Source: Planctomycetota bacterium
GTDB lineage: Bacteria > Planctomycetota > UBA11346
Reading direction: 5' to 3'
Assembly (NCBI GenBank): GCA_013816485.1
Contig: JACDEI010000010.1
Span: 54,854 to 118,853 of the forward strand
Length of the DNA: 64,000 nt
Shown: piece after piece, positions 1 through 64,000 of the stretch
How the letters are laid out: each line of letters begins with the position of its first letter
How positions within the stretch are numbered: position 1 is the stretch's first letter
Translations under genes and position numbers: made by a program
The notes under the pieces: model-generated
What the model saw: only the letters and a program-made list of their open reading frames with translations
The model's database searches: none
What the model was told of the DNA's origin: nothing

Positions 1-63
1 GCGTCGTGGACCTTTCCAGAGGCGGATCCGCCGCTCATGCGCTGCACCGGATTTCCCGCACCA

Positions 64-2625
64 TCAGTGCGGGAAGTCCGACGCCTTGCCGGTTTCGATC
101 AACTGCTGCCAGATCGCCTCGAACTGGTCGCGCGCCTGACCGCCAAGCACGTCGGTCAGCGGCGTGGTGCCATCGTCCTGCGCGAACTTCGGCATGCGCG
201 TGGTGGGATCGAAGCGCAGCGGACTGAGCATCCAGCGATGATAGTAGTCCTTCTGCAGGCGTTGACCGGCGTAGCCCAGGTTGATGCCGGGAGCTTCGAA
301 GATCGCCACCGCCGGTGCGGAGCCGAGGCTGTGGCACTGGTTGCAGTTGAAGCCCCCGTCGGCGCCGAGCAGTTTGATGCCGTCTTCCGCACCGGGGCCG
401 GGCGAGGGCGGATGTGCTGGCGACACCGGCGGCAGGCCGTGCGACATCGCCAAACCCTGCGCGATCACATCCGCTCCAGCCTTGAACGCGGGCATGCGCT
501 GATCGAGCCACGGACGCGTGCGGTAGGGCAGTTCACCCTTCAGCAGTTTCGCCGTCCACTCCGGACGCAGCTTGTCGCCGGTAAAGGTCAGCATCGGTGG
601 CGGATTGCCGGAGGCGGCGCCGCCTTCGCCGTGTTCGCCGTGTTGCACGGCGGCGGGCGCGGGCGGCAGGCCGGCGACGAATTTCTCCATCACGCCACCC
701 ATACCGGAGAACGTCGATTGGATGCCATCACGTTGGTGGCACGACGTGCAACGCTGCGCGTCGATGCGGCGTTCGGCGAACTCGACGTGATCGCGCACGG
801 CGAGCGACTTGTGATCGGTCTTGATGAAACCGCGCAGGGCGGAGATCTCATCACCACTGAAGCCGTAATCCGGCGCGCGTTTGCGCGACACGGCATCGGT
901 AGCCAAGCAGCCGTTGGCGCGGTTCTGCGCCAGGTCTTTCAGTTTGGTGCCGATCACGGGCGGCACGTCGCCGAGCTGGTGGCACGATGCGCAACCCGCG
1001 CCGGCCATCAGCACTTTGCCCAGACCGGCGTCGCCGCCGCTGATTTTCTTGGGTTCCTCCGCGCCGTTCTTTAGCAGCCACGCGGCCAGATCGGTCGCTT
1101 CGGCTTCCGTGAAGCCGAAGGTCGGCATCTTGATCCAGGCGTAGTGTTTCGCCGGTTCACGCAAGAAGGCGGCCAGCGCCTTGGGTTTCCACTTCGACTT
1201 CACGTGCGTCAGGGCGATGTGCGCCGGTGAATCACCATTGGCCATATGGCACGAGGCGCAGGCGAGTTTGGCGAATAGGTGACCACCGCGACCGACCGCC
1301 GCGTCATCAGCGGCGAGCGCGCCGTCGTCGCCTTTGCCGAGGGTCGCCAGGTACGCCGCCATCGCCGCGGCTTCGCCATCCATGTCGGCATCAGTCTTGC
1401 CATCGGTGACGATCAGCTTGGGCATCGAGGCGTGTGCGCGCAGGGCCTTGGGATCGCGGATCCACGCGGCCATCCAGCCCTGATTCAGGCGGGCACCGAC
1501 CTCGCGCAGGTCCGGCGCATCCATCGCCAGCTCGGGCATGCCTTCGGCGGTGGCGGCATCCGCAGCGTGGCATTTGGTGCAGCGCATGGTGGCGACCAGT
1601 TCACGACCACTGCGCAGCTTGGCGCTGGCGCGAAATTCCTTGGTGCCGGTGTTGTGCGTGAACAGTGTTGCCGGTACCGGTTCGGTCGGAATTTCTGAAC
1701 CGGACCACAACAACCGCAACTTCGCATCGCCGCTGGCCGGGCTCTTGTAGGCCAAGGAAATCGGGTTGGCGCCCTTGTTGAGTCTGATCTTGCCGGCTTT
1801 GCCACTGGCGAGATCCGGTCCATCGAACGTGAGCACCTCAGTGCCGTTGACGGTGAACGTCAGTGAGCCGGTGCCTTCGGCGGTGAAGGCGACCTTGTCC
1901 CACACGTCCTTGTTGATGAAACCGTTGAAGGTCGCGGTGAAGGCGCCCGCAGCAATGAATGGAGTCGGCGCGGATCCCGCCGGAACGTAGAGCGACAACA
2001 CCCGAGCGGTGCGCTGATCAATCTCGCCACCAGCTTGCGACTGCACGACCAGGGTCAGGCCCCGTTCGACGACATCCTTGGGCGGCGCTTCCGTCTTCGG
2101 CGGTGTCGGTTGAGCAGGTTGGGTGGGTGTGGTCGGAGCTTGGGCAAACGGCGAGGTCGGGGCCTGCGCCGGATTCGCCGCTGCGGGTTGCGCGGGTGTC
2201 GTTGGTTGGGTTGGTGTGGTTGGCGTGGTCGGTGCCGTCACCGGTTTACCGGCGTCGGCTACCACCGGCGCCACCGCCGGACGCGGCCAGAACAGCAGCA
2301 GGCCGTTGCCAGCCAACGCCAGCAGTACCAGCACGAGGCTGATGGGCAGGCTGAGAGGGGGACGAGAATCACCGGTCGGGGTCGGGTCGCTCACGGAACG
2401 CTCCAGCGGGAAATTGCGCGCGCAGCTTTCCGCGCGGAGGGCCGTCGTCCAGCGGTGGTCGGTCCAGCCAACACCGTGCGGAATGCGGAAGGCGTTTTTA
2501 CCGCAGAGGCCGCAGAGGCCGCAGAGATGAGCATCAGGCTTCCCTCTGCGCCCTCTGCACCCGCTGAAGTTAATGTCTCCGGTTGGCGGATGTCCGGAAA
2601 CACCACGACCGCGGTGGTTTCCCAC
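64..2625 (-). CDS. Multiheme c-type cytochrome domain protein. It has five CxxCH motifs, an N-terminal hydrophobic anchor and a Pro/Thr-rich linker. It is probably co-transcribed with the upstream PA14/dehydrogenase gene. The true start is likely internal, near 2400 (VSDPTPTG...).
   Basis: Translation contains CTKCH, CASCHM, CASCHQ, CTSCHQ and CNQCHS. A hydrophobic stretch LVLVLLALAGNGLLLFW is followed by a TPTTPTQPTTPAQP linker. The gene lies 45 nt downstream of the 962-aa gene on the same strand. The upstream extension of the ORF runs through a GCAGAGG repeat and is unlikely to be coding. Confidence 0.7.
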   Translation of the reverse strand: MGNHRGRGVSGHPPTGDINFSGCRGRRGKPDAHLCGLCGLCGKNAFRIPHGVGWTDHRWTTALRAESCARNFPLERSVSDPTPTGDSRPPLSLPISLVLVLLALAGNGLLLFWPRPAVAPVVADAGKPVTAPTTPTTPTQPTTPAQPAAANPAQAPTSPFAQAPTTPTQPAQPTPPKTEAPPKDVVERGLTLVVQSQAGGEIDQRTARVLSLYVPAGSAPTPFIAAGAFTATFNGFINKDVWDKVAFTAEGTGSLTFTVNGTEVLTFDGPDLASGKAGKIRLNKGANPISLAYKSPASGDAKLRLLWSGSEIPTEPVPATLFTHNTGTKEFRASAKLRSGRELVATMRCTKCHAADAATAEGMPELAMDAPDLREVGARLNQGWMAAWIRDPKALRAHASMPKLIVTDGKTDADMDGEAAAMAAYLATLGKGDDGALAADDAAVGRGGHLFAKLACASCHMANGDSPAHIALTHVKSKWKPKALAAFLREPAKHYAWIKMPTFGFTEAEATDLAAWLLKNGAEEPKKISGGDAGLGKVLMAGAGCASCHQLGDVPPVIGTKLKDLAQNRANGCLATDAVSRKRAPDYGFSGDEISALRGFIKTDHKSLAVRDHVEFAERRIDAQRCTSCHQRDGIQSTFSGMGGVMEKFVAGLPPAPAAVQHGEHGEGGAASGNPPPMLTFTGDKLRPEWTAKLLKGELPYRTRPWLDQRMPAFKAGADVIAQGLAMSHGLPPVSPAHPPSPGPGAEDGIKLLGADGGFNCNQCHSLGSAPAVAIFEAPGINLGYAGQRLQKDYYHRWMLSPLRFDPTTRMPKFAQDDGTTPLTDVLGGQARDQFEAIWQQLIETGKASDFPH
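2501..2560. repeat. Tandem-heptamer inverted-repeat element: (GCAGAGGCC)x3, then the complementary (CCCTCTGC)x2. It sits in the intergenic leader between the 962-aa and 853-aa genes.
   Basis: Left arm ccgcagaggccgcagaggccgcagag is at 2501-2526 and right arm ccctctgcgccctctgcac at 2542-2560. The right arm is the reverse complement of the left. The same architecture recurs at 10203, 18771 and 31487. Confidence 0.7.
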
Positions 2626-2669
2626 CGCGGTCGTCGTGCGCCATCAGGCGAGTCGGCTGATCGGCGTGA

Positions 2670-5558
2670 TCAGTTGGTCGGCACGTAGTTGATGGTGTTG
2701 AAGATCTCTTGGCTGATGGCGTCGCCGCCCTTGGTGGCGATGCGGAACTTGATGTTCATCTGCATCACTACCTGGACCGGCATTTCCAGGAACACCGTCT
2801 TGCCGTCAGCCCCGAGGGTGGCGTTGGCGATCTCGACCTTGTCGTGGCCCTTCTCTTTATCGCCGGAACTCGGCTTGAACTCAGGTGAACCGTAGTTGCT
2901 GGTCCACGCGTAGTTCCACACCTCGACCTGGTAGTTGTCCTTGTTGCTGGCCTCGGCCTTGTCGAGTTCGGTGGTGAACTTCAGCTCGACGCCGTTCTTT
3001 TTGATCGACAGGGCGGAGACCGAGTTGAACGCCTCGCCGGTGAAGCGCACGCGTTGCAGGCCGCCGTCCTTGGCGCCGTTGGTCTGCCAACCCTTCAGGC
3101 CGGCGACGTAAAGCTGGCCGTCCTTGGGGTTGAAACGACCGCGCGCGATGCCGGTGTTGAACGCCAAGGGCATTTGCACCGTGCCGCCCTGCCAACCGCA
3201 GTTGTTCGCGGCGTCGGGGATTTTCTCCATTAGCACCATGTGCAGATTGGACCTGCCGTAGCTGATGTGCAGCAGGCGCTCGCTCAGCGGGCCCCACTTG
3301 TCGCCCTTGGGTGACCACACCTGACCGCCGTTGGAATTGTCGATGCGGTGCGGGGTCCAGTAGATTGGGCGGGTGTAGTCGGTGGGCGGCGGATTCACGT
3401 GCGAGAGATCTGGCACGCCGACGAACATCGGGATCTTGTGCGGCGGGATGGCGGTGACGCGGCACTGCGGGGTCCAGGTCCCTTCGTTGTCACCGACGGT
3501 GACGAGATTGTCCGGACCGCCGTAGCCCGAGCCGTTGGGCGCGCGCACACCGGTTCCGATGACCTCGAGTTTCGAACCGTCCTTGCTCACGCGCATGACG
3601 GTGCCGGCGTGTTCGCTGATGGTTTCCCAACCGCGACCGCCTGGGCGCACGGGTCCGCCCTTGGCGAAGATGAAGTTGCCCTGGCCGTCGGTGTGCAGGT
3701 CGAGGACGAATTCATGGAAGCCTGGGGTGGCGTGCATGTCGTTGTTGAACGACTCGAAGAAGTCCGCCTCGCCATCCTTGTTGAGGTCGTGAAAGCGGGT
3801 GAGCTGGTCTTTGCCGATGGTGTAAACCACGTCGTCGACGATTTTCAGGCCAAGGGTCTGGTAGAGACCGGCGGCGTACCGCTTCCAGGTCAGCTTCTCC
3901 AGCTTGTCATCGATGCCGGAGCACACCCACACGTCGCCGTTCCAGGTCGACACCGCCGCGCGGCCGTCGCTGAAGAAGTCGACGCCAGCGAGGCGCAGCT
4001 TGGAACCGTAGGGATTGTCATCCGGCAGGGTGATGGTGTCGACGGTGTAGCCACCTTCATTCTTGCCGACCGCGCCCTTGGTCTCGACGGTCTGCGCCCA
4101 CAGCGCCGGACCGCCCTTGGTGAGCGTCGCCGGATCGGTGGCCGCGCTCGCGCCTTTTGCCGCGGCGGCGTCAGCGCTCAATGCGAGCTTGAACACACCG
4201 GCAGCGCCGGCGGGCACCTTCATCAGGATGCGATTGCCGTCGACCGCGAGCGTCACGCCCGCGGGCGCACCGACGAGCGCGGCCGAGACCGCGTCAGCGC
4301 CGGACTTGAGGGTGGCGACGCCGCCCTCGACCGCGCCAGCGCCGTTCGGTAGTTCGCTTACCACCATGGTCGAGGCGGCGGCGAACTTGGCGAGATTGAA
4401 GGTGCGGGTGATGATCTTGCCGTCGGCTTCCAGGCTTGGCAGTTCGAGCACCGCGGAACCGCCGACGGTGTAGCTCAGCACGACCTTGTCGCCGTTGAGG
4501 TAGAGGCCTTTGTATTGCGCCCAGTTTTTCGGCAGTGGGCCGAACGGCTCACTGCGTGGATCAGCGAAACTGTCGCCCTTCGACCAGCCCGGTCCGGCGC
4601 TGGTGCCGAACAGCTGATCGCCAGCGACCGTGGGTCCAGCGGGCCCGTGGCTGCCGTCATAGGCGATGCCCTTCATGTTCAGCCAGCCGCCGGTCCAGCC
4701 GGCAACGTAGCGCATCAGATCGGTGTCGAAACACACGCCAGCCTTGAGGCCCTCTTTGCCCACACCGGCACCGATGTTGATGGCGATACCTTTGTTGGCG
4801 ATGTTCTTGTCCGGCCACTGACCGGTGATGGTGGCTGAGTGGACCGGGCCGGTGTCCATCTTGTAGAACCACGCGCCCTGGTCGCCTCCGCCTCCGCCTC
4901 CGCCTCCGCCTCCAGCCTTGATCTTCTTCCACGCGGCTTCGTCCCACGAGATCGCGGCGAGCGCGGCCTTGTCGTAGGCCAGCGCCGAGGTCGGGATCGG
5001 CTGTTCGTCGCCGCCGGGTGCTTTCCAGAAGGCCTTGCAGCCACCGCCGCCGCCGCCTTGGAAGTATTCGATGAGGATGGCGTGGTCGCCGGCGGTCAGT
5101 TCGACCTCACCGGACTTCTTTTCCATGCCGTGCGAACCACCGTTGTCGACCACCTGCTTGCCGTCGATGAAGAGGCGCGAGCCGTCATCCGACTCGGTGA
5201 TGAAGGTGTACTTGCCGGCGGTGGCGATTTTCACCACGCCGCTCCAGCGGACCACGAAGTTGGTGGCGAGCTTGCTCCCGTGAAAATTGCCTTCGACGCT
5301 GTCGAAGTTCACGGTCTTATCGACGCGCACCAGGGTCGGCTTCTGACCATCGAGCTTGATGAAGTCGCCAACGCCGTCCTTCTGCGCGAAGTACTCACCG
5401 ATCAGACCGGGTTGCAGATCGGCAGCGCTGACCGCGGCCATGGCGGCAAGCAGGGGGATGAGGGCGAGCGAACGAGTGGTGCGGAACAGTCCCATGGTCA
5501 GTGGATCCTTAAAGGGTGCGGGGAAGGATGAGTCCATACCCGGTTGCGGGCACGGCAT
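2670..5558 (-). CDS. Secreted PA14-domain plus beta-propeller 'membrane-bound dehydrogenase domain' protein (glucose/sorbosone-dehydrogenase-like fold), with poly-Gly linkers.
   Basis: Signal-like N-terminus MGLFRTTRSLALIPLLAAMAAVSAA. PA14-like block GLIGEYFAQKDG...KYTFITESDDGSRLFIDGKQVVDNGGSHGMEKKSGEVELTAGDHAILIEYFQGGGGGG. The propeller-like region contains YGSKLRLAGVDFFSDGRAAVSTWNGDVWV...TVGDNEGTW. Architecture matches the PVC-type dehydrogenase family that usually carries a cytochrome c module; here that module is in the next gene. Confidence 0.7.
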   Translation of the reverse strand: MPCPQPGMDSSFPAPFKDPLTMGLFRTTRSLALIPLLAAMAAVSAADLQPGLIGEYFAQKDGVGDFIKLDGQKPTLVRVDKTVNFDSVEGNFHGSKLATNFVVRWSGVVKIATAGKYTFITESDDGSRLFIDGKQVVDNGGSHGMEKKSGEVELTAGDHAILIEYFQGGGGGGCKAFWKAPGGDEQPIPTSALAYDKAALAAISWDEAAWKKIKAGGGGGGGGGGDQGAWFYKMDTGPVHSATITGQWPDKNIANKGIAINIGAGVGKEGLKAGVCFDTDLMRYVAGWTGGWLNMKGIAYDGSHGPAGPTVAGDQLFGTSAGPGWSKGDSFADPRSEPFGPLPKNWAQYKGLYLNGDKVVLSYTVGGSAVLELPSLEADGKIITRTFNLAKFAAASTMVVSELPNGAGAVEGGVATLKSGADAVSAALVGAPAGVTLAVDGNRILMKVPAGAAGVFKLALSADAAAAKGASAATDPATLTKGGPALWAQTVETKGAVGKNEGGYTVDTITLPDDNPYGSKLRLAGVDFFSDGRAAVSTWNGDVWVCSGIDDKLEKLTWKRYAAGLYQTLGLKIVDDVVYTIGKDQLTRFHDLNKDGEADFFESFNNDMHATPGFHEFVLDLHTDGQGNFIFAKGGPVRPGGRGWETISEHAGTVMRVSKDGSKLEVIGTGVRAPNGSGYGGPDNLVTVGDNEGTWTPQCRVTAIPPHKIPMFVGVPDLSHVNPPPTDYTRPIYWTPHRIDNSNGGQVWSPKGDKWGPLSERLLHISYGRSNLHMVLMEKIPDAANNCGWQGGTVQMPLAFNTGIARGRFNPKDGQLYVAGLKGWQTNGAKDGGLQRVRFTGEAFNSVSALSIKKNGVELKFTTELDKAEASNKDNYQVEVWNYAWTSNYGSPEFKPSSGDKEKGHDKVEIANATLGADGKTVFLEMPVQVVMQMNIKFRIATKGGDAISQEIFNTINYVPTN

Positions 5559-5864
5559 TGTTCACTTTACAGATAGCACAGACGCGCGGCGGGTTGCCTG
5601 GTCTTATGACCACGGCGACGGGATCCGTCGCCAGGGACGTAGGATACGTTGTGTGCGACGTTCCTGTACATCGGGAGCGCAGCGTGATGCAGCAACGTCC
5701 CAGGTGCAACCGCGTGACCGCGTTCCGCGCGCGGAGGGGGTGCGACGGCGGCGGAAGTGGCAACCTGTGGCGAAAACGCCAATCCCCGCGGCGTGCGGTT
5801 GTTATCGCAGGATGCCGGGTTGGCCTATTCCCGTGACGAGTCCGGTGGTTAAGACCCGCAACCC

Positions 5865-6665
5865 ATGTCCGCCGATCCGTTCCAACCCATGTCCATGCCA
5901 CTTGTGATCTCCGCCATCGTGGCGGTGGTGCTGCTGGTGACCCACGCCGGCATCGCGCTGGCCATTGTCCGCGGTGTTGCTGGCGACGACGGCGAGGCGC
6001 GCGGCGCGGGCAAACGTTTCTTCCTACGCGCGGCTTTGGTGCTGATGGCGCTGACCTTGGCCCTGGTGCCAGTGACCGCGTGGATGTTGGCACCCGCTGG
6101 CCTGACCACGCGCACCCTCGCGGCCATCGGCCTGGGGCAGCTCTGCTTGCTGGTGAGCATCATGTGGAGTTGGCGCGAACTGGCGGCGCCCGCACATGGC
6201 AGCCCGCGCACCACGCATGCCTTCGGCGCACTGGTGCTGTTCTGCGTGTCGCTGGTGGTGGCGAAGGTGGTGCATCAGGACGAGACCCGTCATGCGTACC
6301 TGGTGGCCAATCCGCCGAAGCTGATGGTGGTCGAAGCTCTGCCGCTGACGACGCCACCGGCCACGACACCACCGGTGACCACATCGACCACGCCACCCGC
6401 CGACGTCGACCCGGAATTCGCCAAGGGCGAAAAGGTTTTCAAGTCGGTCTGCATCGTCTGCCACGCGCTGGACACGCGCCTGGTCGGTCCGCCGATCCGC
6501 GAACTCGTCAAAGACTACCAAGGCAATCCCGACGGCATCGCCGCGTGGGCCAAGGCCCCGGGCAAGAAACGCCCAGATTATCCGCCGATGATTGCCGTGC
6601 CGCTGCCGGATGCAGACCTGCGGGCGGCGGGCGTGTACATGCTGAAGGTCGCGGAGACGAAGTAG
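5865..6665 (+). CDS. Polytopic membrane protein with a C-terminal mono-heme cytochrome c domain.
   Basis: Four predicted TM helices at the N-terminus, a TTPPATTPPVTTSTTPP linker, then KVFKSVCIVCHALDTRLVGPP (CxxCH). It is divergent from the PA14 gene. Confidence 0.6.
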   Translation: MSADPFQPMSMPLVISAIVAVVLLVTHAGIALAIVRGVAGDDGEARGAGKRFFLRAALVLMALTLALVPVTAWMLAPAGLTTRTLAAIGLGQLCLLVSIMWSWRELAAPAHGSPRTTHAFGALVLFCVSLVVAKVVHQDETRHAYLVANPPKLMVVEALPLTTPPATTPPVTTSTTPPADVDPEFAKGEKVFKSVCIVCHALDTRLVGPPIRELVKDYQGNPDGIAAWAKAPGKKRPDYPPMIAVPLPDADLRAAGVYMLKVAETK

Positions 6666-6770
6666 GGCGACTGGCGATCGGCGACTGGCGATCGGCGACT
6701 GGCGATCGGCGATCGGCGACCCGCGACCGGCAACCGGCGACCGGCGACCGATGGCCCATCGCCCATCGCC
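6666..6770. repeat. Tandem repeat tract (GGCGACTGGCGATC)x3 followed by degenerate GGCGACC / CCATCGC repeats, between the convergent cytochrome gene and queF.
   Basis: Sequence ggcgactggcgatcggcgactggcgatcggcgactggcgatcggcgatcggcgacccgcgaccggcaaccggcgaccggcgaccgatggcccatcgcccatcgcc. The two ends are partly complementary (ggcgat / atcgcc). Confidence 0.7.
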
Positions 6771-6783
6771 AACTCCACCGCCA

Positions 6784-7335
6784 TCAAACCGTTCGCGGAT
6801 ACTGCGGCGCATATTTCCCAGGCGCGTATCCGCTCAAGCGATCGCTCAACAATTTCTGCATCGCCTCGTCGCTCGGCTCGGCGTACTGCACGAATGGCCA
6901 GATCGCGATCGAGCCGCGGCTGTCGAACTGGCCGATGACTTCGAGGTAGCGTGGGGCAAGCAGGCGTACCAGGTCATCGCAGATGATGCGGCAGACGTCC
7001 TCGTGGAAGTCGCCGTGCATGCGGAAGCTGCCGAGGTACTCCTTGAAGGATTTGCTTTCGACGAGCTGCGTTGCTGGGATGTAGTTGAGGTAGATGTCAG
7101 CCCAGTCCGGTTGCCCAGTGACGGGGCAGAGGCTGGTGAAGCGCAGGCAGTTGTTCGATACCCACATGCGGTCGCAGACGAATTCGCGGCTGGTCGACAG
7201 TGGCACTGCTTCGAGCAGTTTGGGGGCGTAGGTGAATGGCGTGTCGCGGCGTTTGCCGAGCGTCGCGCTGGGCAAATGTTTGCCGGTGCGGCTGGTGCTC
7301 TTGGAGGTCTGGGCGGATGAACGGGCGCGGGCCAT
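6784..7335 (-). CDS. queF: NADPH-dependent 7-cyano-7-deazaguanine (preQ0) reductase QueF.
   Basis: Contains FTSLCPVTGQPDWADIYLNY (catalytic Cys) and the ESKSFKEYLGSFR motif. The start may be internal. Confidence 0.85.
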   Translation of the reverse strand: MARARSSAQTSKSTSRTGKHLPSATLGKRRDTPFTYAPKLLEAVPLSTSREFVCDRMWVSNNCLRFTSLCPVTGQPDWADIYLNYIPATQLVESKSFKEYLGSFRMHGDFHEDVCRIICDDLVRLLAPRYLEVIGQFDSRGSIAIWPFVQYAEPSDEAMQKLLSDRLSGYAPGKYAPQYPRTV

Positions 7336-7427
7336 GGGGTACCTCGGGGCAGCGGATCATGTGGGTTTTTCCGCTTTTCCCACTGCCAAGGAGCGGTCGC
7401 GCACGGATCGCCATCACTGCCGGTGGT

Positions 7428-7967
7428 TCAACCAAAGAGCCAGCGCACCAGGCGGTAGAGTCCGTAAACGATCACCAGGGCGATGACGACCAGGATCAGG
7501 CACCCGAGGATGCCGCCGGAGGACCTGCTGTTCTCCTGATCGGCGAAGACGTAGCGCTTGGTCCACGGGATCTTAAATTCACGCGCGGTGCGTACGCAGG
7601 CCTCAACGACCTTTTGTACGACCTCCTTTTCAGCGCCCTTGTCGTTCATGAGTTGCTGGTAGGCCTTGTTGTGATCGCCGGCGTGTTGCACCAGTGCTGA
7701 ACGCACATGCAGCACGGTCTTCAAGATGTAGCGCTGCATGCGCTCGTCGGCGACCCGCAAAGGACCGGCGAGGTAGGCGAGCAGATCCTCTGGTGACCGG
7801 TCATGGTAGAGGTGGACATAGACTGCTTCGCAGAGCAGGCCGAAGCCCAGGGCAGCATTTTCTTGTGTGACCAACTGGATGCCGATGCCGGTCGGGACCA
7901 TGCCGACGGAAGTAAGATCCTTACGGAAAACACCACGCAGGGTGGCGATTTGATCGTCGTCAGTCAT
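7428..7967 (-). CDS. Hypothetical protein with a C-terminal transmembrane anchor.
   Basis: ORF of 179 aa with a hydrophobic C-terminus GGILGCLILVVIALVIVYGLYRLV. No family recognised. Confidence 0.45.
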   Translation of the reverse strand: MTDDDQIATLRGVFRKDLTSVGMVPTGIGIQLVTQENAALGFGLLCEAVYVHLYHDRSPEDLLAYLAGPLRVADERMQRYILKTVLHVRSALVQHAGDHNKAYQQLMNDKGAEKEVVQKVVEACVRTAREFKIPWTKRYVFADQENSRSSGGILGCLILVVIALVIVYGLYRLVRWLFG

Positions 7968-8079
7968 AGGTTTGCTCCACGTGTCGGGAGCAACGTTAGG
8001 TCATGTTACGCAGGAGGTCAACGCGGACGACACCGGCTGTTCGGACCTCAACGGAGCAAGCTCTCACCCCAATCCGGGT

Positions 8080-8742
8080 TCACGGCCCGATGCGAAACAT
8101 CGCGTCGTCGAGCGGCTGGTCGTAGATCGCCTCCAGCACGGTGAAGTCGAAGCGGTTGCCTTGCGGGTCCTCACTGCGGATGGCGGTGAGTTTCTGGTCG
8201 GCGGAGAAGGTCAGCACCAGGACGGTGAGTTGTTCCTTCAGCTTCGCGGCGAGCGGCGTCAGGGTGATGATGGTGCGGTGGTCGGCGGCAGCCGTGGCCA
8301 TGACGGCAAAGTCCTTTTGCATGGCGACGAGATCGAAACGGAAACAGGTGAGCACCAAGCGATCAACTTCATCTCCGGTACCAACAGCGGTTTTCTTGAC
8401 GTCGGGCGCTTGACCGTCGAACAACTGGGTCACTTCCGTGCGCGTCACACCATCGCTGATGAAGCTCAGCTTGTAGTCCTGGTCCTGCGGCTTGGTCAGG
8501 ACCAGGGCGTAATGATCAGGAAAGCGCAGGTAAAACCGCACGTGTTCCTCACGTACCGGTGCGCCGGGATCGTCGCGTTGGCTGGTCAGCCAGCGCAACC
8601 TGCCCTGTACGGTGGTGTGGCCCTGGTGCGCGGCGACGACCTGTTCCAGCCGCGCCGCATCGTGCGTCGCTTCGGCGCTGAACGTTCCCGCAGGCGGGAG
8701 GAACAGCGCGAGCATCAGCCAACCTTGCACGGGTAGACGCAT
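8080..8742 (-). CDS. LolA-like periplasmic lipoprotein carrier/chaperone.
   Basis: Signal peptide MRLPVQGWLMLALFLPPAGTFSA. The body resembles the LolA fold (FRYLRFPDHYALVLTKPQDQDYKLSFISDGVT...LVLTFSADQKLTAIRSEDPQGNRFDFTV). ATG at 8742 confirmed on the reverse strand. The longer 402-aa ORF extension is rejected. Confidence 0.55.
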   Translation of the reverse strand: MRLPVQGWLMLALFLPPAGTFSAEATHDAARLEQVVAAHQGHTTVQGRLRWLTSQRDDPGAPVREEHVRFYLRFPDHYALVLTKPQDQDYKLSFISDGVTRTEVTQLFDGQAPDVKKTAVGTGDEVDRLVLTCFRFDLVAMQKDFAVMATAAADHRTIITLTPLAAKLKEQLTVLVLTFSADQKLTAIRSEDPQGNRFDFTVLEAIYDQPLDDAMFRIGP

Positions 8743-8832
8743 GCCGGATGGTCTGGCGCGTTGGTGGTGGTGCAACGCGTTGCAGCGCTGGGTGCCACCG
8801 GCATCACGCAGGCACTGCCGGAGGATTCCACC

Positions 8833-9393
8833 ATGGCCACCATCCTGGTCGTGCTCGCCCCAGGAGCCGAGGAGATCGAAGCCGTCGCCGTGCCCGACGT
8901 GTTGGTGCGCGCCGGACAGACCGTGACCGTGGCCAGCACGGCCGATGTGCCGGTGGTCGTGGGCAGTCGTGGCATCCCGCTCGCGGCGCACACGCTGCTC
9001 GATCAGGTGCGGCACCAGACCTTCGATGTGGTGTACCTGCCTGGCGGGGGCGGCTCCGCCGCGACGCATCGCGACGACCCGCGCATCCAGGACTTGGCGC
9101 AGGCGCAGCTTGCGAGCGGTCGCATCCTGGCGGTGATCTGTGCCGCCCCCATCGCACTGGTCCCACGCGGCCTCTGCCGTGGACGGCGGCTGACCTCGTA
9201 CCCAGGGGTCCGTGCGCAGGTCGAACCGCATTGCGCCGCCTGGCTCGACCAGCGGGTGGTGGTCGACGGCAACCTCATCACCTCGCAAGGGCCGGGCACT
9301 GCGCTGGCCCTGGGGTTGGAACTGGCCCGGCTGACCGCCGGTGCGGACGTTGCCAGCAAGGTGGCACGAGACATGCTGGCCATCGTCGTCTGA
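8833..9393 (+). CDS. DJ-1/PfpI (ThiJ) family protein.
   Basis: MATILVVLAPGAEEIEAVAVPDVL...VICAAPIALV...QVEPHCAAWLDQRVVVDGNLITSQGPGTA. The nucleophile elbow is AAP rather than Cys-His. Confidence 0.85.
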   Translation: MATILVVLAPGAEEIEAVAVPDVLVRAGQTVTVASTADVPVVVGSRGIPLAAHTLLDQVRHQTFDVVYLPGGGGSAATHRDDPRIQDLAQAQLASGRILAVICAAPIALVPRGLCRGRRLTSYPGVRAQVEPHCAAWLDQRVVVDGNLITSQGPGTALALGLELARLTAGADVASKVARDMLAIVV

Positions 9394-9395
9394 TC

Positions 9396-10187
9396 ATGGG
9401 AGCAGCCACTATGTGCGCGAATATCCTACGAGCGAACCTCCTGCGGATGCAGGTCCTGCTGCTGGCCCTGGGCTTGGCGTTGTCCGCCCCGGTCGCGTTC
9501 GCGGCCTCCGTGGATGAGGTGAAGGCCCAGTTTGCCGAAGCCTTCACCAAGGGCGAGTCCACCGACAAGAAGGCCGCCTTGCGCCTCGCCCAGGGTCTGG
9601 GCAAGGACCAGGATGACGTCGCCTTTGAACTACTGATCAAGGGCGTCAACGATCGCCAGGTCCACGACGAAGCGGTATTGGCGCTGCGTGCCCGCACCGG
9701 ACTTCAGCCGACCCTGCTCAACCGTGGCAGCGGCTACCCTGGGTATCCGGCCAGCGATGACGCCAGTGAGTGGAACAACTGGCTGTCTCAGCGCAAAAAG
9801 GACAAAGAGACCCAGCAGAAACTCGCCGAAGGCGAGAAGAAGCTCAAGGAACTGGAAGAGGACCAGAAGAAGGCCGATGACGCCAAGAACGGCAAACCGG
9901 CCACCGGCGGCGACAAACCGGCAGAAGGCAGCGACAAGCCTGGCGATCCGGCCACCGCCACTACCGAGCCGGGTAGCGACAAGCCGGCGTACGAACCACC
10001 GAGCGATCTTGGTCGTCTCGACCGCATCGTATTCAAGACCGGCGGCAGTCTGGTATGTTATGTCCTATCGAAGCGCGTGAACGCCGACGGTGTGCTGCAA
10101 TCGGTGCGCATCGTCCATCAGAACGATGGTGGCGAAGAGACTCTCGCTGCCGATCTGATCGCGCGCATCGACGAAGACGTGCGGTGA
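9396..10187 (+). CDS. Hypothetical secreted protein with a Lys/Asp/Glu-rich low-complexity centre.
   Basis: N-terminal signal LRMQVLLLALGLALSAPVAFAAS. The KKDKETQQKLAEGEKKLKELEEDQKKADDAKNGKPATGGDKPAEGSDKPGD region follows. Confidence 0.5.
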   Translation: MGAATMCANILRANLLRMQVLLLALGLALSAPVAFAASVDEVKAQFAEAFTKGESTDKKAALRLAQGLGKDQDDVAFELLIKGVNDRQVHDEAVLALRARTGLQPTLLNRGSGYPGYPASDDASEWNNWLSQRKKDKETQQKLAEGEKKLKELEEDQKKADDAKNGKPATGGDKPAEGSDKPGDPATATTEPGSDKPAYEPPSDLGRLDRIVFKTGGSLVCYVLSKRVNADGVLQSVRIVHQNDGGEETLAADLIARIDEDVR

Positions 10188-10202
10188 TTGCCACCGATGC
10201 AA

Positions 10203-10328
10203 TGCAGAAGGCAGAAAGCAGAATGCAGAAAGCAGAAGGCAGAAGGCAGAAAAATCAGGACGGTCGGACTACGGTATGGCTTTTCCGTAAACGCCACTCT
10301 GCACTCTGCACTCTGCATTCTGCCTTCG
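10203..10328. repeat. Tandem-heptamer inverted-repeat element: (GCAGAAn)x7, a 46-nt spacer, then (CACTCTG/CATTCTG)x4. It ends 11 nt before the coaD start codon.
   Basis: Left arm tgcagaaggcagaaagcagaatgcagaaagcagaaggcagaaggcagaaa, right arm cactctgcactctgcactctgcattctgccttc. The right arm is the reverse complement of the left. Confidence 0.75.
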
Positions 10329-10338
10329 TGGCCATCCG

Positions 10339-10818
10339 ATGAAGGCGCTCTATCCTGGATCCTTTGATCCACCGCATCTTGGTCATCTGGATCTGATCCG
10401 GCGTGCAGCGGCGCAGGTTGATCATTTGGTGGTCGGTGTGGCGCTCAATCCAGACAAACAGTCATTGCTGAGTGTCGACCAGCGCGTCGCACTCCTCGCC
10501 GCGCTTGGTCGTGAGTTGGGAAATGTCAGTGCGGTCGCTTACCAAGGAGCCACCGTCACCTTCGCCAAGACGCAGAAATGCACGGTGCTGGTGCGCGGTC
10601 TGCGCAATGCGGCGGATCTCGATGCCGAATTCGGCATGGCGCAGGTCAACCGTGCGAATGGCCTTGACACATTGTTTCTGGTGGCGGATGCGGCACAGCA
10701 ACACCTCAGCTCGCGCTTGGTGAAACTGGTCGGCGCAGCCGGCTTGTCGCTGGACGCGCTCGTTCCACCCGCGGTACTGGCGGTCGTGACCCCTATCTTT
10801 GCGCGCAAACCGGGCTGA
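10339..10818 (+). CDS. coaD: Phosphopantetheine adenylyltransferase.
   Basis: MKALYPGSFDPPHLGHLDLIRRA with the nucleotidyltransferase T/HxGH motif. Length 159 aa. Confidence 0.9.
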   Translation: MKALYPGSFDPPHLGHLDLIRRAAAQVDHLVVGVALNPDKQSLLSVDQRVALLAALGRELGNVSAVAYQGATVTFAKTQKCTVLVRGLRNAADLDAEFGMAQVNRANGLDTLFLVADAAQQHLSSRLVKLVGAAGLSLDALVPPAVLAVVTPIFARKPG

Positions 10819-10837
10819 GGCCTGAAGGAAAACGATC

Positions 10838-11305
10838 ATGGCCGAAAGCCTGCGCGGTAATCCACATCCCACGCCCAAACTCGGCCCGCTGCTGATCGAC
10901 GAGGCCTATATCGCAGCGATCGAGAAGCTGGTCGAATACGCCTCGCAGGCGAGCACCGACCTCCAATCCCAGCACGGCCTGGAGGTTTCTTTCGATGACG
11001 CGAACACGGGAGTCAAAGCGCTCGATCAGATCATCGAACGCGTGCGGGCACGCAACTGGCCGGCCGATTCCAGTCCGTTAAAGTGGCACGCCAACGCGCT
11101 CGGTGCGGTGCTGGCGTGCATGATGCTGCAACGCGGCAACTCCATCACCGCGTTCCGCTCCAAGGACAACTTCACCAATTTCTCGGTCTACATCCCGAAC
11201 ACCAAGGTGGAGTACTTCCCGTTTCACAAGATCCAGAAGTGCCTGAGCAGCACCGACACGGGAACGGTGGCGGCGTATTATGCGGAGTTTGACGGGGACA
11301 TGTGA
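10838..11305 (+). CDS. Hypothetical protein.
   Basis: 155-aa ORF in an operon position 20 nt after coaD. No family recognised. Confidence 0.5.
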   Translation: MAESLRGNPHPTPKLGPLLIDEAYIAAIEKLVEYASQASTDLQSQHGLEVSFDDANTGVKALDQIIERVRARNWPADSSPLKWHANALGAVLACMMLQRGNSITAFRSKDNFTNFSVYIPNTKVEYFPFHKIQKCLSSTDTGTVAAYYAEFDGDM

Positions 11306-11308
11306 GGG

Positions 11309-11450
11309 ATTGCCCCGGTACGAGGGGTACGAGGGGTACGAAAAGTCCGAAGGGTCCATTGAGCAGAAGAACAGAGTGGTGCAGTGGTCTGCGGACTTTT
11401 CGTACCCCTCGTACCCCTCGTACCCCTCGTACCCCTCGTACCGGGGCAAT
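11309..11450. repeat. Giant imperfect hairpin built from tandem 9-mers, GGTACGAGG on the left arm and GTACCCCTC on the right, exactly filling the gap between the convergent stop codons at 11305 and hisB 11450. Likely a bidirectional terminator or stabiliser.
   Basis: Left arm attgccccggtacgaggggtacgaggggtacgaaaagtccg at 11309-11349. Right arm gcggacttttcgtacccctcgtacccctcgtacccctcgtacccctcgtaccggggcaat at 11391-11450, which is the reverse complement. The loop is about 40 nt. Confidence 0.75.
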
Positions 11451-12034
11451 TATCCCAACAAACCCTTCGTCGACGGCAGCTCCGTCCCCGTCACTTTGAT
11501 CGCCTGACGTAATGCCCGTGCGGTCGCCTTGAACGCCGCTTCGACGATGTGGTGCGTGTTACGACCACACTGCTGGTGCAGGTGCAGGCAGATGCGCGCG
11601 TGATCGGTGAGGCCGCCGAAAAATTCGGGAACCAACTCCACCGCCCAGGTGCCGAGCATCGCCGCTTCGGGTTTCAAATCGTAGACCAAGTACGGTCTAC
11701 CGCTAACATCGACCGTAGCGGTGACCAGCGCCTCATCGAGCGGGCAGGCCATGTTGCCGAAACGTTCGATGCCGACGCGGTCGCCGAGCGCCTGCTTCAG
11801 GCACTGGCCCATGACGATGCCGACATCCTCGGTGGTGTGGTGCCCATCGATGTGCAGGTCGCCCGTGCAACTGACCTTGAGCGCGGTGCCGGAGTGTTTG
11901 CCGAGCGCGTCGAGCATGTGGTCGAGGAAACCGATGCCGGTAGAGATCTCCGCTGGAGCCGCGCGATCGAGATCCCAGGTGACGGTGATGTCGGTTTCTT
12001 TGGTCTTGCGGCTGACCGTGGTGATGCGCGGCAT
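11450..12034 (-). CDS. hisB: Imidazoleglycerol-phosphate dehydratase.
   Basis: TKETDITV...GIGFLDHMLD...HIDGHHTTEDVGIVMG...HHIVEAAFKATARAL. Confidence 0.9.
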   Translation of the reverse strand: MPRITTVSRKTKETDITVTWDLDRAAPAEISTGIGFLDHMLDALGKHSGTALKVSCTGDLHIDGHHTTEDVGIVMGQCLKQALGDRVGIERFGNMACPLDEALVTATVDVSGRPYLVYDLKPEAAMLGTWAVELVPEFFGGLTDHARICLHLHQQCGRNTHHIVEAAFKATARALRQAIKVTGTELPSTKGLLG

Positions 12035-12061
12035 GAGCTCTCCTGGTGCGGCGAGAGCCTA

Positions 12062-12345
12062 GCAGGCTGCTGAAAAACAGCAGCCTGCTAGGTTCGGAAA
12101 AATCCGGGGGCGACCTGCGGTCGCTATTTTCCCCGGATTTCTCCGAACGGCCTTTTTCCAAAGGGGGCCAAGACGGCCCCCTTCACCCCCCGCAGGCTGC
12201 TGAAAAACAGCAGCCTGCTAGGTTCGGAAAAATCCGGGGGCGACCTGCGGTCGCTATTTCCCCCGGATTTCTCCGAACGGCCTTTTTCCAAAGGGGGCCA
12301 AGACGGCCCCCTTCAACCCCCGCAGGCTGCTGAAAAAGCATACTG
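12062..12345. repeat. 130-bp tandem repeat, 2.2 copies. Each copy carries three strong nested hairpins. It lies in the divergent region between hisB and the diguanylate cyclase operon.
   Basis: Copies begin at 12062, 12192 and 12322 (partial). Each unit holds gcaggctgctgaaaaacagcagcctgc (an 11-bp stem), aaatccggggg-cgacctgcggtcg-ctatttccccggattt (nested stems), and ggggccaagacggcccc. Confidence 0.8.
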
Positions 12346-12458
12346 CGGGGGGTGGCAGCGGGTGGCTTGCATCCCACGACTGGGCGTGCGCGGTCGACAT
12401 GACATCATCTGCGGTCCTGGTGCTTGCCTCGTGGTCTGCCCCTGGCGAACATGCATAG

Positions 12459-13784
12459 ATGACGCGCGGCCTCCAACCGAGCATAGCTTCGCTGATCGGT
12501 CTCTGCCTGGGGTCCGGGAGCGCGGCGTCGGTATCGTTGCTCGTTCCTGAGTGGTCGCCGCTGCTGGGGATAGTGGCGGCAGTGGTCGGTTGTGGTGCCT
12601 GGGTACTGGCTGGCGCGGCGGTGTACGGGCGGGCGGGGATGCTGTTGTTTCTCCCGGCGTTGGCCGCGCTGCCGGGTGGGGGTTGGTTGGCCCTGGGCGG
12701 TTGGACCGTCGCGGCGGCGATCGGCCTGTGGGTGTTGCACCAGCGCGCCGCGGTCGGCGATCCGGCGCAGATCCGCAGCTTGCGCGCCGAACTGCGCGAT
12801 GCCGAACATGAACGCACGCTGCTGCACCGTCACATCCAACGTTATCCGGTGCTGCTCGAAGCCTGTCTTGAACTCTCCGCCGTGCGTGAGCTCGGCCAGT
12901 TCGCCCACGTGTTGTGTCAAGGCACCCGCGAACTGCTGCCGGGCATCACCTGCGTGCGGGTGTTCCTGGGCACCATCGAACGGCAGAGCTGTTTGGCCTC
13001 GGTCAACGCCGAGGGCAATCCGCACCCGGGCGAGGCCGGCGTCGACCAGTTCTATGTCGCGTGCGAAGCCCGGCCGCTCATCCGTCGCAACGGTCGCGAG
13101 GTCCATTTGCTCATCCCGCTGCGTGGAGACCGCCGGCAGGGCGATAACAATGAAACGCTGCGCGGCGTGTTGGAGGTGCAGCTCACCACCGACGATGTCG
13201 GCGATCGTTTGGCGCTCGAACTGCTCGGCGCGCTCGGCCGCCTGGGTGGTCTCGGATTGGCGGCGGTCGATCTGGTGAACCAGGCGCGTTCGTTGGCGCT
13301 GCGCGATGACCTCACCGGCCTGTTCGGCCAGCACGAGTTCCTCCGTCGTCTTGATGAGCAGGCGGCGGCCTGTCGTCGTCATGACGTCGAGCTGGGTGTC
13401 ATCATGTGCGACATGGACCACCTCAAACGGTTCAACGATCGCCATGGCCATCCCGCCGGCGACACGGCCCTGCGCCAAGTCGCCGCGATCCTCACCCGGG
13501 TGCTGCCTGACGACGCGATCGTCTGCCGTTATGGTGGTGAGGAGTTCGCCGCCATCATCGTCAGCCGTCCGCTGGCGCGCATGGAACTGATCGCCAAAGC
13601 GGTACGGGCCGCGATCGCCGATGAGCCGGTAGCGGTCGGTGAACAAGCCGTGCGGGTAACTGCATCGCTCGGCGTGGCGGTGATGGGTGCCGAGGAGAAT
13701 CCGCGTGCGACCTTGCAACGCGCTGATGCCGCGTGTTACGCCGCAAAGGCGGCCGGCCGTAATCGCGTCGAGCTCGCGTCATGA
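12459..13784 (+). CDS. Membrane-anchored diguanylate cyclase (GGDEF domain) with an N-terminal TM/sensor region.
   Basis: Hydrophobic N-terminus. GGDEF core DDLTGLFGQHEF...CDMDHLKRFNDRHGHPAGD...RYGGEEFAAI. Confidence 0.8.
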   Translation: MTRGLQPSIASLIGLCLGSGSAASVSLLVPEWSPLLGIVAAVVGCGAWVLAGAAVYGRAGMLLFLPALAALPGGGWLALGGWTVAAAIGLWVLHQRAAVGDPAQIRSLRAELRDAEHERTLLHRHIQRYPVLLEACLELSAVRELGQFAHVLCQGTRELLPGITCVRVFLGTIERQSCLASVNAEGNPHPGEAGVDQFYVACEARPLIRRNGREVHLLIPLRGDRRQGDNNETLRGVLEVQLTTDDVGDRLALELLGALGRLGGLGLAAVDLVNQARSLALRDDLTGLFGQHEFLRRLDEQAAACRRHDVELGVIMCDMDHLKRFNDRHGHPAGDTALRQVAAILTRVLPDDAIVCRYGGEEFAAIIVSRPLARMELIAKAVRAAIADEPVAVGEQAVRVTASLGVAVMGAEENPRATLQRADAACYAAKAAGRNRVELAS

Positions 13785-15028
13785 ATCCACGCGTGGTCGT
13801 CATCCTGCCGGTGGTGCTGACCGTCGCACTCGCGGGTTGGGGTGTGGCGCAGGGGCAGCTCTGGCTGGTGGCACCCGCAATGGTCGCGGTGGTCGCGGCC
13901 ATCGCCTTGATCGTCGGTCTGCGTCCGGTGATCAGCACCGGCACCCGCACGGTGGCTCTGGCCGCCGATCCACGTCTGCTCGACATCAAGCGCAAGAGTA
14001 TCACCGAGGAACTGGCGGTGCTGGAGGACGCGCAGGAGCTCCAACGCGGAGTGTTCGAGGTCAGCGCCGAACTGGTCGGTTGCGTCGATGAGGTGGATGC
14101 GCGTCACCGCTTTGCCGCCGCCATGCGCCGCTACTGGTCATGCAGCACGGTCGATCTGGTGGTGTGGGAAAAAGGGTCGTGGCGTGGGTTGGGCGCGCCC
14201 GCCACTGGCGATGTCCCGGCCCTCACCGGTCCGGTGCTGCTCCCCGATCAACCGGGCGGCGATCTGGTGCTCGACCTCAGCCCAGGCGTCGACGGCCAAG
14301 CAGCGCTGGTGCTGCGTCAGGCGCACTTGCAACCGAGCCTCGCCGGACGCTCGCCCGCAGATCAGCGCTACGTCGCCGAGGTGTTGCGCACCCAATTGTC
14401 CTTGTCACTGCGCCGGGTGGTGCTCTACGCCGGGCTGCAATCGCTCGCGCGCGTCGATCCGCTTACCGGTGCCAACCGCCGGTGGTACGGCGACACCCGC
14501 TTGACCGAACTCTGCGATGGCGGCGAGGTGGTGGCGGTAGCGATGGTCGACATCGACCATTTCAAATCCATCAACGATGGGTTCGGCCATGCCGCGGGCG
14601 ACCAGGTGCTCGCCGCCGTCGGCCGCGCACTGACCGCGCAATTGCGTACGGGCGACCTGGTGTCGCGTTACGGTGGCGAAGAGTTCCTGGTCGTCCTGCC
14701 GGACACGCCGCCCGCCGGCGCCATGCAGGTGGCCGAACGTCTGCGCGAAGCGGTCGAGGCGATCGCCGGGATGCCGAAGCTGGTGACGGTGTCGATCGGG
14801 GTGGCGGCCTGCTATCAGGACGAAACCGCCGCCAGTCTAGTCAGTCGCGCCGATGCCGCGCTCTACCAGGCCAAAACCGGCGGTCGCAACCGCGTGACCA
14901 TGGCCGATGACGGCGGTGCCGAGGGTTTCCTGCGCATCACGGCGCGCCGCACCAAGCAGGCTTTGGGCAACGAAAGTGCGACCTATCGCGCGATGACCGC
15001 TGCCCGTCCGACACCACCGCCGCAATAA
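13781..15028 (+). CDS. Second membrane-anchored diguanylate cyclase (GGDEF). Its start overlaps the previous stop (ATGA).
   Basis: DPLTGANRRWYG...VDIDHFKSINDGFGHAAGD...RYGGEEFLVVL...ALYQAKTGGRNRV. Confidence 0.8.
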   Translation: MNPRVVVILPVVLTVALAGWGVAQGQLWLVAPAMVAVVAAIALIVGLRPVISTGTRTVALAADPRLLDIKRKSITEELAVLEDAQELQRGVFEVSAELVGCVDEVDARHRFAAAMRRYWSCSTVDLVVWEKGSWRGLGAPATGDVPALTGPVLLPDQPGGDLVLDLSPGVDGQAALVLRQAHLQPSLAGRSPADQRYVAEVLRTQLSLSLRRVVLYAGLQSLARVDPLTGANRRWYGDTRLTELCDGGEVVAVAMVDIDHFKSINDGFGHAAGDQVLAAVGRALTAQLRTGDLVSRYGGEEFLVVLPDTPPAGAMQVAERLREAVEAIAGMPKLVTVSIGVAACYQDETAASLVSRADAALYQAKTGGRNRVTMADDGGAEGFLRITARRTKQALGNESATYRAMTAARPTPPPQ

Positions 15029-15119
15029 GACGGCGCGATGTGCGCGGTAGTGGTCTGGGCTCGCCGGTGCCCGAGGTCCAGGAACCGGCGCACCATATGC
15101 CGCACGTTACGCCGGACGA

Positions 15120-16361
15120 TCAGCGCAGGACTTTGGCGTCCGCGGCGGCCTTCTTCGGATCCGCGCCGTCACGGGTGAAGCTCGGTTCTCCGCCGCGCAG
15201 CCGCACGCTGACGATGTCGCCGGCCTTGACCTGCCCGGAGGCGATCAGGCGCGAGAGCGGCGCGACCAGCATTCGTTCGACCGCACGGCGCATCGGGCGT
15301 GCACCGAACTGCGGATCGGTGCCTTCGGACTGCAACTTGTCGAGGTAGGCGGGCGAGTAGTGCAGGATGATCGGCATGTTGGCGCCGAGCAGGCGTTTGT
15401 AGACGTCCTGCAACATCAGGTTGAGGATCTTGCGCAGGTCCTGGCTGGTCAGCACGCGGAAGCAGATGATGTCGTCGAAGCGGTTGAGGAACTCGTAGGG
15501 GAACACTTCCTTGGCGGCTTCGACCGCCTTGGTCTTGATGTCGTGGTTGATCGCCTCCGCCTCACGTTGGACCTCGAAGCCGATCGAGCGGTGGCGCAGC
15601 GTGGCACTCATCTCCTCGGCGCCGACGTTGGTGGTGATGACGATCACCGAGCGGGTGAAGTCGACGGTCTTGTTGTTGCCCAGCGTCAGGTGGCCGTCCT
15701 CCATCAGCCCGAGCAGCGCGTTCCACAATTTGGGATGCGCCTTTTCGACTTCGTCGAACAGTACAATCGACAAGAAGTGCGACTTCACCTGGGGGAACAG
15801 CCGTGCGATCTTGCCTTCGCCTTCAGCGAACACGCCACGGCCTTCGGACTGTGCTTCCTTGTGGTGTTTGTCGAGGTTGTCCTGCGACAACATCGGCTCG
15901 ACATCGTTGCCGACGTAGCCTGGGGGTGAGCCGAAGAGCTTGGAGACCGTGAACTCACTGGAGAACTCCTGGCAGTTCACCCGCGTGAAGGCGTTGCGCT
16001 TGCCGAAGATGGTCTCGGCCAGGGCCTTTACCGTCTCGGTTTTGCCCACGCCGGTCGGCCCGAGGAACAGCAGGGTCAGGATCGGACGTTCGGGATTACG
16101 GATGCCGGCCAGCACTTTGCTGAAGCTGTCGAGGATCGCATCGATCGCCGGGACTTGGCCGATCACCCGTTCACGCAGCATGGCTTCGAAGCGTGAGACC
16201 TGGTTGGAACGCCGGGTCGGATCCAGTACCTGGGAACGGTCCTTCTTGCTGGGGGCGGGTTCGGCGTGCGCCATGTGGGCCTCATCAGGAGCGGGTGGGC
16301 GAAGCGGTCGTCGCGCTGAAGGTCTGCCGGCATCCTCGGCGTTCACCCAGGTATACCCCAA
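15120..16361 (-). CDS. Stand-alone Clp/Hsp100-type AAA+ ATPase (D2-like module only).
   Basis: Walker A LLFLGPTGVGKTE, Walker B LSIVLFDEVEKAH, sensor ITTNVG, and a C-terminal ClpB_D2-small-like FLNRFDDIICFRVL. There is a 35-aa insertion between Walker A and Walker B. The start may be internal. Confidence 0.7.
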   Translation of the reverse strand: MGYTWVNAEDAGRPSARRPLRPPAPDEAHMAHAEPAPSKKDRSQVLDPTRRSNQVSRFEAMLRERVIGQVPAIDAILDSFSKVLAGIRNPERPILTLLFLGPTGVGKTETVKALAETIFGKRNAFTRVNCQEFSSEFTVSKLFGSPPGYVGNDVEPMLSQDNLDKHHKEAQSEGRGVFAEGEGKIARLFPQVKSHFLSIVLFDEVEKAHPKLWNALLGLMEDGHLTLGNNKTVDFTRSVIVITTNVGAEEMSATLRHRSIGFEVQREAEAINHDIKTKAVEAAKEVFPYEFLNRFDDIICFRVLTSQDLRKILNLMLQDVYKRLLGANMPIILHYSPAYLDKLQSEGTDPQFGARPMRRAVERMLVAPLSRLIASGQVKAGDIVSVRLRGGEPSFTRDGADPKKAAADAKVLR

Positions 16362-16397
16362 AATCTCACAACGCTGCTGATTGATTCTGCGAGCCTT

Positions 16398-16964
16398 TCA
16401 CACGGCGACCAGAGGCCAATCAGCCAGCACCTCATAGCGTGAGCCAGGGCCTTCGCGTCGGCGGTAGAACACCAAGTCGGTAGTCTCGCAAGTGCCCCAG
16501 TCCGCCAGTCCGTTGGCGAGGAACAGGTCGCTCCACGTGCGACCGGGCGCCGGCGTCTGCCACGCACCGGCGCGCCGCGGATGGCAAATGGTGACGTGTG
16601 GTGCAAAGGCGGGATCACGCGTCAGGTCGAGCCCCGCGCACAGATCGAGGTGGATGTCCGCACAACGTGCGTCGATGTCCGTCAACGCGGCGAACACCGT
16701 GCGCGGTTCGCTCCGCCCACCAGCGGCACCGATGCCGCTGAAACGTAGGTCCGGCCGACGCAGACCGCAGGCCACCAGATCGATCGCCGATGGCAGCAGG
16801 TGGGCCTCGTCCGCGGCGAGCTCGCCCAGGAAGGCCACGGTCAGGTGGTAGTTCTCGGGATCGACCCACGTCGCCGGCAGTTCCCAGGCCTGGAGCCGCT
16901 GCGCCACCTGCGCCAGACGATCACGCGGGGCATCCGCCAGTTTCAGGGCGAGGAAATGGTTCAT
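16398..16964 (-). CDS. thpR: RNA 2',3'-cyclic phosphodiesterase (2H phosphoesterase, ThpR/LigT family).
   Basis: Two H-x-T-x motifs, HLTVAFLG and HVTICHP. The ATG at 16964 is confirmed. The longer 494-aa ORF is an artefact extension. Confidence 0.75.
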   Translation of the reverse strand: MNHFLALKLADAPRDRLAQVAQRLQAWELPATWVDPENYHLTVAFLGELAADEAHLLPSAIDLVACGLRRPDLRFSGIGAAGGRSEPRTVFAALTDIDARCADIHLDLCAGLDLTRDPAFAPHVTICHPRRAGAWQTPAPGRTWSDLFLANGLADWGTCETTDLVFYRRREGPGSRYEVLADWPLVAV

Positions 16965-17024
16965 GCGCGCGTCATGCTGGTGGTGAGGTTGTCGGGGATT
17001 ACCCAACCCTGCGCTTGGCAGGGG

Positions 17025-17792
17025 ATGGCGATGATCAAAACTGCACACATGCCCGTAACGGATGCCATGACTTTGCTCGATAGCTGGTTGCAGCGTCAGC
17101 TCAAGGCTGAGACCTCTGTCTGGCTGTGCGACACGTGCGCGAGCGTCGCGGCGGGCGGCGGCACGCGGGCGCTGTTCATCGCCTTCAGCACCGCCGGACG
17201 GCGTGCCGGACGCGACGACCTGCGTCTGGGCGAAGTAGATCGCACTGCTGCACAGGCGGCACGCAGCGGTTGGGATCCCGTGCGCTGGAGCATCGATCAG
17301 GCGGTGCGCACGCGGCTGGTGCTCGCGCTGCCATCGTCCGATGCCAAGGCGTGGCTGACCACGCTGGATCAGCTCTTCGCTGCTGCGGGCCTGGAAGAAC
17401 TCGTCGCGCTCTACCAGGCGCTGCCGCTTTTTCCGCACCAGGACCTGCTCGCGCCGCGTATCGCCGAGGGTGTGCGCTCGAACATGAAGCCGGTGTTCAA
17501 TGCGGTGGCGCTCGACAATCCCATCGCCGGCGAACGTCTCGACCGGGACGCCTGGAACCAGACGGTGCTCAAGGCGCTGTTCGTCGCCAGTCCGGTGGCG
17601 CGCATGGTTGGGGCGCAGCGTCGGGCCAACACCACTTTGGCACAGATGCTGATCGACTACGCTCGCGAGCGCATTGCCGCCAAGCGGCCGGTGCCGGGCG
17701 ATCTGTGGGATGCCGCCCGACCGGGCTGCGATACAGCACAGCGTGTCGAACTCGACCGTTTGCAGCACAGCGCCGCGGCAGCGACCGCGTAG
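17025..17792 (+). CDS. Hypothetical protein. Possibly EboA-like, given the TatD-family neighbour (low confidence).
   Basis: 255-aa ORF starting MAMIKTAHMPV, 46 nt upstream of a TatD-family gene. No motif recognised. Confidence 0.45.
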   Translation: MAMIKTAHMPVTDAMTLLDSWLQRQLKAETSVWLCDTCASVAAGGGTRALFIAFSTAGRRAGRDDLRLGEVDRTAAQAARSGWDPVRWSIDQAVRTRLVLALPSSDAKAWLTTLDQLFAAAGLEELVALYQALPLFPHQDLLAPRIAEGVRSNMKPVFNAVALDNPIAGERLDRDAWNQTVLKALFVASPVARMVGAQRRANTTLAQMLIDYARERIAAKRPVPGDLWDAARPGCDTAQRVELDRLQHSAAAATA

Positions 17793-17838
17793 CTTCTTTC
17801 CTGTCTTTCTCTGCTTTCTCGGAACGGGAGCCTTGGCC

Positions 17839-18750
17839 ATGAAACTGATCGACCCCCACGTACACATGTCGGCGCGCACCACCGACGACTACGAAGCCAT
17901 GCGCGACGCTGGTGTCGTCGCGGTCATCGAGCCGGCGTTCTGGGTCGGTCAGCCACGCACCACGCTCGGTTCCTTCCAGGACTACTACGCCTCACTGATC
18001 GGCTGGGAACGGTTCCGCGCCGCGCAGTTTGGCATCCGCCACTATTGCACCATCGGCTTGAACTCGAAGGAAGCGAACAACGAGGCACTGGCCAAGGAAG
18101 TGCTGGAGATCCTGCCGCTGTTCGCCAGCAAGGACGGCGTGGTCGCCATCGGCGAGATCGGTTACGACGACCAGACGCCCGCGGAGGACAAAGTCTACCG
18201 CGCGCAGCTCGAACTGGCCAAGGAACTAAACCTGCCGGTGATGATCCATACGCCGCACCGTGACAAGAAACGTGGCACCTCGCGCTCGATGGATGTGGCG
18301 CTCGAACACGGCCTCAAACCCGGCTCGGTGATCGTCGACCACAACAATGAGGAAACCGTCAAGGAATGCCTCGACCGTGGTTTCTGGGCCGCGTTCACCA
18401 TCTACCCCAAGACCAAGATGGGCAACGAGCGCATGGTCGAGGTGGTGCGCAAATACGGCAAAGAACGCATCATCGTCGACAGCAGCGCCGACTGGGGCGT
18501 CAGCGATCCGCTCGCCGTGCCCAAGACCGCCAAGCTGATGATCGAACGCGGCATCCCGAAAGACCACGTCGAAGCCACGTGTTACGGCAACGCCATCCTT
18601 GCGTATGGCCCATCGGGCCAGTTCAACGAAAGTGATTGGCTGACGCCCTCGGCGATCGACCAGCGCACGCTCTTCGAAGGCAACAGCGTCTTGCGTGGTC
18701 AACAGCCGCGCGTGGACGAGCCGGTGGCGGCGAAGGGCCTGATTTCCTGA
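17839..18750 (+). CDS. TatD-family or amidohydrolase-superfamily metal-dependent hydrolase.
   Basis: MKLIDPHVHMS (HxH metal-binding start). Internal HTPH and D residues are typical of the TIM-barrel hydrolases. Confidence 0.6.
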   Translation: MKLIDPHVHMSARTTDDYEAMRDAGVVAVIEPAFWVGQPRTTLGSFQDYYASLIGWERFRAAQFGIRHYCTIGLNSKEANNEALAKEVLEILPLFASKDGVVAIGEIGYDDQTPAEDKVYRAQLELAKELNLPVMIHTPHRDKKRGTSRSMDVALEHGLKPGSVIVDHNNEETVKECLDRGFWAAFTIYPKTKMGNERMVEVVRKYGKERIIVDSSADWGVSDPLAVPKTAKLMIERGIPKDHVEATCYGNAILAYGPSGQFNESDWLTPSAIDQRTLFEGNSVLRGQQPRVDEPVAAKGLIS

Positions 18751-18770
18751 ATGAAGGACAGCGGATCAAA

Positions 18771-18926
18771 CCGCAGAGGACGCAGAGGACGCAGAGGACG
18801 CAGAGGTAAGAGGAGGGCCGCAGAGCGGAACTCCTCTGGTTTGGAAGCCCGATTGCAGAGAGCCAAAAGAAAAGCAGCAGAGAGGTCTTCTCTGCGGCCC
18901 TCTTCGAACCTCTGCGTCTCTGCGGT
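18771..18926. repeat. Tandem-heptamer inverted-repeat element: (GCAGAGGAC)x4, spacer, then CCTCTGC/GTCTCTGC repeats. It lies between the convergent TatD-family stop (18750) and the SNF2 stop (18957).
   Basis: Left arm ccgcagaggacgcagaggacgcagaggacgcagagg. Right arm cttctctgcggccctcttcgaacctctgcgtctctgcgg. There is an inner gccgcagagcgg...cctctgg pair. Confidence 0.75.
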
Positions 18927-18956
18927 TCCCGAGTGGAACCACGGTGACATCCGTCG

Positions 18957-21647
18957 TTACGAGCCGACCGCCGCCGCGACCTCGAAGAGTTTCTCCACGT
19001 CGCCCGCTTCCAGCGCACGCGCCAAGCCTTCCAGGGCGAGGTCGCCGACGAGTCGGCGTTTCTCTTCCTGAAGACGCAGCACGCGTTCCTCGATCGATTC
19101 GACGGTGACGATGCGGTAGACCATCACCGGCTTGTCCTGACCGATGCGGTAGGCGCGGTCCGCGGCCTGATCTTCCGCGGCGGGGTTCCACCACGGGTCG
19201 AGGATGATCACGTAGTCGGCGGCGGTGAGGTTGAGACCCACGCCACCGGCCTTGAGCGAGATCAGGAACAACGGGTCGTTGCCCTTCTGGAACGCCTTGA
19301 CCTTCGCCGCGCGGTCGCGCGTGCGGCCGTCGAGGTACTGGTAGGTGAACTTCTTTTCCTCCAGCTTGGCCTGGATCACCGCCAGGAACTTGGTGAAGGA
19401 GCTGAACACCAGCGCGCGGTGGCCTTCGCTGATCAGTTCTTCGACCAGATCCATGAACAGTTCGACCTTGGCGCTGTCGATCTCGGGTGCACCGACCAAC
19501 GCGGGAGCACAGGCGGCCTGCCGCAGACGGGTGATGGCGGCGAGGATCGATACGCGCGAACGCTCCAGGCCCTTGGAACCCAGCAGGTCCATGACGCCGA
19601 CGCGTTCCTTCTCCAGGAGGTCCTTGTAGAAGCGCTCCTGGTCGTCGGACATCTGCGCGTGCAGCAGGATCTCGGTCTTGGGCGGCAGTTCGGTGGCCAC
19701 TTCGCTCTTGATACGACGCAGCACGAACGGTGCGACGCGGTCGCGCAGGCGATTGATCGCCTCGGGATCGTCCTGCAGGGTTTCCTTGAGCGTCTTGCGA
19801 CGACCGAGGAATCCCGGCATGAGGAAGTGGAAAATCGGCCAGAGATCTTCGGCGCAGTTCTGCACCGGCGTACCCGAGAGACACATGCGGCGACGCGCGG
19901 CGAGCTTGAGCGCGGCGCGCGTGGTCTTCGCTTCCGGATTACGGATGACGTGCGCTTCGTCGAGGATGACCGTGCTGTACTCGATCGACGAGAGCAGCTT
20001 GATGTCGCGCTGCAGAATGTTGTAGCTGGTCAGCAGCAGGCCCTTCTTGGGCAGGCGCTCGGTCGACTTCACGCGATCCAACCCCAAGTGCGTGTGCACC
20101 GGGATCTCAGGGCAGAATTTTTTGCATTCGTCGACCCAGTTGTCGACCACCGAACGCGGCGCGACCACCAGGTGGACGCCCGGATCCTCTTTGTGCCGGT
20201 GCAGCACAAAGGTGATCGACTGGACGGTTTTACCGAGGCCCATGTCGTCAGCGAGCACGCCACCGAGGCCACGGTTGCTGAGGAACACCATCCAGTTGAA
20301 GCCCGCGTGTTGATATTCACGCAGCGTGGCGTTGAGGCCCTTGGGCAGGTCGACGTGCGGGATCGACGCGCCGCCCTTGGCCAAGCTGGCGAGATCGAGG
20401 GTCGCCTCGTCGAGCTGCATCTCGCCGCCGGATTCGGCGAGCGACACCGCCATGGCGGCGGCGTGACGCGGAACACGGACCTTGCCGTTGTGTTCCTTGA
20501 GCCCGCCGAACTCGGACAACGTGCGGTAGCGGTTCAGCCACTCGTCGTTGATGCGCGCGCGCAGACCGTCCTTGAAGACCATGACGTTCTGGCCGCGCGC
20601 GGCGTTCTTCAGCAATTCCTTGATCGGCACATGGCGACCGTCGACCAGCGCATCGATTTCCAATTCCAAGTAGTCATCGTGGGCGACGACCTTGGCGGTG
20701 GTGACGATGTCCGCCGGCGGACGTCCGCGGTGCAGACGATCCTGGCCGCGGATATCCCAGCCTTGCAGATTCGGGATGACCTGCGCGAGGAAGCGGTCAG
20801 CGGCATCGCCGTCGGCGACGAAACCAAACGCGCCGCGACGCTGGACCAGCGCGCCGCGCTTGATGAATTCGTTGCAGCGCTGCAGTTCGAGATCGCGATC
20901 GCGCTCGCACTTGAGGATGTTGCCTTGCTTGTCCTCGGCGACGATCAGACCGATGCGCTCCAGCGGATCGATCTCGGGCAGATCATCGTGGTAACGGAAG
21001 CGCACGTTACCGCACAGGCGCGAGTCGACCTCGTACATTTCGAGAATAGGCTGCGGACGACCGCGCACCTGCTTGGCGCGATCGGCCTGCGGCGGCACCT
21101 GACCGGCGTGCGCCAGCACGCTGCGCCAGGGATCACGCACCAGCCATTCCTTCGGCACCATGATTGGGCCGTACATCAGCGGATCGAGGTGTTCGGCGGG
21201 GCCGGTCCATTCGAGCGGGATGATGCGACCGCGGAAGACGATGTGCGGGCCTGGGATCAGCCAGACGTTGGCGACCGCGGCGCCACCGACTTCGAGGTAC
21301 AGACGGACTTTCTCGCCCTTGTCTTCCATCATCAGACGTGGGCTGCGTGGGCTGCCTTCGATGACGCAAGGAAAGGTCTGGCCATCGATGATCATCACCG
21401 GCGGCGGATGGATGCCGCGCACCTGGGTGAGCGCGCGCTGGATCGAATCCATCTCGTGCAGCGGATCGCTGCGTACACCCGAAGCACCTTCGACGACGAG
21501 CGTACGTGTGCGTTTGCAGTTCGGCAGCAGACGGCTGAGGGTGATGACTACTTGGCCGGTACCCTTGGGCGCGGCAGGACGAGTGGCGTCGGTCGTAGAG
21601 GAAGAAGCGGGGGCAGGCATGGCCATTTCCGTTGCAGTCGTTCCCAA
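18957..21647 (-). CDS. SNF2/RapA-like DEAD/H helicase with a roughly 430-aa N-terminal domain.
   Basis: LADDMGLGKTVQ (motif I), ILDEAHVIRN (motif II), LSGTPVQN, and helicase-C LISLKAGGVGLNLTAADYVIILDPWWNPAAEDQAADRAYRIGQ. Confidence 0.85.
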   Translation of the reverse strand: MGTTATEMAMPAPASSSTTDATRPAAPKGTGQVVITLSRLLPNCKRTRTLVVEGASGVRSDPLHEMDSIQRALTQVRGIHPPPVMIIDGQTFPCVIEGSPRSPRLMMEDKGEKVRLYLEVGGAAVANVWLIPGPHIVFRGRIIPLEWTGPAEHLDPLMYGPIMVPKEWLVRDPWRSVLAHAGQVPPQADRAKQVRGRPQPILEMYEVDSRLCGNVRFRYHDDLPEIDPLERIGLIVAEDKQGNILKCERDRDLELQRCNEFIKRGALVQRRGAFGFVADGDAADRFLAQVIPNLQGWDIRGQDRLHRGRPPADIVTTAKVVAHDDYLELEIDALVDGRHVPIKELLKNAARGQNVMVFKDGLRARINDEWLNRYRTLSEFGGLKEHNGKVRVPRHAAAMAVSLAESGGEMQLDEATLDLASLAKGGASIPHVDLPKGLNATLREYQHAGFNWMVFLSNRGLGGVLADDMGLGKTVQSITFVLHRHKEDPGVHLVVAPRSVVDNWVDECKKFCPEIPVHTHLGLDRVKSTERLPKKGLLLTSYNILQRDIKLLSSIEYSTVILDEAHVIRNPEAKTTRAALKLAARRRMCLSGTPVQNCAEDLWPIFHFLMPGFLGRRKTLKETLQDDPEAINRLRDRVAPFVLRRIKSEVATELPPKTEILLHAQMSDDQERFYKDLLEKERVGVMDLLGSKGLERSRVSILAAITRLRQAACAPALVGAPEIDSAKVELFMDLVEELISEGHRALVFSSFTKFLAVIQAKLEEKKFTYQYLDGRTRDRAAKVKAFQKGNDPLFLISLKAGGVGLNLTAADYVIILDPWWNPAAEDQAADRAYRIGQDKPVMVYRIVTVESIEERVLRLQEEKRRLVGDLALEGLARALEAGDVEKLFEVAAAVGS

Positions 21648-21934
21648 CAGTACGCGAGGTAGACCTGGCAGGCTCGCGGTGACTCACCGCGCGACTCACC
21701 GCTTCGCGGCCAAAAGCCGCAAAAGGTCACCCTCGGGTGCGTCCCGATTGGGGTGGAGGGCGCATCCTAACCGCCAATTCATCTCCGCAAGAAGGGAATA
21801 ATACGATGTCTAACGCTACGTTTGTCGCCGGACGGTGGGTGAAGCGGTAAAACCAGGCACAAACGGAGGCTGCAACCGGAGCGCATGCCGGCGATGGGGT
21901 TGCGAAGCGCGTCGCGGACGCACTCTGCCGCGCC

Positions 21935-22615
21935 ATGTTGCCCTACCAGCCAGTCACGGTTGCCGAAGCGCTGTACACCATCCTCGATCAGGCCGCGGCC
22001 GCGCGCGGTCGTGCGACCCTGGCGATCCCAGGCGGACGTTCGCCCGCGCCGGTGCTCACTGCGCTCGCGGGCCTCTGCACTGATTTTGTGCGTGAGCGCT
22101 TGCACCTGTTGTGGCTCGACGAACGCGCGGTGCCGCTCGGCCATGGCGATCGCAATGATGCGCCGACCCTCGCCGCGTGGCAGGCAGGCGGCGCGTTGCC
22201 GGCGTTTGTCCATCCGATGCCGGCCGAACGCGCGGATCTGGAAGCGGCAGCGACGGACTATGCGGAGCAGTTGCGGGAGGCGACCGGTGGCAGCGGTGCG
22301 CTCGATGTGTGTTTGATCGGCATTGGTGAGGACGGACATCTTGCGAGTCTGTTTCCCAACCACGCGGGCCTCACGGAACTGGCGGAGGTGTTCGCCATCC
22401 ACGACAGCCCCAAACCGCCGGCGAAACGCCTGACGTTGTCGCTGCCGGTGCTCCACCGCGCGGCGCACCACCTGGTGCTCGCCCTGGGCGGCGCCAAGGG
22501 GCAGGTCGCACGTCGCGCGATGCGCGGACCCGACCCGGCCCTACCGGTCAGCCTGCTGCCGGGTGAGCGGACCGTCTGGTACCTTGATGACGCGGCCGCA
22601 GCAGTCTTCGCCTGA
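21935..22615 (+). CDS. pgl: 6-phosphogluconolactonase.
   Basis: LAIPGGRSP...LHLLWLDERAVPLGHGDRND...LDVCLIGIGEDGHLASLFP. Confidence 0.8.
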   Translation: MLPYQPVTVAEALYTILDQAAAARGRATLAIPGGRSPAPVLTALAGLCTDFVRERLHLLWLDERAVPLGHGDRNDAPTLAAWQAGGALPAFVHPMPAERADLEAAATDYAEQLREATGGSGALDVCLIGIGEDGHLASLFPNHAGLTELAEVFAIHDSPKPPAKRLTLSLPVLHRAAHHLVLALGGAKGQVARRAMRGPDPALPVSLLPGERTVWYLDDAAAAVFA

Positions 22616-22776
22616 GCAGCGGATGCAACTGTCCAGCAGGAGCTTGTGGCCTGGTCGCAGGCTTGGATCTCAGCTCTGCTCTGGGGTCGTGCGCCGCCCT
22701 TCCACCGGCTCGCCGCTGCGGGGGTTGACGGCGTCAAATGTAAGCTATCGATAGCTTACATAACACAGGAGGCATC

Positions 22777-23481
22777 ATGCCGCTCACCACCGTCAGCCCG
22801 GATCCCGCCGCTCACGCCCATGAACTGCTCGCGCGTCCGGCGCGGATACCGTTGTGGCTCAAACTCGCCTACACCGCCTTCATGGCGGTGCTGATTCCGG
22901 TGTACTGGTACAACTACGGGCTGACCAACTTCCTCTACTTCTGCGACATCGCGTTGTTCGTCACGCTGATCGGCATCTGGCGTGAATCGGCGTTGCTGAT
23001 CTCGATGGCGGCGGTGGGCATCCTCGCGCCGCAGATGTTGTGGGTCGCGGACTTCGTGGTCGCCGCGTGCGGCGGACAGCTCACTGGCATGACCGCGTAC
23101 ATGTTCAATCAGGACTGGTCGCTCTTCCTGCGCGGCCTGTCGTTGTTCCACGGCTGGTTGCCGTTCCTGCTGGTCTACTTGGTGTGGCGTCTCGGCTATG
23201 ACCGTCGTGCCTTCGTGCGTTGGACCGTGCTGGCCTGGGTGCTGTTGCTGGTCTGCTACACGCTGATGCCTGGCCCGCGCGCTGACGCAGCGAGCATCGC
23301 CACGCCGGTGAACATCAACTATGTGCACGGCATGAGCGACACCGCGGCGCAGACTTGGATGCCGCCGCTCGCGTGGTTCGGCACCATGCTCATCGGCTTG
23401 CCGCTGCTGATCTTCCTGCCGACGCATCTGGCACTGCGTTTTGCCTTCACGGGCAAAACACCGGTAAAAACCAGCGGCTGA
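22777..23481 (+). CDS. Hypothetical polytopic membrane protein.
   Basis: Six or so hydrophobic segments. The antisense ORF 22756-23427 is rejected as a shadow. Confidence 0.55.
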   Translation: MPLTTVSPDPAAHAHELLARPARIPLWLKLAYTAFMAVLIPVYWYNYGLTNFLYFCDIALFVTLIGIWRESALLISMAAVGILAPQMLWVADFVVAACGGQLTGMTAYMFNQDWSLFLRGLSLFHGWLPFLLVYLVWRLGYDRRAFVRWTVLAWVLLLVCYTLMPGPRADAASIATPVNINYVHGMSDTAAQTWMPPLAWFGTMLIGLPLLIFLPTHLALRFAFTGKTPVKTSG

Positions 23482-23484
23482 GCG

Positions 23485-24438
23485 TTAGCGCAAGATCAGC
23501 AACCAACCGAGCAAGGCGATAGGCGCGGCGATGGTGGTCACAACCACCATCGCCGCCATCAGTTCAGCATCACCACCAAGCAGGCGTGCCATCGGCACCG
23601 CGGCGATCGCCACCGGGCACGCCATCAGCACCACCGCAGCCATGAGCGCCGGACCACTCACACCGAGCGCCAAGCCAAGTCCCCAGGTCGCTGCCGGCAC
23701 CAGCAGCAGTTTGCCGATGGCGATGCTCGACAGCAGCAGGGGGTTGCGCCGCACCAGTCCCAAATCGAGTTGCATGCCGACCAGCAGCAACGCCATTGGG
23801 ATCGCGGCGCGCGCCAGCAGTTCGATGCTGTCGCCGACCACGTGGCCGTGGAGCAGGTTGGGCTGGATGAAACTCGCGAGCGTGCCAAGTGCACAGGCGA
23901 CGATCAGCGGATTACGCGGCAGGTGGGCGAGCACGGTCAGCAGTCCAGCGACGTTCACTCCGTCATGCGCGAGCCGCAGCGCGAGCACCGAGCCGGCGTT
24001 GAAGGCGGTGATCATCGCACCGAGCAACACGCCGAAAGCCGTCAGCAATGCCGTGGCTTCTTCGGGTGGCAACGCAGCAGCCAGCAACTGCATCACCGGC
24101 AGTCCGATGAAGGCGGCATTCGGTCGTGCCACGCCGGCAACGATGGTGCCGCGGATCGGTGCCGGCATCGCGCGGCACAACCACCAGCTGCCCATCAGCC
24201 CAGCGATGAAGCCCCCCAATGCCGCCGTCAGCGCCGTCCCATCGAAGTGGTGGCGGATATCGACGCCGGACACCAGGACGAACAGCTGAGTCGGCAGGGC
24301 GACCCAGAACACCACGTTGTTGAGGTCCTCGACGCCCTGGTCGCCGATCAGGCGGAACCGGCGCAGGGACCATCCGACCGCCACCAGGGCGAACACCGGG
24401 ATCAGGGCCCCCAGCAACAGCCACAAGTCCGCCAGCAT
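23485..24438 (-). CDS. Auxin-efflux-carrier (AEC) family permease.
   Basis: MLADLWLLLGALIPVFALVAVGW...VFWVALPTQLF, followed by about 10 TM segments. Confidence 0.75.
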   Translation of the reverse strand: MLADLWLLLGALIPVFALVAVGWSLRRFRLIGDQGVEDLNNVVFWVALPTQLFVLVSGVDIRHHFDGTALTAALGGFIAGLMGSWWLCRAMPAPIRGTIVAGVARPNAAFIGLPVMQLLAAALPPEEATALLTAFGVLLGAMITAFNAGSVLALRLAHDGVNVAGLLTVLAHLPRNPLIVACALGTLASFIQPNLLHGHVVGDSIELLARAAIPMALLLVGMQLDLGLVRRNPLLLSSIAIGKLLLVPAATWGLGLALGVSGPALMAAVVLMACPVAIAAVPMARLLGGDAELMAAMVVVTTIAAPIALLGWLLILR

Positions 24439-24629
24439 GGGCGGGGACGATGGGTGGCGGGCAGGGGGCCGCCAGGGGCGGGAGCGGGAACGCCATGCGG
24501 TCGGGGCCTTCAGGACCACGCACTCCGCGCTCTGGACCGTGTTTGCAACACCTGCGGCGACCTGGGGAGGGTGACCTTGCCGCCGTCAGGGGGCGGCCTC
24601 CAATGCGCTCCCGCCCCTGGAGTCCCGCC

Positions 24630-25289
24630 ATGTCCCCTATTCGCGCGTGTATCTTGTCCGTGCTGTTGGTGCCGGCCCTCACCGTCGCCGCGGCGGAGAA
24701 GATGTCGCCCACCAAGTCGAACCCGCCACCGGTAGGCACCAGCGGCTCGTTCCTGGTGGACAAGACCATCCCCGCCTACGGCGTGCTCAACCAGGTGCCG
24801 CACTACACCGACAGCCGTGCCAACGCGCTCTACTTGGAGATCCATCAGGTGCTCGCCGATGTTGAGAGCGAGGTGATGGGTGGTACCAGCAAGCCGGTGT
24901 CCGCCGACGCGAGCAAGAAGAAGAAGGATGCCCCCGCGGCCCCGGTCGGCGACGCGCGGATCACCGAGCTGCACGCCCGTCTGGTCGAGCTGGATGCGCG
25001 CATCACCTACCGCACCTACCTCGAACAGTGGCACATCGACACCAGTTTCTCCGACCTCAGCCGGGCGACCGAAATGCTGGCGCTCAGTGGACGGATCGGT
25101 GCCGCCACCGCCGAGAAGGTCCAGGCGACCAAGCCCGCCGCCAAGCCGGAAGCGGCTCCCGCTCCCCAAGCCCCGGTCGCGCCCAAGGCGGATGCGCCGG
25201 CTCCGGCTGCGCCGCCCGCTGCCGAACCACCTGCGACCGAGCCGCCTGCTGCGGAACCGCCCGCGGTGGAGCCGCCGCCGGCCCAATGA
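24630..25289 (+). CDS. Hypothetical secreted protein with a C-terminal Pro/Ala/Glu-rich repeat tail.
   Basis: Signal MSPIRACILSVLLVPALTVAAA. Tail PAPAAPPAAEPPATEPPAAEPPAVEPPPAQ. Confidence 0.5.
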   Translation: MSPIRACILSVLLVPALTVAAAEKMSPTKSNPPPVGTSGSFLVDKTIPAYGVLNQVPHYTDSRANALYLEIHQVLADVESEVMGGTSKPVSADASKKKKDAPAAPVGDARITELHARLVELDARITYRTYLEQWHIDTSFSDLSRATEMLALSGRIGAATAEKVQATKPAAKPEAAPAPQAPVAPKADAPAPAAPPAAEPPATEPPAAEPPAVEPPPAQ

Positions 25290-25391
25290 TCACCCGGTGA
25301 TCCCGTCTCTCGCGAGAACCTCCGCTTCCGGCGGAGGTTCTCCCGTCTCGGGGTTTCCTCCGTGCGCGTGTTGCTAGCCTCTGCACCCCAC

Positions 25392-26495
25392 ATGGCACGC
25401 ATCGTCGTCGGTATGAGTGGAGGCGTGGATTCGAGCCTCAGCGCGGCGCTGCTCAGCGAGCAGGGCCACGAGGTGGTCGGCGTGACCATGCAGCTGTGGC
25501 CGTGCGCCGAACAGGATGGCGGTTTCACCCGCGAGGATTCCTGCTGCTCACCGACCGAGACCATTGATGCCCGGGCGGTGGCACAGGGCGCTGGCATCCG
25601 TCACTACGTCATCGATCAGGTCGACGATTTTCGTCGTGGAGTGGTCGACGGTTTCGTCGAGGCCTACGCCAATGGCCAGACGCCGAATCCGTGTGTGCGC
25701 TGCAACGAGAAGATCAAGTTCGGCTCGTTGTGGGAACACGCCAAACGCCTGGGCGCGCAGCAGGTCGCCACCGGTCACTACGCCCGCGTGGAACAGGTCT
25801 TCGACCGTCATGTGCTGCGCACCGCGGTCGACCGCAACAAGGACCAGACGTATTTCCTCTTCTCGCTGACGCAGGAACAACTCGCTGCCGCACATTTCCC
25901 CGTCGGCGGCCTGACCAAGGACGAGGTGCGCGCGGCCTCGCGTCAGCGTGGCATCGTCACCGCCGACAAACACGAATCACAGGACATCTGCTTCATCGGC
26001 AAGGAAGGCGTCGCTGGCTTCCTGCGTGAACGTATTCCCGAAGCATTCGTCCGCGGTGCGATCAGACATCGCGATGGCCGCGTGCTGGGTGAACACCAGG
26101 GCTTGGCCGCCTACACTATCGGTCAGCGCAAGGGCCTGGGCGTCGCGTGGCACGAACCGTTGTTCGTCGTGGGTCTCGACCATGCGACCAACACCGTGGT
26201 GCTCGGTGAGCGTGACGCGCTGCTGGTCGATGAATTGCCGCTGACCGATTGCACCTGGCACCTGGGCGAGTTGCCCGCCAGCGGTCTCGAGTGCCGCGTA
26301 CGCACGCGTCATCGCGGCACGCCGGTCCCGGCGCGCATCGTCGCGCGTCCCGGCGGCGGTCCTGGAGGATTGCCGAACGCCACCGTGCGTTTTGCTGAAC
26401 CACAACCGCGCACCAACGCCGGCCAGGCCTGCGTGGCCTACGACGAGCGCGAGGAGCTGTGCCTTGGCGGCGGATGGATCGCGCCGGCATCGTGA
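25392..26495 (+). CDS. mnmA: tRNA-specific 2-thiouridylase.
   Basis: MARIVVGMSGGVDSSLSAALL (PP-loop), CVRCNEKIKFG, DQTYFLF. Confidence 0.9.
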   Translation: MARIVVGMSGGVDSSLSAALLSEQGHEVVGVTMQLWPCAEQDGGFTREDSCCSPTETIDARAVAQGAGIRHYVIDQVDDFRRGVVDGFVEAYANGQTPNPCVRCNEKIKFGSLWEHAKRLGAQQVATGHYARVEQVFDRHVLRTAVDRNKDQTYFLFSLTQEQLAAAHFPVGGLTKDEVRAASRQRGIVTADKHESQDICFIGKEGVAGFLRERIPEAFVRGAIRHRDGRVLGEHQGLAAYTIGQRKGLGVAWHEPLFVVGLDHATNTVVLGERDALLVDELPLTDCTWHLGELPASGLECRVRTRHRGTPVPARIVARPGGGPGGLPNATVRFAEPQPRTNAGQACVAYDEREELCLGGGWIAPAS

Positions 26496-26610
26496 GCGCA
26501 CCCCAGGTGCGGTGGACACCTGTGGGATCCCGTGGGAAACGCGCAAACAGTGGGCACGGGTGGCCGGTAGTACGTCCACTCACGAACCTCCACCCCTCCA
26601 GGATCATCCC

Positions 26611-27183
26611 ATGCGTTATGCCTTGCTGCCCGCGCTCCTGCTCACCATCGGTGCCACCGTCGCCCAGGCCGCCGACACCTACACCATCGATCCGGTGACC
26701 AGCTCGGTGCTCTTCCGCGTGAAGCACTTCAACGTCGCGTACTTCCACGGCACCTTCAACGTGGTGAAGCCGGAGTCGTCGCTGGTGTGGGATGAGACCA
26801 CGCCCGCCAACAGCAAGGTCGAGATCATCGTCGACGCGGCGAGCGTCGATTCGCGCAACGAGAAACGTGACGCGCACCTCGCCAATCCCGACTTCTTCGA
26901 TGCGAAACAATTCCCGCTGCTGAAGTTCACCAGCACCGCCGTGAAGGCGGTCGACGCCACGTATTTCGAGGTCGCCGGTCAGTTCACCATGCATGGCGTG
27001 ACCAAGCCGCTGACCATCACCGTGACCAAGACTGGCGAGGGCAAGGACCCGAAGGGTGCGCACCGCATCGGCTTCGAGACCGTCTTCATGGTCAAGCGCA
27101 GCGACTACGGCATGGACAAGATGCTGGAGAACATCGGTGACGAGGTGACCATCACCTTCTCGACCGAAGGCATTCGCAAATAA
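26611..27183 (+). CDS. YceI-family periplasmic protein.
   Basis: Signal MRYALLPALLLTIGATVAQA. YceI core YTIDPVTSSVLFRVKHFNVAYFHGTF...SRNEKRDAHL. Confidence 0.8.
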   Translation: MRYALLPALLLTIGATVAQAADTYTIDPVTSSVLFRVKHFNVAYFHGTFNVVKPESSLVWDETTPANSKVEIIVDAASVDSRNEKRDAHLANPDFFDAKQFPLLKFTSTAVKAVDATYFEVAGQFTMHGVTKPLTITVTKTGEGKDPKGAHRIGFETVFMVKRSDYGMDKMLENIGDEVTITFSTEGIRK

Positions 27184-27240
27184 ACCCATTCGCAAATAAA
27201 CCCATTCGCAAATAAACCCATCCGCAAATAAATGCGGTCC
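27171..27240. repeat. 16-bp tandem repeat (TAAACCCATTCGCAAA) x3.5 spanning the yceI-family stop codon. It ends in a small hairpin, ccgcaaataaatgcgg.
   Basis: cattcgcaaa|taaacccattcgcaaa|taaacccattcgcaaa|taaacccatccgcaaa|taaatgcgg. Each unit re-creates the last three codons plus the TAA stop. Confidence 0.8.
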
Positions 27241-27379
27241 CTGGCGGTAGATCACGGTTCATGCGTGCCCATTCGAGGGCACCCTGGTGCGTCCCAGTGC
27301 GCGGAAGCGGCACATGGCCACATGTGGTGATCCGGGCTGCGGCTTGCGCAGCGGTGAACGAACCGACCATCCCGCCGTC

Positions 27380-27814
27380 ATGCGCGTGCTGTTGTGGTTC
27401 TCATTGGCCGTACTGATCGGCTGCAAGGCGCATCAACCGCCGGATGATGCGGTGGCGGTACGCCTGCGCAGCGTGGTGGTGGACACCTGCACCGCCATGC
27501 GGATGGATCAGCAACCCAGCGGACGCGTACTCGATGATCAGGTCGGCCTGCTGACCATGCGCCTTTCAGCGGACCAGGTGCAGAAAATCACTGGCGGCAC
27601 CATCGATCGGGCGGTGGTGGTTCAGGGTTATCGCGCGGCGCTGGCGCGGCGTGCTGAGCGCCAATCGCGCAGCGCACCACCACGCCTGCTGGTCTTCCTG
27701 GTCGATCACCAGCCACAGTGGTCCAACGACCAGACGTTGCTCGCCGCGGCGTTGCTCGCGCAATACGAGCACGAAGCCAAGCTCGCGGCCCCGCCGCCCA
27801 CGCTGAACAATTGA
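27380..27814 (+). CDS. Hypothetical lipoprotein.
   Basis: MRVLLWFSLAVLIGC (lipobox LIGC). The start could lie further upstream (27287). Confidence 0.4.
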   Translation: MRVLLWFSLAVLIGCKAHQPPDDAVAVRLRSVVVDTCTAMRMDQQPSGRVLDDQVGLLTMRLSADQVQKITGGTIDRAVVVQGYRAALARRAERQSRSAPPRLLVFLVDHQPQWSNDQTLLAAALLAQYEHEAKLAAPPPTLNN

Positions 27815-27897
27815 ACCCCAGGAATCCGTGGACCAACGAAGCGGCCCTGCATCTGCGATGCAGGGCCTCTGGAAGACGTCACGCGTATACGGCGTGA

Positions 27898-28221
27898 TCA
27901 GTCGTCGCTGGCGGCTTTGCGCACTCCGGCGCGTTCCTGGTTGATGCGGCGGTCGAGGTAGTCCACCACGCGACCGATGGTCTCCAGCCCGGCTTCGCCC
28001 GGCAGGGCCTCGTCGAAGTTCACGCCGAAGGCGTCTTCCAGGTCCATCGACACCTCGGCGATGTCGAGCGGGTCCTTGGTGATGTCGGGCACCAGCGCCT
28101 GGTGGTCGTAGTCGAACTCATCGTCATCGCCCGGGTGGGGCAGGTTGTGCAACTTATTGCACATGATCTCGATGACTTCTTCGCGGATGCGCTTCTTGTC
28201 CATGTCGGTCACCGTGCTCAT
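27898..28221 (-). CDS. Acyl-carrier-protein-like protein lacking the phosphopantetheine-acceptor serine (DPLD instead of DSLD), with N- and C-terminal extensions.
   Basis: ...ALVPDITKDPLDIAEVSMDLEDAFGVNFDEA. Compare the adjacent genuine ACP, LGADSLDIAEIMMDLEDAFGVKLEE. The Pro codon ccg was verified on the reverse strand at about 28066. Confidence 0.55.
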   Translation of the reverse strand: MSTVTDMDKKRIREEVIEIMCNKLHNLPHPGDDDEFDYDHQALVPDITKDPLDIAEVSMDLEDAFGVNFDEALPGEAGLETIGRVVDYLDRRINQERAGVRKAASDD

Positions 28222-28327
28222 GTAGTCCTGATCGTGGGGGCGGCGCAGTCTGGTAAGCCCGCAACCGCAGGCAACCACCAGCGGGAGGGGCCTTCCGGAC
28301 CCGTGAAACGGTCGTCAACCGCGGTCT

Positions 28328-29592
<1,265 letters not shown>

Positions 29593-29596
<4 letters not shown>

Positions 29597-29826
29597 TTAG
29601 CGACTTTACCCTCGAGGTACTTGATCACGTCCCCGATGGTCTTGAGGTCCTGATCCTCTTCGAGCTTCACGCCGAAAGCATCTTCAAGGTCCATCATGAT
29701 CTCGGCGATGTCGAGGCTGTCGGCGCCTAGATCGGCGACGATGTTGCTCGCCTCGGTGATGGTGGCCTTGTCGCGGCTCAGGCGATCAGCGATGATGTCG
29801 ATGACCTTGTTACGAATGTCGCTCAC
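29593..29826 (-). CDS. acpP: Acyl carrier protein.
   Basis: (M)SDIRNKVIDIIADRL...DLGADSLDIAEIMMDLEDAFGV. GTG start with an AAGGAG RBS 6 nt upstream. Its stop overlaps the fabF start. Confidence 0.8.
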
Positions 29827-29968
29827 GGCCACTCCTTGAAGCGGGTTCAAGCCCGCAGGGCTTTTCGGTGAAGGGCGGTATCCTGTCGGGCACCCCCTAA
29901 CGGTCAAGGCGGTGTGGCAGGCACTGGTGACGTGGTGCAACCCGCGTCCCGCGTTAGGGTTCCCTTCC

Positions 29969-30592
29969 ATGCCGGTGGCCATGTCAGCATCCAGGTGCGT
30001 TCGCAGTGTGCTCGTCGTGGTGGCGCTCCTGGCCTTAGCGTTGGGCGGATGCGGTGCGCCGGACGACCTACCGGCGCCGGGTGCGGATGGGCTAGTGGTG
30101 GTGCACTGGTGGGACGAGAAGAAGGCCGGGCCACCGGCTTACCTCCAGGCCGAGAAGGTGGTGCAAGGCGACGCGGAGTTCGGCCGGCTGGAATTCAGCG
30201 CGGTGATGATGCGCCTGCCAGGAGAGGACGGCGTGGTCTACGTCACCGCTCCGCTCGCGGTCTACGATCGGGGAGCGAAGGAGGAGATCACCCTGGGTGC
30301 GGATCCCCAGCGTCCGGTCGATGGTCCAGTGCGTTTCGTCGGGCTGTGGAATGGTGATTTCTTCATCGGTCGCGCGGCCAATGGCATCTTCGAGGAGAAA
30401 AGCCATCGCATGCGGCTGGAACAGGTGGAGATCGTCAGCAACGGTGTGCGCCAGCGCACCGCCTGGGCGGCGATCACCCAGAGTCAGACCATCCCGTTCG
30501 GCGAACTGCTGCGCCTGCCGGACGCGCCTGCCCTTACCGCCGCCCTCGCTGCGCTGCCGTCACCGCTGGTGTTGCCGCCAATCCGCCAGTAG
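29969..30592 (+). CDS. Hypothetical lipoprotein.
   Basis: MPVAMSASRCVRSVLVVVALLALALGGCGAPDD (lipobox LGGC). Confidence 0.45.
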   Translation: MPVAMSASRCVRSVLVVVALLALALGGCGAPDDLPAPGADGLVVVHWWDEKKAGPPAYLQAEKVVQGDAEFGRLEFSAVMMRLPGEDGVVYVTAPLAVYDRGAKEEITLGADPQRPVDGPVRFVGLWNGDFFIGRAANGIFEEKSHRMRLEQVEIVSNGVRQRTAWAAITQSQTIPFGELLRLPDAPALTAALAALPSPLVLPPIRQ

Positions 30593-30648
30593 CGCTGCCG
30601 ACGGACAGCCTTGTCCGGCTGGGCGTCGGCGCACGATCCCAGCTACGC

Positions 30649-31473
30649 ATGTGGGATCGTCTGGCACCGTACCTGTGGCTGATGCGCCTGACCTTTCTCA
30701 AGCTCATGGCGTATCGCATGCGTTATGTCACCGGCATCGCCACCTACGGCATCTTCGTCGGCGGACAGTACGCCATCTGGCAGGCGGTGTTCGCGGCCAA
30801 GGGGTTGGCGCCGACGGATGAACTGAACGGGCTGACGCTGCCACAACTCGCGACCTACCTGGCGGTCGGCTACATCGCGCGTTCCGCCTATTTCACCAAC
30901 ACCGATAACGAGATCGCCGCGCGTTTCCAGAGTGGCGACGTGACGCTCGATCTGCTGAAGCCCCTGAATTTCCACGGCCAATGGCTGGCGCAGGCTGCGG
31001 GCGAAACCGCCTTCCGCGTGTTGTTCTTCGCTGCGCCGATGGCACTGGTGCTGGTGCCGTTGTTCGGCGTCCTGCCACCGGGCGGCGACGGCTGGTGGCA
31101 GTTCCCGTTGCTGTTCGTGCTCGCCTTCGTCATCAACGCCGAACTCAACCTGATGGCGGGCACCGCCTGCTTCTGGTTGGAGGACATCAGCGGTCTGCTG
31201 AGCCTGAAACGCAACCTCATCATGCTGCTCTCGGGTCTGATGGTGCCGCTGCATTTTCTGGGCGACACGCTGGGCGCGCTCACCACCGTGCTGCCATTCG
31301 CGCTGTTGTCGTACCTCCCGACCATGGCCTATGTCGGCCAGTTGGGTGTCGCCGGGCATCCGACCTTTCTGCACGTGGTGCTGCTCGGCCTCGTCTGGTT
31401 CGTCATCCTGCGCGGCGGCAACCTCGCGTTGTGGCGTTTGGCGCAGCGGCGCCTGGAGGTGCAGGGGGGATGA
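30649..31473 (+). CDS. ABC-2-type transporter permease. No cognate ATPase gene is adjacent.
   Basis: Six TM segments in an ABC-2 (DUF990-like) arrangement. Confidence 0.55.
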   Translation: MWDRLAPYLWLMRLTFLKLMAYRMRYVTGIATYGIFVGGQYAIWQAVFAAKGLAPTDELNGLTLPQLATYLAVGYIARSAYFTNTDNEIAARFQSGDVTLDLLKPLNFHGQWLAQAAGETAFRVLFFAAPMALVLVPLFGVLPPGGDGWWQFPLLFVLAFVINAELNLMAGTACFWLEDISGLLSLKRNLIMLLSGLMVPLHFLGDTLGALTTVLPFALLSYLPTMAYVGQLGVAGHPTFLHVVLLGLVWFVILRGGNLALWRLAQRRLEVQGG

Positions 31474-31486
31474 GGGCGGCAAAAGC

Positions 31487-31520
31487 GCAAATGCAGAGTG
31501 CAGAATGCAGAATGCAGAAT
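31487..31520. repeat. Single-arm tandem heptamer (TGCAGAA/TGCAGAG)x4 immediately upstream of the uracil-DNA glycosylase start.
   Basis: gcaaatgcagagtgcagaatgcagaatgcagaat. No complementary arm was found within 100 nt. Confidence 0.65.
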
Positions 31521-31531
31521 AAGGCTGGGGC

Positions 31532-32329
31532 ATGGACGAACGCGAGGACCTGGCGCGCAATCTGAAACAACTGATCGAACTTGATCGGGCGTTGGGCATC
31601 GACTTCGTGTTCAAGCCGGCGGCGACCGCTGGGCTGGTGCCCGCGGTGTTGGATCCTGCGGTCACCGTCAAACCGGTTCCCGCGGTGAAGGCAGCGGTAA
31701 CGCCCGCTCCACCACCCCGAGCCCCGAGCCCCGAGCCCCTTTCCCCAATCGCTGACGGCCCCGATTCACTTGAAAAAATCGCCGCTGAGATCGCCACCTG
31801 TCGTGCCTGCGGCTTGTGCGAGACGCGTCGCAGCACGGTGCCGGGCGAAGGCAATCCGCAGCCGGAGCTGTTGTTTGTCGGTGAAGGCCCGGGTGCGGAC
31901 GAGGACGCCACCGGTCGTCCGTTCGTTGGCGCGGCGGGACAACTGCTGACCAAGATGATCATCGCGATGGGCCTGAAGCGCGAGGACGTCTACATCGCCA
32001 ACATCATCAAATGCCGTCCGCCCGGCAACCGCACGCCGGAACCGGCCGAGGTCACCGCCTGCATGGGTTACCTGCGCCGCCAGATCGCGCTGTTGAAACC
32101 CAAGATCATCTGTTCCCTCGGCAACACGCCACTGCGCGCGTTGATGAACGACGACTCGCTCGGCATCACGCGCATGCGTGGCCAGAAACTTCAATTCGCC
32201 GGTATCATCATGATCCCGACGTTCCATCCCAGCTACCTGCTCAGGGACGAAGAGGCGAAGAAGCCATGTTGGGAGGATCTCAAGCTAGTGTTGAAGGAAC
32301 TCGGACGCGAGCTGCCGAAACGCGGATGA
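31532..32329 (+). CDS. Uracil-DNA glycosylase, family 4.
   Basis: GEGPGADEDATGRPFVGAAGQLL...ANIIKCRPPGNRTP...HPSYLLR. The N-terminal ~90 aa is Pro/Ala-rich. Confidence 0.8.
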   Translation: MDEREDLARNLKQLIELDRALGIDFVFKPAATAGLVPAVLDPAVTVKPVPAVKAAVTPAPPPRAPSPEPLSPIADGPDSLEKIAAEIATCRACGLCETRRSTVPGEGNPQPELLFVGEGPGADEDATGRPFVGAAGQLLTKMIIAMGLKREDVYIANIIKCRPPGNRTPEPAEVTACMGYLRRQIALLKPKIICSLGNTPLRALMNDDSLGITRMRGQKLQFAGIIMIPTFHPSYLLRDEEAKKPCWEDLKLVLKELGRELPKRG

Positions 32330-32482
32330 GGGGCGAGGATCCACGAGTGGCGACACCGGTGGTTGTTGCTGGCCCCTACTCATGCACTGATTTGCGCCTG
32401 ACGCACTCGCCTGTGCAACGTGCCACCATGCCGACCCATCAGTAGACAGCCCCGACCCGTGCTTACGGTGCACTGACAGCAC

Positions 32483-35400
32483 ATGCCTCCGTTCGACCCA
32501 GACCAACCGGAAGACCGCCTCCTGCACGAGGCGGAAGAACTGATGCGCCAGCGGCGCTTTCAGGATGCGGTGACGCGCTACCAGGATCTCTGTCACCAAT
32601 CGCCGACCGACTTGTGGGCCAACCTTGGCTATGTCAGCGCGCTCGAATGCGCCGGCAATGTCGCCGAGGCGGAGCAGGCGCTCGAAGAAGCCACTGCTGG
32701 TCACCGGCGTTCAGCCCCGCTGCACCGCTTCCGTCACCTGTTCTTCGTCCGGCGCGAGGACCTGAAGCGCGCGGCCGTCAGCCAGGAGGCGTTGTCGCTC
32801 GACATCCCCGACGAGGGGCCTGAGGACCAGCTCGCCGACCTCTACTTCAACCAGGGCCGCTACCACGAGGCGCGCGGCGAACTCGAACGCCTGCTGCGCG
32901 ACAGTGCGCTTGACCGTGAGGATCGTGCCGATCTCAAGGCCAGCGTGGTCGCCCGTGTCGGCGCGTGCCTGCGCCAGAGCGGCGAGTTCGAGCCGGCGCG
33001 GGAACGCCTGATCGAAGCGCTCGCGCTCGAGCCTGGCAACCACTGGACGCTCTCCGAACTGGCCGAGTGCGAACGCGCGCTCGGTAATGTCGCGCAGGCG
33101 CGTCGGCGTTACCGCGAATCGTTGGAGGCCAACGGCGACGATCACTGGACGCGTGGGCACCTCGCCCAGCTCGAATGCGAAGACGGCAATCTCGACGAAG
33201 CGATCAAACTCTACGAGCAGATCCTTGCGGTCGAACCCAAGGCCGCATGGGCCAAGGTCGAACTGGCGCAGGTGGTGGCGGACAACGATCGCGCGCGTGC
33301 GACCCAACTGCTCGCCAGCGCGCTGGAGGACGACCCCAATTATCCGTGGGCGCATGCCCAACTCGGCAACCTCGCGCGTCGTGCCGGGCGTCTGGACGAA
33401 GCGCGTCTGCATTATCAGCGCGCCGCCGCCGCCGCGCCGAGCGCGACCTGGGTGTTGCACGAACAAGCTGATGTCTGCCGCCAACTCGGGCGCATGCAGG
33501 AGGCCTACACCCACCTCGAACACGCGCGCGGACTCAATCCCTACGACGCGGTGACCTTCGGTTATTTCGCCGACCTGCTGCGCCACGAAGGCAAACAGCG
33601 CGAAGCGCTGGCGAATCTGGAGAAAGCGGTCGAGATCGATCCCGCCTACACCTGGGCGTGGCGCGAGCAGGCCGAGCTCAAGGCGCTCGCCGGGCGGCAC
33701 GACGATGCCGAGGCGGCGTACAAGAAGGCCTGCGAACTCGAACCCGGCGAGTCGATCAACGATGGCCTCAAGGCCTTCCTGCTGCGTTGCCAGGGCCGGC
33801 GCGACGCGGCGATCCCGTACCTCGAACGTGCGGTCGAAAACCAGAAGGACTACCTGTGGGCGTGGCGCGAGCACATCGACCACTGCTTCGCTGGTGGGCG
33901 CACGGATCAGGCCGAGACCGTCGCACGGCAGGCGCTGGTCGCGCTGCCCGACACGCCACCGCTGCTCGCCCTGCTCGCGGAGGCCTTGCGTAAACAGGGC
34001 CGCCGCAAGGAGGCCGCCGAGGTCGCGGCCAAGGCCCTCACCATCGTCAGCGAAGCGCCGCAGTTGTGGGCGATCCAGGCGGAGATCGCGGCGGAGGACG
34101 GTGATCTGGTAAGTGCCCTGACGTCAGCCAAACGTGCGGCGGAACTCGATCGTGGCGCGGAGTACCAGGCGTTGCACGCCCACCTGCTGATCGCCAACAG
34201 CCAGGACCGTCAGGCTGATACCATCGTCACCGCCCTGCTGGCTGCGCCGCAACCGGTGCTCGCGGCCTACGAACTGGCGGCGACCCTGGCCGAACGCCGC
34301 GAGCAACGCGACCAGGCGATCCGCTGGTGTGTGCAGGCGCTCGAGGGTGCCTACGCCGACGAGCCGCGCCTGCTGGTGCGTCGTGCACGTCTGCAGTTGG
34401 TGGGCCTGGATGTCACCAGCGAAGCGGAGCAGACCGCGTCGATCATCGCTCCGCTGCGTCCGTTGTTCGAACGCAGCGCCGGCGTGCCTTGGCGTGAACT
34501 TGCGCAGGTCCTGGCCACCGCGCGGCAGCCGGTGCTGGCGCGTCGTGCGGCGCACCAGCATCTGTTGGCGACTGCTGCTGGGGATCAGAGCCGCGCGTGG
34601 ATGGTGTTGGCGGAACTGGAACTGTCGCTCGGTCATCCGACCGATTCGCAGCAGGCGCTCGATCAGGCGTTGCGGCACGATCCGCAGTCGATGCCGGCGC
34701 TCATCCTGGGTGCGGTGCTGGCCGAGCAGCGTGGCGATCTGAGTTTGGCGATCACTCACCTGGAACAGCTTGATCGCATAATCGCCACCAATGACCCAGG
34801 GGTCGAGGCCGGCAGCAACGAAGCCGTGCTGCACCGCCAGCTCGCGGTGCTCTACGAACGTGCCGGCCGCCACAGCGATGCGGAAGCGATGTGGTCGCGC
34901 ATCGTCAGTGATCATCCCACGCATCTGCCGCACCAGGCCGAACGCTGCTGTTTCCTGCTGCGACGTGGCCGTGGTGCCGAAGCCCAGGCGGCGGCGGGCG
35001 AACTGCTGCCGGCGCTCGGCGAACGTCATGCCACGGCACCGGAGACCCAGCGTCTGCTCAAGGATCTCGCGATTCACGCCGCCACCTCCGCCGGTGCGCG
35101 AGCGGGCATCGCGGTGTTGGAAGCGGCTGATGGCCACCTGGTGGTCACCAACCGGCTGTTGCTCGCACAGCTCGCGATGCTGGTCGAGGCGCGCGACCTG
35201 GCGACGCGCCAACTCGATCTGGTCGAACAGGTGGAGCCGAGCAACCGCGCTGCGCGCTTGCAGCGTATCCGCCTGCTGGCCCAGACCCGGGTCTACGACC
35301 GCGCGCTGACGCTGGCGGAAACCCTGTGGCGCGAGGACGAGGACGATCAGGAAGCCGCGACGCTCTATAGCGAATGCTTGGCGATCGGCGGACGCAGCGG

Positions 35401-35881
35401 CGAGGCCTTGGAGCTGCTCGACCGCGTCACGGCGAAAACGCCGCCGACCACCGACTGTGGACTGGTCAGCGCGTTGCTGGCGTTGGAGGTGCATGGCGAA
35501 GCGGCTTGCCTGACGCGCCTTGGCCGCCTGACGCCACCGGTGACCCGTCCACCGGTGGCCCGTGTGGTGGTGGCGGCTTGGCCCGATGCCTGGGCCAAGC
35601 CCGATGCGATGCAGGTGGCGACGCGCGAGGATCTCCACGGTCTGCCGCCATTTCCGCGCCTAGCACACCGTCTGTCCCGCGCGCTCGCCCGCGCCGGCCG
35701 CAACGATCTGGCCAGCGCAGTGCTGCTGACGACTGCACGTCGGGTGCAGTCGCTCGAGGAGCGGGCGCTGCGCGCCGCAGCGGTACCGTACCTGATCCGC
35801 AACGGCGAGCGCCGGCGCGCCTGGAAGATCGCCATCGCCAGCCGTTCGCTGGGTGCCCTGCTGCGCTGCCTGTGGCCATGA
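32483..35881 (+). CDS. Large tetratricopeptide-repeat (TPR) protein, 1132 aa.
   Basis: More than 20 recurring 34-aa W-LG-Y-A-F-A-P repeats, e.g. AWANLGYVSALECAGNVAEAEQALEEA and WAHAQLGNLARRAGRLDEARLHYQRAA. Confidence 0.8.
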   Translation: MPPFDPDQPEDRLLHEAEELMRQRRFQDAVTRYQDLCHQSPTDLWANLGYVSALECAGNVAEAEQALEEATAGHRRSAPLHRFRHLFFVRREDLKRAAVSQEALSLDIPDEGPEDQLADLYFNQGRYHEARGELERLLRDSALDREDRADLKASVVARVGACLRQSGEFEPARERLIEALALEPGNHWTLSELAECERALGNVAQARRRYRESLEANGDDHWTRGHLAQLECEDGNLDEAIKLYEQILAVEPKAAWAKVELAQVVADNDRARATQLLASALEDDPNYPWAHAQLGNLARRAGRLDEARLHYQRAAAAAPSATWVLHEQADVCRQLGRMQEAYTHLEHARGLNPYDAVTFGYFADLLRHEGKQREALANLEKAVEIDPAYTWAWREQAELKALAGRHDDAEAAYKKACELEPGESINDGLKAFLLRCQGRRDAAIPYLERAVENQKDYLWAWREHIDHCFAGGRTDQAETVARQALVALPDTPPLLALLAEALRKQGRRKEAAEVAAKALTIVSEAPQLWAIQAEIAAEDGDLVSALTSAKRAAELDRGAEYQALHAHLLIANSQDRQADTIVTALLAAPQPVLAAYELAATLAERREQRDQAIRWCVQALEGAYADEPRLLVRRARLQLVGLDVTSEAEQTASIIAPLRPLFERSAGVPWRELAQVLATARQPVLARRAAHQHLLATAAGDQSRAWMVLAELELSLGHPTDSQQALDQALRHDPQSMPALILGAVLAEQRGDLSLAITHLEQLDRIIATNDPGVEAGSNEAVLHRQLAVLYERAGRHSDAEAMWSRIVSDHPTHLPHQAERCCFLLRRGRGAEAQAAAGELLPALGERHATAPETQRLLKDLAIHAATSAGARAGIAVLEAADGHLVVTNRLLLAQLAMLVEARDLATRQLDLVEQVEPSNRAARLQRIRLLAQTRVYDRALTLAETLWREDEDDQEAATLYSECLAIGGRSGEALELLDRVTAKTPPTTDCGLVSALLALEVHGEAACLTRLGRLTPPVTRPPVARVVVAAWPDAWAKPDAMQVATREDLHGLPPFPRLAHRLSRALARAGRNDLASAVLLTTARRVQSLEERALRAAAVPYLIRNGERRRAWKIAIASRSLGALLRCLWP

Positions 35882-36242
35882 CAACGGCGGCCATGACAAC
35901 GGCGGCCATGACAACGGCGGCCATGACAACGGCGGCCATGACATCTGTGGTGATGACATGAGTGGCCATGATCGCCAAAGGCGCCCGCGTGATCAGGTGC
36001 CCGACCAGGGATCAGTACTGTGGAACGCGGTGCCGTGGTGGCATCTGCTCGGCACTGCCCTGGTGAGCGGACTCATCGCCGGCGGAGGTTTCTGGTGGTC
36101 GGGTGTGGATCATAGCGCAAAGGGACCGGTGTTCCTGATGGCCATCGCAGCGATCTTCGCCTGCATCGCGATTGGCTGCCTGGTGCTGCTCGTCTGGCAT
36201 GGGGTCCTGCGTTGGCGACGACCAGCGCATTGCCCCTCTTGA
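35853..36242 (+). CDS. Small two-TM membrane protein with an N-terminal His-rich (HDNGG)4 repeat. The start is uncertain (any of several in-frame codons between 35853 and 35958).
   Basis: ...GHDNGGHDNGGHDNGGHDNGGHDICGDDMSGHD..., then LLGTALVSGLIAGGGFWWSG and FLMAIAAIFACIAIGCLVLLVW. Confidence 0.4.
   Translation: MPCCAACGHDNGGHDNGGHDNGGHDNGGHDICGDDMSGHDRQRRPRDQVPDQGSVLWNAVPWWHLLGTALVSGLIAGGGFWWSGVDHSAKGPVFLMAIAAIFACIAIGCLVLLVWHGVLRWRRPAHCPS
35877..35951. repeat. 15-bp tandem repeat (CCATGACAACGGCGG)x4 plus one degenerate copy. It starts at the TPR stop codon and encodes (HDNGG)n in the frame of the downstream small membrane protein.
   Basis: ccatgacaacggcgg x4 then ccatgacatctgtgg. The unit length is divisible by 3. 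Each unit also contains an ATG in another frame. Confidence 0.8.
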
Positions 36243-36274
36243 GCGACCGGGTCCGGTCCCTCTCATAGCCGCCC

Positions 36275-37060
36275 ATGGCCCTCATCGCGCTCACGCGCCT
36301 TACCGTTGCCGATTCGATCCGTCAGCCGGTGACTTGGTTGGCGACCATCCTGGCGCTCGTGCTGCTGGTGATGAGCTACCTCTTCGGCATGTTCAACTTC
36401 GAGACCCAGGACCGTCTGCGCATGGTCGCCACCGCGGGTGTGGCGGTGGCGATGCTCAATGGCCTGTTCCTCGCCGTGGTTGGAGCCTCGCAGAGTGTCT
36501 ACGATGAACTGGCAAGCCGCACCGCGCTGACCCTGTTCGCCAAGCCGCTCTCGCGTGGCAGTTTCCTGGTCGGCAAGGCGCTCGGCATCTGGCTGGTGAT
36601 CGTCGGTGCAACGCTGCTGATCGCGGCGGCCCACCTCGGAGTGCTGGCCTATGCTCAGTACACCGGTTTCGAGGATGATCCGGCCCGGCGTGACTTCGTC
36701 GGGCATGAGGACCTGTGGGTGCCCTGGCGTGAGGTGATCCTGGCGCATGTCCTGGGGCTGGCACATGGGGCCGTGATGACCTGCCTGGCCACGGTGCTGG
36801 CGCTACGTCTGCCTTTAGTGGCCAACATCCTGGCCTGTTTCGCCGCTTTTGTGGTCAGCCACGTCGCTGCCGGGCTGGGATTCATGGGTGGCGTGGCCCT
36901 GCCAGCGCTCGCGCTCTTCCAAGTGGATGACAGCATCCAATTGCCGGGACATCCCCTGTCTCTAGGGTACCTTGGTCTGACCATGCTTTACTCCGCGATG
37001 TACTGCGCAGGCTGTCTCGCGATCGGCTTGGCGTTGTTCAAACGCCAAGACATCGCGTGA
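36275..37060 (+). CDS. ABC-2-type transporter permease-like membrane protein.
   Basis: Six TM segments, NosY/GldF-like. No ATPase partner is adjacent. Confidence 0.5.
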   Translation: MALIALTRLTVADSIRQPVTWLATILALVLLVMSYLFGMFNFETQDRLRMVATAGVAVAMLNGLFLAVVGASQSVYDELASRTALTLFAKPLSRGSFLVGKALGIWLVIVGATLLIAAAHLGVLAYAQYTGFEDDPARRDFVGHEDLWVPWREVILAHVLGLAHGAVMTCLATVLALRLPLVANILACFAAFVVSHVAAGLGFMGGVALPALALFQVDDSIQLPGHPLSLGYLGLTMLYSAMYCAGCLAIGLALFKRQDIA

Positions 37061-37090
37061 CCGTCCAGCACTCCCTCAAGGCGACCCCTC

Positions 37091-37822
37091 GTGCGTTACG
37101 CATTCCTCGGTGACATCCACGGCAATACCGAAGCACTCGACGTGGTGCTTGCTGCCATCCGTTCGGAGAAGGTCGACAAGATTGTCTGCCTCGGTGACAT
37201 CGTCGGCTACGGTGCCGAACCGGCCAAATGCCTGGAGGCCATCCGCGCGCTCAACTGCGATGTGATCGCGGGCAACCACGACTGGGCGGCGGTGGGCAAA
37301 GTCTCGATCGACTGCTTCAACGCCTACGCCAAGGCCGCGGCGATCTGGACGCGTGAACAGCTCACCGACGAACAGAAACAGTGGATCATCAATCTGCCGC
37401 TGACGCTGACCTACCCGGATTGCGCGGTGGCGCATGGCACCTTCCACCAGCCGGAAGCCTTCAACTACATTCAGACGGTGTTCGACGCGCAGCAGAGCTT
37501 CGAGTCGCTCAAGCGCATGGGAGCCAAGCTCGGCTTCCTCGGCCATAGCCACGTGCCGGTCGGCTTCTTCGACACGGATCCGATCACCTACACACTTGAT
37601 GGCGAGATCCCGGTCGACGAAGACATCTCGATCATGGTCAACGCCGGCAGTGTCGGTCAGCCGCGCGATGAGAACAACAAGGCGAGCTTCGCGCTGTACG
37701 ACAACGAAGCCAAGACCGTGCAGATTCGCCGTGTGGAGTACGACATCGATGCCGCGGCGAACAAGATCCGCGAAGTCGGGCTGCCAGAAATCTTGGCCGC
37801 GCGTCTGTATCAGGGGAAATGA
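37091..37822 (+). CDS. Metallophosphoesterase (calcineurin-like phosphoesterase).
   Basis: MRYAFLGDIHGN, CLGDIVGYG, GNHD, GHSHVP motifs. Confidence 0.8.
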   Translation: MRYAFLGDIHGNTEALDVVLAAIRSEKVDKIVCLGDIVGYGAEPAKCLEAIRALNCDVIAGNHDWAAVGKVSIDCFNAYAKAAAIWTREQLTDEQKQWIINLPLTLTYPDCAVAHGTFHQPEAFNYIQTVFDAQQSFESLKRMGAKLGFLGHSHVPVGFFDTDPITYTLDGEIPVDEDISIMVNAGSVGQPRDENNKASFALYDNEAKTVQIRRVEYDIDAAANKIREVGLPEILAARLYQGK

Positions 37823-37832
37823 AGGGCACGTT

Positions 37833-37972
37833 CCGGAGTCCGGAGTCCGGAGTCCGGAGTCTTGTGGATTCCGACCAATGCGTCTGCGTCCGTGCGCGTG
37901 ACGTCGTGGTTATCTGCTCGGCGGTGGCGTTGGACCTCGGGACCCCGGATCCCGGACCCCGGACCCCGGACT
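37833..37972. repeat. GTCCGGR-type tandem-heptamer inverted-repeat element: (CCGGAGT)x4, a 78-nt spacer, then (GACCCCG)x4. It lies between the metallophosphoesterase stop and the trpF start.
   Basis: Left arm tccggagtccggagtccggagtccggagtc. Spacer begins cttgtggattccgaccaatg. Right arm gggaccccggatcccggaccccggaccccggac. The arms pair perfectly with G-U wobble on the bottom-strand transcript. Confidence 0.8.
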
Positions 37973-37979
37973 GGTTGCC

Positions 37980-38588
37980 ATGAAGATCAAGTTCTGCGGT
38001 TTCACCCGTGATGAAGACGTGCGTGCCGCCATCGAGCTCGGCGTCGACGCCATCGGCCTCAATCTCGCGCGCGGACCACGCAAGATCAGCGTCGAACGTG
38101 CCGCGGAGCTGGCGCGCCTGATTCCGCCCTTCGTCACCGCGGTGGCACTGTTCGTCGATGCCGATGACCTGGACATCCTCGAAGCGATGCGCGTAACGCG
38201 CTGCACTGCGGTGCAGTTGCACGGCAACGAACCGCCGGAATTGGCGGCACGCCTGCGCACGCGCTTCCCGGTGATCAAGGCCTTCGCGGTGAAGGACGCG
38301 GCGGCGCTCAGTGCGGTGCGCGGCTATCCGGCGGACGCGTACCTGCTGGATGCGGCGGTACCGGGTGTGGCTGGCGGTAGTGGAGTCGCCTGGGACCACC
38401 ACCTACTCGCCGGTGTGGCCTTCGACCGTCCGGTGATCCTCGCCGGTGGCCTGAGTCCAACGACCGTGGGGTCGGCGGTCGCCGCGACGAAGCCTTACGG
38501 GGTCGATGTGGCCAGTGGCATCGAATCCGCTCCGGCGATCAAAGATCCAGCGTTGATGCGCGCATTCGTCGCTGCCTGTCGGCGATAG
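37980..38588 (+). CDS. trpF: Phosphoribosylanthranilate isomerase.
   Basis: MKIKFCGFTRDEDVRAAIELGVDAIGLN...ILAGGLSPTTV. Confidence 0.85.
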   Translation: MKIKFCGFTRDEDVRAAIELGVDAIGLNLARGPRKISVERAAELARLIPPFVTAVALFVDADDLDILEAMRVTRCTAVQLHGNEPPELAARLRTRFPVIKAFAVKDAAALSAVRGYPADAYLLDAAVPGVAGGSGVAWDHHLLAGVAFDRPVILAGGLSPTTVGSAVAATKPYGVDVASGIESAPAIKDPALMRAFVAACRR

Positions 38589-38690
38589 CCTCCCGGGAGG
38601 GCAACCGCCGCCCTTCCCAGGCCATTGCCCCACCCGTCGGGCCAACGACAACACGCCGTCATGCAGTCACCCCGCCCAGGCGGTCCGGCG

Positions 38691-39803
38691 ATGGCCCGGC
38701 CCATGGTCATCGCCATCGACGGTCCAGCCGGTGCCGGCAAGAGCACGGTCACGCGCCTGCTCGCCCAACGCCTCAAGCTGTTGTTCCTCGACACCGGTGC
38801 GATGTACCGCGCGGCAACCGTCGGCCTGTTCGATGCCGGCATCAACGTCGACGATCCGCAGGCGGTGGCGGCGTGGGTGTGCCAGCGTGACATCGGTTTC
38901 GATGCCGAAGGCCAGGTGCAACTTGACGGCGTAGTGCTGCCGCGTGCGCGTATCCGTTCGCCTGAGACCACCGCGCAGATCTGGCGCGTCGCCGACAATG
39001 TCGGCTGCCGCGCCCATCTGGTGCAGTTGCAGAAGAGCCTGGTCGCCGGTCGTGATGCGGTGGTCGAAGGTCGCGATGCCACCACCGTCATCTGTCCCGA
39101 CGCGCAACTCAAAATCTTCCTCGACGCCAGCCCGGAGGAACGCGCCCGCCGGCGACTCTCCGAGTGGCCGCCGCACCAGGCGCAGCCCTCGCTACCCGAG
39201 GTGGTGGCGCAAATCCGCGAACGCGACCAGCGCGATTCTTCGCGCGCCGTCGGCGCGTTGACGCTGACCGACGATGCGGTGCATCTGTACAGCGATGGCT
39301 TGGCGATGAATGAAGTCATCGCGCGCATCACCGCCTACGCCGTACAACGCCAGCCCTTCCTGCTAGAGAACCTCGTCGCCGATCAACTCATCGTCGGTCG
39401 CAGCCGTCAGCCCGGCTACGTGCGCGTCGCGGTCGGTGATCCGGCACACACCACCGCCGGCTGGCAGCTCGGCCTGACCAATCCCACGCCGGAACGCATG
39501 CCCGGCAGCACCCGCTCGATGACGCGCAACCTTGGCGGGCGTCAGGCCGGCACCGTGCTTCAGGGTCAGGCGATCCTCTGTCTTGCCGGCACCGCCGAGG
39601 ATCCCGGCCACGTCGTCGCCTTGCCGATGCTGCCACAGACCTGGTACATCATCGAGCCCGGCGCGTGGCATGCGGTGATCCAGAGCCACGGCACCATCTG
39701 CGCGTGGGCGGAATCATCCGGCATCCGCGAAGAGCAGCGCGACCTGACCAATGACCAACTGTCGGAGATGGGCGCGTACACCACGGTATACCTGCCGCAC
39801 TGA
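38691..39803 (+). CDS. cmk: Cytidylate kinase fused to a roughly 150-aa C-terminal domain of unknown function (possibly cupin-like).
   Basis: VIAIDGPAGAGKSTVTRLLAQRL...DTGAMYRA...GRDATTV (Cmk core of about 225 aa). It then continues in frame as ...ENLVADQLIVGRSRQPGYVRVAVGDPAHTTAGWQ...WYIIEPGAWHAVIQSHGTICAWAE. Confidence 0.75.
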   Translation: MARPMVIAIDGPAGAGKSTVTRLLAQRLKLLFLDTGAMYRAATVGLFDAGINVDDPQAVAAWVCQRDIGFDAEGQVQLDGVVLPRARIRSPETTAQIWRVADNVGCRAHLVQLQKSLVAGRDAVVEGRDATTVICPDAQLKIFLDASPEERARRRLSEWPPHQAQPSLPEVVAQIRERDQRDSSRAVGALTLTDDAVHLYSDGLAMNEVIARITAYAVQRQPFLLENLVADQLIVGRSRQPGYVRVAVGDPAHTTAGWQLGLTNPTPERMPGSTRSMTRNLGGRQAGTVLQGQAILCLAGTAEDPGHVVALPMLPQTWYIIEPGAWHAVIQSHGTICAWAESSGIREEQRDLTNDQLSEMGAYTTVYLPH

Positions 39804-39815
39804 CGAGCCGCTCGC

Positions 39816-41336
39816 TCACGGTTTTGCGCCAGCCTCCTGCAAACGCAGAGCCACCGCGATCAGCGCGGTTTGCACTGCGCTATTCGCCGGCGTGCCTTTG
39901 GTCTCGCCGTAGAGCAGCTTGAGCCGTTGTGCTTTCGCGCCGTCGGTGGCCAGGGCTTCCGCCTCGCTGACCTTGGTGGCGATCTCGTCGGCCGAGATCT
40001 TCGCTGCTAGGTCTGCGGTCGGCGTGGGCGACCAGTCCTCGACGAACTTCGCCAGCGCCTTCCAACGCGCGGCGCCCGGTTTCACCGTTTCGGCCTTCGG
40101 CCACGCGTCTTTGGCCAGCAGGTCGAGCGCGCTGATTGCGCGCTCGCGCACCGCGTAGCCGCCCCAGGTCTTGAGGAAGCCGCGCAGGGCGCTGACCGTC
40201 GGCTTGGCGCCGAGTTTGTCGAGTTCCTCGCCGGCGAGGCGTTCGCCCAGGTCGCGAGCCTTGGTGGTGGTCGGCAGTTCGGCGGGCCATTTCTGCACGA
40301 ACGTGCGCACCGCAGCACCCGATAGTTTCTCCGCGAGCTTCGTCAGCTCAGTGGCGGCCTCGCCATCCAGCACCGGCACCAGCCTGGATACCGCGCTGGC
40401 GGCTTCCATCGCCACATCACCGGCGATGGCGCAGCTCGCGGCCTGCTGGTAGGCAGCGTAGGCTTCGCGGTGCTTCTTCTTGGTCTCCAGATCCTTGCCC
40501 TGGGTGAGGGCGGCGGTGGCGCCAGCCAGCACCGGCGCGTCATTGAACACCACCGCTTTTTCAAACCATTCTGCGCTTGGAGTGTTGTGGTCGAGCCCAG
40601 GTTGTTCGAGGTAGATCAGGTGAGGGAACTTCTGCCCCCGGTAGTCCGCGTGTACGTCGATGGTGCCCGGCTTGTTGTAGTCCTCTGAACCAGTGACGAA
40701 GGCGAAGCGGTTGGCTTTGGCCAGCGCATCGATGCGTGTCGCCACGGCTTTGTCCGCCGGTGCACGGAAGGGGTTGCAGCCGATGAGGTAGATCGCTCCC
40801 CCGCTGAAGACATCGGCGAAGGGCACCGCCATTCGGCTGGCGACGCGTCCACCACCGGACTGGCCCATGGCATAGATGCGCTGGTTGTCGATGTGGTAAC
40901 GCGCGCGGATGTTGTGCACGCCATCGATGCTCAGGCGGATGCGGAACCACGGCGTGCGGTCGTTGTCGATCTTGGTGCCACCGACCCAGATGAGTTTGTG
41001 TTGGTCGCAAATCTCGGCGTATTTCCCAGGAGGCCCACCACCCAGGCCGGAGTTCACGTAGGCGATGAGGCCGTAGGGCACCGAGCCATCGTAACTCTTG
41101 GGTACGTAGATATCGTAGGGTTCCTGAGTCAGCTCATAACTGGCATTACTGGGCTCGGCTTGGTCTTTCGGAAAATTGTAGAGCGCGCCCATGCGCTCGA
41201 CGTACATCGCCCACGACGACATCGGCGAGCGTTCGCTGAAGGTAGTGGTGTAGCGGCCGGTGCGTGGCGCGTCAGCGCCGGTCAGACAGCCGACGACGGA
41301 CCACAGGATCACAGCCAGACGTAGTGGTGACATCAC
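39816..41336 (-). CDS. Secreted alpha/beta-hydrolase (esterase/depolymerase-like) with a C-terminal helical domain.
   Basis: Signal MMSPLRLAVILWSVVGCLTGADA. Nucleophile elbow YAMGQSGGG. Confidence 0.6.
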   Translation of the reverse strand: MMSPLRLAVILWSVVGCLTGADAPRTGRYTTTFSERSPMSSWAMYVERMGALYNFPKDQAEPSNASYELTQEPYDIYVPKSYDGSVPYGLIAYVNSGLGGGPPGKYAEICDQHKLIWVGGTKIDNDRTPWFRIRLSIDGVHNIRARYHIDNQRIYAMGQSGGGRVASRMAVPFADVFSGGAIYLIGCNPFRAPADKAVATRIDALAKANRFAFVTGSEDYNKPGTIDVHADYRGQKFPHLIYLEQPGLDHNTPSAEWFEKAVVFNDAPVLAGATAALTQGKDLETKKKHREAYAAYQQAASCAIAGDVAMEAASAVSRLVPVLDGEAATELTKLAEKLSGAAVRTFVQKWPAELPTTTKARDLGERLAGEELDKLGAKPTVSALRGFLKTWGGYAVRERAISALDLLAKDAWPKAETVKPGAARWKALAKFVEDWSPTPTADLAAKISADEIATKVSEAEALATDGAKAQRLKLLYGETKGTPANSAVQTALIAVALRLQEAGAKP

Positions 41337-41421
41337 GGACCTCGCCGGAAGCCTCCGGCAAGTCGTGCCCTGTCAATCAAACACCCGCCAGGATGTGCAG
41401 CCTGCGTCGATCGGGCGTGCG

Positions 41422-42252
41422 TTATTCCGGCGTCAGGTCGCGTGCCACCTGGCGCAGGGTCCGCAGGGTATCCTGGAGCAGGTCGGGCAGTTCCCCGAGG
41501 ACCATGGCGATGGCTGGGCGTTTGCCCGCGCGCAGCAGGTTTTCCAGCAGCACGCAGCGGTGGGCCAAACGTTGTGCGCCGATGATCTGACAGGAACCCT
41601 TCAGCTTGTGCGTGGCGCGTAACAACGCCTCGTCATCGGGCGCTCGCCCGCATGCGAGTACGGCCTGGAGGTGTCGCGGCGCCTCGCTGAGGAAGATCTG
41701 CACCATCTCGCCGCAGATGGCGTCGTCCCCGAGTTCCACCCGCAACCGCGCGAGCACCTGCGGATCGATCACGGTCTCTTGTGCGGGCGAGCCGACCAGC
41801 ACGACGCTGGTGATCGGGGTCGGTGATGGACCAGCGATCACAGGCAGGAAACGCGCGAGGGCATCGCTCAGCGCCTCGACCTGCACCGGCTTGGCGAGCA
41901 GGTCGTCCATGCCTGCGGTGTGGCAGCGTTCACGGTCGTCGGCGCTGACGTCGTTGCCCAGCGCCACCACTGGCAGGCGTGCGAGCTGGTGCACCGCTTC
42001 ACGCGCGCGCAGGTCACGGGTGGCCTGATAACCGTCGCGGTGCGGCAGGTAGCAGCACATCAGCACCAGATCATAGGCCTGGGTGGCGATGGCGGCGAGC
42101 GCAGCCTGGCCGTCGCCGACCCCATCCGCACCCAGGCCCAGACGCGCGAGATGGGCGGTGGTCAGGCGGCGGTGCATCACATCGTCATCCGCCACCAGGA
42201 TGCGACCGCTGAAGTAGCGAGCCGGCTGCCGTGGCGGTGATCCACCAATCAC
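41422..42252 (-). CDS. Response-regulator receiver domain fused to an Hpt phosphotransfer domain.
   Basis: REC: RILVADDDVMHRRL...DLVLMCCYLPHRDGYQATRDLR (phospho-Asp in the DLVLMC region). Hpt: LRATHKLKGSCQIIGAQRL (H-x-x-K-G). Confidence 0.75.
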   Translation of the reverse strand: MIGGSPPRQPARYFSGRILVADDDVMHRRLTTAHLARLGLGADGVGDGQAALAAIATQAYDLVLMCCYLPHRDGYQATRDLRAREAVHQLARLPVVALGNDVSADDRERCHTAGMDDLLAKPVQVEALSDALARFLPVIAGPSPTPITSVVLVGSPAQETVIDPQVLARLRVELGDDAICGEMVQIFLSEAPRHLQAVLACGRAPDDEALLRATHKLKGSCQIIGAQRLAHRCVLLENLLRAGKRPAIAMVLGELPDLLQDTLRTLRQVARDLTPE

Positions 42253-42830
42253 GGCTGTTTCACCAGGGATGCGGCCGGGATGTTCGCCGGCAGCGCGATG
42301 TACATGTGCCGCACGCCCCAGCGCCGAGCTTCGCTGTGGGTGATGAAACGCAGGTCGAAGTGTACGACACCGTTTTTGGCGCTCTGACGCATCGCTCCAC
42401 CGGTGTCGTCGACCATCGCCGTGCCGTAGCCGGGCACATCGACCATCAGGCGATAAGGAACGAGCTTGGGTTCGACCGCGATGCCGTAGGGGAACTTGGT
42501 CACGTCACGATTGATGGATGTGCGCCCATCCGAGAACAGGCCGCAGCAGATGGCGCATGGGCAGTAGGCGGTGGTCTTCACCTGCACCCAGCGCAGACCA
42601 TTCGCCGGTTCGATCACCGGCTTGGGCAGGAACTTCTCCTCCACCGTTATGATGCGCAGATACCGCGTGCTGCCCCAGCCGATCAACAGGCCGATTCCCA
42701 GCGTGGTTGCGGTCAGGCGTAGCGCCGCGAACCAGCCGTGGCGGTCACCGAGGGCGGCGAACCACCACGCCAGGACACGTCTGGTACCCCTGGTCCATGG
42801 ACGCCAAGCGGATGCGGGCATGCGCTGCAT
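42249..42830 (-). CDS. 3D-domain (MltA C-terminal-like) protein with an N-terminal TM anchor. It overlaps REC-Hpt by 4 nt.
   Basis: VKTTAYCPCAICCG...VDVPGYGTAMVDDTGGAM (three conserved Asp). Confidence 0.6.
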   Translation of the reverse strand: MQRMPASAWRPWTRGTRRVLAWWFAALGDRHGWFAALRLTATTLGIGLLIGWGSTRYLRIITVEEKFLPKPVIEPANGLRWVQVKTTAYCPCAICCGLFSDGRTSINRDVTKFPYGIAVEPKLVPYRLMVDVPGYGTAMVDDTGGAMRQSAKNGVVHFDLRFITHSEARRWGVRHMYIALPANIPAASLVKQP

Positions 42831-42946
42831 GGTGGGCGTGGTTCGTCACCTGCCAACCGCATCGACGATCTGGTCGACGGTGCATCCGCCACACCGGGGG
42901 GTCGATTCCGGATGACGGACGAGGTCAGCGCCCTAGGGTGGCGCGC

Positions 42947-43702
42947 ATGTCGGAATTCCTCGCTGCTGTGCTGGCCTTCCCCACCATCGCCTACAGCGTG
43001 CTGCTGGCCTTGGCAGTGTTGTATTGGTTGACCGTGATCATCGGTGCGCTCGACATTGATCTGTTCAGTCCCGAGGTCGGCGACGCAGGTGGCGACATGG
43101 CCACTGGTGGACACCACGGCCATGGCTTCCTGGAGTTTCTTTCGGTCGGGCGCGTGCCGGTGACTATCACGGCGTCGGTGTTCCTCTTCTTGGGGTGGTT
43201 TCTCTGCATGCTGGCCGAACTGCTGGTGCGAGCACCGTTGGCGTCGGTGGTCAGCGGGCCGGTGTTTTCACTCGCGCTGATCCCCGCGTCGATGATTCCG
43301 GCGGTGGTGATCACCGGATTGGTGGTCAGACCGCTGCGTCACCTGTTCAACCTGGTCAGCGAACACGGCGAGGCCGGCCTAGTCGGGCGTATGGTGCGCA
43401 TCTCCTCGCTGACTGTCGACCACCAATTCGGCACGGCGGTGTGCGACAACGCCGGCCCTGGGATCCTGATGAACGTCTTCTGCCGTCACGGTGTGCAGAT
43501 GAAACGCGATGACATGGCGGTGGTCGTGGAATTCGACGCCAGCAACAACCTCTACCTGGTCGCTCCGTTCAGCCACGTGCCGACCGACGTGGAAACAATC
43601 GTGACGGATAACGCCGGACTGCCGCCTGTCTCTTCGCCAGCGCAGGCTTCGACTCCGCCCCCGGCGGTTTCACTGGAAAGGCGGATGGAACCACCACAGT
43701 AG
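42947..43702 (+). CDS. NfeD/YqiJ-like membrane protein (three TM segments plus a C-terminal OB-fold-like domain). A flotillin partner is expected.
   Basis: MSEFLAAVLAFPTIAYSVLLALAVLYWLTVIIGALDIDLF...GRMVRISSLTVDHQFGTAVCDNAGPGILMNVFCRHGVQMKRDDMAVVVEF. A flotillin gene follows 49 nt downstream. Confidence 0.55.
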   Translation: MSEFLAAVLAFPTIAYSVLLALAVLYWLTVIIGALDIDLFSPEVGDAGGDMATGGHHGHGFLEFLSVGRVPVTITASVFLFLGWFLCMLAELLVRAPLASVVSGPVFSLALIPASMIPAVVITGLVVRPLRHLFNLVSEHGEAGLVGRMVRISSLTVDHQFGTAVCDNAGPGILMNVFCRHGVQMKRDDMAVVVEFDASNNLYLVAPFSHVPTDVETIVTDNAGLPPVSSPAQASTPPPAVSLERRMEPPQ

Positions 43703-43751
43703 CGCCCACTTGCCGTCCGCCTCTTAACCAAGCGGACCATGCGAAGCGGAG

Positions 43752-45857
43752 TTGGCCATGGCGCAGGAAGTCATCACTACCACCACCGGACTGACCGGGA
43801 TTCAGACCCTGTGGGTCGTCGGCGGTGCCGCAGGCGGCATCCTGCTGATCGGGATCATCCTCTTCATCCGCGCCTACTTCCGTAAAGTCGATCAGGGCTT
43901 TGCCATGATCGTCAACACTTTGCGCAATGAACCACTGGTGACCTTCACCGGTGCGCTGGTGATCCCGATTATCCACCGCGTCGAGATCATGGACATCTCG
44001 CTCAAGACCATTGAGGTCGACCGCCAGGGGACAAATGGCCTGATCTGTGCCGATAACATCCGCGCCGACATCAAGGTGACGTTCTTCGTGCGCGTCAACA
44101 AGACCGCCGAGGATGTGCTCAAAGTCGCCGGTTCGGTCGGTGTCGTGCGTGCCAGCGACCGTCGGACCCTGGAAGAACTGTTCCAGGCGAAGTTCTCCGA
44201 AGCGCTGAAAACCGTTGGTAAAAAGATGAACTTCATCGACCTCTACAACGAGCGCGATCAGTTCAAAGAGCAGATCGTGCGCATCATCGGTCGTGACCTG
44301 AACGGTTATAGCCTGGAAGACGCGGCGATTGACTTCCTGGAACAGACTCCGCTCAAGCTGCTCGATCCCGACAACATCCTCGACTCCGAAGGCCGCAAAA
44401 AGATCATCGACTTGACCACCCAGCAGCGCGTGAAGGCCAACGAGATCCAGCGCGAAGGTGAGAAGGTCATCAAGAAGCAGGACGTCGAAGCACGCGAAGC
44501 GCTGCTTGCCCTGGAGCGCCAGCAGGCCGAGGCGGAAGCCAAGCAGCACCGTGAGATCGCCACCAACCGCGCACGTGAGCAGGCGGAAGAGGCCAAGGTC
44601 CAGTTCGAAGAACACAAACGCGCCGAAGAAGCGCGCCTGAGTGCTGAACAAGAGATCGGCATCCTGCGTGAAAATTCCCAGCGCGAGGTCGAAGTCGCCG
44701 GCAAGAACCGCGAAGGCGCCGTCGCCGTCGAGATGGAACGCATCGAGAAAAACCGTGCACTCGAAGCCATCAGCCGCGAACGCGCGGTCGAGCTGACCAC
44801 CATCGAGAAGGAGAAGGTCCTGGCGGTGGAACGCAAAAACATCGCCGAGGTCATTCGCGAACGCGTGATGGTGGAAAAGAAGGTCGCTGAAGAAGAGGAG
44901 CGCATCAAGGACGTGCGCGCCACCATGGAGGCCAACCGTCACAAGGACGTCGCCATCACCAAGGCGACCCAGGAAGCGGAGATGTCCCGCATCAAGGAAG
45001 TGAAGATGGCGGAGGCCTCCGAGCAGTCGGCGGTACACGCCGCGCGCGAGAAGATCGTCACCGCGGATGCGGAGCAGACCTCGGCGGAGAAACAGGCGAT
45101 CGCCTCCATGCGTCGTGCCGAAGGCCATCAGGCGGAAGCCGCCGCCGAAGGCCTGGCCCAGGCCAAGGTCAAGGAAGCCGACGCCGTGGCGGTCGAGAAG
45201 CAGGGCTTTGCCAAGGCCCGTGTCATGGAAGCCGAAGCTGAAGCGGCGAAGAAACGCGGCTTGGCCGAGGTCGAAGTCAAACAAGCGTCGGCGCAGGCGA
45301 TCGAACAGGTCGGCGAGGCGGAAGCCTCCGCGATCGAGAACCGCATGCTCGCTGAAGCCAAGGGCCTGACCGAGAAAGCCACCGCCATGGGCAAGCTGCA
45401 CGGCGAAACGCGCGAACACGAAGAGTTCCGCATGCGTCTGGAGAAGCACGTCGAGGTCGAGAAGGTACGCATCCAGGGCGACGTCTCGATGGCGGAACAA
45501 CGCGCGCATGTGCTCGCCGAATCGCTCAAGAACGCCAAGTTCGAGATCGTCGGCGGCGACGGCGCGTTCTTCGACCGCTTCGTCAACGCGGTTGGTGCCG
45601 GCAAAGCGATCGATGCCACGGTGGCCAACAGCAAGGTCATCCAGCAACTCGGACGCGAGTACCTGGAAGAAGGCCGCAGCCTGCCGGATGATCTCAAGGG
45701 CGTGCTCAGCAGCTTCGGCTCCAACGACCTGAAGAACCTCTCCATCGCGGGCGTGCTGCAGAAACTGATGGCGGGCAAGGATCCGGCGAAGGTCTCGGCG
45801 CTGCTCAAGCAGGCGGCGACGCTCGGGTTGATCGAGCCCGACGACGACAAGGCGTGA
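43752..45857 (+). CDS. Flotillin-family SPFH/band-7 protein (YqiK-like), 701 aa, with a very long coiled-coil tail.
   Basis: N-terminal TM segment. SPFH core VTFTGALVIPIIHRVEIMDISLKTIEVDRQG...IRADIKVTFFVRV. About 350 aa of EA-rich heptads follow, e.g. EAEAKQHREIATNRAREQAEEAKVQFEEHKRAEEA. Confidence 0.85.
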   Translation: MAMAQEVITTTTGLTGIQTLWVVGGAAGGILLIGIILFIRAYFRKVDQGFAMIVNTLRNEPLVTFTGALVIPIIHRVEIMDISLKTIEVDRQGTNGLICADNIRADIKVTFFVRVNKTAEDVLKVAGSVGVVRASDRRTLEELFQAKFSEALKTVGKKMNFIDLYNERDQFKEQIVRIIGRDLNGYSLEDAAIDFLEQTPLKLLDPDNILDSEGRKKIIDLTTQQRVKANEIQREGEKVIKKQDVEAREALLALERQQAEAEAKQHREIATNRAREQAEEAKVQFEEHKRAEEARLSAEQEIGILRENSQREVEVAGKNREGAVAVEMERIEKNRALEAISRERAVELTTIEKEKVLAVERKNIAEVIRERVMVEKKVAEEEERIKDVRATMEANRHKDVAITKATQEAEMSRIKEVKMAEASEQSAVHAAREKIVTADAEQTSAEKQAIASMRRAEGHQAEAAAEGLAQAKVKEADAVAVEKQGFAKARVMEAEAEAAKKRGLAEVEVKQASAQAIEQVGEAEASAIENRMLAEAKGLTEKATAMGKLHGETREHEEFRMRLEKHVEVEKVRIQGDVSMAEQRAHVLAESLKNAKFEIVGGDGAFFDRFVNAVGAGKAIDATVANSKVIQQLGREYLEEGRSLPDDLKGVLSSFGSNDLKNLSIAGVLQKLMAGKDPAKVSALLKQAATLGLIEPDDDKA

Positions 45858-45864
45858 GCGGCAC

Positions 45865-46000
45865 GTCCGGAGTCCGGGGTCCGGAGTCCGGAGTCTTGTG
45901 GACGCGAGCCACCTCACGACTGGTGACCAATCATGACGTCGATCACGCACGTTGACCTCAAGCGCAAGGGACCCCGGACCCCGGACCCCGGACCCCGGAC
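45865..46000. repeat. GTCCGGR-type tandem-heptamer inverted-repeat element between the flotillin stop and the giant AAA+ gene start.
   Basis: Left arm gtccggagtccggggtccggagtccggagtc. Spacer starts cttgtggacgcgagcc...gaccaat. Right arm gggaccccggaccccggaccccggaccccggac. The spacer 5' end (cttgtgga...gaccaat) is shared with the 37833 copy. Confidence 0.8.
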
Positions 46001-46023
46001 GCTGACCTATCGGCCATGGTCCC

Positions 46024-49000
46024 ATGGTTGACACGCCGCCCCTCAACGCCGCCTTGGACGCCGGCACCTACGAAGTCGTGCGCAAACGCCTCGACTCCGT
46101 CGCGGCAGAGCTTTTGACCGAGGTCAGCGGGCTCAACGAACGACGCTTGTCGGTATTCGGTGCCTCGGCCACCACGCTGCTGGCGACCGAACACCTGCGC
46201 ACTGATCACAACTGTGTTCCACGCGACATCGTCGCGGTCGGCGATCGTTTGATCCTGGGTTACCAGGTACACATGGGCCTCAAGTCGACCACCGGCGTGG
46301 GCGATGTGTTCATGGAGGTGCGCTACGGCGACAATACCTTCCATCCGGTCGAGCGTTCGCTTTTCACCGGCGCGGCGTTCGAAAAGGACTTCGCCGAGAT
46401 CTTCCAGTACTACAAGGATGCGCGGCTCCTCCAACTCAAGCGCACCGACACCCACGTGCTGGCGGCGTTCCAGACCGGGCAACGCATCAGCGACCTGCGG
46501 GTCATGCGCTGGGCGCTGTCGAAGGACCGCACGTCCTGCATCTATGTCGACAACCGTGGTGCACCGGACTTCGTGCTGCCGCCGAGTCACGATTTCACCT
46601 GGGTGCGCACCACGCGCGACAACCATGTCCAAGGGTCACACCCGCATGTGAATGTACTCGACACCGTGTTCGTCGAGAGCATCCACGGTGACGTCACCAT
46701 CAAGATCGAGAACAACACCACGACTGGCGCGGGCATCCTCAACGATCCGGTGAAGGACCCGCATCAAGGCATGGATGATGCGGAGATCAGTTACGCGGAT
46801 CTGGACACCGTCATCCTGCTGAAGGTCCGCCCCTACCGCGAAAACGAGTTCCGCTACTACGTCTACAACAAGTTGACGCACGAAGCGGTGCGCATCGACG
46901 CCATCGGCCAGAGTTGTCAGCAATTGCCCGAAGGCCACGGCTTCATCTTCCCAGGCGGCTACTACCTGGCCAACGGCGAGCACAAGATCTTCCCGCAGGA
47001 TTTCAGCGGCATGCAGTTCGTGCGCGCCCTGCGGGCGCCCAACGGTGAAGACCTAGCCTACATCTACCACGAAGAAAATGACGGCGTCTACGTCATCCTG
47101 CGCTATAACCTGATCACGCGCAGCGTCGATCAGCCGCAGGTGTGCAACGGCTACAGCCTGTTCGCCGACGGTCGCCTGGCGCTCTTCCGCGCCCAGCCGG
47201 AACCCACGCGTCTGCACGCCATGCAGGTGTGGCAGACCCCGTTCGCCTCCGACGAACACGTTGGTGCATCACCGGTGCGCGATTCACCGCTGGGACGCAT
47301 CGGCAACCGCGACCTGGTACGTGGCATCAGTGATCTGCGCAACCTCCATCGCCTGATCACCAACCAGAAGCCGACGCGCGAGGCCTACGCCGAACTGCTC
47401 AAGCAGGTGGTGCGCATCAGCGACAGCTACCATTGGCTCGGCGGCGCCGAGGCCGGCCGCCTGAGTACGCTCATCGGTCAGGTGAAGGACGGCGTCAACG
47501 CCGCCATCGGCGAATTCGAGAAGGTCCTGCAACTCACCGCCCAGGCGGCGAGCCACATCGCCGGTCTGGAGGCTGCGGCAAAGGAGCTGTTGCGCACCCA
47601 GGCCCTGGAGACCAAGGCCACCATCGATGACTACGTACGCCCGCTCACCGAGCTGCGGCGTCAGCGCGGTGCGGTCGAAAGCGCGCGCGGCATCCGTTAC
47701 GCCGATGGAACGCGGCTGGATGCGCTCGACCAACGCCTCGCCAGCGCGGCACAGGAACTCAGCGCGTCGGCGGTCGAATTCCTGATGCGTCCAGAGGCGC
47801 TCGATAGCTACCAGTCGGAATTGGCAGCCAGCGAAAACCTGGTGCCGACGATTGCCACCGTGGTCGATGGCAAGGCCCCACGCGAGCGCGTCGACACCCT
47901 TGCCGGTGGCCTCGATCTGTTGGTGGAGACCGTCAATGGGCTGGAGATTGCCGACGCCAATGCGCGCACGGCGATCCTGGAGCGCATCTCCGCGGTCTAC
48001 GCCGCGCTTAATCGTGTGCGCGCGTTGCTCGAAGCACGTCGCCGTGAACTCGGCGCAAAAGAGGGCAAGGCCGGCTTTGCCGCGCAGCTCAGCCTGTTGG
48101 CGCAGGCGGTGGGCAACGCCATCGCGCTCAGCGACACCCCAGAGAAGTGCGACGAATTCCTGGGCAAGCTCATGCTCCAGCTCGAAGAATTGGAAGGCCG
48201 CTTCGCCGAGGTCGACACCTTCGTCGCCGAGCTGACGACCAAACGTGAGGAGATCTACGAGAGCTTCAGTGCGCGCAAACAGGCGTTGATGGACGAGCGC
48301 CAACGTCGTGCGGATGGCCTGGGGAACGCCGCCGACCGCGTCATCGCCGGCATCGTCCGCCGCGCCAAGACCTTTGCTGTCCTCGACGAACTGAACGCCT
48401 ACTTCGCTAGCGATCCGATGGTGCTCAAGGCGCGTTCGGTGATCACCGAATTGCGCGCTCTGGGCGCGACGGTCAAAGCCGACGACGCCGAAGGCCGCAT
48501 CAAGGCTGCGCGCGAGGACGGCGTGCGTGCGCTGCGCGATCGCAGCGAACTCTACGACGGCGAAGCGATCAAACTCGGTCGGCATCGTTTCAGTGTGAAC
48601 ACCCAGACGCTCGATCTGACCATGCTACCACGCGCCGATGCCGAAGGCCGCACGGGCATGTGGTTCCACCTCACCGGTACCGACTACTTCGCGCCGGTGG
48701 AGGATGCGACCTTTGCCGCCACCAATGGCTTCTGGCAGCAGGAGATCGTAGCCGAGACGCCGCAGATCTACCGCGGCGAATACCTTGCGTGGCAGGTGCT
48801 GACCGCGGCGGAGGCCGGCACCAACGGCCTGTCGTCGGCCAAACTGAAAGAGGCCGCGCTCACACGTGAAGCGCTGATGACGGTGGTGCGCACCATCGCG
48901 GGTGAGTTCTACGACCACGGCTACGATCGCGGCATCCACGACCACGACGCGGCGCTCATCCTCGAAGCCGTGCTGCATCTACGTGAGACTTGCGGCCTGC

Positions 49001-51315
49001 TGCGCCATCCACCGGCGGTGCGTGCGCTGGGTATCATCGCTTGGAGCGCGTTGGCCAAGGACCCCCGCGCCCGTGCCTGGGAACGCCAATGCCGCGCCCT
49101 GCACGATCTGCGGCGTCACCACGGTGACACGCCGGCGGTGGTCGCGTTGGCGAAGGATCTGTCGGCGGCAGTGCAGTCGTTCGCAGAGAAGGTAGGCATC
49201 GAATCCGCCCACGCCGATGCGGCGGGTCGTTACCTGGTCGAGGAGCTTGGCGAGGAGCCGCGTACGCACCTGGTGAAAAGCGGCGCCGCGGCGGATCTGG
49301 AAAAGCACTTCCTCGATCACCTGCGTGTCCTCGGTGCCGTCGATGCGCTGCGCGACGATCTGCGCGCGTTGCATGACGATCCGGTGGCCGCGCTCCGTCT
49401 GGCGCGCGCGTGGCTCGACGCCTTCATCGCCAAACAGGCGCCAACCCAGGCAGACCTTGCACCGGAAATCGCCGCGTGGCTGGTGGTCGGTGACAATCTG
49501 CCCTGTGAAGTGGTCCATGCCCGCACGCAGGTCGACCTCGACGCGTTGCTCGGTCAGCATCCGCGCATCGCCGAACGCAAACTGACGCTGCACATCGACG
49601 AGTTCGAAGCGCGCTTGCACCACTTCGCCACCGCCGTCGTTCCGGCTTTCCGCAGCTACCAGGAAACCCGCCGCCGTCTGCTGGAACGCGAACGCACCAT
49701 GCTGCGCATCGACGAACTCAAACCGCGCGTGCTCACTAGCTTCGTGCGCAACAAGTTGGTGAACGAGGTCTACCTGCCGCTCATCGGCGACAACCTCGCC
49801 AAACAGATGGGTGCACTCGGCGCCAGCAGGCGCACCGACCTGATGGGTATGCTGCTGCTCATCAGTCCACCTGGGTACGGCAAGACCACGCTGATCGAAT
49901 ACGTCGCCGCGGTGCTCGGTCTCGCGTTCGTGAAGATCAACGGCCCCGCGCTCGGCCATGAGGTCACCTCGGTGGACCCCGGCGCCGCGCCCAACGCCGC
50001 CGCCCGCCAGGAACTGGAAAAGCTCAATCTCGCCCTGGAGATGGGCAACAACATCGTGCTGATGATCGACGACATCCAGCACACCAGCCCGGAACTGCTG
50101 CAGAAATTCATTTCGCTCTGCGATGGCAGTCGGCGTATGGAAGGCGTGTGGCGGGGACGTGCGCGCACCTACGACCTGCGTGGCAAGAAGGTCGTGGTGG
50201 TGATGGCGGGCAACCCGTACACCGAATCCGGTGAGCAGTTCAAGATCCCCGACATGCTCGCCAACCGCGCCGACACCTACAACCTCGGCGACATTCTTGG
50301 CGGCCACGGCGAGGCCTTCGCGCTCAGCTACATCGAAAACGCCCTCACGGCGAATCCCGTGCTCGCTACGCTCGCCGGCCGGCCACAGCACGATCTCTAC
50401 CGCCTGTTGCGCATCACCGAAGGCGATGACGCAGTGCGCAGCGAACTGGAACATCCGTACTCCGCGCTAGAGATCGGCGATGTCACCGCGGTGCTGAAGC
50501 ACCTCAAACGCGTGCAGCAGATCCTGGGTCAGGTGAACGCGACCTACATCGCCAGCGCCGCCACGTCGGACGCCTACCGCGTCGAGCCGCCGTTCAAACT
50601 CCAGGGTTCCTACCGCAACATGGCCAAGATCGCGGCCAAGGTCGTGCCGCTGATGACCAGTGATGAACTGGAACAGATCATCCGTGACCACTACGCCGGT
50701 GAATCGCAGACGCTCACCACCGGCGCGGAAGCCAACTTGCTCAAGTTCAAGGCCATGAGCGGTACGCATACGCCGACCGAAGCCGCGCGCTGGGCCGACA
50801 TCTGCAAGATCTACACCCGTCGCCAGGAGCTCTCCGGCGCGGACGATCCCGCATCGAAGGCGGTCGTGCAGTTGGCCAAGGTTTCGGATCAGCTCGGTGA
50901 ATTGCGCGCGGTGGTGCATGCGGCGGGCACCGCTGCTGCCAATGCTGCCACCGTCGCGCATGATCGCGGTGTCGACGAGCGACGGGCGCAGGCGAAACAC
51001 CTGGAGTCGCTCGTCGAACGTCTCGCCAGCGGATTGGAAGCGCTCAAGAACACGACGATGGCGGCCCCCACCGTCATCCCGGCGCCGAAGGTCGAGATCA
51101 TCAACACCCTGCCGAAGTACTACGCCAACCTCTACGCCCAGCAGATCCAGGTGATCGAGAAGACCCTGATCCCGGCGGTCGAAGCCATCGGCGCGGTGAT
51201 CGGTCAGACGCTCAATGCGCGCGAACACCTGGGTGGCATCGCCAACGAACTGCGAGCGTTGATGGCGAGACAGGCGAAGTCGGAAGTGATCGAAGGGCGT
51301 CCAGAAGCGGAATGA
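46024..51315 (+). CDS. Giant (1763-aa) multidomain protein. It has a ~480-aa beta-rich N-terminal region and a long helical or coiled-coil middle. A single AAA+ ATPase module sits at about residues 1270-1420, followed by a ~340-aa helical C-terminal region. Family not recognised.
   Basis: Walker A LLLISPPGYGKTTLIEYVA. Walker B NIVLMIDDIQHTSPELL. Sensor/Arg region VVVVMAGNPYTESGEQFKIPDMLANRADTYNLGD. The N-terminus has beta-strand-like YVYNKLTHEAVRIDAIGQSC and VYVILRYNLITRSV segments. Confidence 0.8.
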   Translation: MVDTPPLNAALDAGTYEVVRKRLDSVAAELLTEVSGLNERRLSVFGASATTLLATEHLRTDHNCVPRDIVAVGDRLILGYQVHMGLKSTTGVGDVFMEVRYGDNTFHPVERSLFTGAAFEKDFAEIFQYYKDARLLQLKRTDTHVLAAFQTGQRISDLRVMRWALSKDRTSCIYVDNRGAPDFVLPPSHDFTWVRTTRDNHVQGSHPHVNVLDTVFVESIHGDVTIKIENNTTTGAGILNDPVKDPHQGMDDAEISYADLDTVILLKVRPYRENEFRYYVYNKLTHEAVRIDAIGQSCQQLPEGHGFIFPGGYYLANGEHKIFPQDFSGMQFVRALRAPNGEDLAYIYHEENDGVYVILRYNLITRSVDQPQVCNGYSLFADGRLALFRAQPEPTRLHAMQVWQTPFASDEHVGASPVRDSPLGRIGNRDLVRGISDLRNLHRLITNQKPTREAYAELLKQVVRISDSYHWLGGAEAGRLSTLIGQVKDGVNAAIGEFEKVLQLTAQAASHIAGLEAAAKELLRTQALETKATIDDYVRPLTELRRQRGAVESARGIRYADGTRLDALDQRLASAAQELSASAVEFLMRPEALDSYQSELAASENLVPTIATVVDGKAPRERVDTLAGGLDLLVETVNGLEIADANARTAILERISAVYAALNRVRALLEARRRELGAKEGKAGFAAQLSLLAQAVGNAIALSDTPEKCDEFLGKLMLQLEELEGRFAEVDTFVAELTTKREEIYESFSARKQALMDERQRRADGLGNAADRVIAGIVRRAKTFAVLDELNAYFASDPMVLKARSVITELRALGATVKADDAEGRIKAAREDGVRALRDRSELYDGEAIKLGRHRFSVNTQTLDLTMLPRADAEGRTGMWFHLTGTDYFAPVEDATFAATNGFWQQEIVAETPQIYRGEYLAWQVLTAAEAGTNGLSSAKLKEAALTREALMTVVRTIAGEFYDHGYDRGIHDHDAALILEAVLHLRETCGLLRHPPAVRALGIIAWSALAKDPRARAWERQCRALHDLRRHHGDTPAVVALAKDLSAAVQSFAEKVGIESAHADAAGRYLVEELGEEPRTHLVKSGAAADLEKHFLDHLRVLGAVDALRDDLRALHDDPVAALRLARAWLDAFIAKQAPTQADLAPEIAAWLVVGDNLPCEVVHARTQVDLDALLGQHPRIAERKLTLHIDEFEARLHHFATAVVPAFRSYQETRRRLLERERTMLRIDELKPRVLTSFVRNKLVNEVYLPLIGDNLAKQMGALGASRRTDLMGMLLLISPPGYGKTTLIEYVAAVLGLAFVKINGPALGHEVTSVDPGAAPNAAARQELEKLNLALEMGNNIVLMIDDIQHTSPELLQKFISLCDGSRRMEGVWRGRARTYDLRGKKVVVVMAGNPYTESGEQFKIPDMLANRADTYNLGDILGGHGEAFALSYIENALTANPVLATLAGRPQHDLYRLLRITEGDDAVRSELEHPYSALEIGDVTAVLKHLKRVQQILGQVNATYIASAATSDAYRVEPPFKLQGSYRNMAKIAAKVVPLMTSDELEQIIRDHYAGESQTLTTGAEANLLKFKAMSGTHTPTEAARWADICKIYTRRQELSGADDPASKAVVQLAKVSDQLGELRAVVHAAGTAAANAATVAHDRGVDERRAQAKHLESLVERLASGLEALKNTTMAAPTVIPAPKVEIINTLPKYYANLYAQQIQVIEKTLIPAVEAIGAVIGQTLNAREHLGGIANELRALMARQAKSEVIEGRPEAE

Positions 51316-51349
51316 TGCGGATCGGGTGGGTGCCCGACCCGCACGGTGG

Positions 51350-52186
51350 TCATTCCCGCACGGTCACGGTGATGCCCGGACGGACGAGGGCGAAGACCAG
51401 CGCGATGTCCTCCTGCACCATCCGCACACAGCCGTGGCTGCCATTTTTCTCCAGCCACTGCGCCGGTTCCGCGCCGGTGAAGCCGTGGATGCCGATGCCC
51501 TTGAAGTGGTTGTCGGCGCGCGCTTCGAAGCCGATCCAGTAGCCGCCGAGGATATTCTCGGGATCGTCGGGTTTGAGGATCTTGCCGGTGTCGGGATTAC
51601 GCCATTCGGGATTACGCACGCATTGCCGCACGGTGGTGGCGCCGAGCGGTGTCGGCGAGCTATCGCGGCCCAAACCGCAGCGGAAAGCTCCGAGGAGCGT
51701 GGTGCCGCGCCAGATCATCAGGCGGTAGGCAGAGCGCGAGACCACCACTTCGAGCGGCACGCTGGCGAGATCGAGCACCGCGACCTGCTGACCGATCGAC
51801 AGCGCCTTGGGTTCGAGGCCAGGGTTCATGCGCTGGATCAGTTCGATGCTCGTGCGGTACCGCCGCGCGAGGATGCTCGGAGTCTCGCCCGCGGCGATGA
51901 TATGGGTGCGAACGCCGCAACGATCACGCAGGGGGAGGGCGTCGCTGAAGAGACGGCGACAGAACGGCGCCACGCGGTCGCCGAGGGCGATGGCCTCGGC
52001 CGGCGGCAAGGTCGGCAAGGTGGTGCTGACCAGTTCGATGAGCGGCACCACGGCGGCCGGATCAGTGCTGGCGTCGCTGAACTGCTGGTCGAGATCGGCG
52101 CCTTGCGCCAACGCGACGGTGGCGAGCACCAGCAGGCAGCTGGCCACGCGGATCGCCACTCCTCGCATGTCACGCGGGCGGATCAT
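51350..52186 (-). CDS. L,D-transpeptidase (YkuD domain) with a LysM domain and a signal peptide.
   Basis: LysM: IIAAGETPSILARRYRTSIELIQRMNPGLEPKALSIGQQVAVLD. Catalytic GIHGFTGAEPAQWLEKNGSHGCVRM. ATG at 52186 checked. Confidence 0.75.
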   Translation of the reverse strand: MIRPRDMRGVAIRVASCLLVLATVALAQGADLDQQFSDASTDPAAVVPLIELVSTTLPTLPPAEAIALGDRVAPFCRRLFSDALPLRDRCGVRTHIIAAGETPSILARRYRTSIELIQRMNPGLEPKALSIGQQVAVLDLASVPLEVVVSRSAYRLMIWRGTTLLGAFRCGLGRDSSPTPLGATTVRQCVRNPEWRNPDTGKILKPDDPENILGGYWIGFEARADNHFKGIGIHGFTGAEPAQWLEKNGSHGCVRMVQEDIALVFALVRPGITVTVRE

Positions 52187-52839
52187 CGTTTGCGCCGCAG
52201 GTCGTTGCCGTCCTTGCGCGTCTGTTTGGCCTGCTCCTGGTGGCTGTAACGTTCTTCGCCTGGGCCCCACGGATCGCCATGGTTGTGGTAGCCGTTCACT
52301 TCCCAGAAGCCGCGGCGGTCTTGCGTCAGTAGTTCGAAACCGTTGACCCACTTCGCGCCTTTCCACGCCCACAATTTCGGCACCACCACGCGTGCCGGGC
52401 CGCCGTGTTCGACATCCAGCGGTTCGCCATCGGCTTCGGTGACGACCAACGCATCGCTGTCGAGCACATCGGCGAGCGCGGTGTTGGTGGTGTAACCGCC
52501 GTAGCCGTGTTGCATGACGTGGGTGCACCCCGCGTTTGGCTTGGCCAACGCCAACAGATCACGCACACGGTAGCCGCCCCATACGAAGTCGTAACGCGAC
52601 CAAGTAGTGACGCAGTGCATGTCCGCTTGCACGCGCACGAACGGCAGTGCTTGGAGGCCAGCCCAATCGAGTTCGATGGGATTCGCACACGCGCCCCAGA
52701 TGCGCATGTGCCACTGCTCGGTGCTCACCTGTGGCGTTGGGCCGTAGGTCAGGACCGGCCACTTGGTGGTGTTGTATTGGCCGTCCGGCAGGCGTGGTTT
52801 ATCCGCTGGATGCGTCTGGATGCGTTCGACGTTGCTCAC
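52183..52839 (-). CDS. Sulfite-oxidase-family molybdopterin oxidoreductase, short YuiH-like form.
   Basis: HCVTTWSRYDFVWGGYRVRDLL...DGEPLDVEHGGPARVVVPKLWAWKGAKWVNGFEL. Confidence 0.65.
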   Translation of the reverse strand: MSNVERIQTHPADKPRLPDGQYNTTKWPVLTYGPTPQVSTEQWHMRIWGACANPIELDWAGLQALPFVRVQADMHCVTTWSRYDFVWGGYRVRDLLALAKPNAGCTHVMQHGYGGYTTNTALADVLDSDALVVTEADGEPLDVEHGGPARVVVPKLWAWKGAKWVNGFELLTQDRRGFWEVNGYHNHGDPWGPGEERYSHQEQAKQTRKDGNDLRRKR

Positions 52840-53192
52840 GCTGTCTGCACCTTGGTCTCAGGCACGCAGATCAGGAAGGGCTCGGCCCACTGCGTCGCAT
52901 CAGCGAGCGACCACACCACTTGTCCCGCCTGATCCGGTGCGGCGATGCGTGCCAAGCGGAGGCCGTGATCGCCGCCGGTGACGAGGCGTGCCGGACCATC
53001 GCCGCTTTCTTCAATAGGGGTGTACTGCGCTGCGGCGGGGCCATCCTTCCAGCCGGTGACCGCACACCAATGCCACTGCCCATCACCGAGATCGAGGTGC
53101 ACCGCCGTGATGGCATGCCCAGGCCCGGTGACGTTGAACGTCGCCATCACCGCCTCGTCGAGGTTGTCATTGGGTTCAATATCAATGTACAT
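52836..53192 (-). CDS. Hypothetical protein (118 aa) translationally coupled to the Mo-oxidoreductase gene (4-nt overlap).
   Basis: An ORF only. No family recognised. Confidence 0.4.
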   Translation of the reverse strand: MYIDIEPNDNLDEAVMATFNVTGPGHAITAVHLDLGDGQWHWCAVTGWKDGPAAAQYTPIEESGDGPARLVTGGDHGLRLARIAAPDQAGQVVWSLADATQWAEPFLICVPETKVQTA

Positions 53193-53193
53193 G

Positions 53194-54132
53194 TCAGGCC
53201 TTCGGCGGCAGAGCTTCTAACGGATTCTTGAGCAGGCTTAAGCCGTGGATCCTCCACGGCTCCACGCGACGGGTCGTCGGCGCGCTACGTTTCTTGAAGC
53301 GCTTATGCTGCCAGAAGTACTGGCCGGGGACCGCACTGACCATCGCGCCGAGCAGGTCCATCGACGCCTGCGTCAACGCGCTCTCGTCGCCGGCGTCCGC
53401 GGCCAGCGGGCGTCCGATCACCAAGCAGAATTCGCCAGCGCGGCGACGGACGCACAGGCCAGGGACGATCGGTACACGGGCCTTCTTGGCGAAGAATGCC
53501 GGTCCGGCATGGCAGTCGGTCTCTATGCCCATGAACACCGCACGCGCACCTTCCTCATTGGTTGGTGCCTGATCGGCCATCAGGCCGACGGGGCAGCCAT
53601 TGCGTAGTCCGCGCAGGGCCTGCACCGCTGTGGTGCGATCACCACGGCGCGTCAGCAGCACGGTGATGCCGGCTTTGGCGCGCTGGGCGTTGGTGGCGGC
53701 ATCGACCGCCTCGTTGTGCTGGGCCTTGGCGTAGGCGAAAAATTTCTCCAGTAGGCGTGCGAGCCCGTGCGCGCCCAGATCCCAGTTACCCAGATGCGGC
53801 GTCAGGAACACGCAGCCGGGATGACGGCGCAGCACCAGCGCCAGCCAAGCCGGATTGCTGGTCGTCAGGTGGCGTTCACCACCATCGACACCGCCGATGG
53901 TCCACAGTTCGGTGAAACTCGCCCCCATGCTGGCGTAGGAGCGCCGGACCACGTCGCGTCGCTGGGTTCCACGCAGGCCAAGCGTGGCATGCGCACAACC
54001 GCTCGCCACCCCACGGCGCACGCCGAGGTGGAACACCAGCACGCCGAGACTGCCGCCAAGCCGGCTGGCGGTATCGACCGCCAGCCCGGACAACGCGCGC
54101 AGCAACGGCAGCATGATCCAACGGGTGAGCAT
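53194..54132 (-). CDS. Lipid A biosynthesis lauroyl/myristoyl acyltransferase family protein (LpxL/HtrB-like).
   Basis: HLGNWDLGAHGLARLL (HX4D-type acyltransferase motif region), GLMADQAPTNEEG, WQHKRFKKR C-terminal tail. Start at 54132 (MLTRWIMLPLL). The 491-aa ORF extension is rejected. Confidence 0.7.
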   Translation of the reverse strand: MLTRWIMLPLLRALSGLAVDTASRLGGSLGVLVFHLGVRRGVASGCAHATLGLRGTQRRDVVRRSYASMGASFTELWTIGGVDGGERHLTTSNPAWLALVLRRHPGCVFLTPHLGNWDLGAHGLARLLEKFFAYAKAQHNEAVDAATNAQRAKAGITVLLTRRGDRTTAVQALRGLRNGCPVGLMADQAPTNEEGARAVFMGIETDCHAGPAFFAKKARVPIVPGLCVRRRAGEFCLVIGRPLAADAGDESALTQASMDLLGAMVSAVPGQYFWQHKRFKKRSAPTTRRVEPWRIHGLSLLKNPLEALPPKA

Positions 54133-54152
54133 GGGGCGGCAATGTCGGCAAA

Positions 54153-54273
54153 GTCCGGAAGTCCGGAAGTCCGGAAGTCCGGAAGTCCGTCCTGAGGAAG
54201 CGTCGAACAGGATCGGAAGCGCAACCGCGACAGCTCCGGCCACGAGACTTCCGGACTTCCGGACTTCCGGACC
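54153..54273. repeat. GTCCGGA-type tandem-octamer inverted-repeat element: (GTCCGGAA)x4, spacer, then (GACTTCCG)x3. It lies 21 nt upstream of the acyltransferase start and is followed by (CCCCAT)x3 at 54281-54302.
   Basis: Left arm gtccggaagtccggaagtccggaagtccggaagtccg. Right arm gacttccggacttccggacttccggacc, which is its reverse complement. Confidence 0.8.
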
Positions 54274-54430
54274 GTGGCAATCCCATCCCCATCCCCATCC
54301 CATACCCGCCCCACATGCCATCCGGGCGCATTTGGCATGCCGTTGGCCCACTGCGCTTGTCAGAATGCACTCGCCCGCTAGGTTCCGCCGCCCGCAAAAG
54401 GCCGCATCGCAGCGGCGACTGGAGCATGTC

Positions 54431-54679
54431 ATGGCCATCAAGCGCGTCTGGATCGAAGAAGGCTGCATCGTCTGCAATGCCTGCGAGACCACCTGTCCCG
54501 AGGTCTTCAACGTCACCGAAGACAGCTGCCACATCCGTGCCGAGGTGCGCACCGATGGCAAGCAGACCACCAATCTGACGGAGCGCAGCGACCTCAGCGG
54601 ATCGTTCGGCGACGAACTGGCCGACCAGATCCAGGAAGCCGCCGAAGGCTGCCCGGTCGAGGTCATCAAGTTCGAATAA
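54431..54679 (+). CDS. Small [4Fe-4S] ferredoxin.
   Basis: CIVCNACETTCP plus a distal EGCPVEVI cysteine. Length 82 aa. Confidence 0.75.
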   Translation: MAIKRVWIEEGCIVCNACETTCPEVFNVTEDSCHIRAEVRTDGKQTTNLTERSDLSGSFGDELADQIQEAAEGCPVEVIKFE

Positions 54680-54921
54680 GGCGCTCAGTAGCTGCTCCGC
54701 CACTGACGGTGGCAGCGGTCCTGTCTGAAAACCACGCGAGGGTCGGGACCTGGGTTCCGGCCCTCCTTTGTTGGCGCTGGTGTTGGCGCTGACCGCGTTG
54801 GCACTGCTCGTGGCGACTCAGCGTCTCGCGGGTTTCCCCGTCAGCTCGCACGCGCCGATGTCGAGGCACTTGCCCGTTGGACGGCAGCCATCGTATCGAC
54901 GGCGCTCATCAGCCGCTGGTC

Positions 54922-55392
54922 TCAGGGAGGGGATGGTTTGCCTGTGGCTGTCGCCGATGTGTGGTCACACGGCGCCGCCGCTCCCGTCGCCATCAGGTGG
55001 TCGAGAGCCCACGCTTCCATCATCCGTACTAGCCCCAGCTTCGGCGGCCGTGGATGGCCACCACGATCAATTGATCGCGCGAGCACGGCGGCGACGGCCA
55101 GCAGGTGCGCGGTGTCGAAGGGCCATGAGAGCGGATGGTTGTCGGTCAGGTGCAACGGACCACGGTCGAGGAGCGCACGTGCGGCACGCGGTTTTCCCCG
55201 TGCCAGGTGATGGCACACCGCCGTCAGTTGGATCATGCCCTTGAGGTAATGCCGGTGCAGATCGAGATGCGCTTTCCACGCGCGTTCCCAATGTTCGTGT
55301 GCATCCCAGTAGTGGCCCGCGTCATAGCAGGCGGCACCAGTGCGCACATCGTTCCACCAGGTCGGAGGCGCGGAAAACGCCGCTGGTTTCAT
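54922..55392 (-). CDS. DUF309-like protein (HEHWE motif).
   Basis: YWDAHEHWERAWK. The start is uncertain (55392 or 55458). Confidence 0.55.
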   Translation of the reverse strand: MKPAAFSAPPTWWNDVRTGAACYDAGHYWDAHEHWERAWKAHLDLHRHYLKGMIQLTAVCHHLARGKPRAARALLDRGPLHLTDNHPLSWPFDTAHLLAVAAVLARSIDRGGHPRPPKLGLVRMMEAWALDHLMATGAAAPCDHTSATATGKPSPP

Positions 55393-55417
55393 ATGGCGGG
55401 CAACGGTCGCTGGTGAT

Positions 55418-56161
55418 TCAGGGCTTCGGTTTGCCCTGCGGCTTGTCGCCCGGGTCAACCGGCGCGTTGACGTTTCCCGGGTTCAGCTTGGCGTCCGGCT
55501 GGTTGCCGATGGTGATCGGCTCCTTGGCGGTTTTGTCGCTGACGATGTCGATCTTGATCTGGATGTTGAACTCGCCCTTGGGATACTGCTTTTTGAACTC
55601 GGCAACCGCTGCGGGCATGTTGTCCTCGATCTCCTTGAGCATCTTCAGCATGTCGGCTAGGGAGAGTTCCTTGGCGCGGCGTTCGTCCTGCTGTTTACGC
55701 AGGGCGAGCACTTCTTCGCGCAGCTTGGCGATGTCGGTGTTGATGCTGGCAACCTGCGGGCGCACGGCGATCTGGCCCTTGAGCGTCAGCTTGTCCTGGG
55801 CTGTGCCGTTCACACGCGTCAGGTCGACGGAGATCTCGTCACCGACCTTGGTCTTGCCGATCGCCGCGGCGAGGTCGGCTTCGGCACTGAGCTTGGCACC
55901 ATTGAAGGTGCGCAGCAGATCGCCGACCTGCACGCCCATGGTCGCGGCGGTGCTGCCAGGAATGACGGCGGAGACCGGCAAGCCCTGCGAGGGATCGAAG
56001 TTCGAGGCGTTCTCGTCGACCTTAACACCCAGGAAGGGTTTTGGCGCGGCGTTCACCACCACCGGCTTCGGGGTGACCGGTGTGACGGGTGCTGGCGCAT
56101 CGCCGGCAATGAGCGCGAGCGGCATGAACAAGGTGAAAACCAAGGCGACGAGACGGAGCAT
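55418..56161 (-). CDS. Periplasmic PDZ-domain protein.
   Basis: Signal [23 protein letters not shown]: LGVKVDENAS...GLPVSAVIPGSTAATMGVQVGDLLRTFNGAKL. Confidence 0.6.
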   Translation of the reverse strand: MLRLVALVFTLFMPLALIAGDAPAPVTPVTPKPVVVNAAPKPFLGVKVDENASNFDPSQGLPVSAVIPGSTAATMGVQVGDLLRTFNGAKLSAEADLAAAIGKTKVGDEISVDLTRVNGTAQDKLTLKGQIAVRPQVASINTDIAKLREEVLALRKQQDERRAKELSLADMLKMLKEIEDNMPAAVAEFKKQYPKGEFNIQIKIDIVSDKTAKEPITIGNQPDAKLNPGNVNAPVDPGDKPQGKPKP

Positions 56162-56949
56162 CAGAGTGGTTCCTGCGCGGGACGGAGGGAGAGGAGATTC
56201 CAGGTGAAATGCCAGTTGCGTGCATCGACCGCCGTTGGCGTGGTCGGTGCACCGGGCGCTGATTCGCTAGCCGCTGATTCCATAGCAGCAGTGGGCACGT
56301 CCTGTCCGGGTACGCCAGCGATGCCATAACGGAAACGCCACGCGATTGGCTGGCCGTCGGGACCGACGAGCGGTTTGGCTTGTACGCCGAGGATGCCGTC
56401 GTCTTGGTTCGCCGCATTGGTGGCTGCCTTGGCGGCCAGTTCCTGCGCCTGATTGCGGAGCTGCTCGACCTCGTCCTGCATGCGCGCGAGGCGGCGTTCC
56501 TGCCATTCACGGAAACGCTGCTCCATCGCCGGATCGATCGGATCGTAGGGGATGTTTGCCGGCCACGGCTGGAACTGGCCGATGGTCGACTGTTCCTGGC
56601 CGCCGCGCTGGATGGTGACCTCGACCGGATCACCGACCTGATTGAGTGCGACTTCGTTTCGCAGGTCGCTCATGCTGCCGATCGGCGCGCCGTTGACGCT
56701 GGTGATAACGTCGCCGGGTTGCAGGCCCATGGTCTGGGCGGCGGTGTTGCCGTAGACGCTTTGGACGTAGACGCCCTGGTTGGGGGCCAGGCCCTGCTGT
56801 TCCTGCACCGACAACGGCACCGGCGTCATCTGCACGCCGAGCATCGGACGGTTTTCAGGATTCTGGGCGGCCTCGTAGCCGCTCTGCGCGGCGAAGGCCG
56901 GCGCGGACAGCGAGACGAGGGTCAGCAGGGTGGCGGCGAGGCGCATGGG
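56161..56949 (-). CDS. Periplasmic PDZ-domain protein, a paralog of the downstream gene.
   Basis: Signal [22 protein letters not shown]: [10 protein letters not shown]...[33 protein letters not shown]. Confidence 0.6.
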
Positions 56950-57170
56950 AACTCCAGCGGACATACAGTGGGACGGACCATAGGGCCTGCCCTGACCGGG
57001 CAAACCCTGGGATGGGGCCACGTACAACGGAGTCGCACGCAGCCCAGGTTGAGTCAGCAGCAAGGTCTGCGCGGGAAGCGCTGTCCCGGACTTGTCCGAT
57101 GCTGTTCAACCGACGCAGGTATCACCAGGGAGAGGGCAAACAGGGACCTACCGGCGATCCTGGCCCGAAT

Positions 57171-58112
57171 TCAGGCCCCGTCGGCGCTGAAGATGGCTTC
57201 GATGAAGGCGTCGGGATCGAATGGCTGCAGGTCTTCGATCTTTTCGCCTACGCCGATGAAGCGCACGGGCAGTTTCAGTTCACGGCGGATGGTGATGGTC
57301 ACTCCACCCTTGGCCGTGCCGTCGAGCTTGGTTAGCACCAGGCCAGTGACGCCCATGGCGGCGCCGAAGACTTTAGCCTGCTGGATGGCGTTCTGGCCAG
57401 CCGTGGCGTCGAGCACCAGCAGGGTTTCGTGCGGTGCCGCTGGCAGGCGCTTCTGGATGACGCGGCGGATCTTCTCCAGCTCGCGCATCAGGTGTTCTTT
57501 GTTGTGCAGACGACCAGCGGTGTCGATCAGCACCAGATCAGCGCCACGCGATTCCGCCGCCGCCACTGCATCGAAGGCCACCGCGGCAGCATCACCGCCA
57601 TCGTGGGTCTTGACGATGTCGACGCCGGCGCGCTCGGCCCAGATCGACAACTGTTCGATCGCTGCGGCGCGGTAGGTGTCGCCAGCGGCGATCAGGACGT
57701 TCTTGCCCTGATCCTTGAAGCGCTTCGCCAGCTTGGCGATGGTGGTGGTCTTGCCGGCACCGTTGACGCCGACGATCAGCACCACGGTCGGACCGCTCGG
57801 TGCCCACGCCAGTTCCTGCTCGACCGGTGCTTGCAGCTCAGCACGCAAGCTGCGCTTCAAGAGGTCGAGCAGCTCCTCGCCTGGGGCCATCTCGCCGGCT
57901 TTGTATTTCGCCTTCAGTTCGGCGATGATCTCTTCGGTCTTGGCCACCCCGATGTCGGCCTGCAGCAGCGTGTCCTCCAACTGGTCGAGGAACGGCTGAT
58001 CGATTTTGCGGCCAAGGCCGATGAGTTTGCGTAGAGCCCCACCGACGACCGAGCGAGTCTTGGCGAGACCTTCTTTGATCTTGGTGAAGAAACGGCCGAG
58101 GGCTTTGAACAT
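57171..58112 (-). CDS. ftsY: Signal-recognition-particle receptor FtsY (NG domains only).
   Basis: [55 protein letters not shown]. Confidence 0.9.
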
Positions 58113-58121
58113 GGCTTAACG

Positions 58122-58233
58122 CCCGGAGTCCGGGGTCCGGGGTCCGGAGTCGTGGCATACCGCCGCTGAGGTCATGCCTCCGTTATGGTGCGCGAGGAAG
58201 GACTCCGGACTCCGGACTCCGGACACCGGACGG
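58122..58233. repeat. GTCCGGR-type tandem-heptamer inverted-repeat element between the rsfS stop and the ftsY start.
   Basis: Left arm cccggagtccggggtccggggtccggagtc. Spacer cgtggcataccgccgctgaggtcatgcctccgttatggtgcgcgaggaag. Right arm gactccggactccggactccggacaccggacgg. Confidence 0.8.
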
Positions 58234-58234
58234 A

Positions 58235-58624
58235 TCATTCCGCGATCGCCTTGTCCGGATCGACCAGCGTCTTCAGTTCCTTGTCGTACGCGATCTGACG
58301 CGCGAGCGGCCAGAGGTGCTCGATGTCGTAGAGCGCGCGCTTCTCTTCGTCGAAGGCGTGCACGATCACGTCGATGCAGTCGACCAGCATCCAACCACTT
58401 TCGCCTTCGACCGGCATGCGCGGGACGTGGTGTTGTTTGCAGAACGAATAGATGCCCTGGACGATGGCATGCACATTGCGGTCGCTGCGACCGCTGACGA
58501 TGACGACGAAGTCGGCCACGCCGTTGCCTTTGGGCAGTTGCAGCAGACGCACGTCCTCGCCGCCCTTGTCGAGGGCCAGACGCACGGTGTGCAAAGCAAG
58601 ATCACGGCTCGAAAACGACGTCAT
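58235..58624 (-). CDS. rsfS: Ribosomal silencing factor RsfS (Iojap).
   Basis: DKGGEDVRLLQL...ADFVVIVSGRSDRNVHAIV...GESGWMLVDCIDVIVHAF. ATG at 58624 checked. Confidence 0.85.
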   Translation of the reverse strand: MTSFSSRDLALHTVRLALDKGGEDVRLLQLPKGNGVADFVVIVSGRSDRNVHAIVQGIYSFCKQHHVPRMPVEGESGWMLVDCIDVIVHAFDEEKRALYDIEHLWPLARQIAYDKELKTLVDPDKAIAE

Positions 58625-58938
58625 GGGCCTCCCTAGGCGGGGCGCGCATGCTAGACCGGACGACCCATGGGCAAGCCGCGTTCTTTTTGCATGGGGGCTT
58701 TGCCCCCACGTCCCTGCGGTCCTGCCCCCGCGGGCTTTGTCGTGGCTCGGTTTCGTCGGAAGCCGACGAAACCGTGGGCGGATGGGCTTCGCCCATTCTA
58801 TCCGCCCACCGCCACTCGGCGCCCGGCCCATCGCTTCGCGATGGGAGTCGCCGGGGCGGAACGGACCGCACTGGCGTGCGGTAGGCGACCGCTGCGCTCC
58901 GCTGGCACGTCAGAAAGTGCCCAGCATGATGCCTGCCC
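58625..58938. other. Highly structured 314-bp divergent intergenic region (rsfS <-> hpt) with at least four perfect or nested palindromes. Candidate regulatory RNA or structured promoter region.
   Basis: gggggctttgccccc at about 58693. ggtttcgtcggaagccgacgaaacc at 58750-58774. Nested gggcggatgggcttcgcccattctatccgccc at 58776-58807. cccatcgcttcgcgatggg at about 58828. Confidence 0.5.
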
Positions 58939-59460
58939 ATGTCGCAGAACCGCCTCAAACCACTGCTTAAAGCACGTGCGATTCATAAACGAGTGAAGGA
59001 ACTGGGCCAACAGATCAGCGCGGATCATCCTGGTCAGCCGCTGACGGTGCTGGCGTTGCTCGACGGTGCCTTCTGCTTCGTCGCCGATCTGGTGCGCTGC
59101 ATGGATCAGCCCGACCTGCGCCTGCATTTCGTGCGCGCGTCGAGCTACGGCAAGAATACCACCAGCCGTGGCAAGGTCGCGCTCGAACCACTGCCGGACC
59201 TGAGCGGACAGACCGTGCTGCTGGTCGACGACATCCTCGATACCGGTCGCACCATGCAGGCGGTGAAGAGCATTCTGTCGGGAGCGATCGTGCACACCTG
59301 CGTGCTGCTCGACAAACCCACCCGTCGGGTGCCCGATGGCCTGCAATGCGCCGACTACATCGGCTTCACCATCCCCGACACCTTCGTGGTCGGCTATGGG
59401 CTCGATCACGGCGGGAAGTACCGCCACCTGCCGGACATCTGCGCCCTGGCCGAAAACTGA
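58939..59460 (+). CDS. hpt: Hypoxanthine-guanine phosphoribosyltransferase.
   Basis: LLDGAFCFVADL, VLLVDDILDTGRT (PRPP-binding). Confidence 0.85.
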   Translation: MSQNRLKPLLKARAIHKRVKELGQQISADHPGQPLTVLALLDGAFCFVADLVRCMDQPDLRLHFVRASSYGKNTTSRGKVALEPLPDLSGQTVLLVDDILDTGRTMQAVKSILSGAIVHTCVLLDKPTRRVPDGLQCADYIGFTIPDTFVVGYGLDHGGKYRHLPDICALAEN

Positions 59461-59592
59461 ACCGGCACGCTGCGCCGCGCGGCATTCCTGAACCCTCGGC
59501 TGCCTCTTGTCTGACCGGGGTTGACCAGGATTCTCCGTCCCTCCCTGGCACAGCCGCAGTTGCGGCTCCGCTTTTCCCGAAGGAACTCCACC

Positions 59593-60837
<1,245 letters not shown>

Positions 60838-60864
60838 TTCTCAGGTCTTGGTTGTTCGTTTCTG

Positions 60865-60900
60865 GAACCGCCGGTCGATGACCGGCGGTTCTGTATTTCG
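60865..60900 (+). terminator. Rho-independent terminator for pgk.
   Basis: Perfect 12-bp stem gaaccgccggtc-gat-gaccggcggttc followed by tgtatttcg. Confidence 0.6.
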
Positions 60901-60903
60901 TGG

Positions 60904-61021
60904 CACGGGCGTCCCGCCCGTGGTTTGACCGCGATCATTGCCAACGACGCTCAGGCGTCATGCGATCGTTTTTCAGTGATGACCACGTTGGATCACGGGC
61001 GGGACGCGCGGGACGCCCGTG
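60904..61021. repeat. Pair of related palindromes (cacgggcg...cgcccgtg) about 90 nt apart in the pgk/cbiX convergent gap.
   Basis: cacgggcgtcccgcccgtg at 60904-60922. cacgggcgggacgcgcgggacgcccgtg at 60994-61021. Confidence 0.6.
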
Positions 61022-61036
61022 TCACGGTGATGTGGC

Positions 61037-61393
61037 TCAGCAGTCGCCGCGTTCGAGCAGCAACGCTGCGAGCGCGTCGTGGGGACCGAGCGCGCCGCCG
61101 ATGGAGTAGGTGATGCCAGGATGATTGGCGGCGGCGCTGGCGGCGAGCGTCGGGATGTCCTGCGTCAGATGGCGGCCATCACTGAGGAAGTACGGCAGAA
61201 TGACGATGCGCTTCGCGCCTTGCTGCACCAAGGCCGAGAATGCGGTGGCGAGATCCGGTGCGGCGATCTCCATGTGTGCTGCTGCCACCACCGCGCTGGG
61301 CCGCAAACGGCGCACGCGTGTGGCCATGTCTTCCAATTGCTGGTTAGACTCCGCGCGGCGCGAGCCGTGATCGATCAACAGCAGGCCAAGCAT
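61037..61393 (-). CDS. cbiX: CbiX-type (small) sirohydrochlorin chelatase.
   Basis: MLGLLLIDHGSRRAESNQQL...KRIVILPYFLSDGRHLTQDIP (the HGS and PYFL motifs of the CbiX/SirB fold). Length 118 aa. Confidence 0.65.
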   Translation of the reverse strand: MLGLLLIDHGSRRAESNQQLEDMATRVRRLRPSAVVAAAHMEIAAPDLATAFSALVQQGAKRIVILPYFLSDGRHLTQDIPTLAASAAANHPGITYSIGGALGPHDALAALLLERGDC

Positions 61394-61495
61394 GGGCGCA
61401 CGGTGGATGTGACGGGCGTTCCCGCAAGCCGTGGCAGTCGAGGTTTCCGCCACTCCAGCCATTGAGCACAGCGCGCCTCGCCCAAGCTGCCGCGC

Positions 61496-62638
61496 GTGAC
61501 CGCCATCTACCTCGATTGGAACGCCACCGCGCCGCTCAGCGCTGTCGCCCGCGCTGCATGGCTGTCGGCGCAGGACGACGCGTGGGGCAATCCTGGGTCG
61601 GTGCATGATCAGGGGCAACGCGCGCGCCACGCGATCGATCAGGCCAAGGCGACCTGCGCGCGGGTGCTCTGCTGCAGGACTAATGAACTCATCGTCACCA
61701 GCGGCGGTACCGAAGCGAATGCGTTGGCGATCCATGCGGCAGCAGAGTCCGCGTCGGCGAACGGAGGTAACGCTGCGTTGATCCTGGCCTCGGCGATCGA
61801 TCACAGTTCGGTGCTGCGTAACGCGGAGCTGTACGGACGTCTGGTGAAGCTGCCGGTCGATCAGCAGGGGCGTTTGCATCCACAGGTCGTGCAGGAGGCG
61901 ATGAAGGATAAGCCTGCGCTGGTGTGCTTTCAGTTCGCCAACAACGAACTCGGAACACGACAGGATGTTTCGGCGCTGGTTGCCGCCGTTCGTGCGGTGT
62001 CACCGCAGACGCGGGTGTTGCTCGATTGCGCGCAAGGAGCGGGCAAGGCGATCATCGATCTGCGTGCGCTCGACGTCGATTTTTCCAGCATCGCCGGTCA
62101 CAAGTTCGGAGCGCCGAAAGGGGTCGGGCTGCTCTATGTGAAAAACGGTGTGCGCTTGCCACCGCTCATCGCTGGTGGACGGCAACAGCAGGATCGTCGT
62201 AGCGGGACCGAGGACGCGGCGGGAATCACCGCTCTTGCTGCCGCGTTGTCAGCAGCCGCGACCCACGCCGAGGAAGAGGACATCCGTCAGCGCCTGCTGC
62301 TCGAATCCGCCTTTGCCCGCATCGTTAGGGACCTGCCACAAGCCCAGTGGCTGGCGCATGCGGCAGAACGTCTGCCCAACACATTGAGTCTGGCTCATCC
62401 CGGCATCGCCAACGAAACGTTGGTGATGCGTTTGGATCTGGCTGGCATCGCCGTATCCACCGGTGCGGCGTGCATGGCGGCGCGCGGCGAGCAGAGCCAT
62501 GTCATCGCTGCTCTTGGTATTGCTCCAGATCTTGCCCGCGGAGTCATCCGGGTGTCGATCGGCTCTACCACCACGGTTGCTGACCTTGATGTATTTGTCG
62601 CGACCTACGTGCGCGAGGTGCGCGCACTCGTACGGTGA
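61496..62638 (+). CDS. Cysteine desulfurase / class-V aminotransferase (NifS/IscS-like).
   Basis: IYLDWNATAP, LIVTSGGTEANALAI, PLP-lysine context SIAGHKFGAPKGVGLLYVK, active-site loop STGAACMA. Confidence 0.85.
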   Translation: MTAIYLDWNATAPLSAVARAAWLSAQDDAWGNPGSVHDQGQRARHAIDQAKATCARVLCCRTNELIVTSGGTEANALAIHAAAESASANGGNAALILASAIDHSSVLRNAELYGRLVKLPVDQQGRLHPQVVQEAMKDKPALVCFQFANNELGTRQDVSALVAAVRAVSPQTRVLLDCAQGAGKAIIDLRALDVDFSSIAGHKFGAPKGVGLLYVKNGVRLPPLIAGGRQQQDRRSGTEDAAGITALAAALSAAATHAEEEDIRQRLLLESAFARIVRDLPQAQWLAHAAERLPNTLSLAHPGIANETLVMRLDLAGIAVSTGAACMAARGEQSHVIAALGIAPDLARGVIRVSIGSTTTVADLDVFVATYVREVRALVR

Positions 62639-62771
62639 CGTGCTCCCTGGGAGCGCCGGCAGCCTGTCGGCAGAGTCGAATCACGGTGACCTGCGAAGTA
62701 AGCGAATCTCATCTCTGATTGCCCCTGGCCGGCAAGCTGCCGGCGCTCCCAGGGAGCTGTCGCCGATGTTC

Positions 62772-63899
62772 TCACGGTGTGGTGCTGACCGGTAGTTCGA
62801 GCGGACCGTAAAGTGGGAAGTAACGATCCTTCTTCTTGTCCCCGCCATTGTCGAAGCCGTCTTCGTACACGGTGTAGGCTCCCATCAGTACACCGTCACG
62901 CTCGAAACGTCGGAGTGGTTTTCCCGACGGGTCGAAGGCATCGATGGGCCAGGTCGTACCGTGAACTTCTGCGGCCATGAGTTGCAACCGTAGTTGGCAT
63001 TTGGCGGTCATGTTCAGGACAGTCGGGACCACGCCCATGAGCTGCAGCGATAGGGTTTCTGTCGGTATCCAGCGACGCAGATCCTGGGACTCACGGCTTA
63101 TGCGGCGCGCGTTCGACACCAGATCCGCAGGTGTCGGATGTAGACGGGTCATCTGGATCCACGCCATTTCGCGGCTCAGCAGAGGTCCGCGTCCGGCCCG
63201 CATTTGCGGTCCCCACATCAAGTCGTCCCAGAGGGAGTCAGGAGCAAATAATCCCATTGCCTGCCGCGTTGCAGCAGGGTTTTCGCAGGTGTGATTCGCT
63301 AAAACAAATTCACCGATGAAGGCATTGGTGAGGTGGACTTCCAACCGCTGTGACAAACGGTCGAGACGATCAGCCAGGGTGGCCATCCGTTTCTGCAGGT
63401 CATGCAGACGTCCAGCAATCGGGCTTAGGGATATCTCGACGAGCGAAACCTGGACCAGCAGCTCACTCAGTATACGGCAATCCAGGATCTCGACCAAGCG
63501 CAACAAGCGTTCAGTTTCACGCACGACCTCTTCCGGTGCTGCCAAGAGTACCAGCTCCTGCTGGTAGCGCACGATCTGCCGGAGCCCGCTGATCTCAGGA
63601 TTGGGACCGGTGAGCGTTCGGTGTTCCTGCTGGACCAGGATGTCGTCGGGTAGCTGATCCAAGAGAAGAAGAAACTCCGCGATCGTGGCAGGATCCAATC
63701 CGGCGTGATGATCGCTCGCTTCTTGGGGAATGGAGAGGTACGCCTGCAAGAGGGGGGCATTTTTCCCGTCTCGGGTGATCTTCCCGGTGTTTGCCAATGA
63801 ATTGTAATCCGGCAGGGACTTCACCAACTGCTTGAGCCGTTCATACCGAGCAATCACCTCGGGTGGCGAACGCGGTAACTGCTCAGAAACGAGTGGCAC
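62772..63899 (-). CDS. Hypothetical protein (375 aa).
   Basis: Long ORF with no recognisable motif. Confidence 0.45.
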   Translation of the reverse strand: MPLVSEQLPRSPPEVIARYERLKQLVKSLPDYNSLANTGKITRDGKNAPLLQAYLSIPQEASDHHAGLDPATIAEFLLLLDQLPDDILVQQEHRTLTGPNPEISGLRQIVRYQQELVLLAAPEEVVRETERLLRLVEILDCRILSELLVQVSLVEISLSPIAGRLHDLQKRMATLADRLDRLSQRLEVHLTNAFIGEFVLANHTCENPAATRQAMGLFAPDSLWDDLMWGPQMRAGRGPLLSREMAWIQMTRLHPTPADLVSNARRISRESQDLRRWIPTETLSLQLMGVVPTVLNMTAKCQLRLQLMAAEVHGTTWPIDAFDPSGKPLRRFERDGVLMGAYTVYEDGFDNGGDKKKDRYFPLYGPLELPVSTTP

Positions 63900-64000
63900 T
63901 CTTTCCGGGGAATTTGCTGTTAATGGAACTGCCTCCGGTTAAGTCATGATCATTGATCATGGCGTCGTCCGATCGGCACATTCAGCCCAGTCCTCATCAG

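Follow-up and report, generated by a model that had tools for sequence, protein, structure and literature searches.

The tandemly repeated tract between hisB and two GGDEF genes in the 64-kb stretch of DNA analyzed here (hereafter, the window) is likely to be a small (~125-175 nt), non-coding, interspersed repeat of Planctomycetota, MITE- or REP/BIME-like in character, that was duplicated once internally and has no dedicated role in the control of hisB or the diguanylate cyclases. We favor this mobile-element reading on account of the dispersal of the element, its presence and absence at the orthologous site, its inverted ends with TA flanks, the variety of its genomic contexts, a corresponding duplication elsewhere, differences between strains, the lack of coding potential and the lack of an Rfam family.

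The tandem array and its flanking genes

Tandem Repeats Finder reported a head-to-tail repeat at positions 12062-12337 (period 130 nt, 2.1 copies, 98% matches, score 538), and a repeat search assigned positions 12062-12191 to unit 1 and 12192-12321 to unit 2. These data bear out the two full 130-bp copies described in a first-pass annotation of the window, as well as the divergence of 2-3 nt given there, the units differing by two substitutions at unit positions 69 (T/C) and 125 (C/A). A partial third copy of 25 bp had also been listed; this copy exists, but it comprises only 16 nt (12322-12337), with divergence setting in after GCAGGCTGCTGAAAAA. All ORFs that run across the tract are short and shift frame. 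We rejected the idea of a tRNA-like or coding repeat, 130 not being divisible by 3.

The array occupies the intergenic region between divergent genes, and its flanks are the start codons that had been annotated. On one side lies hisB, coding for imidazoleglycerol-phosphate dehydratase (11450-12034, minus strand; an ORF with a Pfam IGPD match, named HisB of a Planctomycetes bacterium), and on the other lie two overlapping GGDEF-domain genes on the plus strand (12459-13784 and 13781-15028). By its HisB homologues, the organism is an uncultured Planctomycetes MAG. The hisB start codon is separated by 27 nt from the repeat and by 24 nt from a CTAG at the edge of the repeat, and a Shine-Dalgarno sequence, AGGAG, is found on the minus strand at ~12040-12044. 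Between the array and the ATG of the first GGDEF gene there are 121 nt of non-repeat sequence, including a block, TCCTGGTGCTTGCCTC, that is conserved in relatives. A consensus scan, to which planctomycete promoters may not conform, returned no sigma-70 promoter in 12035-12458 on either strand, and a terminator scan returned no intrinsic terminator at any of the hairpins described below.

All three hairpins previously proposed for each unit were present; these and the other elements of the tract are given here without strand. In copy 1, H1 (12062-12088) reads GCAGGCTGCTG-AAAAA-CAGCAGCCTGC and has a perfect 11-bp stem (12062-12072/12078-12088) that reaches 18 bp when the flank is included. This 27-nt sequence had no occurrence in 100 shuffles of the window, and in the family described below H1 serves as the terminal hairpin module, being found also solo or at both ends of an element. 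H2 (12092-12148) consists of an 18-bp outer stem with one A·C (12092-12109/12131-12148), a nested GCGACC-TGC-GGTCGC and a TATTTT bulge, and is followed by a T-rich linker, GGCCTTTTTCCA (12149-12160), that recurs in all subfamilies. H3 (12161-12183) has a 9-bp stem, AAGGGGGCC-AAGAC-GGCCCCCTT; across the type A subfamilies it is a G5-6/C5-6 hairpin with a conserved AGAC loop and covarying closing pairs. Unit 2 (12192-12321) repeats this arrangement, with H1 at 12192-12218, H2 at 12222-12278, the linker, H3 at 12291-12313 and CAACCCCC at 12314-12321.

The array ends in a degenerate terminal hairpin, H1* (12317-12351), of sequence CCCCCGCAG-GCTGCTGAAAAAGCATA-CTGCGGGGG. The 16 nt that follow its C run (12322-12337) form the direct repeat that bounds the duplication, and on the minus strand it resembles the right terminal hairpin of the family, H1b (GCAGTATGC-TTTTTC-AGCAGCCTGC). 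At the left edge of the element is CTAG (12058-12061), the presumed insertion target, with TA at its center. The left end of the window copy is thus canonical, whereas its right end is degenerate and has no CTAG, which precludes the reading of a target duplication here. The intergenic region folds far more stably than its shuffled versions, with z = -12.3 on the plus strand and -11.5 on the minus strand. The fold energy of the whole region was by coincidence the same on both strands (-251.8 kcal/mol), and strands were therefore compared per element.

The same locus in related genomes and copies elsewhere

Further assemblies of the same species differ in copy number at this locus. Two of them, L003 (GCA_020063985.1) and L008 (GCA_020063705.1), contain two copies each with SNPs of their own, including a 1-nt deletion in the H3 loop of unit 2. 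The assembly represented by L001 and L004 has one copy, and the contigs L002 and L005 end inside the repeat. A single-copy assembly and another that breaks within the repeat are what an assembly artefact would lead one to expect, but the window, L003 and L008 are independent assemblies, and all three run across two copies that can be told apart by unit-specific differences. The tandem duplication is not an assembly artefact, an explanation to which we attach virtually no credence. The single copy of L001 may be a true allele or a short-read collapse.

In four relatives with HisB sequences 94, 90, 88 and 86% identical to that of the window (L009-L012), the divergent hisB/GGDEF-GGDEF order is kept and the 130-nt unit is absent. 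One of them, L011, has a bare GAGCCTAG at the site with unrelated sequence directly after it, and this CTAG would be the best candidate for an empty site. At the same CTAG, L009 harbors a different hairpin-rich insert of ~89 nt that ends in CCAG, and L010 has a short H1-like remnant, CTAGCAGGATGCGGAAAAAGCACACGGCG, resembling the window sequence minus the unit.

Inside the 64-kb window, neither blastn with a word size of 7 nor nhmmer with the family profile found other copies; that a single locus with the element was seen within these 64 kb of the genome speaks against a dispersed element. Copies were, however, present elsewhere. A different Planctomycetota MAG (L040) contains a 91%-identical H2-H3-H1 block at an unrelated locus, flanked by the 3' end of a menD-like ORF and by a prepilin-like gene. 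This was the only true relative among the matches of the H2 stem pattern used to scan a genome collection, most of which were generic terminator-like palindromes in unrelated phyla. A metagenome scan with an 18-mer from the H2 apex, GACCTGCGGTCGCTATTT, returned 61 loci, 48 of which carry 53 true copies, the other 13 being chance matches in AT-rich contigs. About 45 of the 53 copies belong to a single metagenome, Ga0163144, and apparently to one genome, in contigs of 20-254 kb and at a density of roughly one copy per 50-80 kb. For the HemE protein encoded on one of these contigs, the best named relatives are in Planctomycetes/Planctomycetota MAGs; its nearest homologue is 73% identical, too far removed for intergenic sequences to be compared. 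Other subfamilies were found at different loci in at least five further metagenomes (L063, L069/L074, L085, L092, L107, L094 and L109). The first-pass annotation had counted uniqueness of the unit to its locus as evidence against its proposal; the copies at L040 and at 48 metagenome loci show the opposite. Two scans of viral contigs, for the H2 and H3 motifs, gave 0 matches. There was no Rfam match for the region or for four related loci (best ~20 bits, against gathering scores of 50-229), in agreement with the initial remark that the tract is not a recognized riboswitch or leader.

Anatomy, conservation, and genomic context of the family

Family elements measure ~125-175 nt and have the module order H1a, H2, T-rich linker, H3, C-run and H1b. 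In the Ga0163144 consensus (~170 nt), the left flank CTAG is followed by H1a (CAGGCTGATG, a 15-nt loop and CATCAGCCTG), H2 (CCTTCGCGCTCCCCGGGGG[CGACC-TGC-GGTCG]CTATTTTCCCCGGGAAACGCGAAGG) with the T-rich linker, H3 (CCAGGGGGGC-AGAC-GCCCCCCTG) with TAACCCCCC, and H1b (GCAGGCTGC-TTTTTC-AGCAGCCTGC) with TAG as right flank. The ends are mutually inverted (CTAGCAGGCTG ... CAGCCTGCTAG; in short form, GCAGGCTG.../...CAGCCTGC). A type B element shares with type A the H1 ends, the T-rich linker and an H3-like hairpin, but has a different central hairpin, and A/B composites with a common middle H1 occur at L083 and L081. H1 hairpins, 25-37 nt in length, are also found solo, in pairs and in mosaics. Elements abut directly at L075, where they are joined at CTAG, and also at L081.

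The flanks of 28 complete copies were compared. CTAG was present on both sides in 14 copies, and the central dinucleotide was TA on both sides in 22. Three copies had matching non-palindromic flanks in direct orientation (CCAG/CCAG, CTCG/CTCG and CTAA/CTAA), as predicted by target duplication and not by an inverted terminal sequence. In this small sample, an arrangement N-TA-[GCAGG...CCTGC]-TA-N, with a putative 2-bp TA duplication in a preferred CTAG, fits better than a 4-bp duplication.

Covariation analysis, suggested in the first-pass annotation, was run on the family, and the stems were found to covary strongly. For H2, 24 distinct sequences were aligned without gaps and scored on either strand. 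Changes on both sides were seen in 15 of the 18 pairs of the lower stem; the observed covariation was reached by 0 of 500 shuffles, and slid controls paired only about 36-58%. The lower stems of the subfamilies are wholly different yet complementary (GGTTCGGAAAAATCC, CCTTCGCGCTCCCC, CTGCGGACTTTCCC, CCTTGCGATCCTTC and GCCCGAGAATTCCTGG). Compensatory variants also exist, for example, for H3 (GGGGGCC, GGGGGGC and GGGGGTC, each with a matching partner) and for H1 (GCAGGCTGC/GCAGCCTGC versus GCAGGGTGC/GCACCCTGC). Pairing of the H2 lower helix amounted to 88.2% on the window plus strand and 97.2% on the minus strand, a difference that arises because C·A on the plus strand is G·U on the minus strand. 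All six element variants that were folded were 7-17 kcal/mol more stable on the minus-equivalent strand. This asymmetry, as read from sequence, points to the folding of one particular single strand, RNA or DNA. The H2 apex was invariant in the retrieved copies, but 18 nt of it served as the search pattern, and much of the apex conservation is thus an ascertainment effect.

The gene context of the copies was established with a simple GC3-based gene caller run around each copy. Intergenic contexts were co-directional in 13 cases (8 versus 5 by orientation of the element), convergent in 8 and divergent in 5, and the copies with called contexts showed no enrichment at gene 3' ends. The neighbors are ordinary housekeeping genes, among them those for HemE, a PP2C phosphatase, a PALP enzyme, fumarase and a tRNA-synthetase-like protein. 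This distribution fits insertion at available TA/CTAG sites of a GC-rich genome; neither a gene-specific regulator nor a dedicated terminator would account for it.

Elements insert beside start and stop codons. The flanking TAG is the stop codon of the neighbor in at least 12 cases, and there are copies with a start codon 10-20 nt downstream, whichever the orientation of the element (4 versus 3). A polar terminator, tolerated upstream of hisB only in the orientation without the U tract, was ruled out by these copies near starts in both orientations. A SPRITE-like or intrinsic terminator was likewise rejected, the terminator scan having no match at H1-H3, the T run beginning only 4-5 nt after H2 and 3' ends not being enriched.

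A mobilizing partner was sought in ~0.4 Mb of Ga0163144 loci, which contained no transposase or full-length IS with matching ends and, among 290 predicted proteins, no multi-copy protein. The ORF between two inverted H1 hairpins at L081 encodes HemE, and ten genes located between H1 pairs are housekeeping genes. No Y1 transposase or RAYT-like gene was present among the genes examined in the sampled loci.

Origin of the array, alternative explanations, and known repeats

The first-pass annotation had proposed, among other options, a small non-autonomous mobile element inserted twice. Mobility is upheld by the dispersed family and by the absence of the unit in relatives, but there was probably one insertion only. 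The two units have one H1 in common, follow an exact 130-nt register and are bounded by a 16-nt direct repeat, and there is no CTAG junction between them, unlike in the truly abutting elements at L075 and L081. Two separate insertions would leave such a junction between full ends. In another genome and another subfamily, L088 has the structure H1a-H2-H3-H1a-H2-H3-H1b with a period of 139 nt and 2 differences between units, and it is an independent case of the same internal duplication. The common H1, the exact register, the lack of a CTAG junction and the parallel in L088 all argue for a single insertion event, with unequal recombination or slippage as the later step. The hairpin at the junction has, in both arrays, the C run normally found before H1b in front of it and then continues as H1a, as expected of an unequal exchange between the common 5' arms of the terminal hairpins.

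We propose that an element at the CTAG 24 nt upstream of the hisB start codon had its H1-H2-H3 block duplicated in one event of unequal recombination or replication slippage. The substrate of the exchange would have been the 16-nt direct repeat GCAGGCTGCTGAAAAA, which the left H1 shares with the terminal hairpin on the right, H1*, and the product would be H1-[H2-H3]-H1-[H2-H3]-H1*. With its one copy, L001 has exactly the sequence that is predicted for the parent or for a deletion product. With less certainty, mobilization may have occurred in trans through a TA-duplicating DDE transposase of the IS630/Tc1-like type. As to hisB expression, both divergent promoters must fit in ~125 nt in L011, which would place the ancestral hisB promoter beyond the CTAG. 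Two strongly folding units would now separate the hisB ribosome-binding site from the position of that promoter, and hisB would consequently be transcribed either through the array or from within it. Such an effect on hisB would be incidental, the element presumably having no dedicated function in hisB or diguanylate-cyclase control.

The alternative of a cis-regulatory leader, riboswitch or operator array that is specific to this locus and serves hisB or the GGDEF operon, close to the structured 5' leader originally suggested, draws on the position of the tract between two divergent start codons and on its strong fold. We regard it as very improbable, because four relatives with conserved gene order lack the unit in the orthologous region, and because it is found elsewhere beside unrelated genes in every orientation, has no Rfam match and varies in copy number between strains. 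As to the protein-binding array that was also suggested initially, these observations give no link between the element and this particular locus. A host-used RNA module spread by duplication (a terminator or insulator, mRNA-stabilizing or processing hairpins, or a small RNA gene), which here would form part of the hisB 5' UTR on the minus strand, would account for the strong covariation of H2 and for plus-strand mismatches that are G·U on the minus strand. The minus strand is moreover the sense strand of hisB here and of both flanking genes in L040, the conserved T run after H2 is terminator-like on the plus strand, and the H2 pattern also matched generic bidirectional terminators in many phyla. 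Palindromes can, however, retain their complementarity through hairpin-templated repair, without any RNA function. The 8 versus 5 split in co-directional gaps is no orientation preference with respect to neighbors, copies 10-20 nt from start codons in both orientations imply that there is no strong terminator either way, the terminator scan had no site at H2, and 3' ends are not enriched. Such a module is highly unlikely.

Two further observations weigh against the MITE reading itself: the covariation far exceeds what a plain MITE needs, and the preference for pairing on one strand is not explained by a cut-and-paste mechanism acting on double-stranded DNA. A Planctomycetota-wide structured module that would be more than selfish DNA and would function in single-stranded form, either as the minus-strand-equivalent RNA or as an ssDNA intermediate of an undescribed, hairpin-guided and CTAG-targeting mobilization, is an unlikely reading. 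It draws on the covariation of all hairpins, on G·U-compatible mismatches that occur on one strand only in every subfamily and on the invariance of the H2 apex, subject to the ascertainment noted above, across lineages with wholly different lower stems. Mobilization of ssDNA by an HUH tyrosine transposase, in a REP/REPIN/BIME-like or IS200/IS605-derived system with H1 as the recognized hairpin and CTAG as the cleavage or target tetranucleotide, is unlikely. It would agree with H1 as a palindrome that has a fixed tetranucleotide at its foot and occurs alone, paired and in mosaic clusters, and both the stability of all six folded variants on one strand and the higher minus-strand pairing of H2 would fit selection on one single strand. 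In addition, REP families and many tyrosine transposases have been reported in Planctomycetes such as R. baltica (PMC3733652). However, the tag is CTAG and not the GTAG/CGTC that defines the described REP superfamilies (PMC3733652), and the directly matching non-palindromic flanks resemble target duplications, which HUH transposition does not make. Orientation showed no bias relative to local GC skew (19 versus 24, a weak test), and a RAYT-like gene was not seen in the sampled loci.

On descriptive criteria, with TA duplication as a possible further trait, we file the element as a new addition to the MITE/REP-like class of interspersed structured repeats. It agrees with MITEs as reviewed (PMC3184786) in being short (<~400 bp) and without a transposase gene, in its dispersed copies, in its terminal inverted repeats and in its presence or absence at orthologous sites. 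With REP/BIME repeats it shares an extragenic palindrome of 20-40 nt (25-37 nt for H1) that is present in high copy and forms dimers and clusters, but the foot of H1 is CTAG on both sides rather than an unpaired GTAG/CGTC. RUP elements of S. pneumoniae duplicate TA and have been proposed to be mobilized by IS630-Spn1, and Correia elements have TA flanks, their transposase being unknown. Like the Correia elements (CREE/NEMIS) of Neisseria and RUP, the family is non-coding and of comparable size (100-170 nt), with inverted ends, TA flanks and stable hairpins, and it has many intergenic copies, often near gene starts, that are present or absent between related genomes. It differs from both in having no sequence similarity to them, in its host phylum, Planctomycetota, and in its architecture, each end being itself a hairpin (H1a, H1b) and two autonomous interior hairpins being present, with strong covariation.

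BOX elements of S. pneumoniae have the layout boxA-boxB(n)-boxC. Similarly modular and strongly structured, they contain an internal module that can expand in tandem (PMC3184786), and the H1-[H2-H3]x2-H1* array of the window and that of L088 represent the same kind of internal expansion; sequence, host and module content differ, and here the repeated block includes one terminal-type hairpin. RAYT-mobilized REP, BIME and REPIN sequences, families of which have been reported in Planctomycetes (PMC3733652), resemble the element as short extragenic palindromes with a foot tetranucleotide that occur singly, in inverted pairs and in mosaic clusters, and differ from it by the CTAG tag, the longer composites and the duplicated-looking flanks found here, no RAYT having been found in the sampled loci. 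A further likeness is to pneumococcal SPRITE and to ERIC/IRU, which are interspersed, fold into terminator-like structures or long imperfect palindromes and are co-transcribed with their neighbors (PMC3184786).

These data remove a false lead, namely, that histidine biosynthesis or c-di-GMP signaling has a new riboswitch or leader in this tract. They document a repeat family in uncultured members of a phylum for which descriptions of small mobile repeats are scarce; no earlier description of this family was found in Rfam or in the literature searched. The locus itself is ordinary, and only the strand-specific covariation of the family deserves further attention. Short-read assemblies are broken by the family, in that contigs end inside the repeat and tandem units may collapse. 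Because it inserts beside start and stop codons, the family bears on MAG assembly and gene calling and possibly on the expression of neighboring genes.

Long hairpins with tandem-array arms in the intergenic gaps

In many intergenic gaps of the window, tandem arrays of a 7- to 9-nt unit form both arms of a long hairpin that occupies nearly the whole gap and lies just 0 to 23 nt from the adjoining genes. Such hairpins were found at positions 2501-2566, 10204-10327, 11309-11450, 18772-18918, 37832-37971, 45864-46001, 54151-54272, and 58120-58232. In one example, four copies of GGTACGAGG stand opposite five copies of TCGTACCCC in the gap between hisB and the convergent gene 10838-11305. The array-armed hairpins are a class of structured intergenic repeat that is distinct from the 130-nt element and locally more common. 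The last four of them have the unit GTCCGGR/YCCGGAC in common and therefore constitute a dispersed family. In three of these four hairpins, the mismatches between the arms read A.C on the flanking genes' own strand and G.U on the other.

Inserts upstream of hisB and a second element type

In the closest relative (L009), the orthologous gap between hisB and the GGDEF genes (~3800-3975) has a different insert of approximately 89 nt, which occupies the very CTAG where the 130-nt element sits upstream of hisB in the window. This insert consists of CGGGGCACTGCC, ATGGCC-CAAA-TGGCCAT, and TATCGGCAGTGCCCCG, followed by a T-rich linker and then by a C-rich tail that ends in CCAG. It is built in the same general way as the central hairpin (H2) plus linker of the 130-nt element, but the terminal H1 hairpins are absent. 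The CTAG upstream of hisB looks like an insertion hot spot. For the minus strand of the window, folding predicts a small hairpin, GCTCTC...GAGAGC (12037-12058), that would pair the Shine-Dalgarno sequence of hisB; a comparison by eye revealed no conservation of it in the four relatives with the same gene order (L009 to L012).

Among the metagenome loci, we observed a second element type (type B), which has H1 ends, a T-rich linker, and an H3-like hairpin in common with type A, the family with H2 at its center, but a different central hairpin, TATTTTCGCGCGGCGCTGGCGCGCCAATTTTGCGCGAAAACA. Type B elements are located in L098 (5006-5179), L088 (7304-7474), L081 (1-163 and 1268-1445), L083 (1201-1374), and L111 (10402-10578), and composites of type B and type A also occur. 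The Planctomycetota MAG contig that harbors the second copy of the element (L040) additionally contains, at 1757-1803 on the minus strand, a stretch that matches Acido-Lenti-1 RNA of Rfam below threshold (28.4 bits, versus a gathering score of 37; E = 0.005).

Other short tandem repeats in the window

Three further short repeats were noted. The AT-rich 16-mer CATTCGCAAATAAACC (27171-27232; 3.9 copies, 97% matches), in a window whose remainder has 65% GC, lies where ORF 26392-27183 ends (3' end) and in the gap preceding 27287-27814. Twelve copies of GGCGACC (6666-6750) separate genes 5865-6665 and 6784-7335, and 4.7 copies of the perfect 15-mer GGCCATGACAACGGC (35874-35943) are located at the end of a 1,132-amino-acid ORF (32483-35881).

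What the first reader, a model, noticed from the sequence alone, without database searches (positions are those of the whole stretch)
46024..51315. Unclassified 1763-aa protein with a single AAA+ module embedded between large uncharacterised domains
One ORF of 5.3 kb encodes a protein I cannot place in any family. It has about 480 aa of beta-rich N-terminal sequence with no motif I know. About 750 aa of helical sequence follows, including a long Ala/Leu/Glu/Arg-rich coiled-coil-like stretch. Around residue 1275 there is one clear AAA+ core: Walker A SPPGYGKTT, Walker B VLMIDDIQH, and a sensor/arginine region NPYTESGEQFKIPDMLANRADTYNLGD. A further ~340 aa of helical tail follows. Giant single-AAA proteins of this layout are not among the well-characterised AAA clades (Clp, MoxR, McrB, Lon, dynein/midasin). 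The gene is the last member of an operon-like array with an NfeD/YqiJ-like gene and a flotillin. That placement suggests a membrane-microdomain-associated ATP-driven machine.
Basis: partly seen in the sequence, partly recalled or inferred. Interest (0 to 1): 0.82.

Follow-up and report, generated by a model that had tools for sequence, protein, structure and literature searches.

The report
Flotillin-linked giant propeller AAA+ ATPase
This 1763-residue gene is a real, intact member of a widespread but experimentally unstudied family of soluble ATPases that is almost always encoded right after its own flotillin and an NfeD/YqiJ-like membrane protein, an operon that comparative genomics had already noted in 2024.

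Summary

It is not unplaceable:
- Residues 30-470 match Pfam DUF3686 end to end (E = 2e-178), and residues 591-675 match DUF7902.
- NCBI labels relatives 'DNA repair ATPase'; I found nothing that supports that name.
- AlphaFold2 models (pLDDT 86 and 84) show a beta-propeller, long helical arms, a small beta domain, a helical domain and one AAA+ module.

Homologues of the same length occur in at least 590 species across many phyla. In 80 of 81 informative loci, a dedicated ~670-700-residue flotillin lies directly upstream on the same strand (median gap 33 nt). An NfeD/YqiJ-like membrane protein precedes it. PspA, YjfI, rhomboid and an HKD phospholipase-D-like gene join the operon in a proteobacterial subset.

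Ravi et al. [quoted passage not shown] I found no experimental work.

Most likely it is a ring-forming, ATP-driven remodeller of flotillin scaffolds or their clients at the inner membrane. That function is inferred, not shown. It is a new member of a known, uncharacterised kind, of moderate interest.

The parts
42947..43702 (+). NfeD/YqiJ-like membrane protein, first gene of the cassette. The ORF opens at 42707; the likely start is the ATG at 42947, giving 251 residues.
   Evidence: Weak Pfam YqiJ_N match (E = 1e-3). Several hydrophobic segments, then a non-hydrophobic C-terminal part. tblastn finds a homologue in this position in most loci; the ORF cluster has members in 59 loci. Median gap to the flotillin gene is 30 nt.
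43752..45857 (+). Dedicated long flotillin: N-terminal transmembrane segment, SPFH/Band_7 domain, long Glu/Ala/Lys-rich helical region. The likely start is the ATG at 43758.
   Evidence: Pfam Band_7, E = 6e-8. Transmembrane segment at residues 17-44. Directly upstream of the ATPase on the same strand in 79 clustered loci plus L008; 43-89% identical across phyla. Among plasmids, only the records that carry the ATPase have a flotillin at >=33% identity with >=84% coverage.
45866..46003 (.). REP-like palindromic element in the flotillin-to-ATPase spacer. Not specific to the cassette.
   Evidence: Arms of 4-5 CCGGRGT heptamers and their reverse complement GGACCCC. The RNA fold is -94 kcal/mol, z = -6.4. 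Three copies lie in the window; 18 pattern matches against 1.3 expected.
46024..51315 (+). The DUF3686-DUF7902-AAA+ ATPase gene (1763 residues plus stop). Soluble: no transmembrane segment.
46171..47238 (+). Beta-propeller domain, residues 50-405, the core of Pfam DUF3686. An N-terminal helix (15-45) precedes it.
   Evidence: Pfam DUF3686 covers residues 30-470, E = 2e-178. The AlphaFold2 model has about 28 strands, with pLDDT mostly 85-93. Foldseek finds only generic 6-7-bladed propellers (KLHDC3 kelch, PON1, prolyl oligopeptidase, clathrin terminal domain) at E ~1e-5 and 8-12% identity. 111 of 356 columns are >=90% conserved.
47251..48549 (+). Helical arm, residues 410-842: about 12 helices, three of them 49-58 residues long. 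Includes Pfam DUF7902 (residues 591-675, nt 47794-48048).
   Evidence: AlphaFold2 secondary structure. Pfam DUF7902, E = 9e-26. Ala/Leu/Arg/Glu-rich composition.
48556..48708 (+). Small beta domain, residues 845-895 (IKLGRHRFSVNTQ...).
   Evidence: Five strands in the model, pLDDT about 90. G852 and H854 are invariant and F856 nearly so.
48721..49809 (+). Helical domain plus a long linker helix leading into the ATPase, residues 900-1262.
   Evidence: AlphaFold2 model, pLDDT mostly above 90. The linker region (1191-1262) scores 0.73 for conservation.
49810..50298 (+). AAA+ alpha/beta core, residues 1263-1425. Walker A GYGKT (K1287); Walker B DD (D1349-D1350); pre-sensor-1 beta-hairpin 1371-1384; sensor 1 N1397; arginine finger R1415.
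50299..50859 (+). Lid with extra helices (1429-1513) ahead of the probable sensor 2 (R1531, in QGSYRNM), then a conserved post-lid region to about residue 1612.
   Evidence: Model helices. R1519-K1535 is almost entirely invariant. The sensor-2 assignment is my inference from its position at the N-terminus of a lid helix.
50860..51312 (+). Variable Ala-rich helical C-terminal tail, residues 1613-1763.
   Evidence: Lowest conservation of any region (0.36, 3 of 151 columns >=90%). Low pLDDT, 36-75.

Best explanation
The gene encodes the soluble ATPase subunit of a three-gene, horizontally mobile membrane module: an NfeD/YqiJ-like membrane protein, a dedicated long flotillin, and this propeller-helical-AAA+ protein.

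Shown:
- The domain layout.
- A complete and invariant set of ATPase residues: Walker A Lys, Walker B Asp-Asp, sensor 1 Asn, arginine finger, probable sensor 2 Arg.
- An AAA+ fold of the pre-sensor-1-hairpin superclade, closest to MoxR/dynein/midasin and Clp-D2/RuvB.
- No transmembrane segment.
- Near-obligate operon linkage to its own flotillin subfamily.

Inferred:
- The flotillin and its NfeD-like partner build an SPFH cage or patch on the cytoplasmic face of the inner membrane, as solved SPFH complexes do.
- The ATPase assembles into a ring through its AAA+ module; the invariant arginine finger implies active sites shared between subunits.
- The ring reaches the scaffold with its propeller-tipped helical arms.
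- ATP hydrolysis is used to remodel the flotillin scaffold or proteins held in it, by assembling, disassembling or turning them over, as part of a membrane-stress or membrane-maintenance response.
- In some Proteobacteria the same module is wired to PspA/YjfI, rhomboid and an HKD phospholipase-D-like enzyme. This window carries the 'abbreviated' three-gene form.
For: Family and intactness:
- Pfam DUF3686, DUF7902 and AAA/AAA_5.
- More than 3277 homologous 90%-identity clusters; the 120 listed are nearly all full length with the same Pfam architecture.
- At least 590 confirmed genomic matches in the one-genome-per-species collection, spanning Planctomycetota, Myxococcota, Actinomycetota, Gamma- and Betaproteobacteria, Bacteroidota, Acidobacteriota and Verrucomicrobiota.

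Linkage:
- The flotillin is upstream on the same strand in 79 clustered loci plus L008 by tblastn. The only informative exception is L070.
- Median gaps are 33 nt and 30 nt.
- The partner flotillin is a dedicated subfamily. Of 309 plasmid records with any flotillin match, only 11 reach >=33% identity with >=84% coverage, and all 11 also carry the ATPase.
- Accessory genes are membrane-related: PspA_IM30 (13 loci), DUF2170/YjfI (9), rhomboid (8), PLDc_2 (9). On pQBR103 the triad follows a yjfIJKLMC-like cluster. In L001, PspA and a second AAA gene follow it.

ATPase competence and fold:
- Invariant catalytic residues. The core is the most conserved region.

Independent published prediction of a chaperone-like role in assembling membrane complexes: PMC11237479.
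Against: - Nothing here shows a physical interaction between the ATPase and the flotillin, ring formation, or ATP hydrolysis.
- Walker B is Asp-Asp rather than the usual Asp-Glu, in every homologue examined. Hydrolysis may therefore be slow or switch-like.
- No aromatic pore-loop-1 motif is present; the sequence there is GPALGHEVTSVDP. This weakens a classical polypeptide-threading mechanism.
- The two fold-comparison programs disagree on the nearest clade.
- Flotillin-NfeD pairs work without any such ATPase in E. coli and B. subtilis (PMC2636767), so the ATPase is not a general requirement of flotillins.
- Gene linkage cannot tell whether the target is the scaffold itself or a client protein.
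Confidence: 0.5

Rival explanations
1. The ATPase chiefly acts on PspA/IM30 (bacterial ESCRT-III) polymers, as Vps4 acts on ESCRT-III. The flotillin only recruits it to the membrane.
For: A PspA_IM30 gene sits directly upstream of the cassette in about 12 proteobacterial loci and directly downstream in L001. Ravi et al. frame the operon as PspA-associated and suggest the abbreviated operons work with PspA encoded elsewhere.
Against: PspA lies within 10 kb in only 13 of 84 loci and is absent from this 64-kb window. The flotillin is there in 80 of 81 informative loci. No MIT-like domain or other known ESCRT-III-binding domain was detected. In L001, PspA has its own separate classical AAA gene.
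Confidence: 0.15
2. It is a membrane-protein quality-control unfoldase or extractor that works inside or beside the SPFH cage. This would be functionally like FtsH within HflK/C but without a protease domain, passing substrates to other proteases such as rhomboid.
For: SPFH cages partner with AAA+ machines elsewhere, as in FtsH-HflK/C (papers listed). A rhomboid gene joins the cassette in 8 loci. Clp-D2, Lon and Skd3 are among the structural neighbours.
Against: There is no aromatic pore loop, no protease domain, and no membrane anchor. Rhomboid is present in only a minority of loci.
Confidence: 0.15
3. It is part of an anti-phage or other conflict system. The accessory module senses envelope damage and acts through the membrane, or through the HKD nuclease/phospholipase in some lineages.
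For: Distribution is patchy and does not track phylogeny: other Planctomycetota homologues are 42-43% identical, while Myxococcus and Streptosporangium homologues are 50%. It occurs on megaplasmids. Transposases or integrases lie nearby in L001 and L002. A toxin-antitoxin-like insertion sits inside the L062 cassette.
Against: No significant match to any of the 5027 PADLOC models; the best is E = 0.004, at the P-loop only. No homologue in 50,697 phage records. Flanking genes show no recurrent defence families. This window's neighbours are housekeeping-type genes. No effector is conserved across the family.
Confidence: 0.1
4. It is a DNA repair ATPase, as the Pfam description and NCBI product name say.
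For: The name is used by Pfam and NCBI. RuvB is the top Foldseek hit, and Pfam RuvB_N gives a weak P-loop match. An HKD (Nuc-like) gene is sometimes adjacent.
Confidence: 0.05

Closest known systems
'Beta-propeller + coiled-coil + AAA+ ATPase' of PspA/band-7 operons (Ravi et al. 2024, mSystems, PMC11237479)
   Same: The architecture is the same (N-terminal propeller, helical/coiled-coil region, C-terminal AAA+). [quoted passage not shown] The optional partners I found independently also match: CesT/Tir-like YjfI, PspA, HKD phospholipase D. This window carries what that paper calls the abbreviated operon.
   Different: Nothing material. The identification rests on matching architecture and gene context, not on a direct comparison with their example protein from Dokdonia, whose sequence I could not fetch. 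That paper gives no structure model, clade assignment or experiment.
MoxR-type AAA+ ATPases (CbbQ, NorQ, RavA) and the dynein/midasin AAA modules (Pfam AAA_5)
   Different: Identity is only 10-14%. No VWA/MIDAS partner gene is present. There is one module per chain, unlike dynein and midasin. About 1260 residues of propeller and helices lie N-terminal to the module. Walker B is DD. A hairpin-shaped helix-2 insert is not evident in the model.
HCLR-clade AAA+ modules (RuvB, ClpB/Skd3 D2, ClpA/ClpC D2, Lon)
FtsH-HflK/C and other SPFH-cage plus AAA+ pairings
   Same: An SPFH-family scaffold is genetically and, by inference, functionally coupled to an AAA+ machine at the inner membrane.
   Different: FtsH is a membrane-anchored classical-clade AAA protease enclosed by the cage. 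This protein is soluble, has no protease domain, belongs to a different AAA+ superclade, and pairs with a flotillin-type protein rather than an HflK/C-type one.
E. coli YqiJ-YqiK and B. subtilis YuaF-FloT (NfeD-flotillin pairs)
   Same: The first two genes of the cassette are of this type: a multi-transmembrane YqiJ/YuaF-like protein followed by a flotillin.
   Different: Those operons have no ATPase. E. coli plasmid flotillins match the flotillin here at only 29% identity over 55% of its length, so this one belongs to a separate, longer subfamily.
Vps4 with ESCRT-III, and PspA-linked AAA+ ATPases
   Same: The concept is shared: an AAA+ ring that remodels a membrane-bound polymer. PspA genes sit next to the cassette in a subset of loci.

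Membership tests
Pfam DUF3686 (PF12458) | Full-length match to the family model above the gathering score | tested here: met
   593.9 bits against a 25-bit cut-off, E = 2e-178; residues 30-470 cover model positions 2-448 of 448.
Pfam DUF7902 (PF25472) | Match above the gathering score | tested here: met
   90.4 bits against a 26-bit cut-off; residues 591-675 cover model positions 1-85 of 85.
AAA+ superfamily | Walker A GxxGxGK[ST], Walker B acidic pair, sensor 1 polar residue on beta-4, arginine finger, alpha/beta core plus helical lid | tested here: met
Flotillin/YqiJ/propeller-AAA+ operon of Ravi et al. 2024 | [quoted passage not shown] | tested here: met
   In the window: 42947-43702, 43752-45857 and 46024-51315, all on the + strand. 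Same order in 80 of 81 informative loci. Published description.
Pre-sensor-1 hairpin superclade of AAA+ (HCLR, helix-2-insert and pre-sensor-II-insert clades) | Beta-hairpin inserted between helix alpha-3 and strand beta-4 | tested here: met
   The model has two strands at residues 1371-1376 and 1379-1384, between the helices after Walker B and beta-4 (1390-1396), with pLDDT 85-93. This was read from the secondary-structure string, not from coordinates.
Pre-sensor-II-insert clade (MoxR, dynein, midasin, MCM) | Helix-2 insert, plus an extra helical insert before sensor 2 that repositions the lid | tested here: inconclusive
Classical AAA clade (Cdc48/p97, FtsH, Vps4, katanin) | Second region of homology with two arginines; no pre-sensor-1 hairpin; aromatic pore loop 1 | tested here: not met
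RuvB (Holliday junction branch-migration motor), the only support for the 'DNA repair ATPase' label | NCBIfam equivalog score above cut-off; RuvB domain III; RuvA partner | tested here: not met
   NF000868 scores 20.6 bits against 282; TIGR00635 scores 18.8 against 299. The match covers residues 1266-1312 only. No ruvA-like neighbour recurs.
Known anti-phage defence systems (PADLOC-DB v2) | Significant match to a defence-system protein model | tested here: not met
   Best hits are IetA (E = 0.004) and mad8 (E = 0.007), both over about 30 residues at the P-loop.

The most novel reading that the evidence does not exclude
The three-gene cassette is a self-contained, ATP-driven flotillin 'coat' machine. 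A MoxR/dynein-like AAA+ ring with six propeller-tipped helical arms grips the SPFH/flotillin cage and mechanically assembles, opens or strips it. That would make it the first dedicated energy-consuming remodeller known for a flotillin scaffold, and a bacterial counterpart of Vps4 with ESCRT-III or of clathrin uncoating.
Probability: 0.3. Interest if true: 0.75.

Novelty: new member of a known kind. Interest (0 to 1): 0.45.

Why it matters
What bacterial flotillins do mechanistically is still unsettled. Published deletion studies often show weak phenotypes (for example PMC13086221). A large ATPase that is encoded with its own flotillin subfamily in hundreds of species across many phyla gives an experimental handle. 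ATPase-dead mutants, partner pull-downs and structures could show what a flotillin scaffold is built or taken apart for.

The work also shows that the database name 'DNA repair ATPase' is probably misleading and should not be propagated.

The claim for this window is limited: it is one more member of a family already catalogued by Pfam and already noted in the literature.

Tried and rejected
- NCBIfam and PADLOC scans gave only P-loop-level noise.
- Sequence and profile searches of the PDB found nothing beyond the Walker A region.
- Literature searches for 'DUF3686', 'PF12458', and 'DNA repair ATPase' with 'flotillin' found no paper. A search on SPFH, AAA+, propeller and NfeD found no experimental study. 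The SPFH papers PMC13086221 and PMC2636767 and the Psp survey PMC9239133 do not mention this ATPase.
- No phage homologue. No Rfam family anywhere in the window. No sigma-70-like promoter, and no more terminator-like sites than chance, in 42-53 kb.
- No PspA gene in the window.
- The '+' ORF 51326-52249 as a fourth cassette gene: rejected. It has no Pfam match, its GC by codon position is non-coding, and it overlaps a real convergent YkuD/LysM gene.
- A clathrin or coat-like relationship (propeller followed by a helical leg): clathrin heavy chain appears among the Foldseek hits, but with TM-scores of 0.14-0.15 and rmsd of 25-37 A. I treat this as a superficial resemblance.
- Dynein heavy chains among the N-half Foldseek hits were discounted for the same reason (rmsd 39 A).
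- A fusion or assembly artefact: rejected on the conserved full-length architecture.
I repeated them with 42 maximally diverse rows.
Full report

Yes. ORF 46024..51315 on the + strand starts at ATG and reads through 1763 codons without a stop. GC by codon position is 0.69/0.43/0.81, the pattern expected of a real gene in this 64.6% GC window.

- SPPGYGKTT at residues 1281-1289
- VLMIDDIQH at 1345-1353
- NPYTESGEQFKIPDMLANRADTYNLGD at 1397-1423

The protein has no hydrophobic segment of transmembrane character. It is not a fusion artefact. The homology search found more than 3277 related clusters, and the 120 listed are nearly all 1650-1950 residues long with the same Pfam domain architecture. 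They include genes on contigs of several megabases and in complete genomes.

**2. What family is it?**

Residues 30-470 match Pfam DUF3686 (PF12458) from end to end at E = 2e-178. Residues 591-675 match DUF7902 at E = 9e-26. Residues 1277-1400 pass the cut-offs of both the AAA and the AAA_5 (dynein-related) models.

Pfam describes DUF3686 as 'ATPase involved in DNA repair', and NCBI labels relatives 'DNA repair ATPase'. I found nothing to support that name:
- NCBIfam has no model for the family, and its RuvB equivalogs score about 20 bits against cut-offs near 290.
- No DNA-binding domain is detected.
- No repair genes recur nearby.
- No paper in the searched library contains 'DUF3686', 'PF12458', or 'DNA repair ATPase' together with 'flotillin'.
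- No member of the family has a solved structure; sequence and profile searches of the PDB stop at the P-loop.

**3. Anatomy**

Two AlphaFold2 models were built with 42 diverse rows each. One covers residues 1-880 (mean pLDDT 86.1) and the other residues 840-1763 (mean pLDDT 84.1). They give this layout:

| Residues | Feature |
|---|---|
| 15-45 | N-terminal helix |
| 50-405 | Beta-propeller of about 28 strands |
| 422-842 | About twelve helices, three of them 49-58 residues long |
| 848-891 | Small beta domain |
| 917-1262 | Helical domain ending in a long linker helix |
| 1275-1420 | AAA+ alpha/beta core |
| 1429-1513 | Lid with extra helices |
| to about 1612 | Highly conserved segment |
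| 1613-1763 | Variable, low-confidence Ala-rich helical tail |

The propeller matches only generic 6-7-bladed propellers: kelch, paraoxonase, prolyl oligopeptidase and the clathrin terminal domain, at E ~1e-5 and about 10% identity.

Across 103 homologues the ATPase core is by far the most conserved part, with 104 of 163 columns at >=90%. The post-lid segment, the linker helix and the propeller follow. The tail is the least conserved.

**4. The ATPase module**

Walker A Lys1287, Walker B Asp1349-Asp1350, sensor 1 Asn1397 and Arg1415 are invariant. Arg1531, in the invariant QGSYRNM at the start of a lid helix, is the likely sensor 2; that assignment is my inference.

Two departures from the norm hold across the family:
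- Walker B is Asp-Asp rather than Asp-Glu.
- The pore-loop-1 position (GPALGHEVTSVDP) has no aromatic residue.

The model places a beta-hairpin at 1371-1384, between the helices that follow Walker B and strand beta-4. That is the pre-sensor-1 hairpin.

The two fold-comparison programs rank the neighbours differently:
- Foldseek ranks RuvB, Skd3/ClpB-D2, ClpC/ClpA-D2, Lon, MCM and CbbQ first, at E = 1.5e-5 to 2e-4 and 12-19% identity.

**5. Genomic context**

In the window the order is:
- NfeD/YqiJ-like membrane protein (likely start 42947, end 43702)
- Flotillin with an N-terminal transmembrane segment and a Band_7 domain (43752-45857)
- The ATPase

A convergent LysM + YkuD gene follows. The cassette is divergent from a 3D-domain gene and a response regulator with an Hpt domain.

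The 80 loci kept come from Planctomycetota, Myxococcota, Actinomycetota, Gamma- and Betaproteobacteria, Bacteroidota, Acidobacteriota, Verrucomicrobiota and one bin labelled Clostridia. The window is 84-85% identical to two Planctomycetota bins.

Across 83 loci, 79 have the flotillin gene clustered directly upstream on the same strand, and L008 has it by tblastn. Two loci lack upstream sequence. One (L070) has a different membrane protein in that position. The median gaps are 33 nt (flotillin to ATPase) and 30 nt (NfeD-like to flotillin).

The flotillin is a dedicated subfamily. Of 309 plasmid records with some flotillin match, only 11 reach >=33% identity with >=84% coverage, and all 11 carry the ATPase.

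Beyond the triad, the recurrent neighbours are:
- PspA/IM30 in 13 loci
- DUF2170/YjfI in 9
- Rhomboid in 8
- A PLDc_2 (HKD) protein in 9, usually immediately downstream

These are mostly in Proteobacteria. On plasmid pQBR103 the triad follows a yjfIJKLMC-like cluster. In L001 a PspA gene and a separate classical AAA gene follow it. This window has no PspA gene.

Sequence identity does not track taxonomy. Other Planctomycetota homologues are 42-43% identical, while Myxococcus and Streptosporangium homologues are 50%. The cassette also sits on megaplasmids. It is therefore horizontally mobile.

**6. Prior knowledge**

Ravi et al. 2024 (PMC11237479) describe an operon that combines:
- CesT/Tir-PspA
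[quoted passage not shown] - a YqiJ/YuaF-type 3TM protein
- an HKD phospholipase D in some Proteobacteria

They note that abbreviated operons without PspA are widespread. Their supplementary table lists the gene order for Dokdonia donghaensis. This matches what I found independently, so the family and its context are already on record, although only computationally. I found no experimental study.

**7. How it most likely works**

Shown: the architecture, the intact catalytic set, the fold class, solubility, and near-obligate linkage to a private flotillin and an NfeD-like protein.

Inferred:
- The flotillin and NfeD-like protein form an SPFH scaffold on the cytoplasmic face of the membrane.
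- The ATPase forms a ring through shared active sites, which the invariant arginine finger implies.
- The ring docks through its propeller-tipped arms.
- It uses ATP to remodel the scaffold or its clients during membrane stress or maintenance.

I put this at about 0.5. The rivals are:
- A PspA-directed, Vps4-like role (0.15)
- A membrane-protein unfoldase or extractor (0.15)
- A conflict or defence module (0.10)
- A true DNA-repair role (0.05)

The Asp-Asp Walker B and the missing aromatic pore loop argue for a slow, gripping or lever-type remodeller of the MoxR/dynein kind rather than a processive threading motor. This too is inference.

**8. Verdict**

The gene is a new member of a known, uncharacterised kind. 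Interest is moderate (0.45). The family is large, conserved and unexplored, and it could open up flotillin biology. However, this window adds nothing the family did not already offer, and the key inference was already published.

Noticed in passing
window 37820-37980, 45855-46010, 58110-58240: A dispersed REP-like palindromic element. Each copy has 4-5 tandem CCGGAGT/CCGGGGT heptamers, a variable 60-90-nt centre, then 4-5 GGACCCC heptamers (the reverse complement). There are 18 pattern matches against 1.3 expected. The copy in the flotillin-to-ATPase spacer folds at -94 kcal/mol (z = -6.4), so it could affect read-through into the ATPase gene.
   Followed up: partly
window 51326-52249 (+) and 51350-52528 (-): The 307-codon '+' ORF just after the ATPase gene is spurious: GC1 is 0.81 against GC3 0.69, and it has no Pfam match. 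The real gene is convergent on the minus strand and encodes a LysM + YkuD L,D-transpeptidase with the HGCVRM motif.
   Followed up: yes
window 41422-42830 (-): Divergent from the cassette lie a 3D-domain protein (42249-42830) and a response-regulator receiver + Hpt protein (41422-42252). I did not test whether they regulate the cassette; they are not conserved neighbours in other loci.
   Followed up: no
window 50056-50082 (residues 1345-1353), and all homologues: Walker B is Asp-Asp (IDDIQH) rather than the usual Asp-Glu in every homologue aligned. The pore-loop-1 position has no aromatic residue. Both features are family-wide and unexplained.
   Followed up: partly
L001 15453-18026: In a 50%-identical homologue's locus, a PspA/IM30 gene and a separate 588-residue classical AAA ATPase lie immediately downstream of the triad. 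That gives one operon two different AAA+ proteins.
   Followed up: partly
L083 (pQBR103, NC_009444.1 84443-105326): On the P. fluorescens SBW25 megaplasmid the triad directly follows a yjfI-pspA(yjfJ)-rhomboid-DUF2491-DUF350-DUF1190-glutathionylspermidine-synthase-like cluster. An MvaT/MvaU-type nucleoid protein gene follows the triad.
   Followed up: no
L062 6560-9950 and L066 3560-9920: Two loci have 3.4-kb and 6.4-kb insertions between the flotillin and ATPase genes. In L062 the insert looks, by eye, like a NYN/LabA-like protein plus a nucleotidyltransferase of toxin-antitoxin type. In L066 it carries secreted or outer-membrane-type proteins. None of these ORFs was scanned against a family library.
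   Followed up: no
L070 44-1330: This is the only informative locus without an upstream flotillin. A Bacteroidota bin has a different multi-transmembrane protein with a coiled-coil C-terminus directly before the ATPase gene.
   Followed up: no
CP029777.1 (Deinococcus actinosclerus plasmid) 335983-342876: Only residues 1120-1627 of the ATPase are matched here, while the partner flotillin is intact about 3.5 kb away. This may be a disrupted or pseudogenised copy.
   Followed up: no
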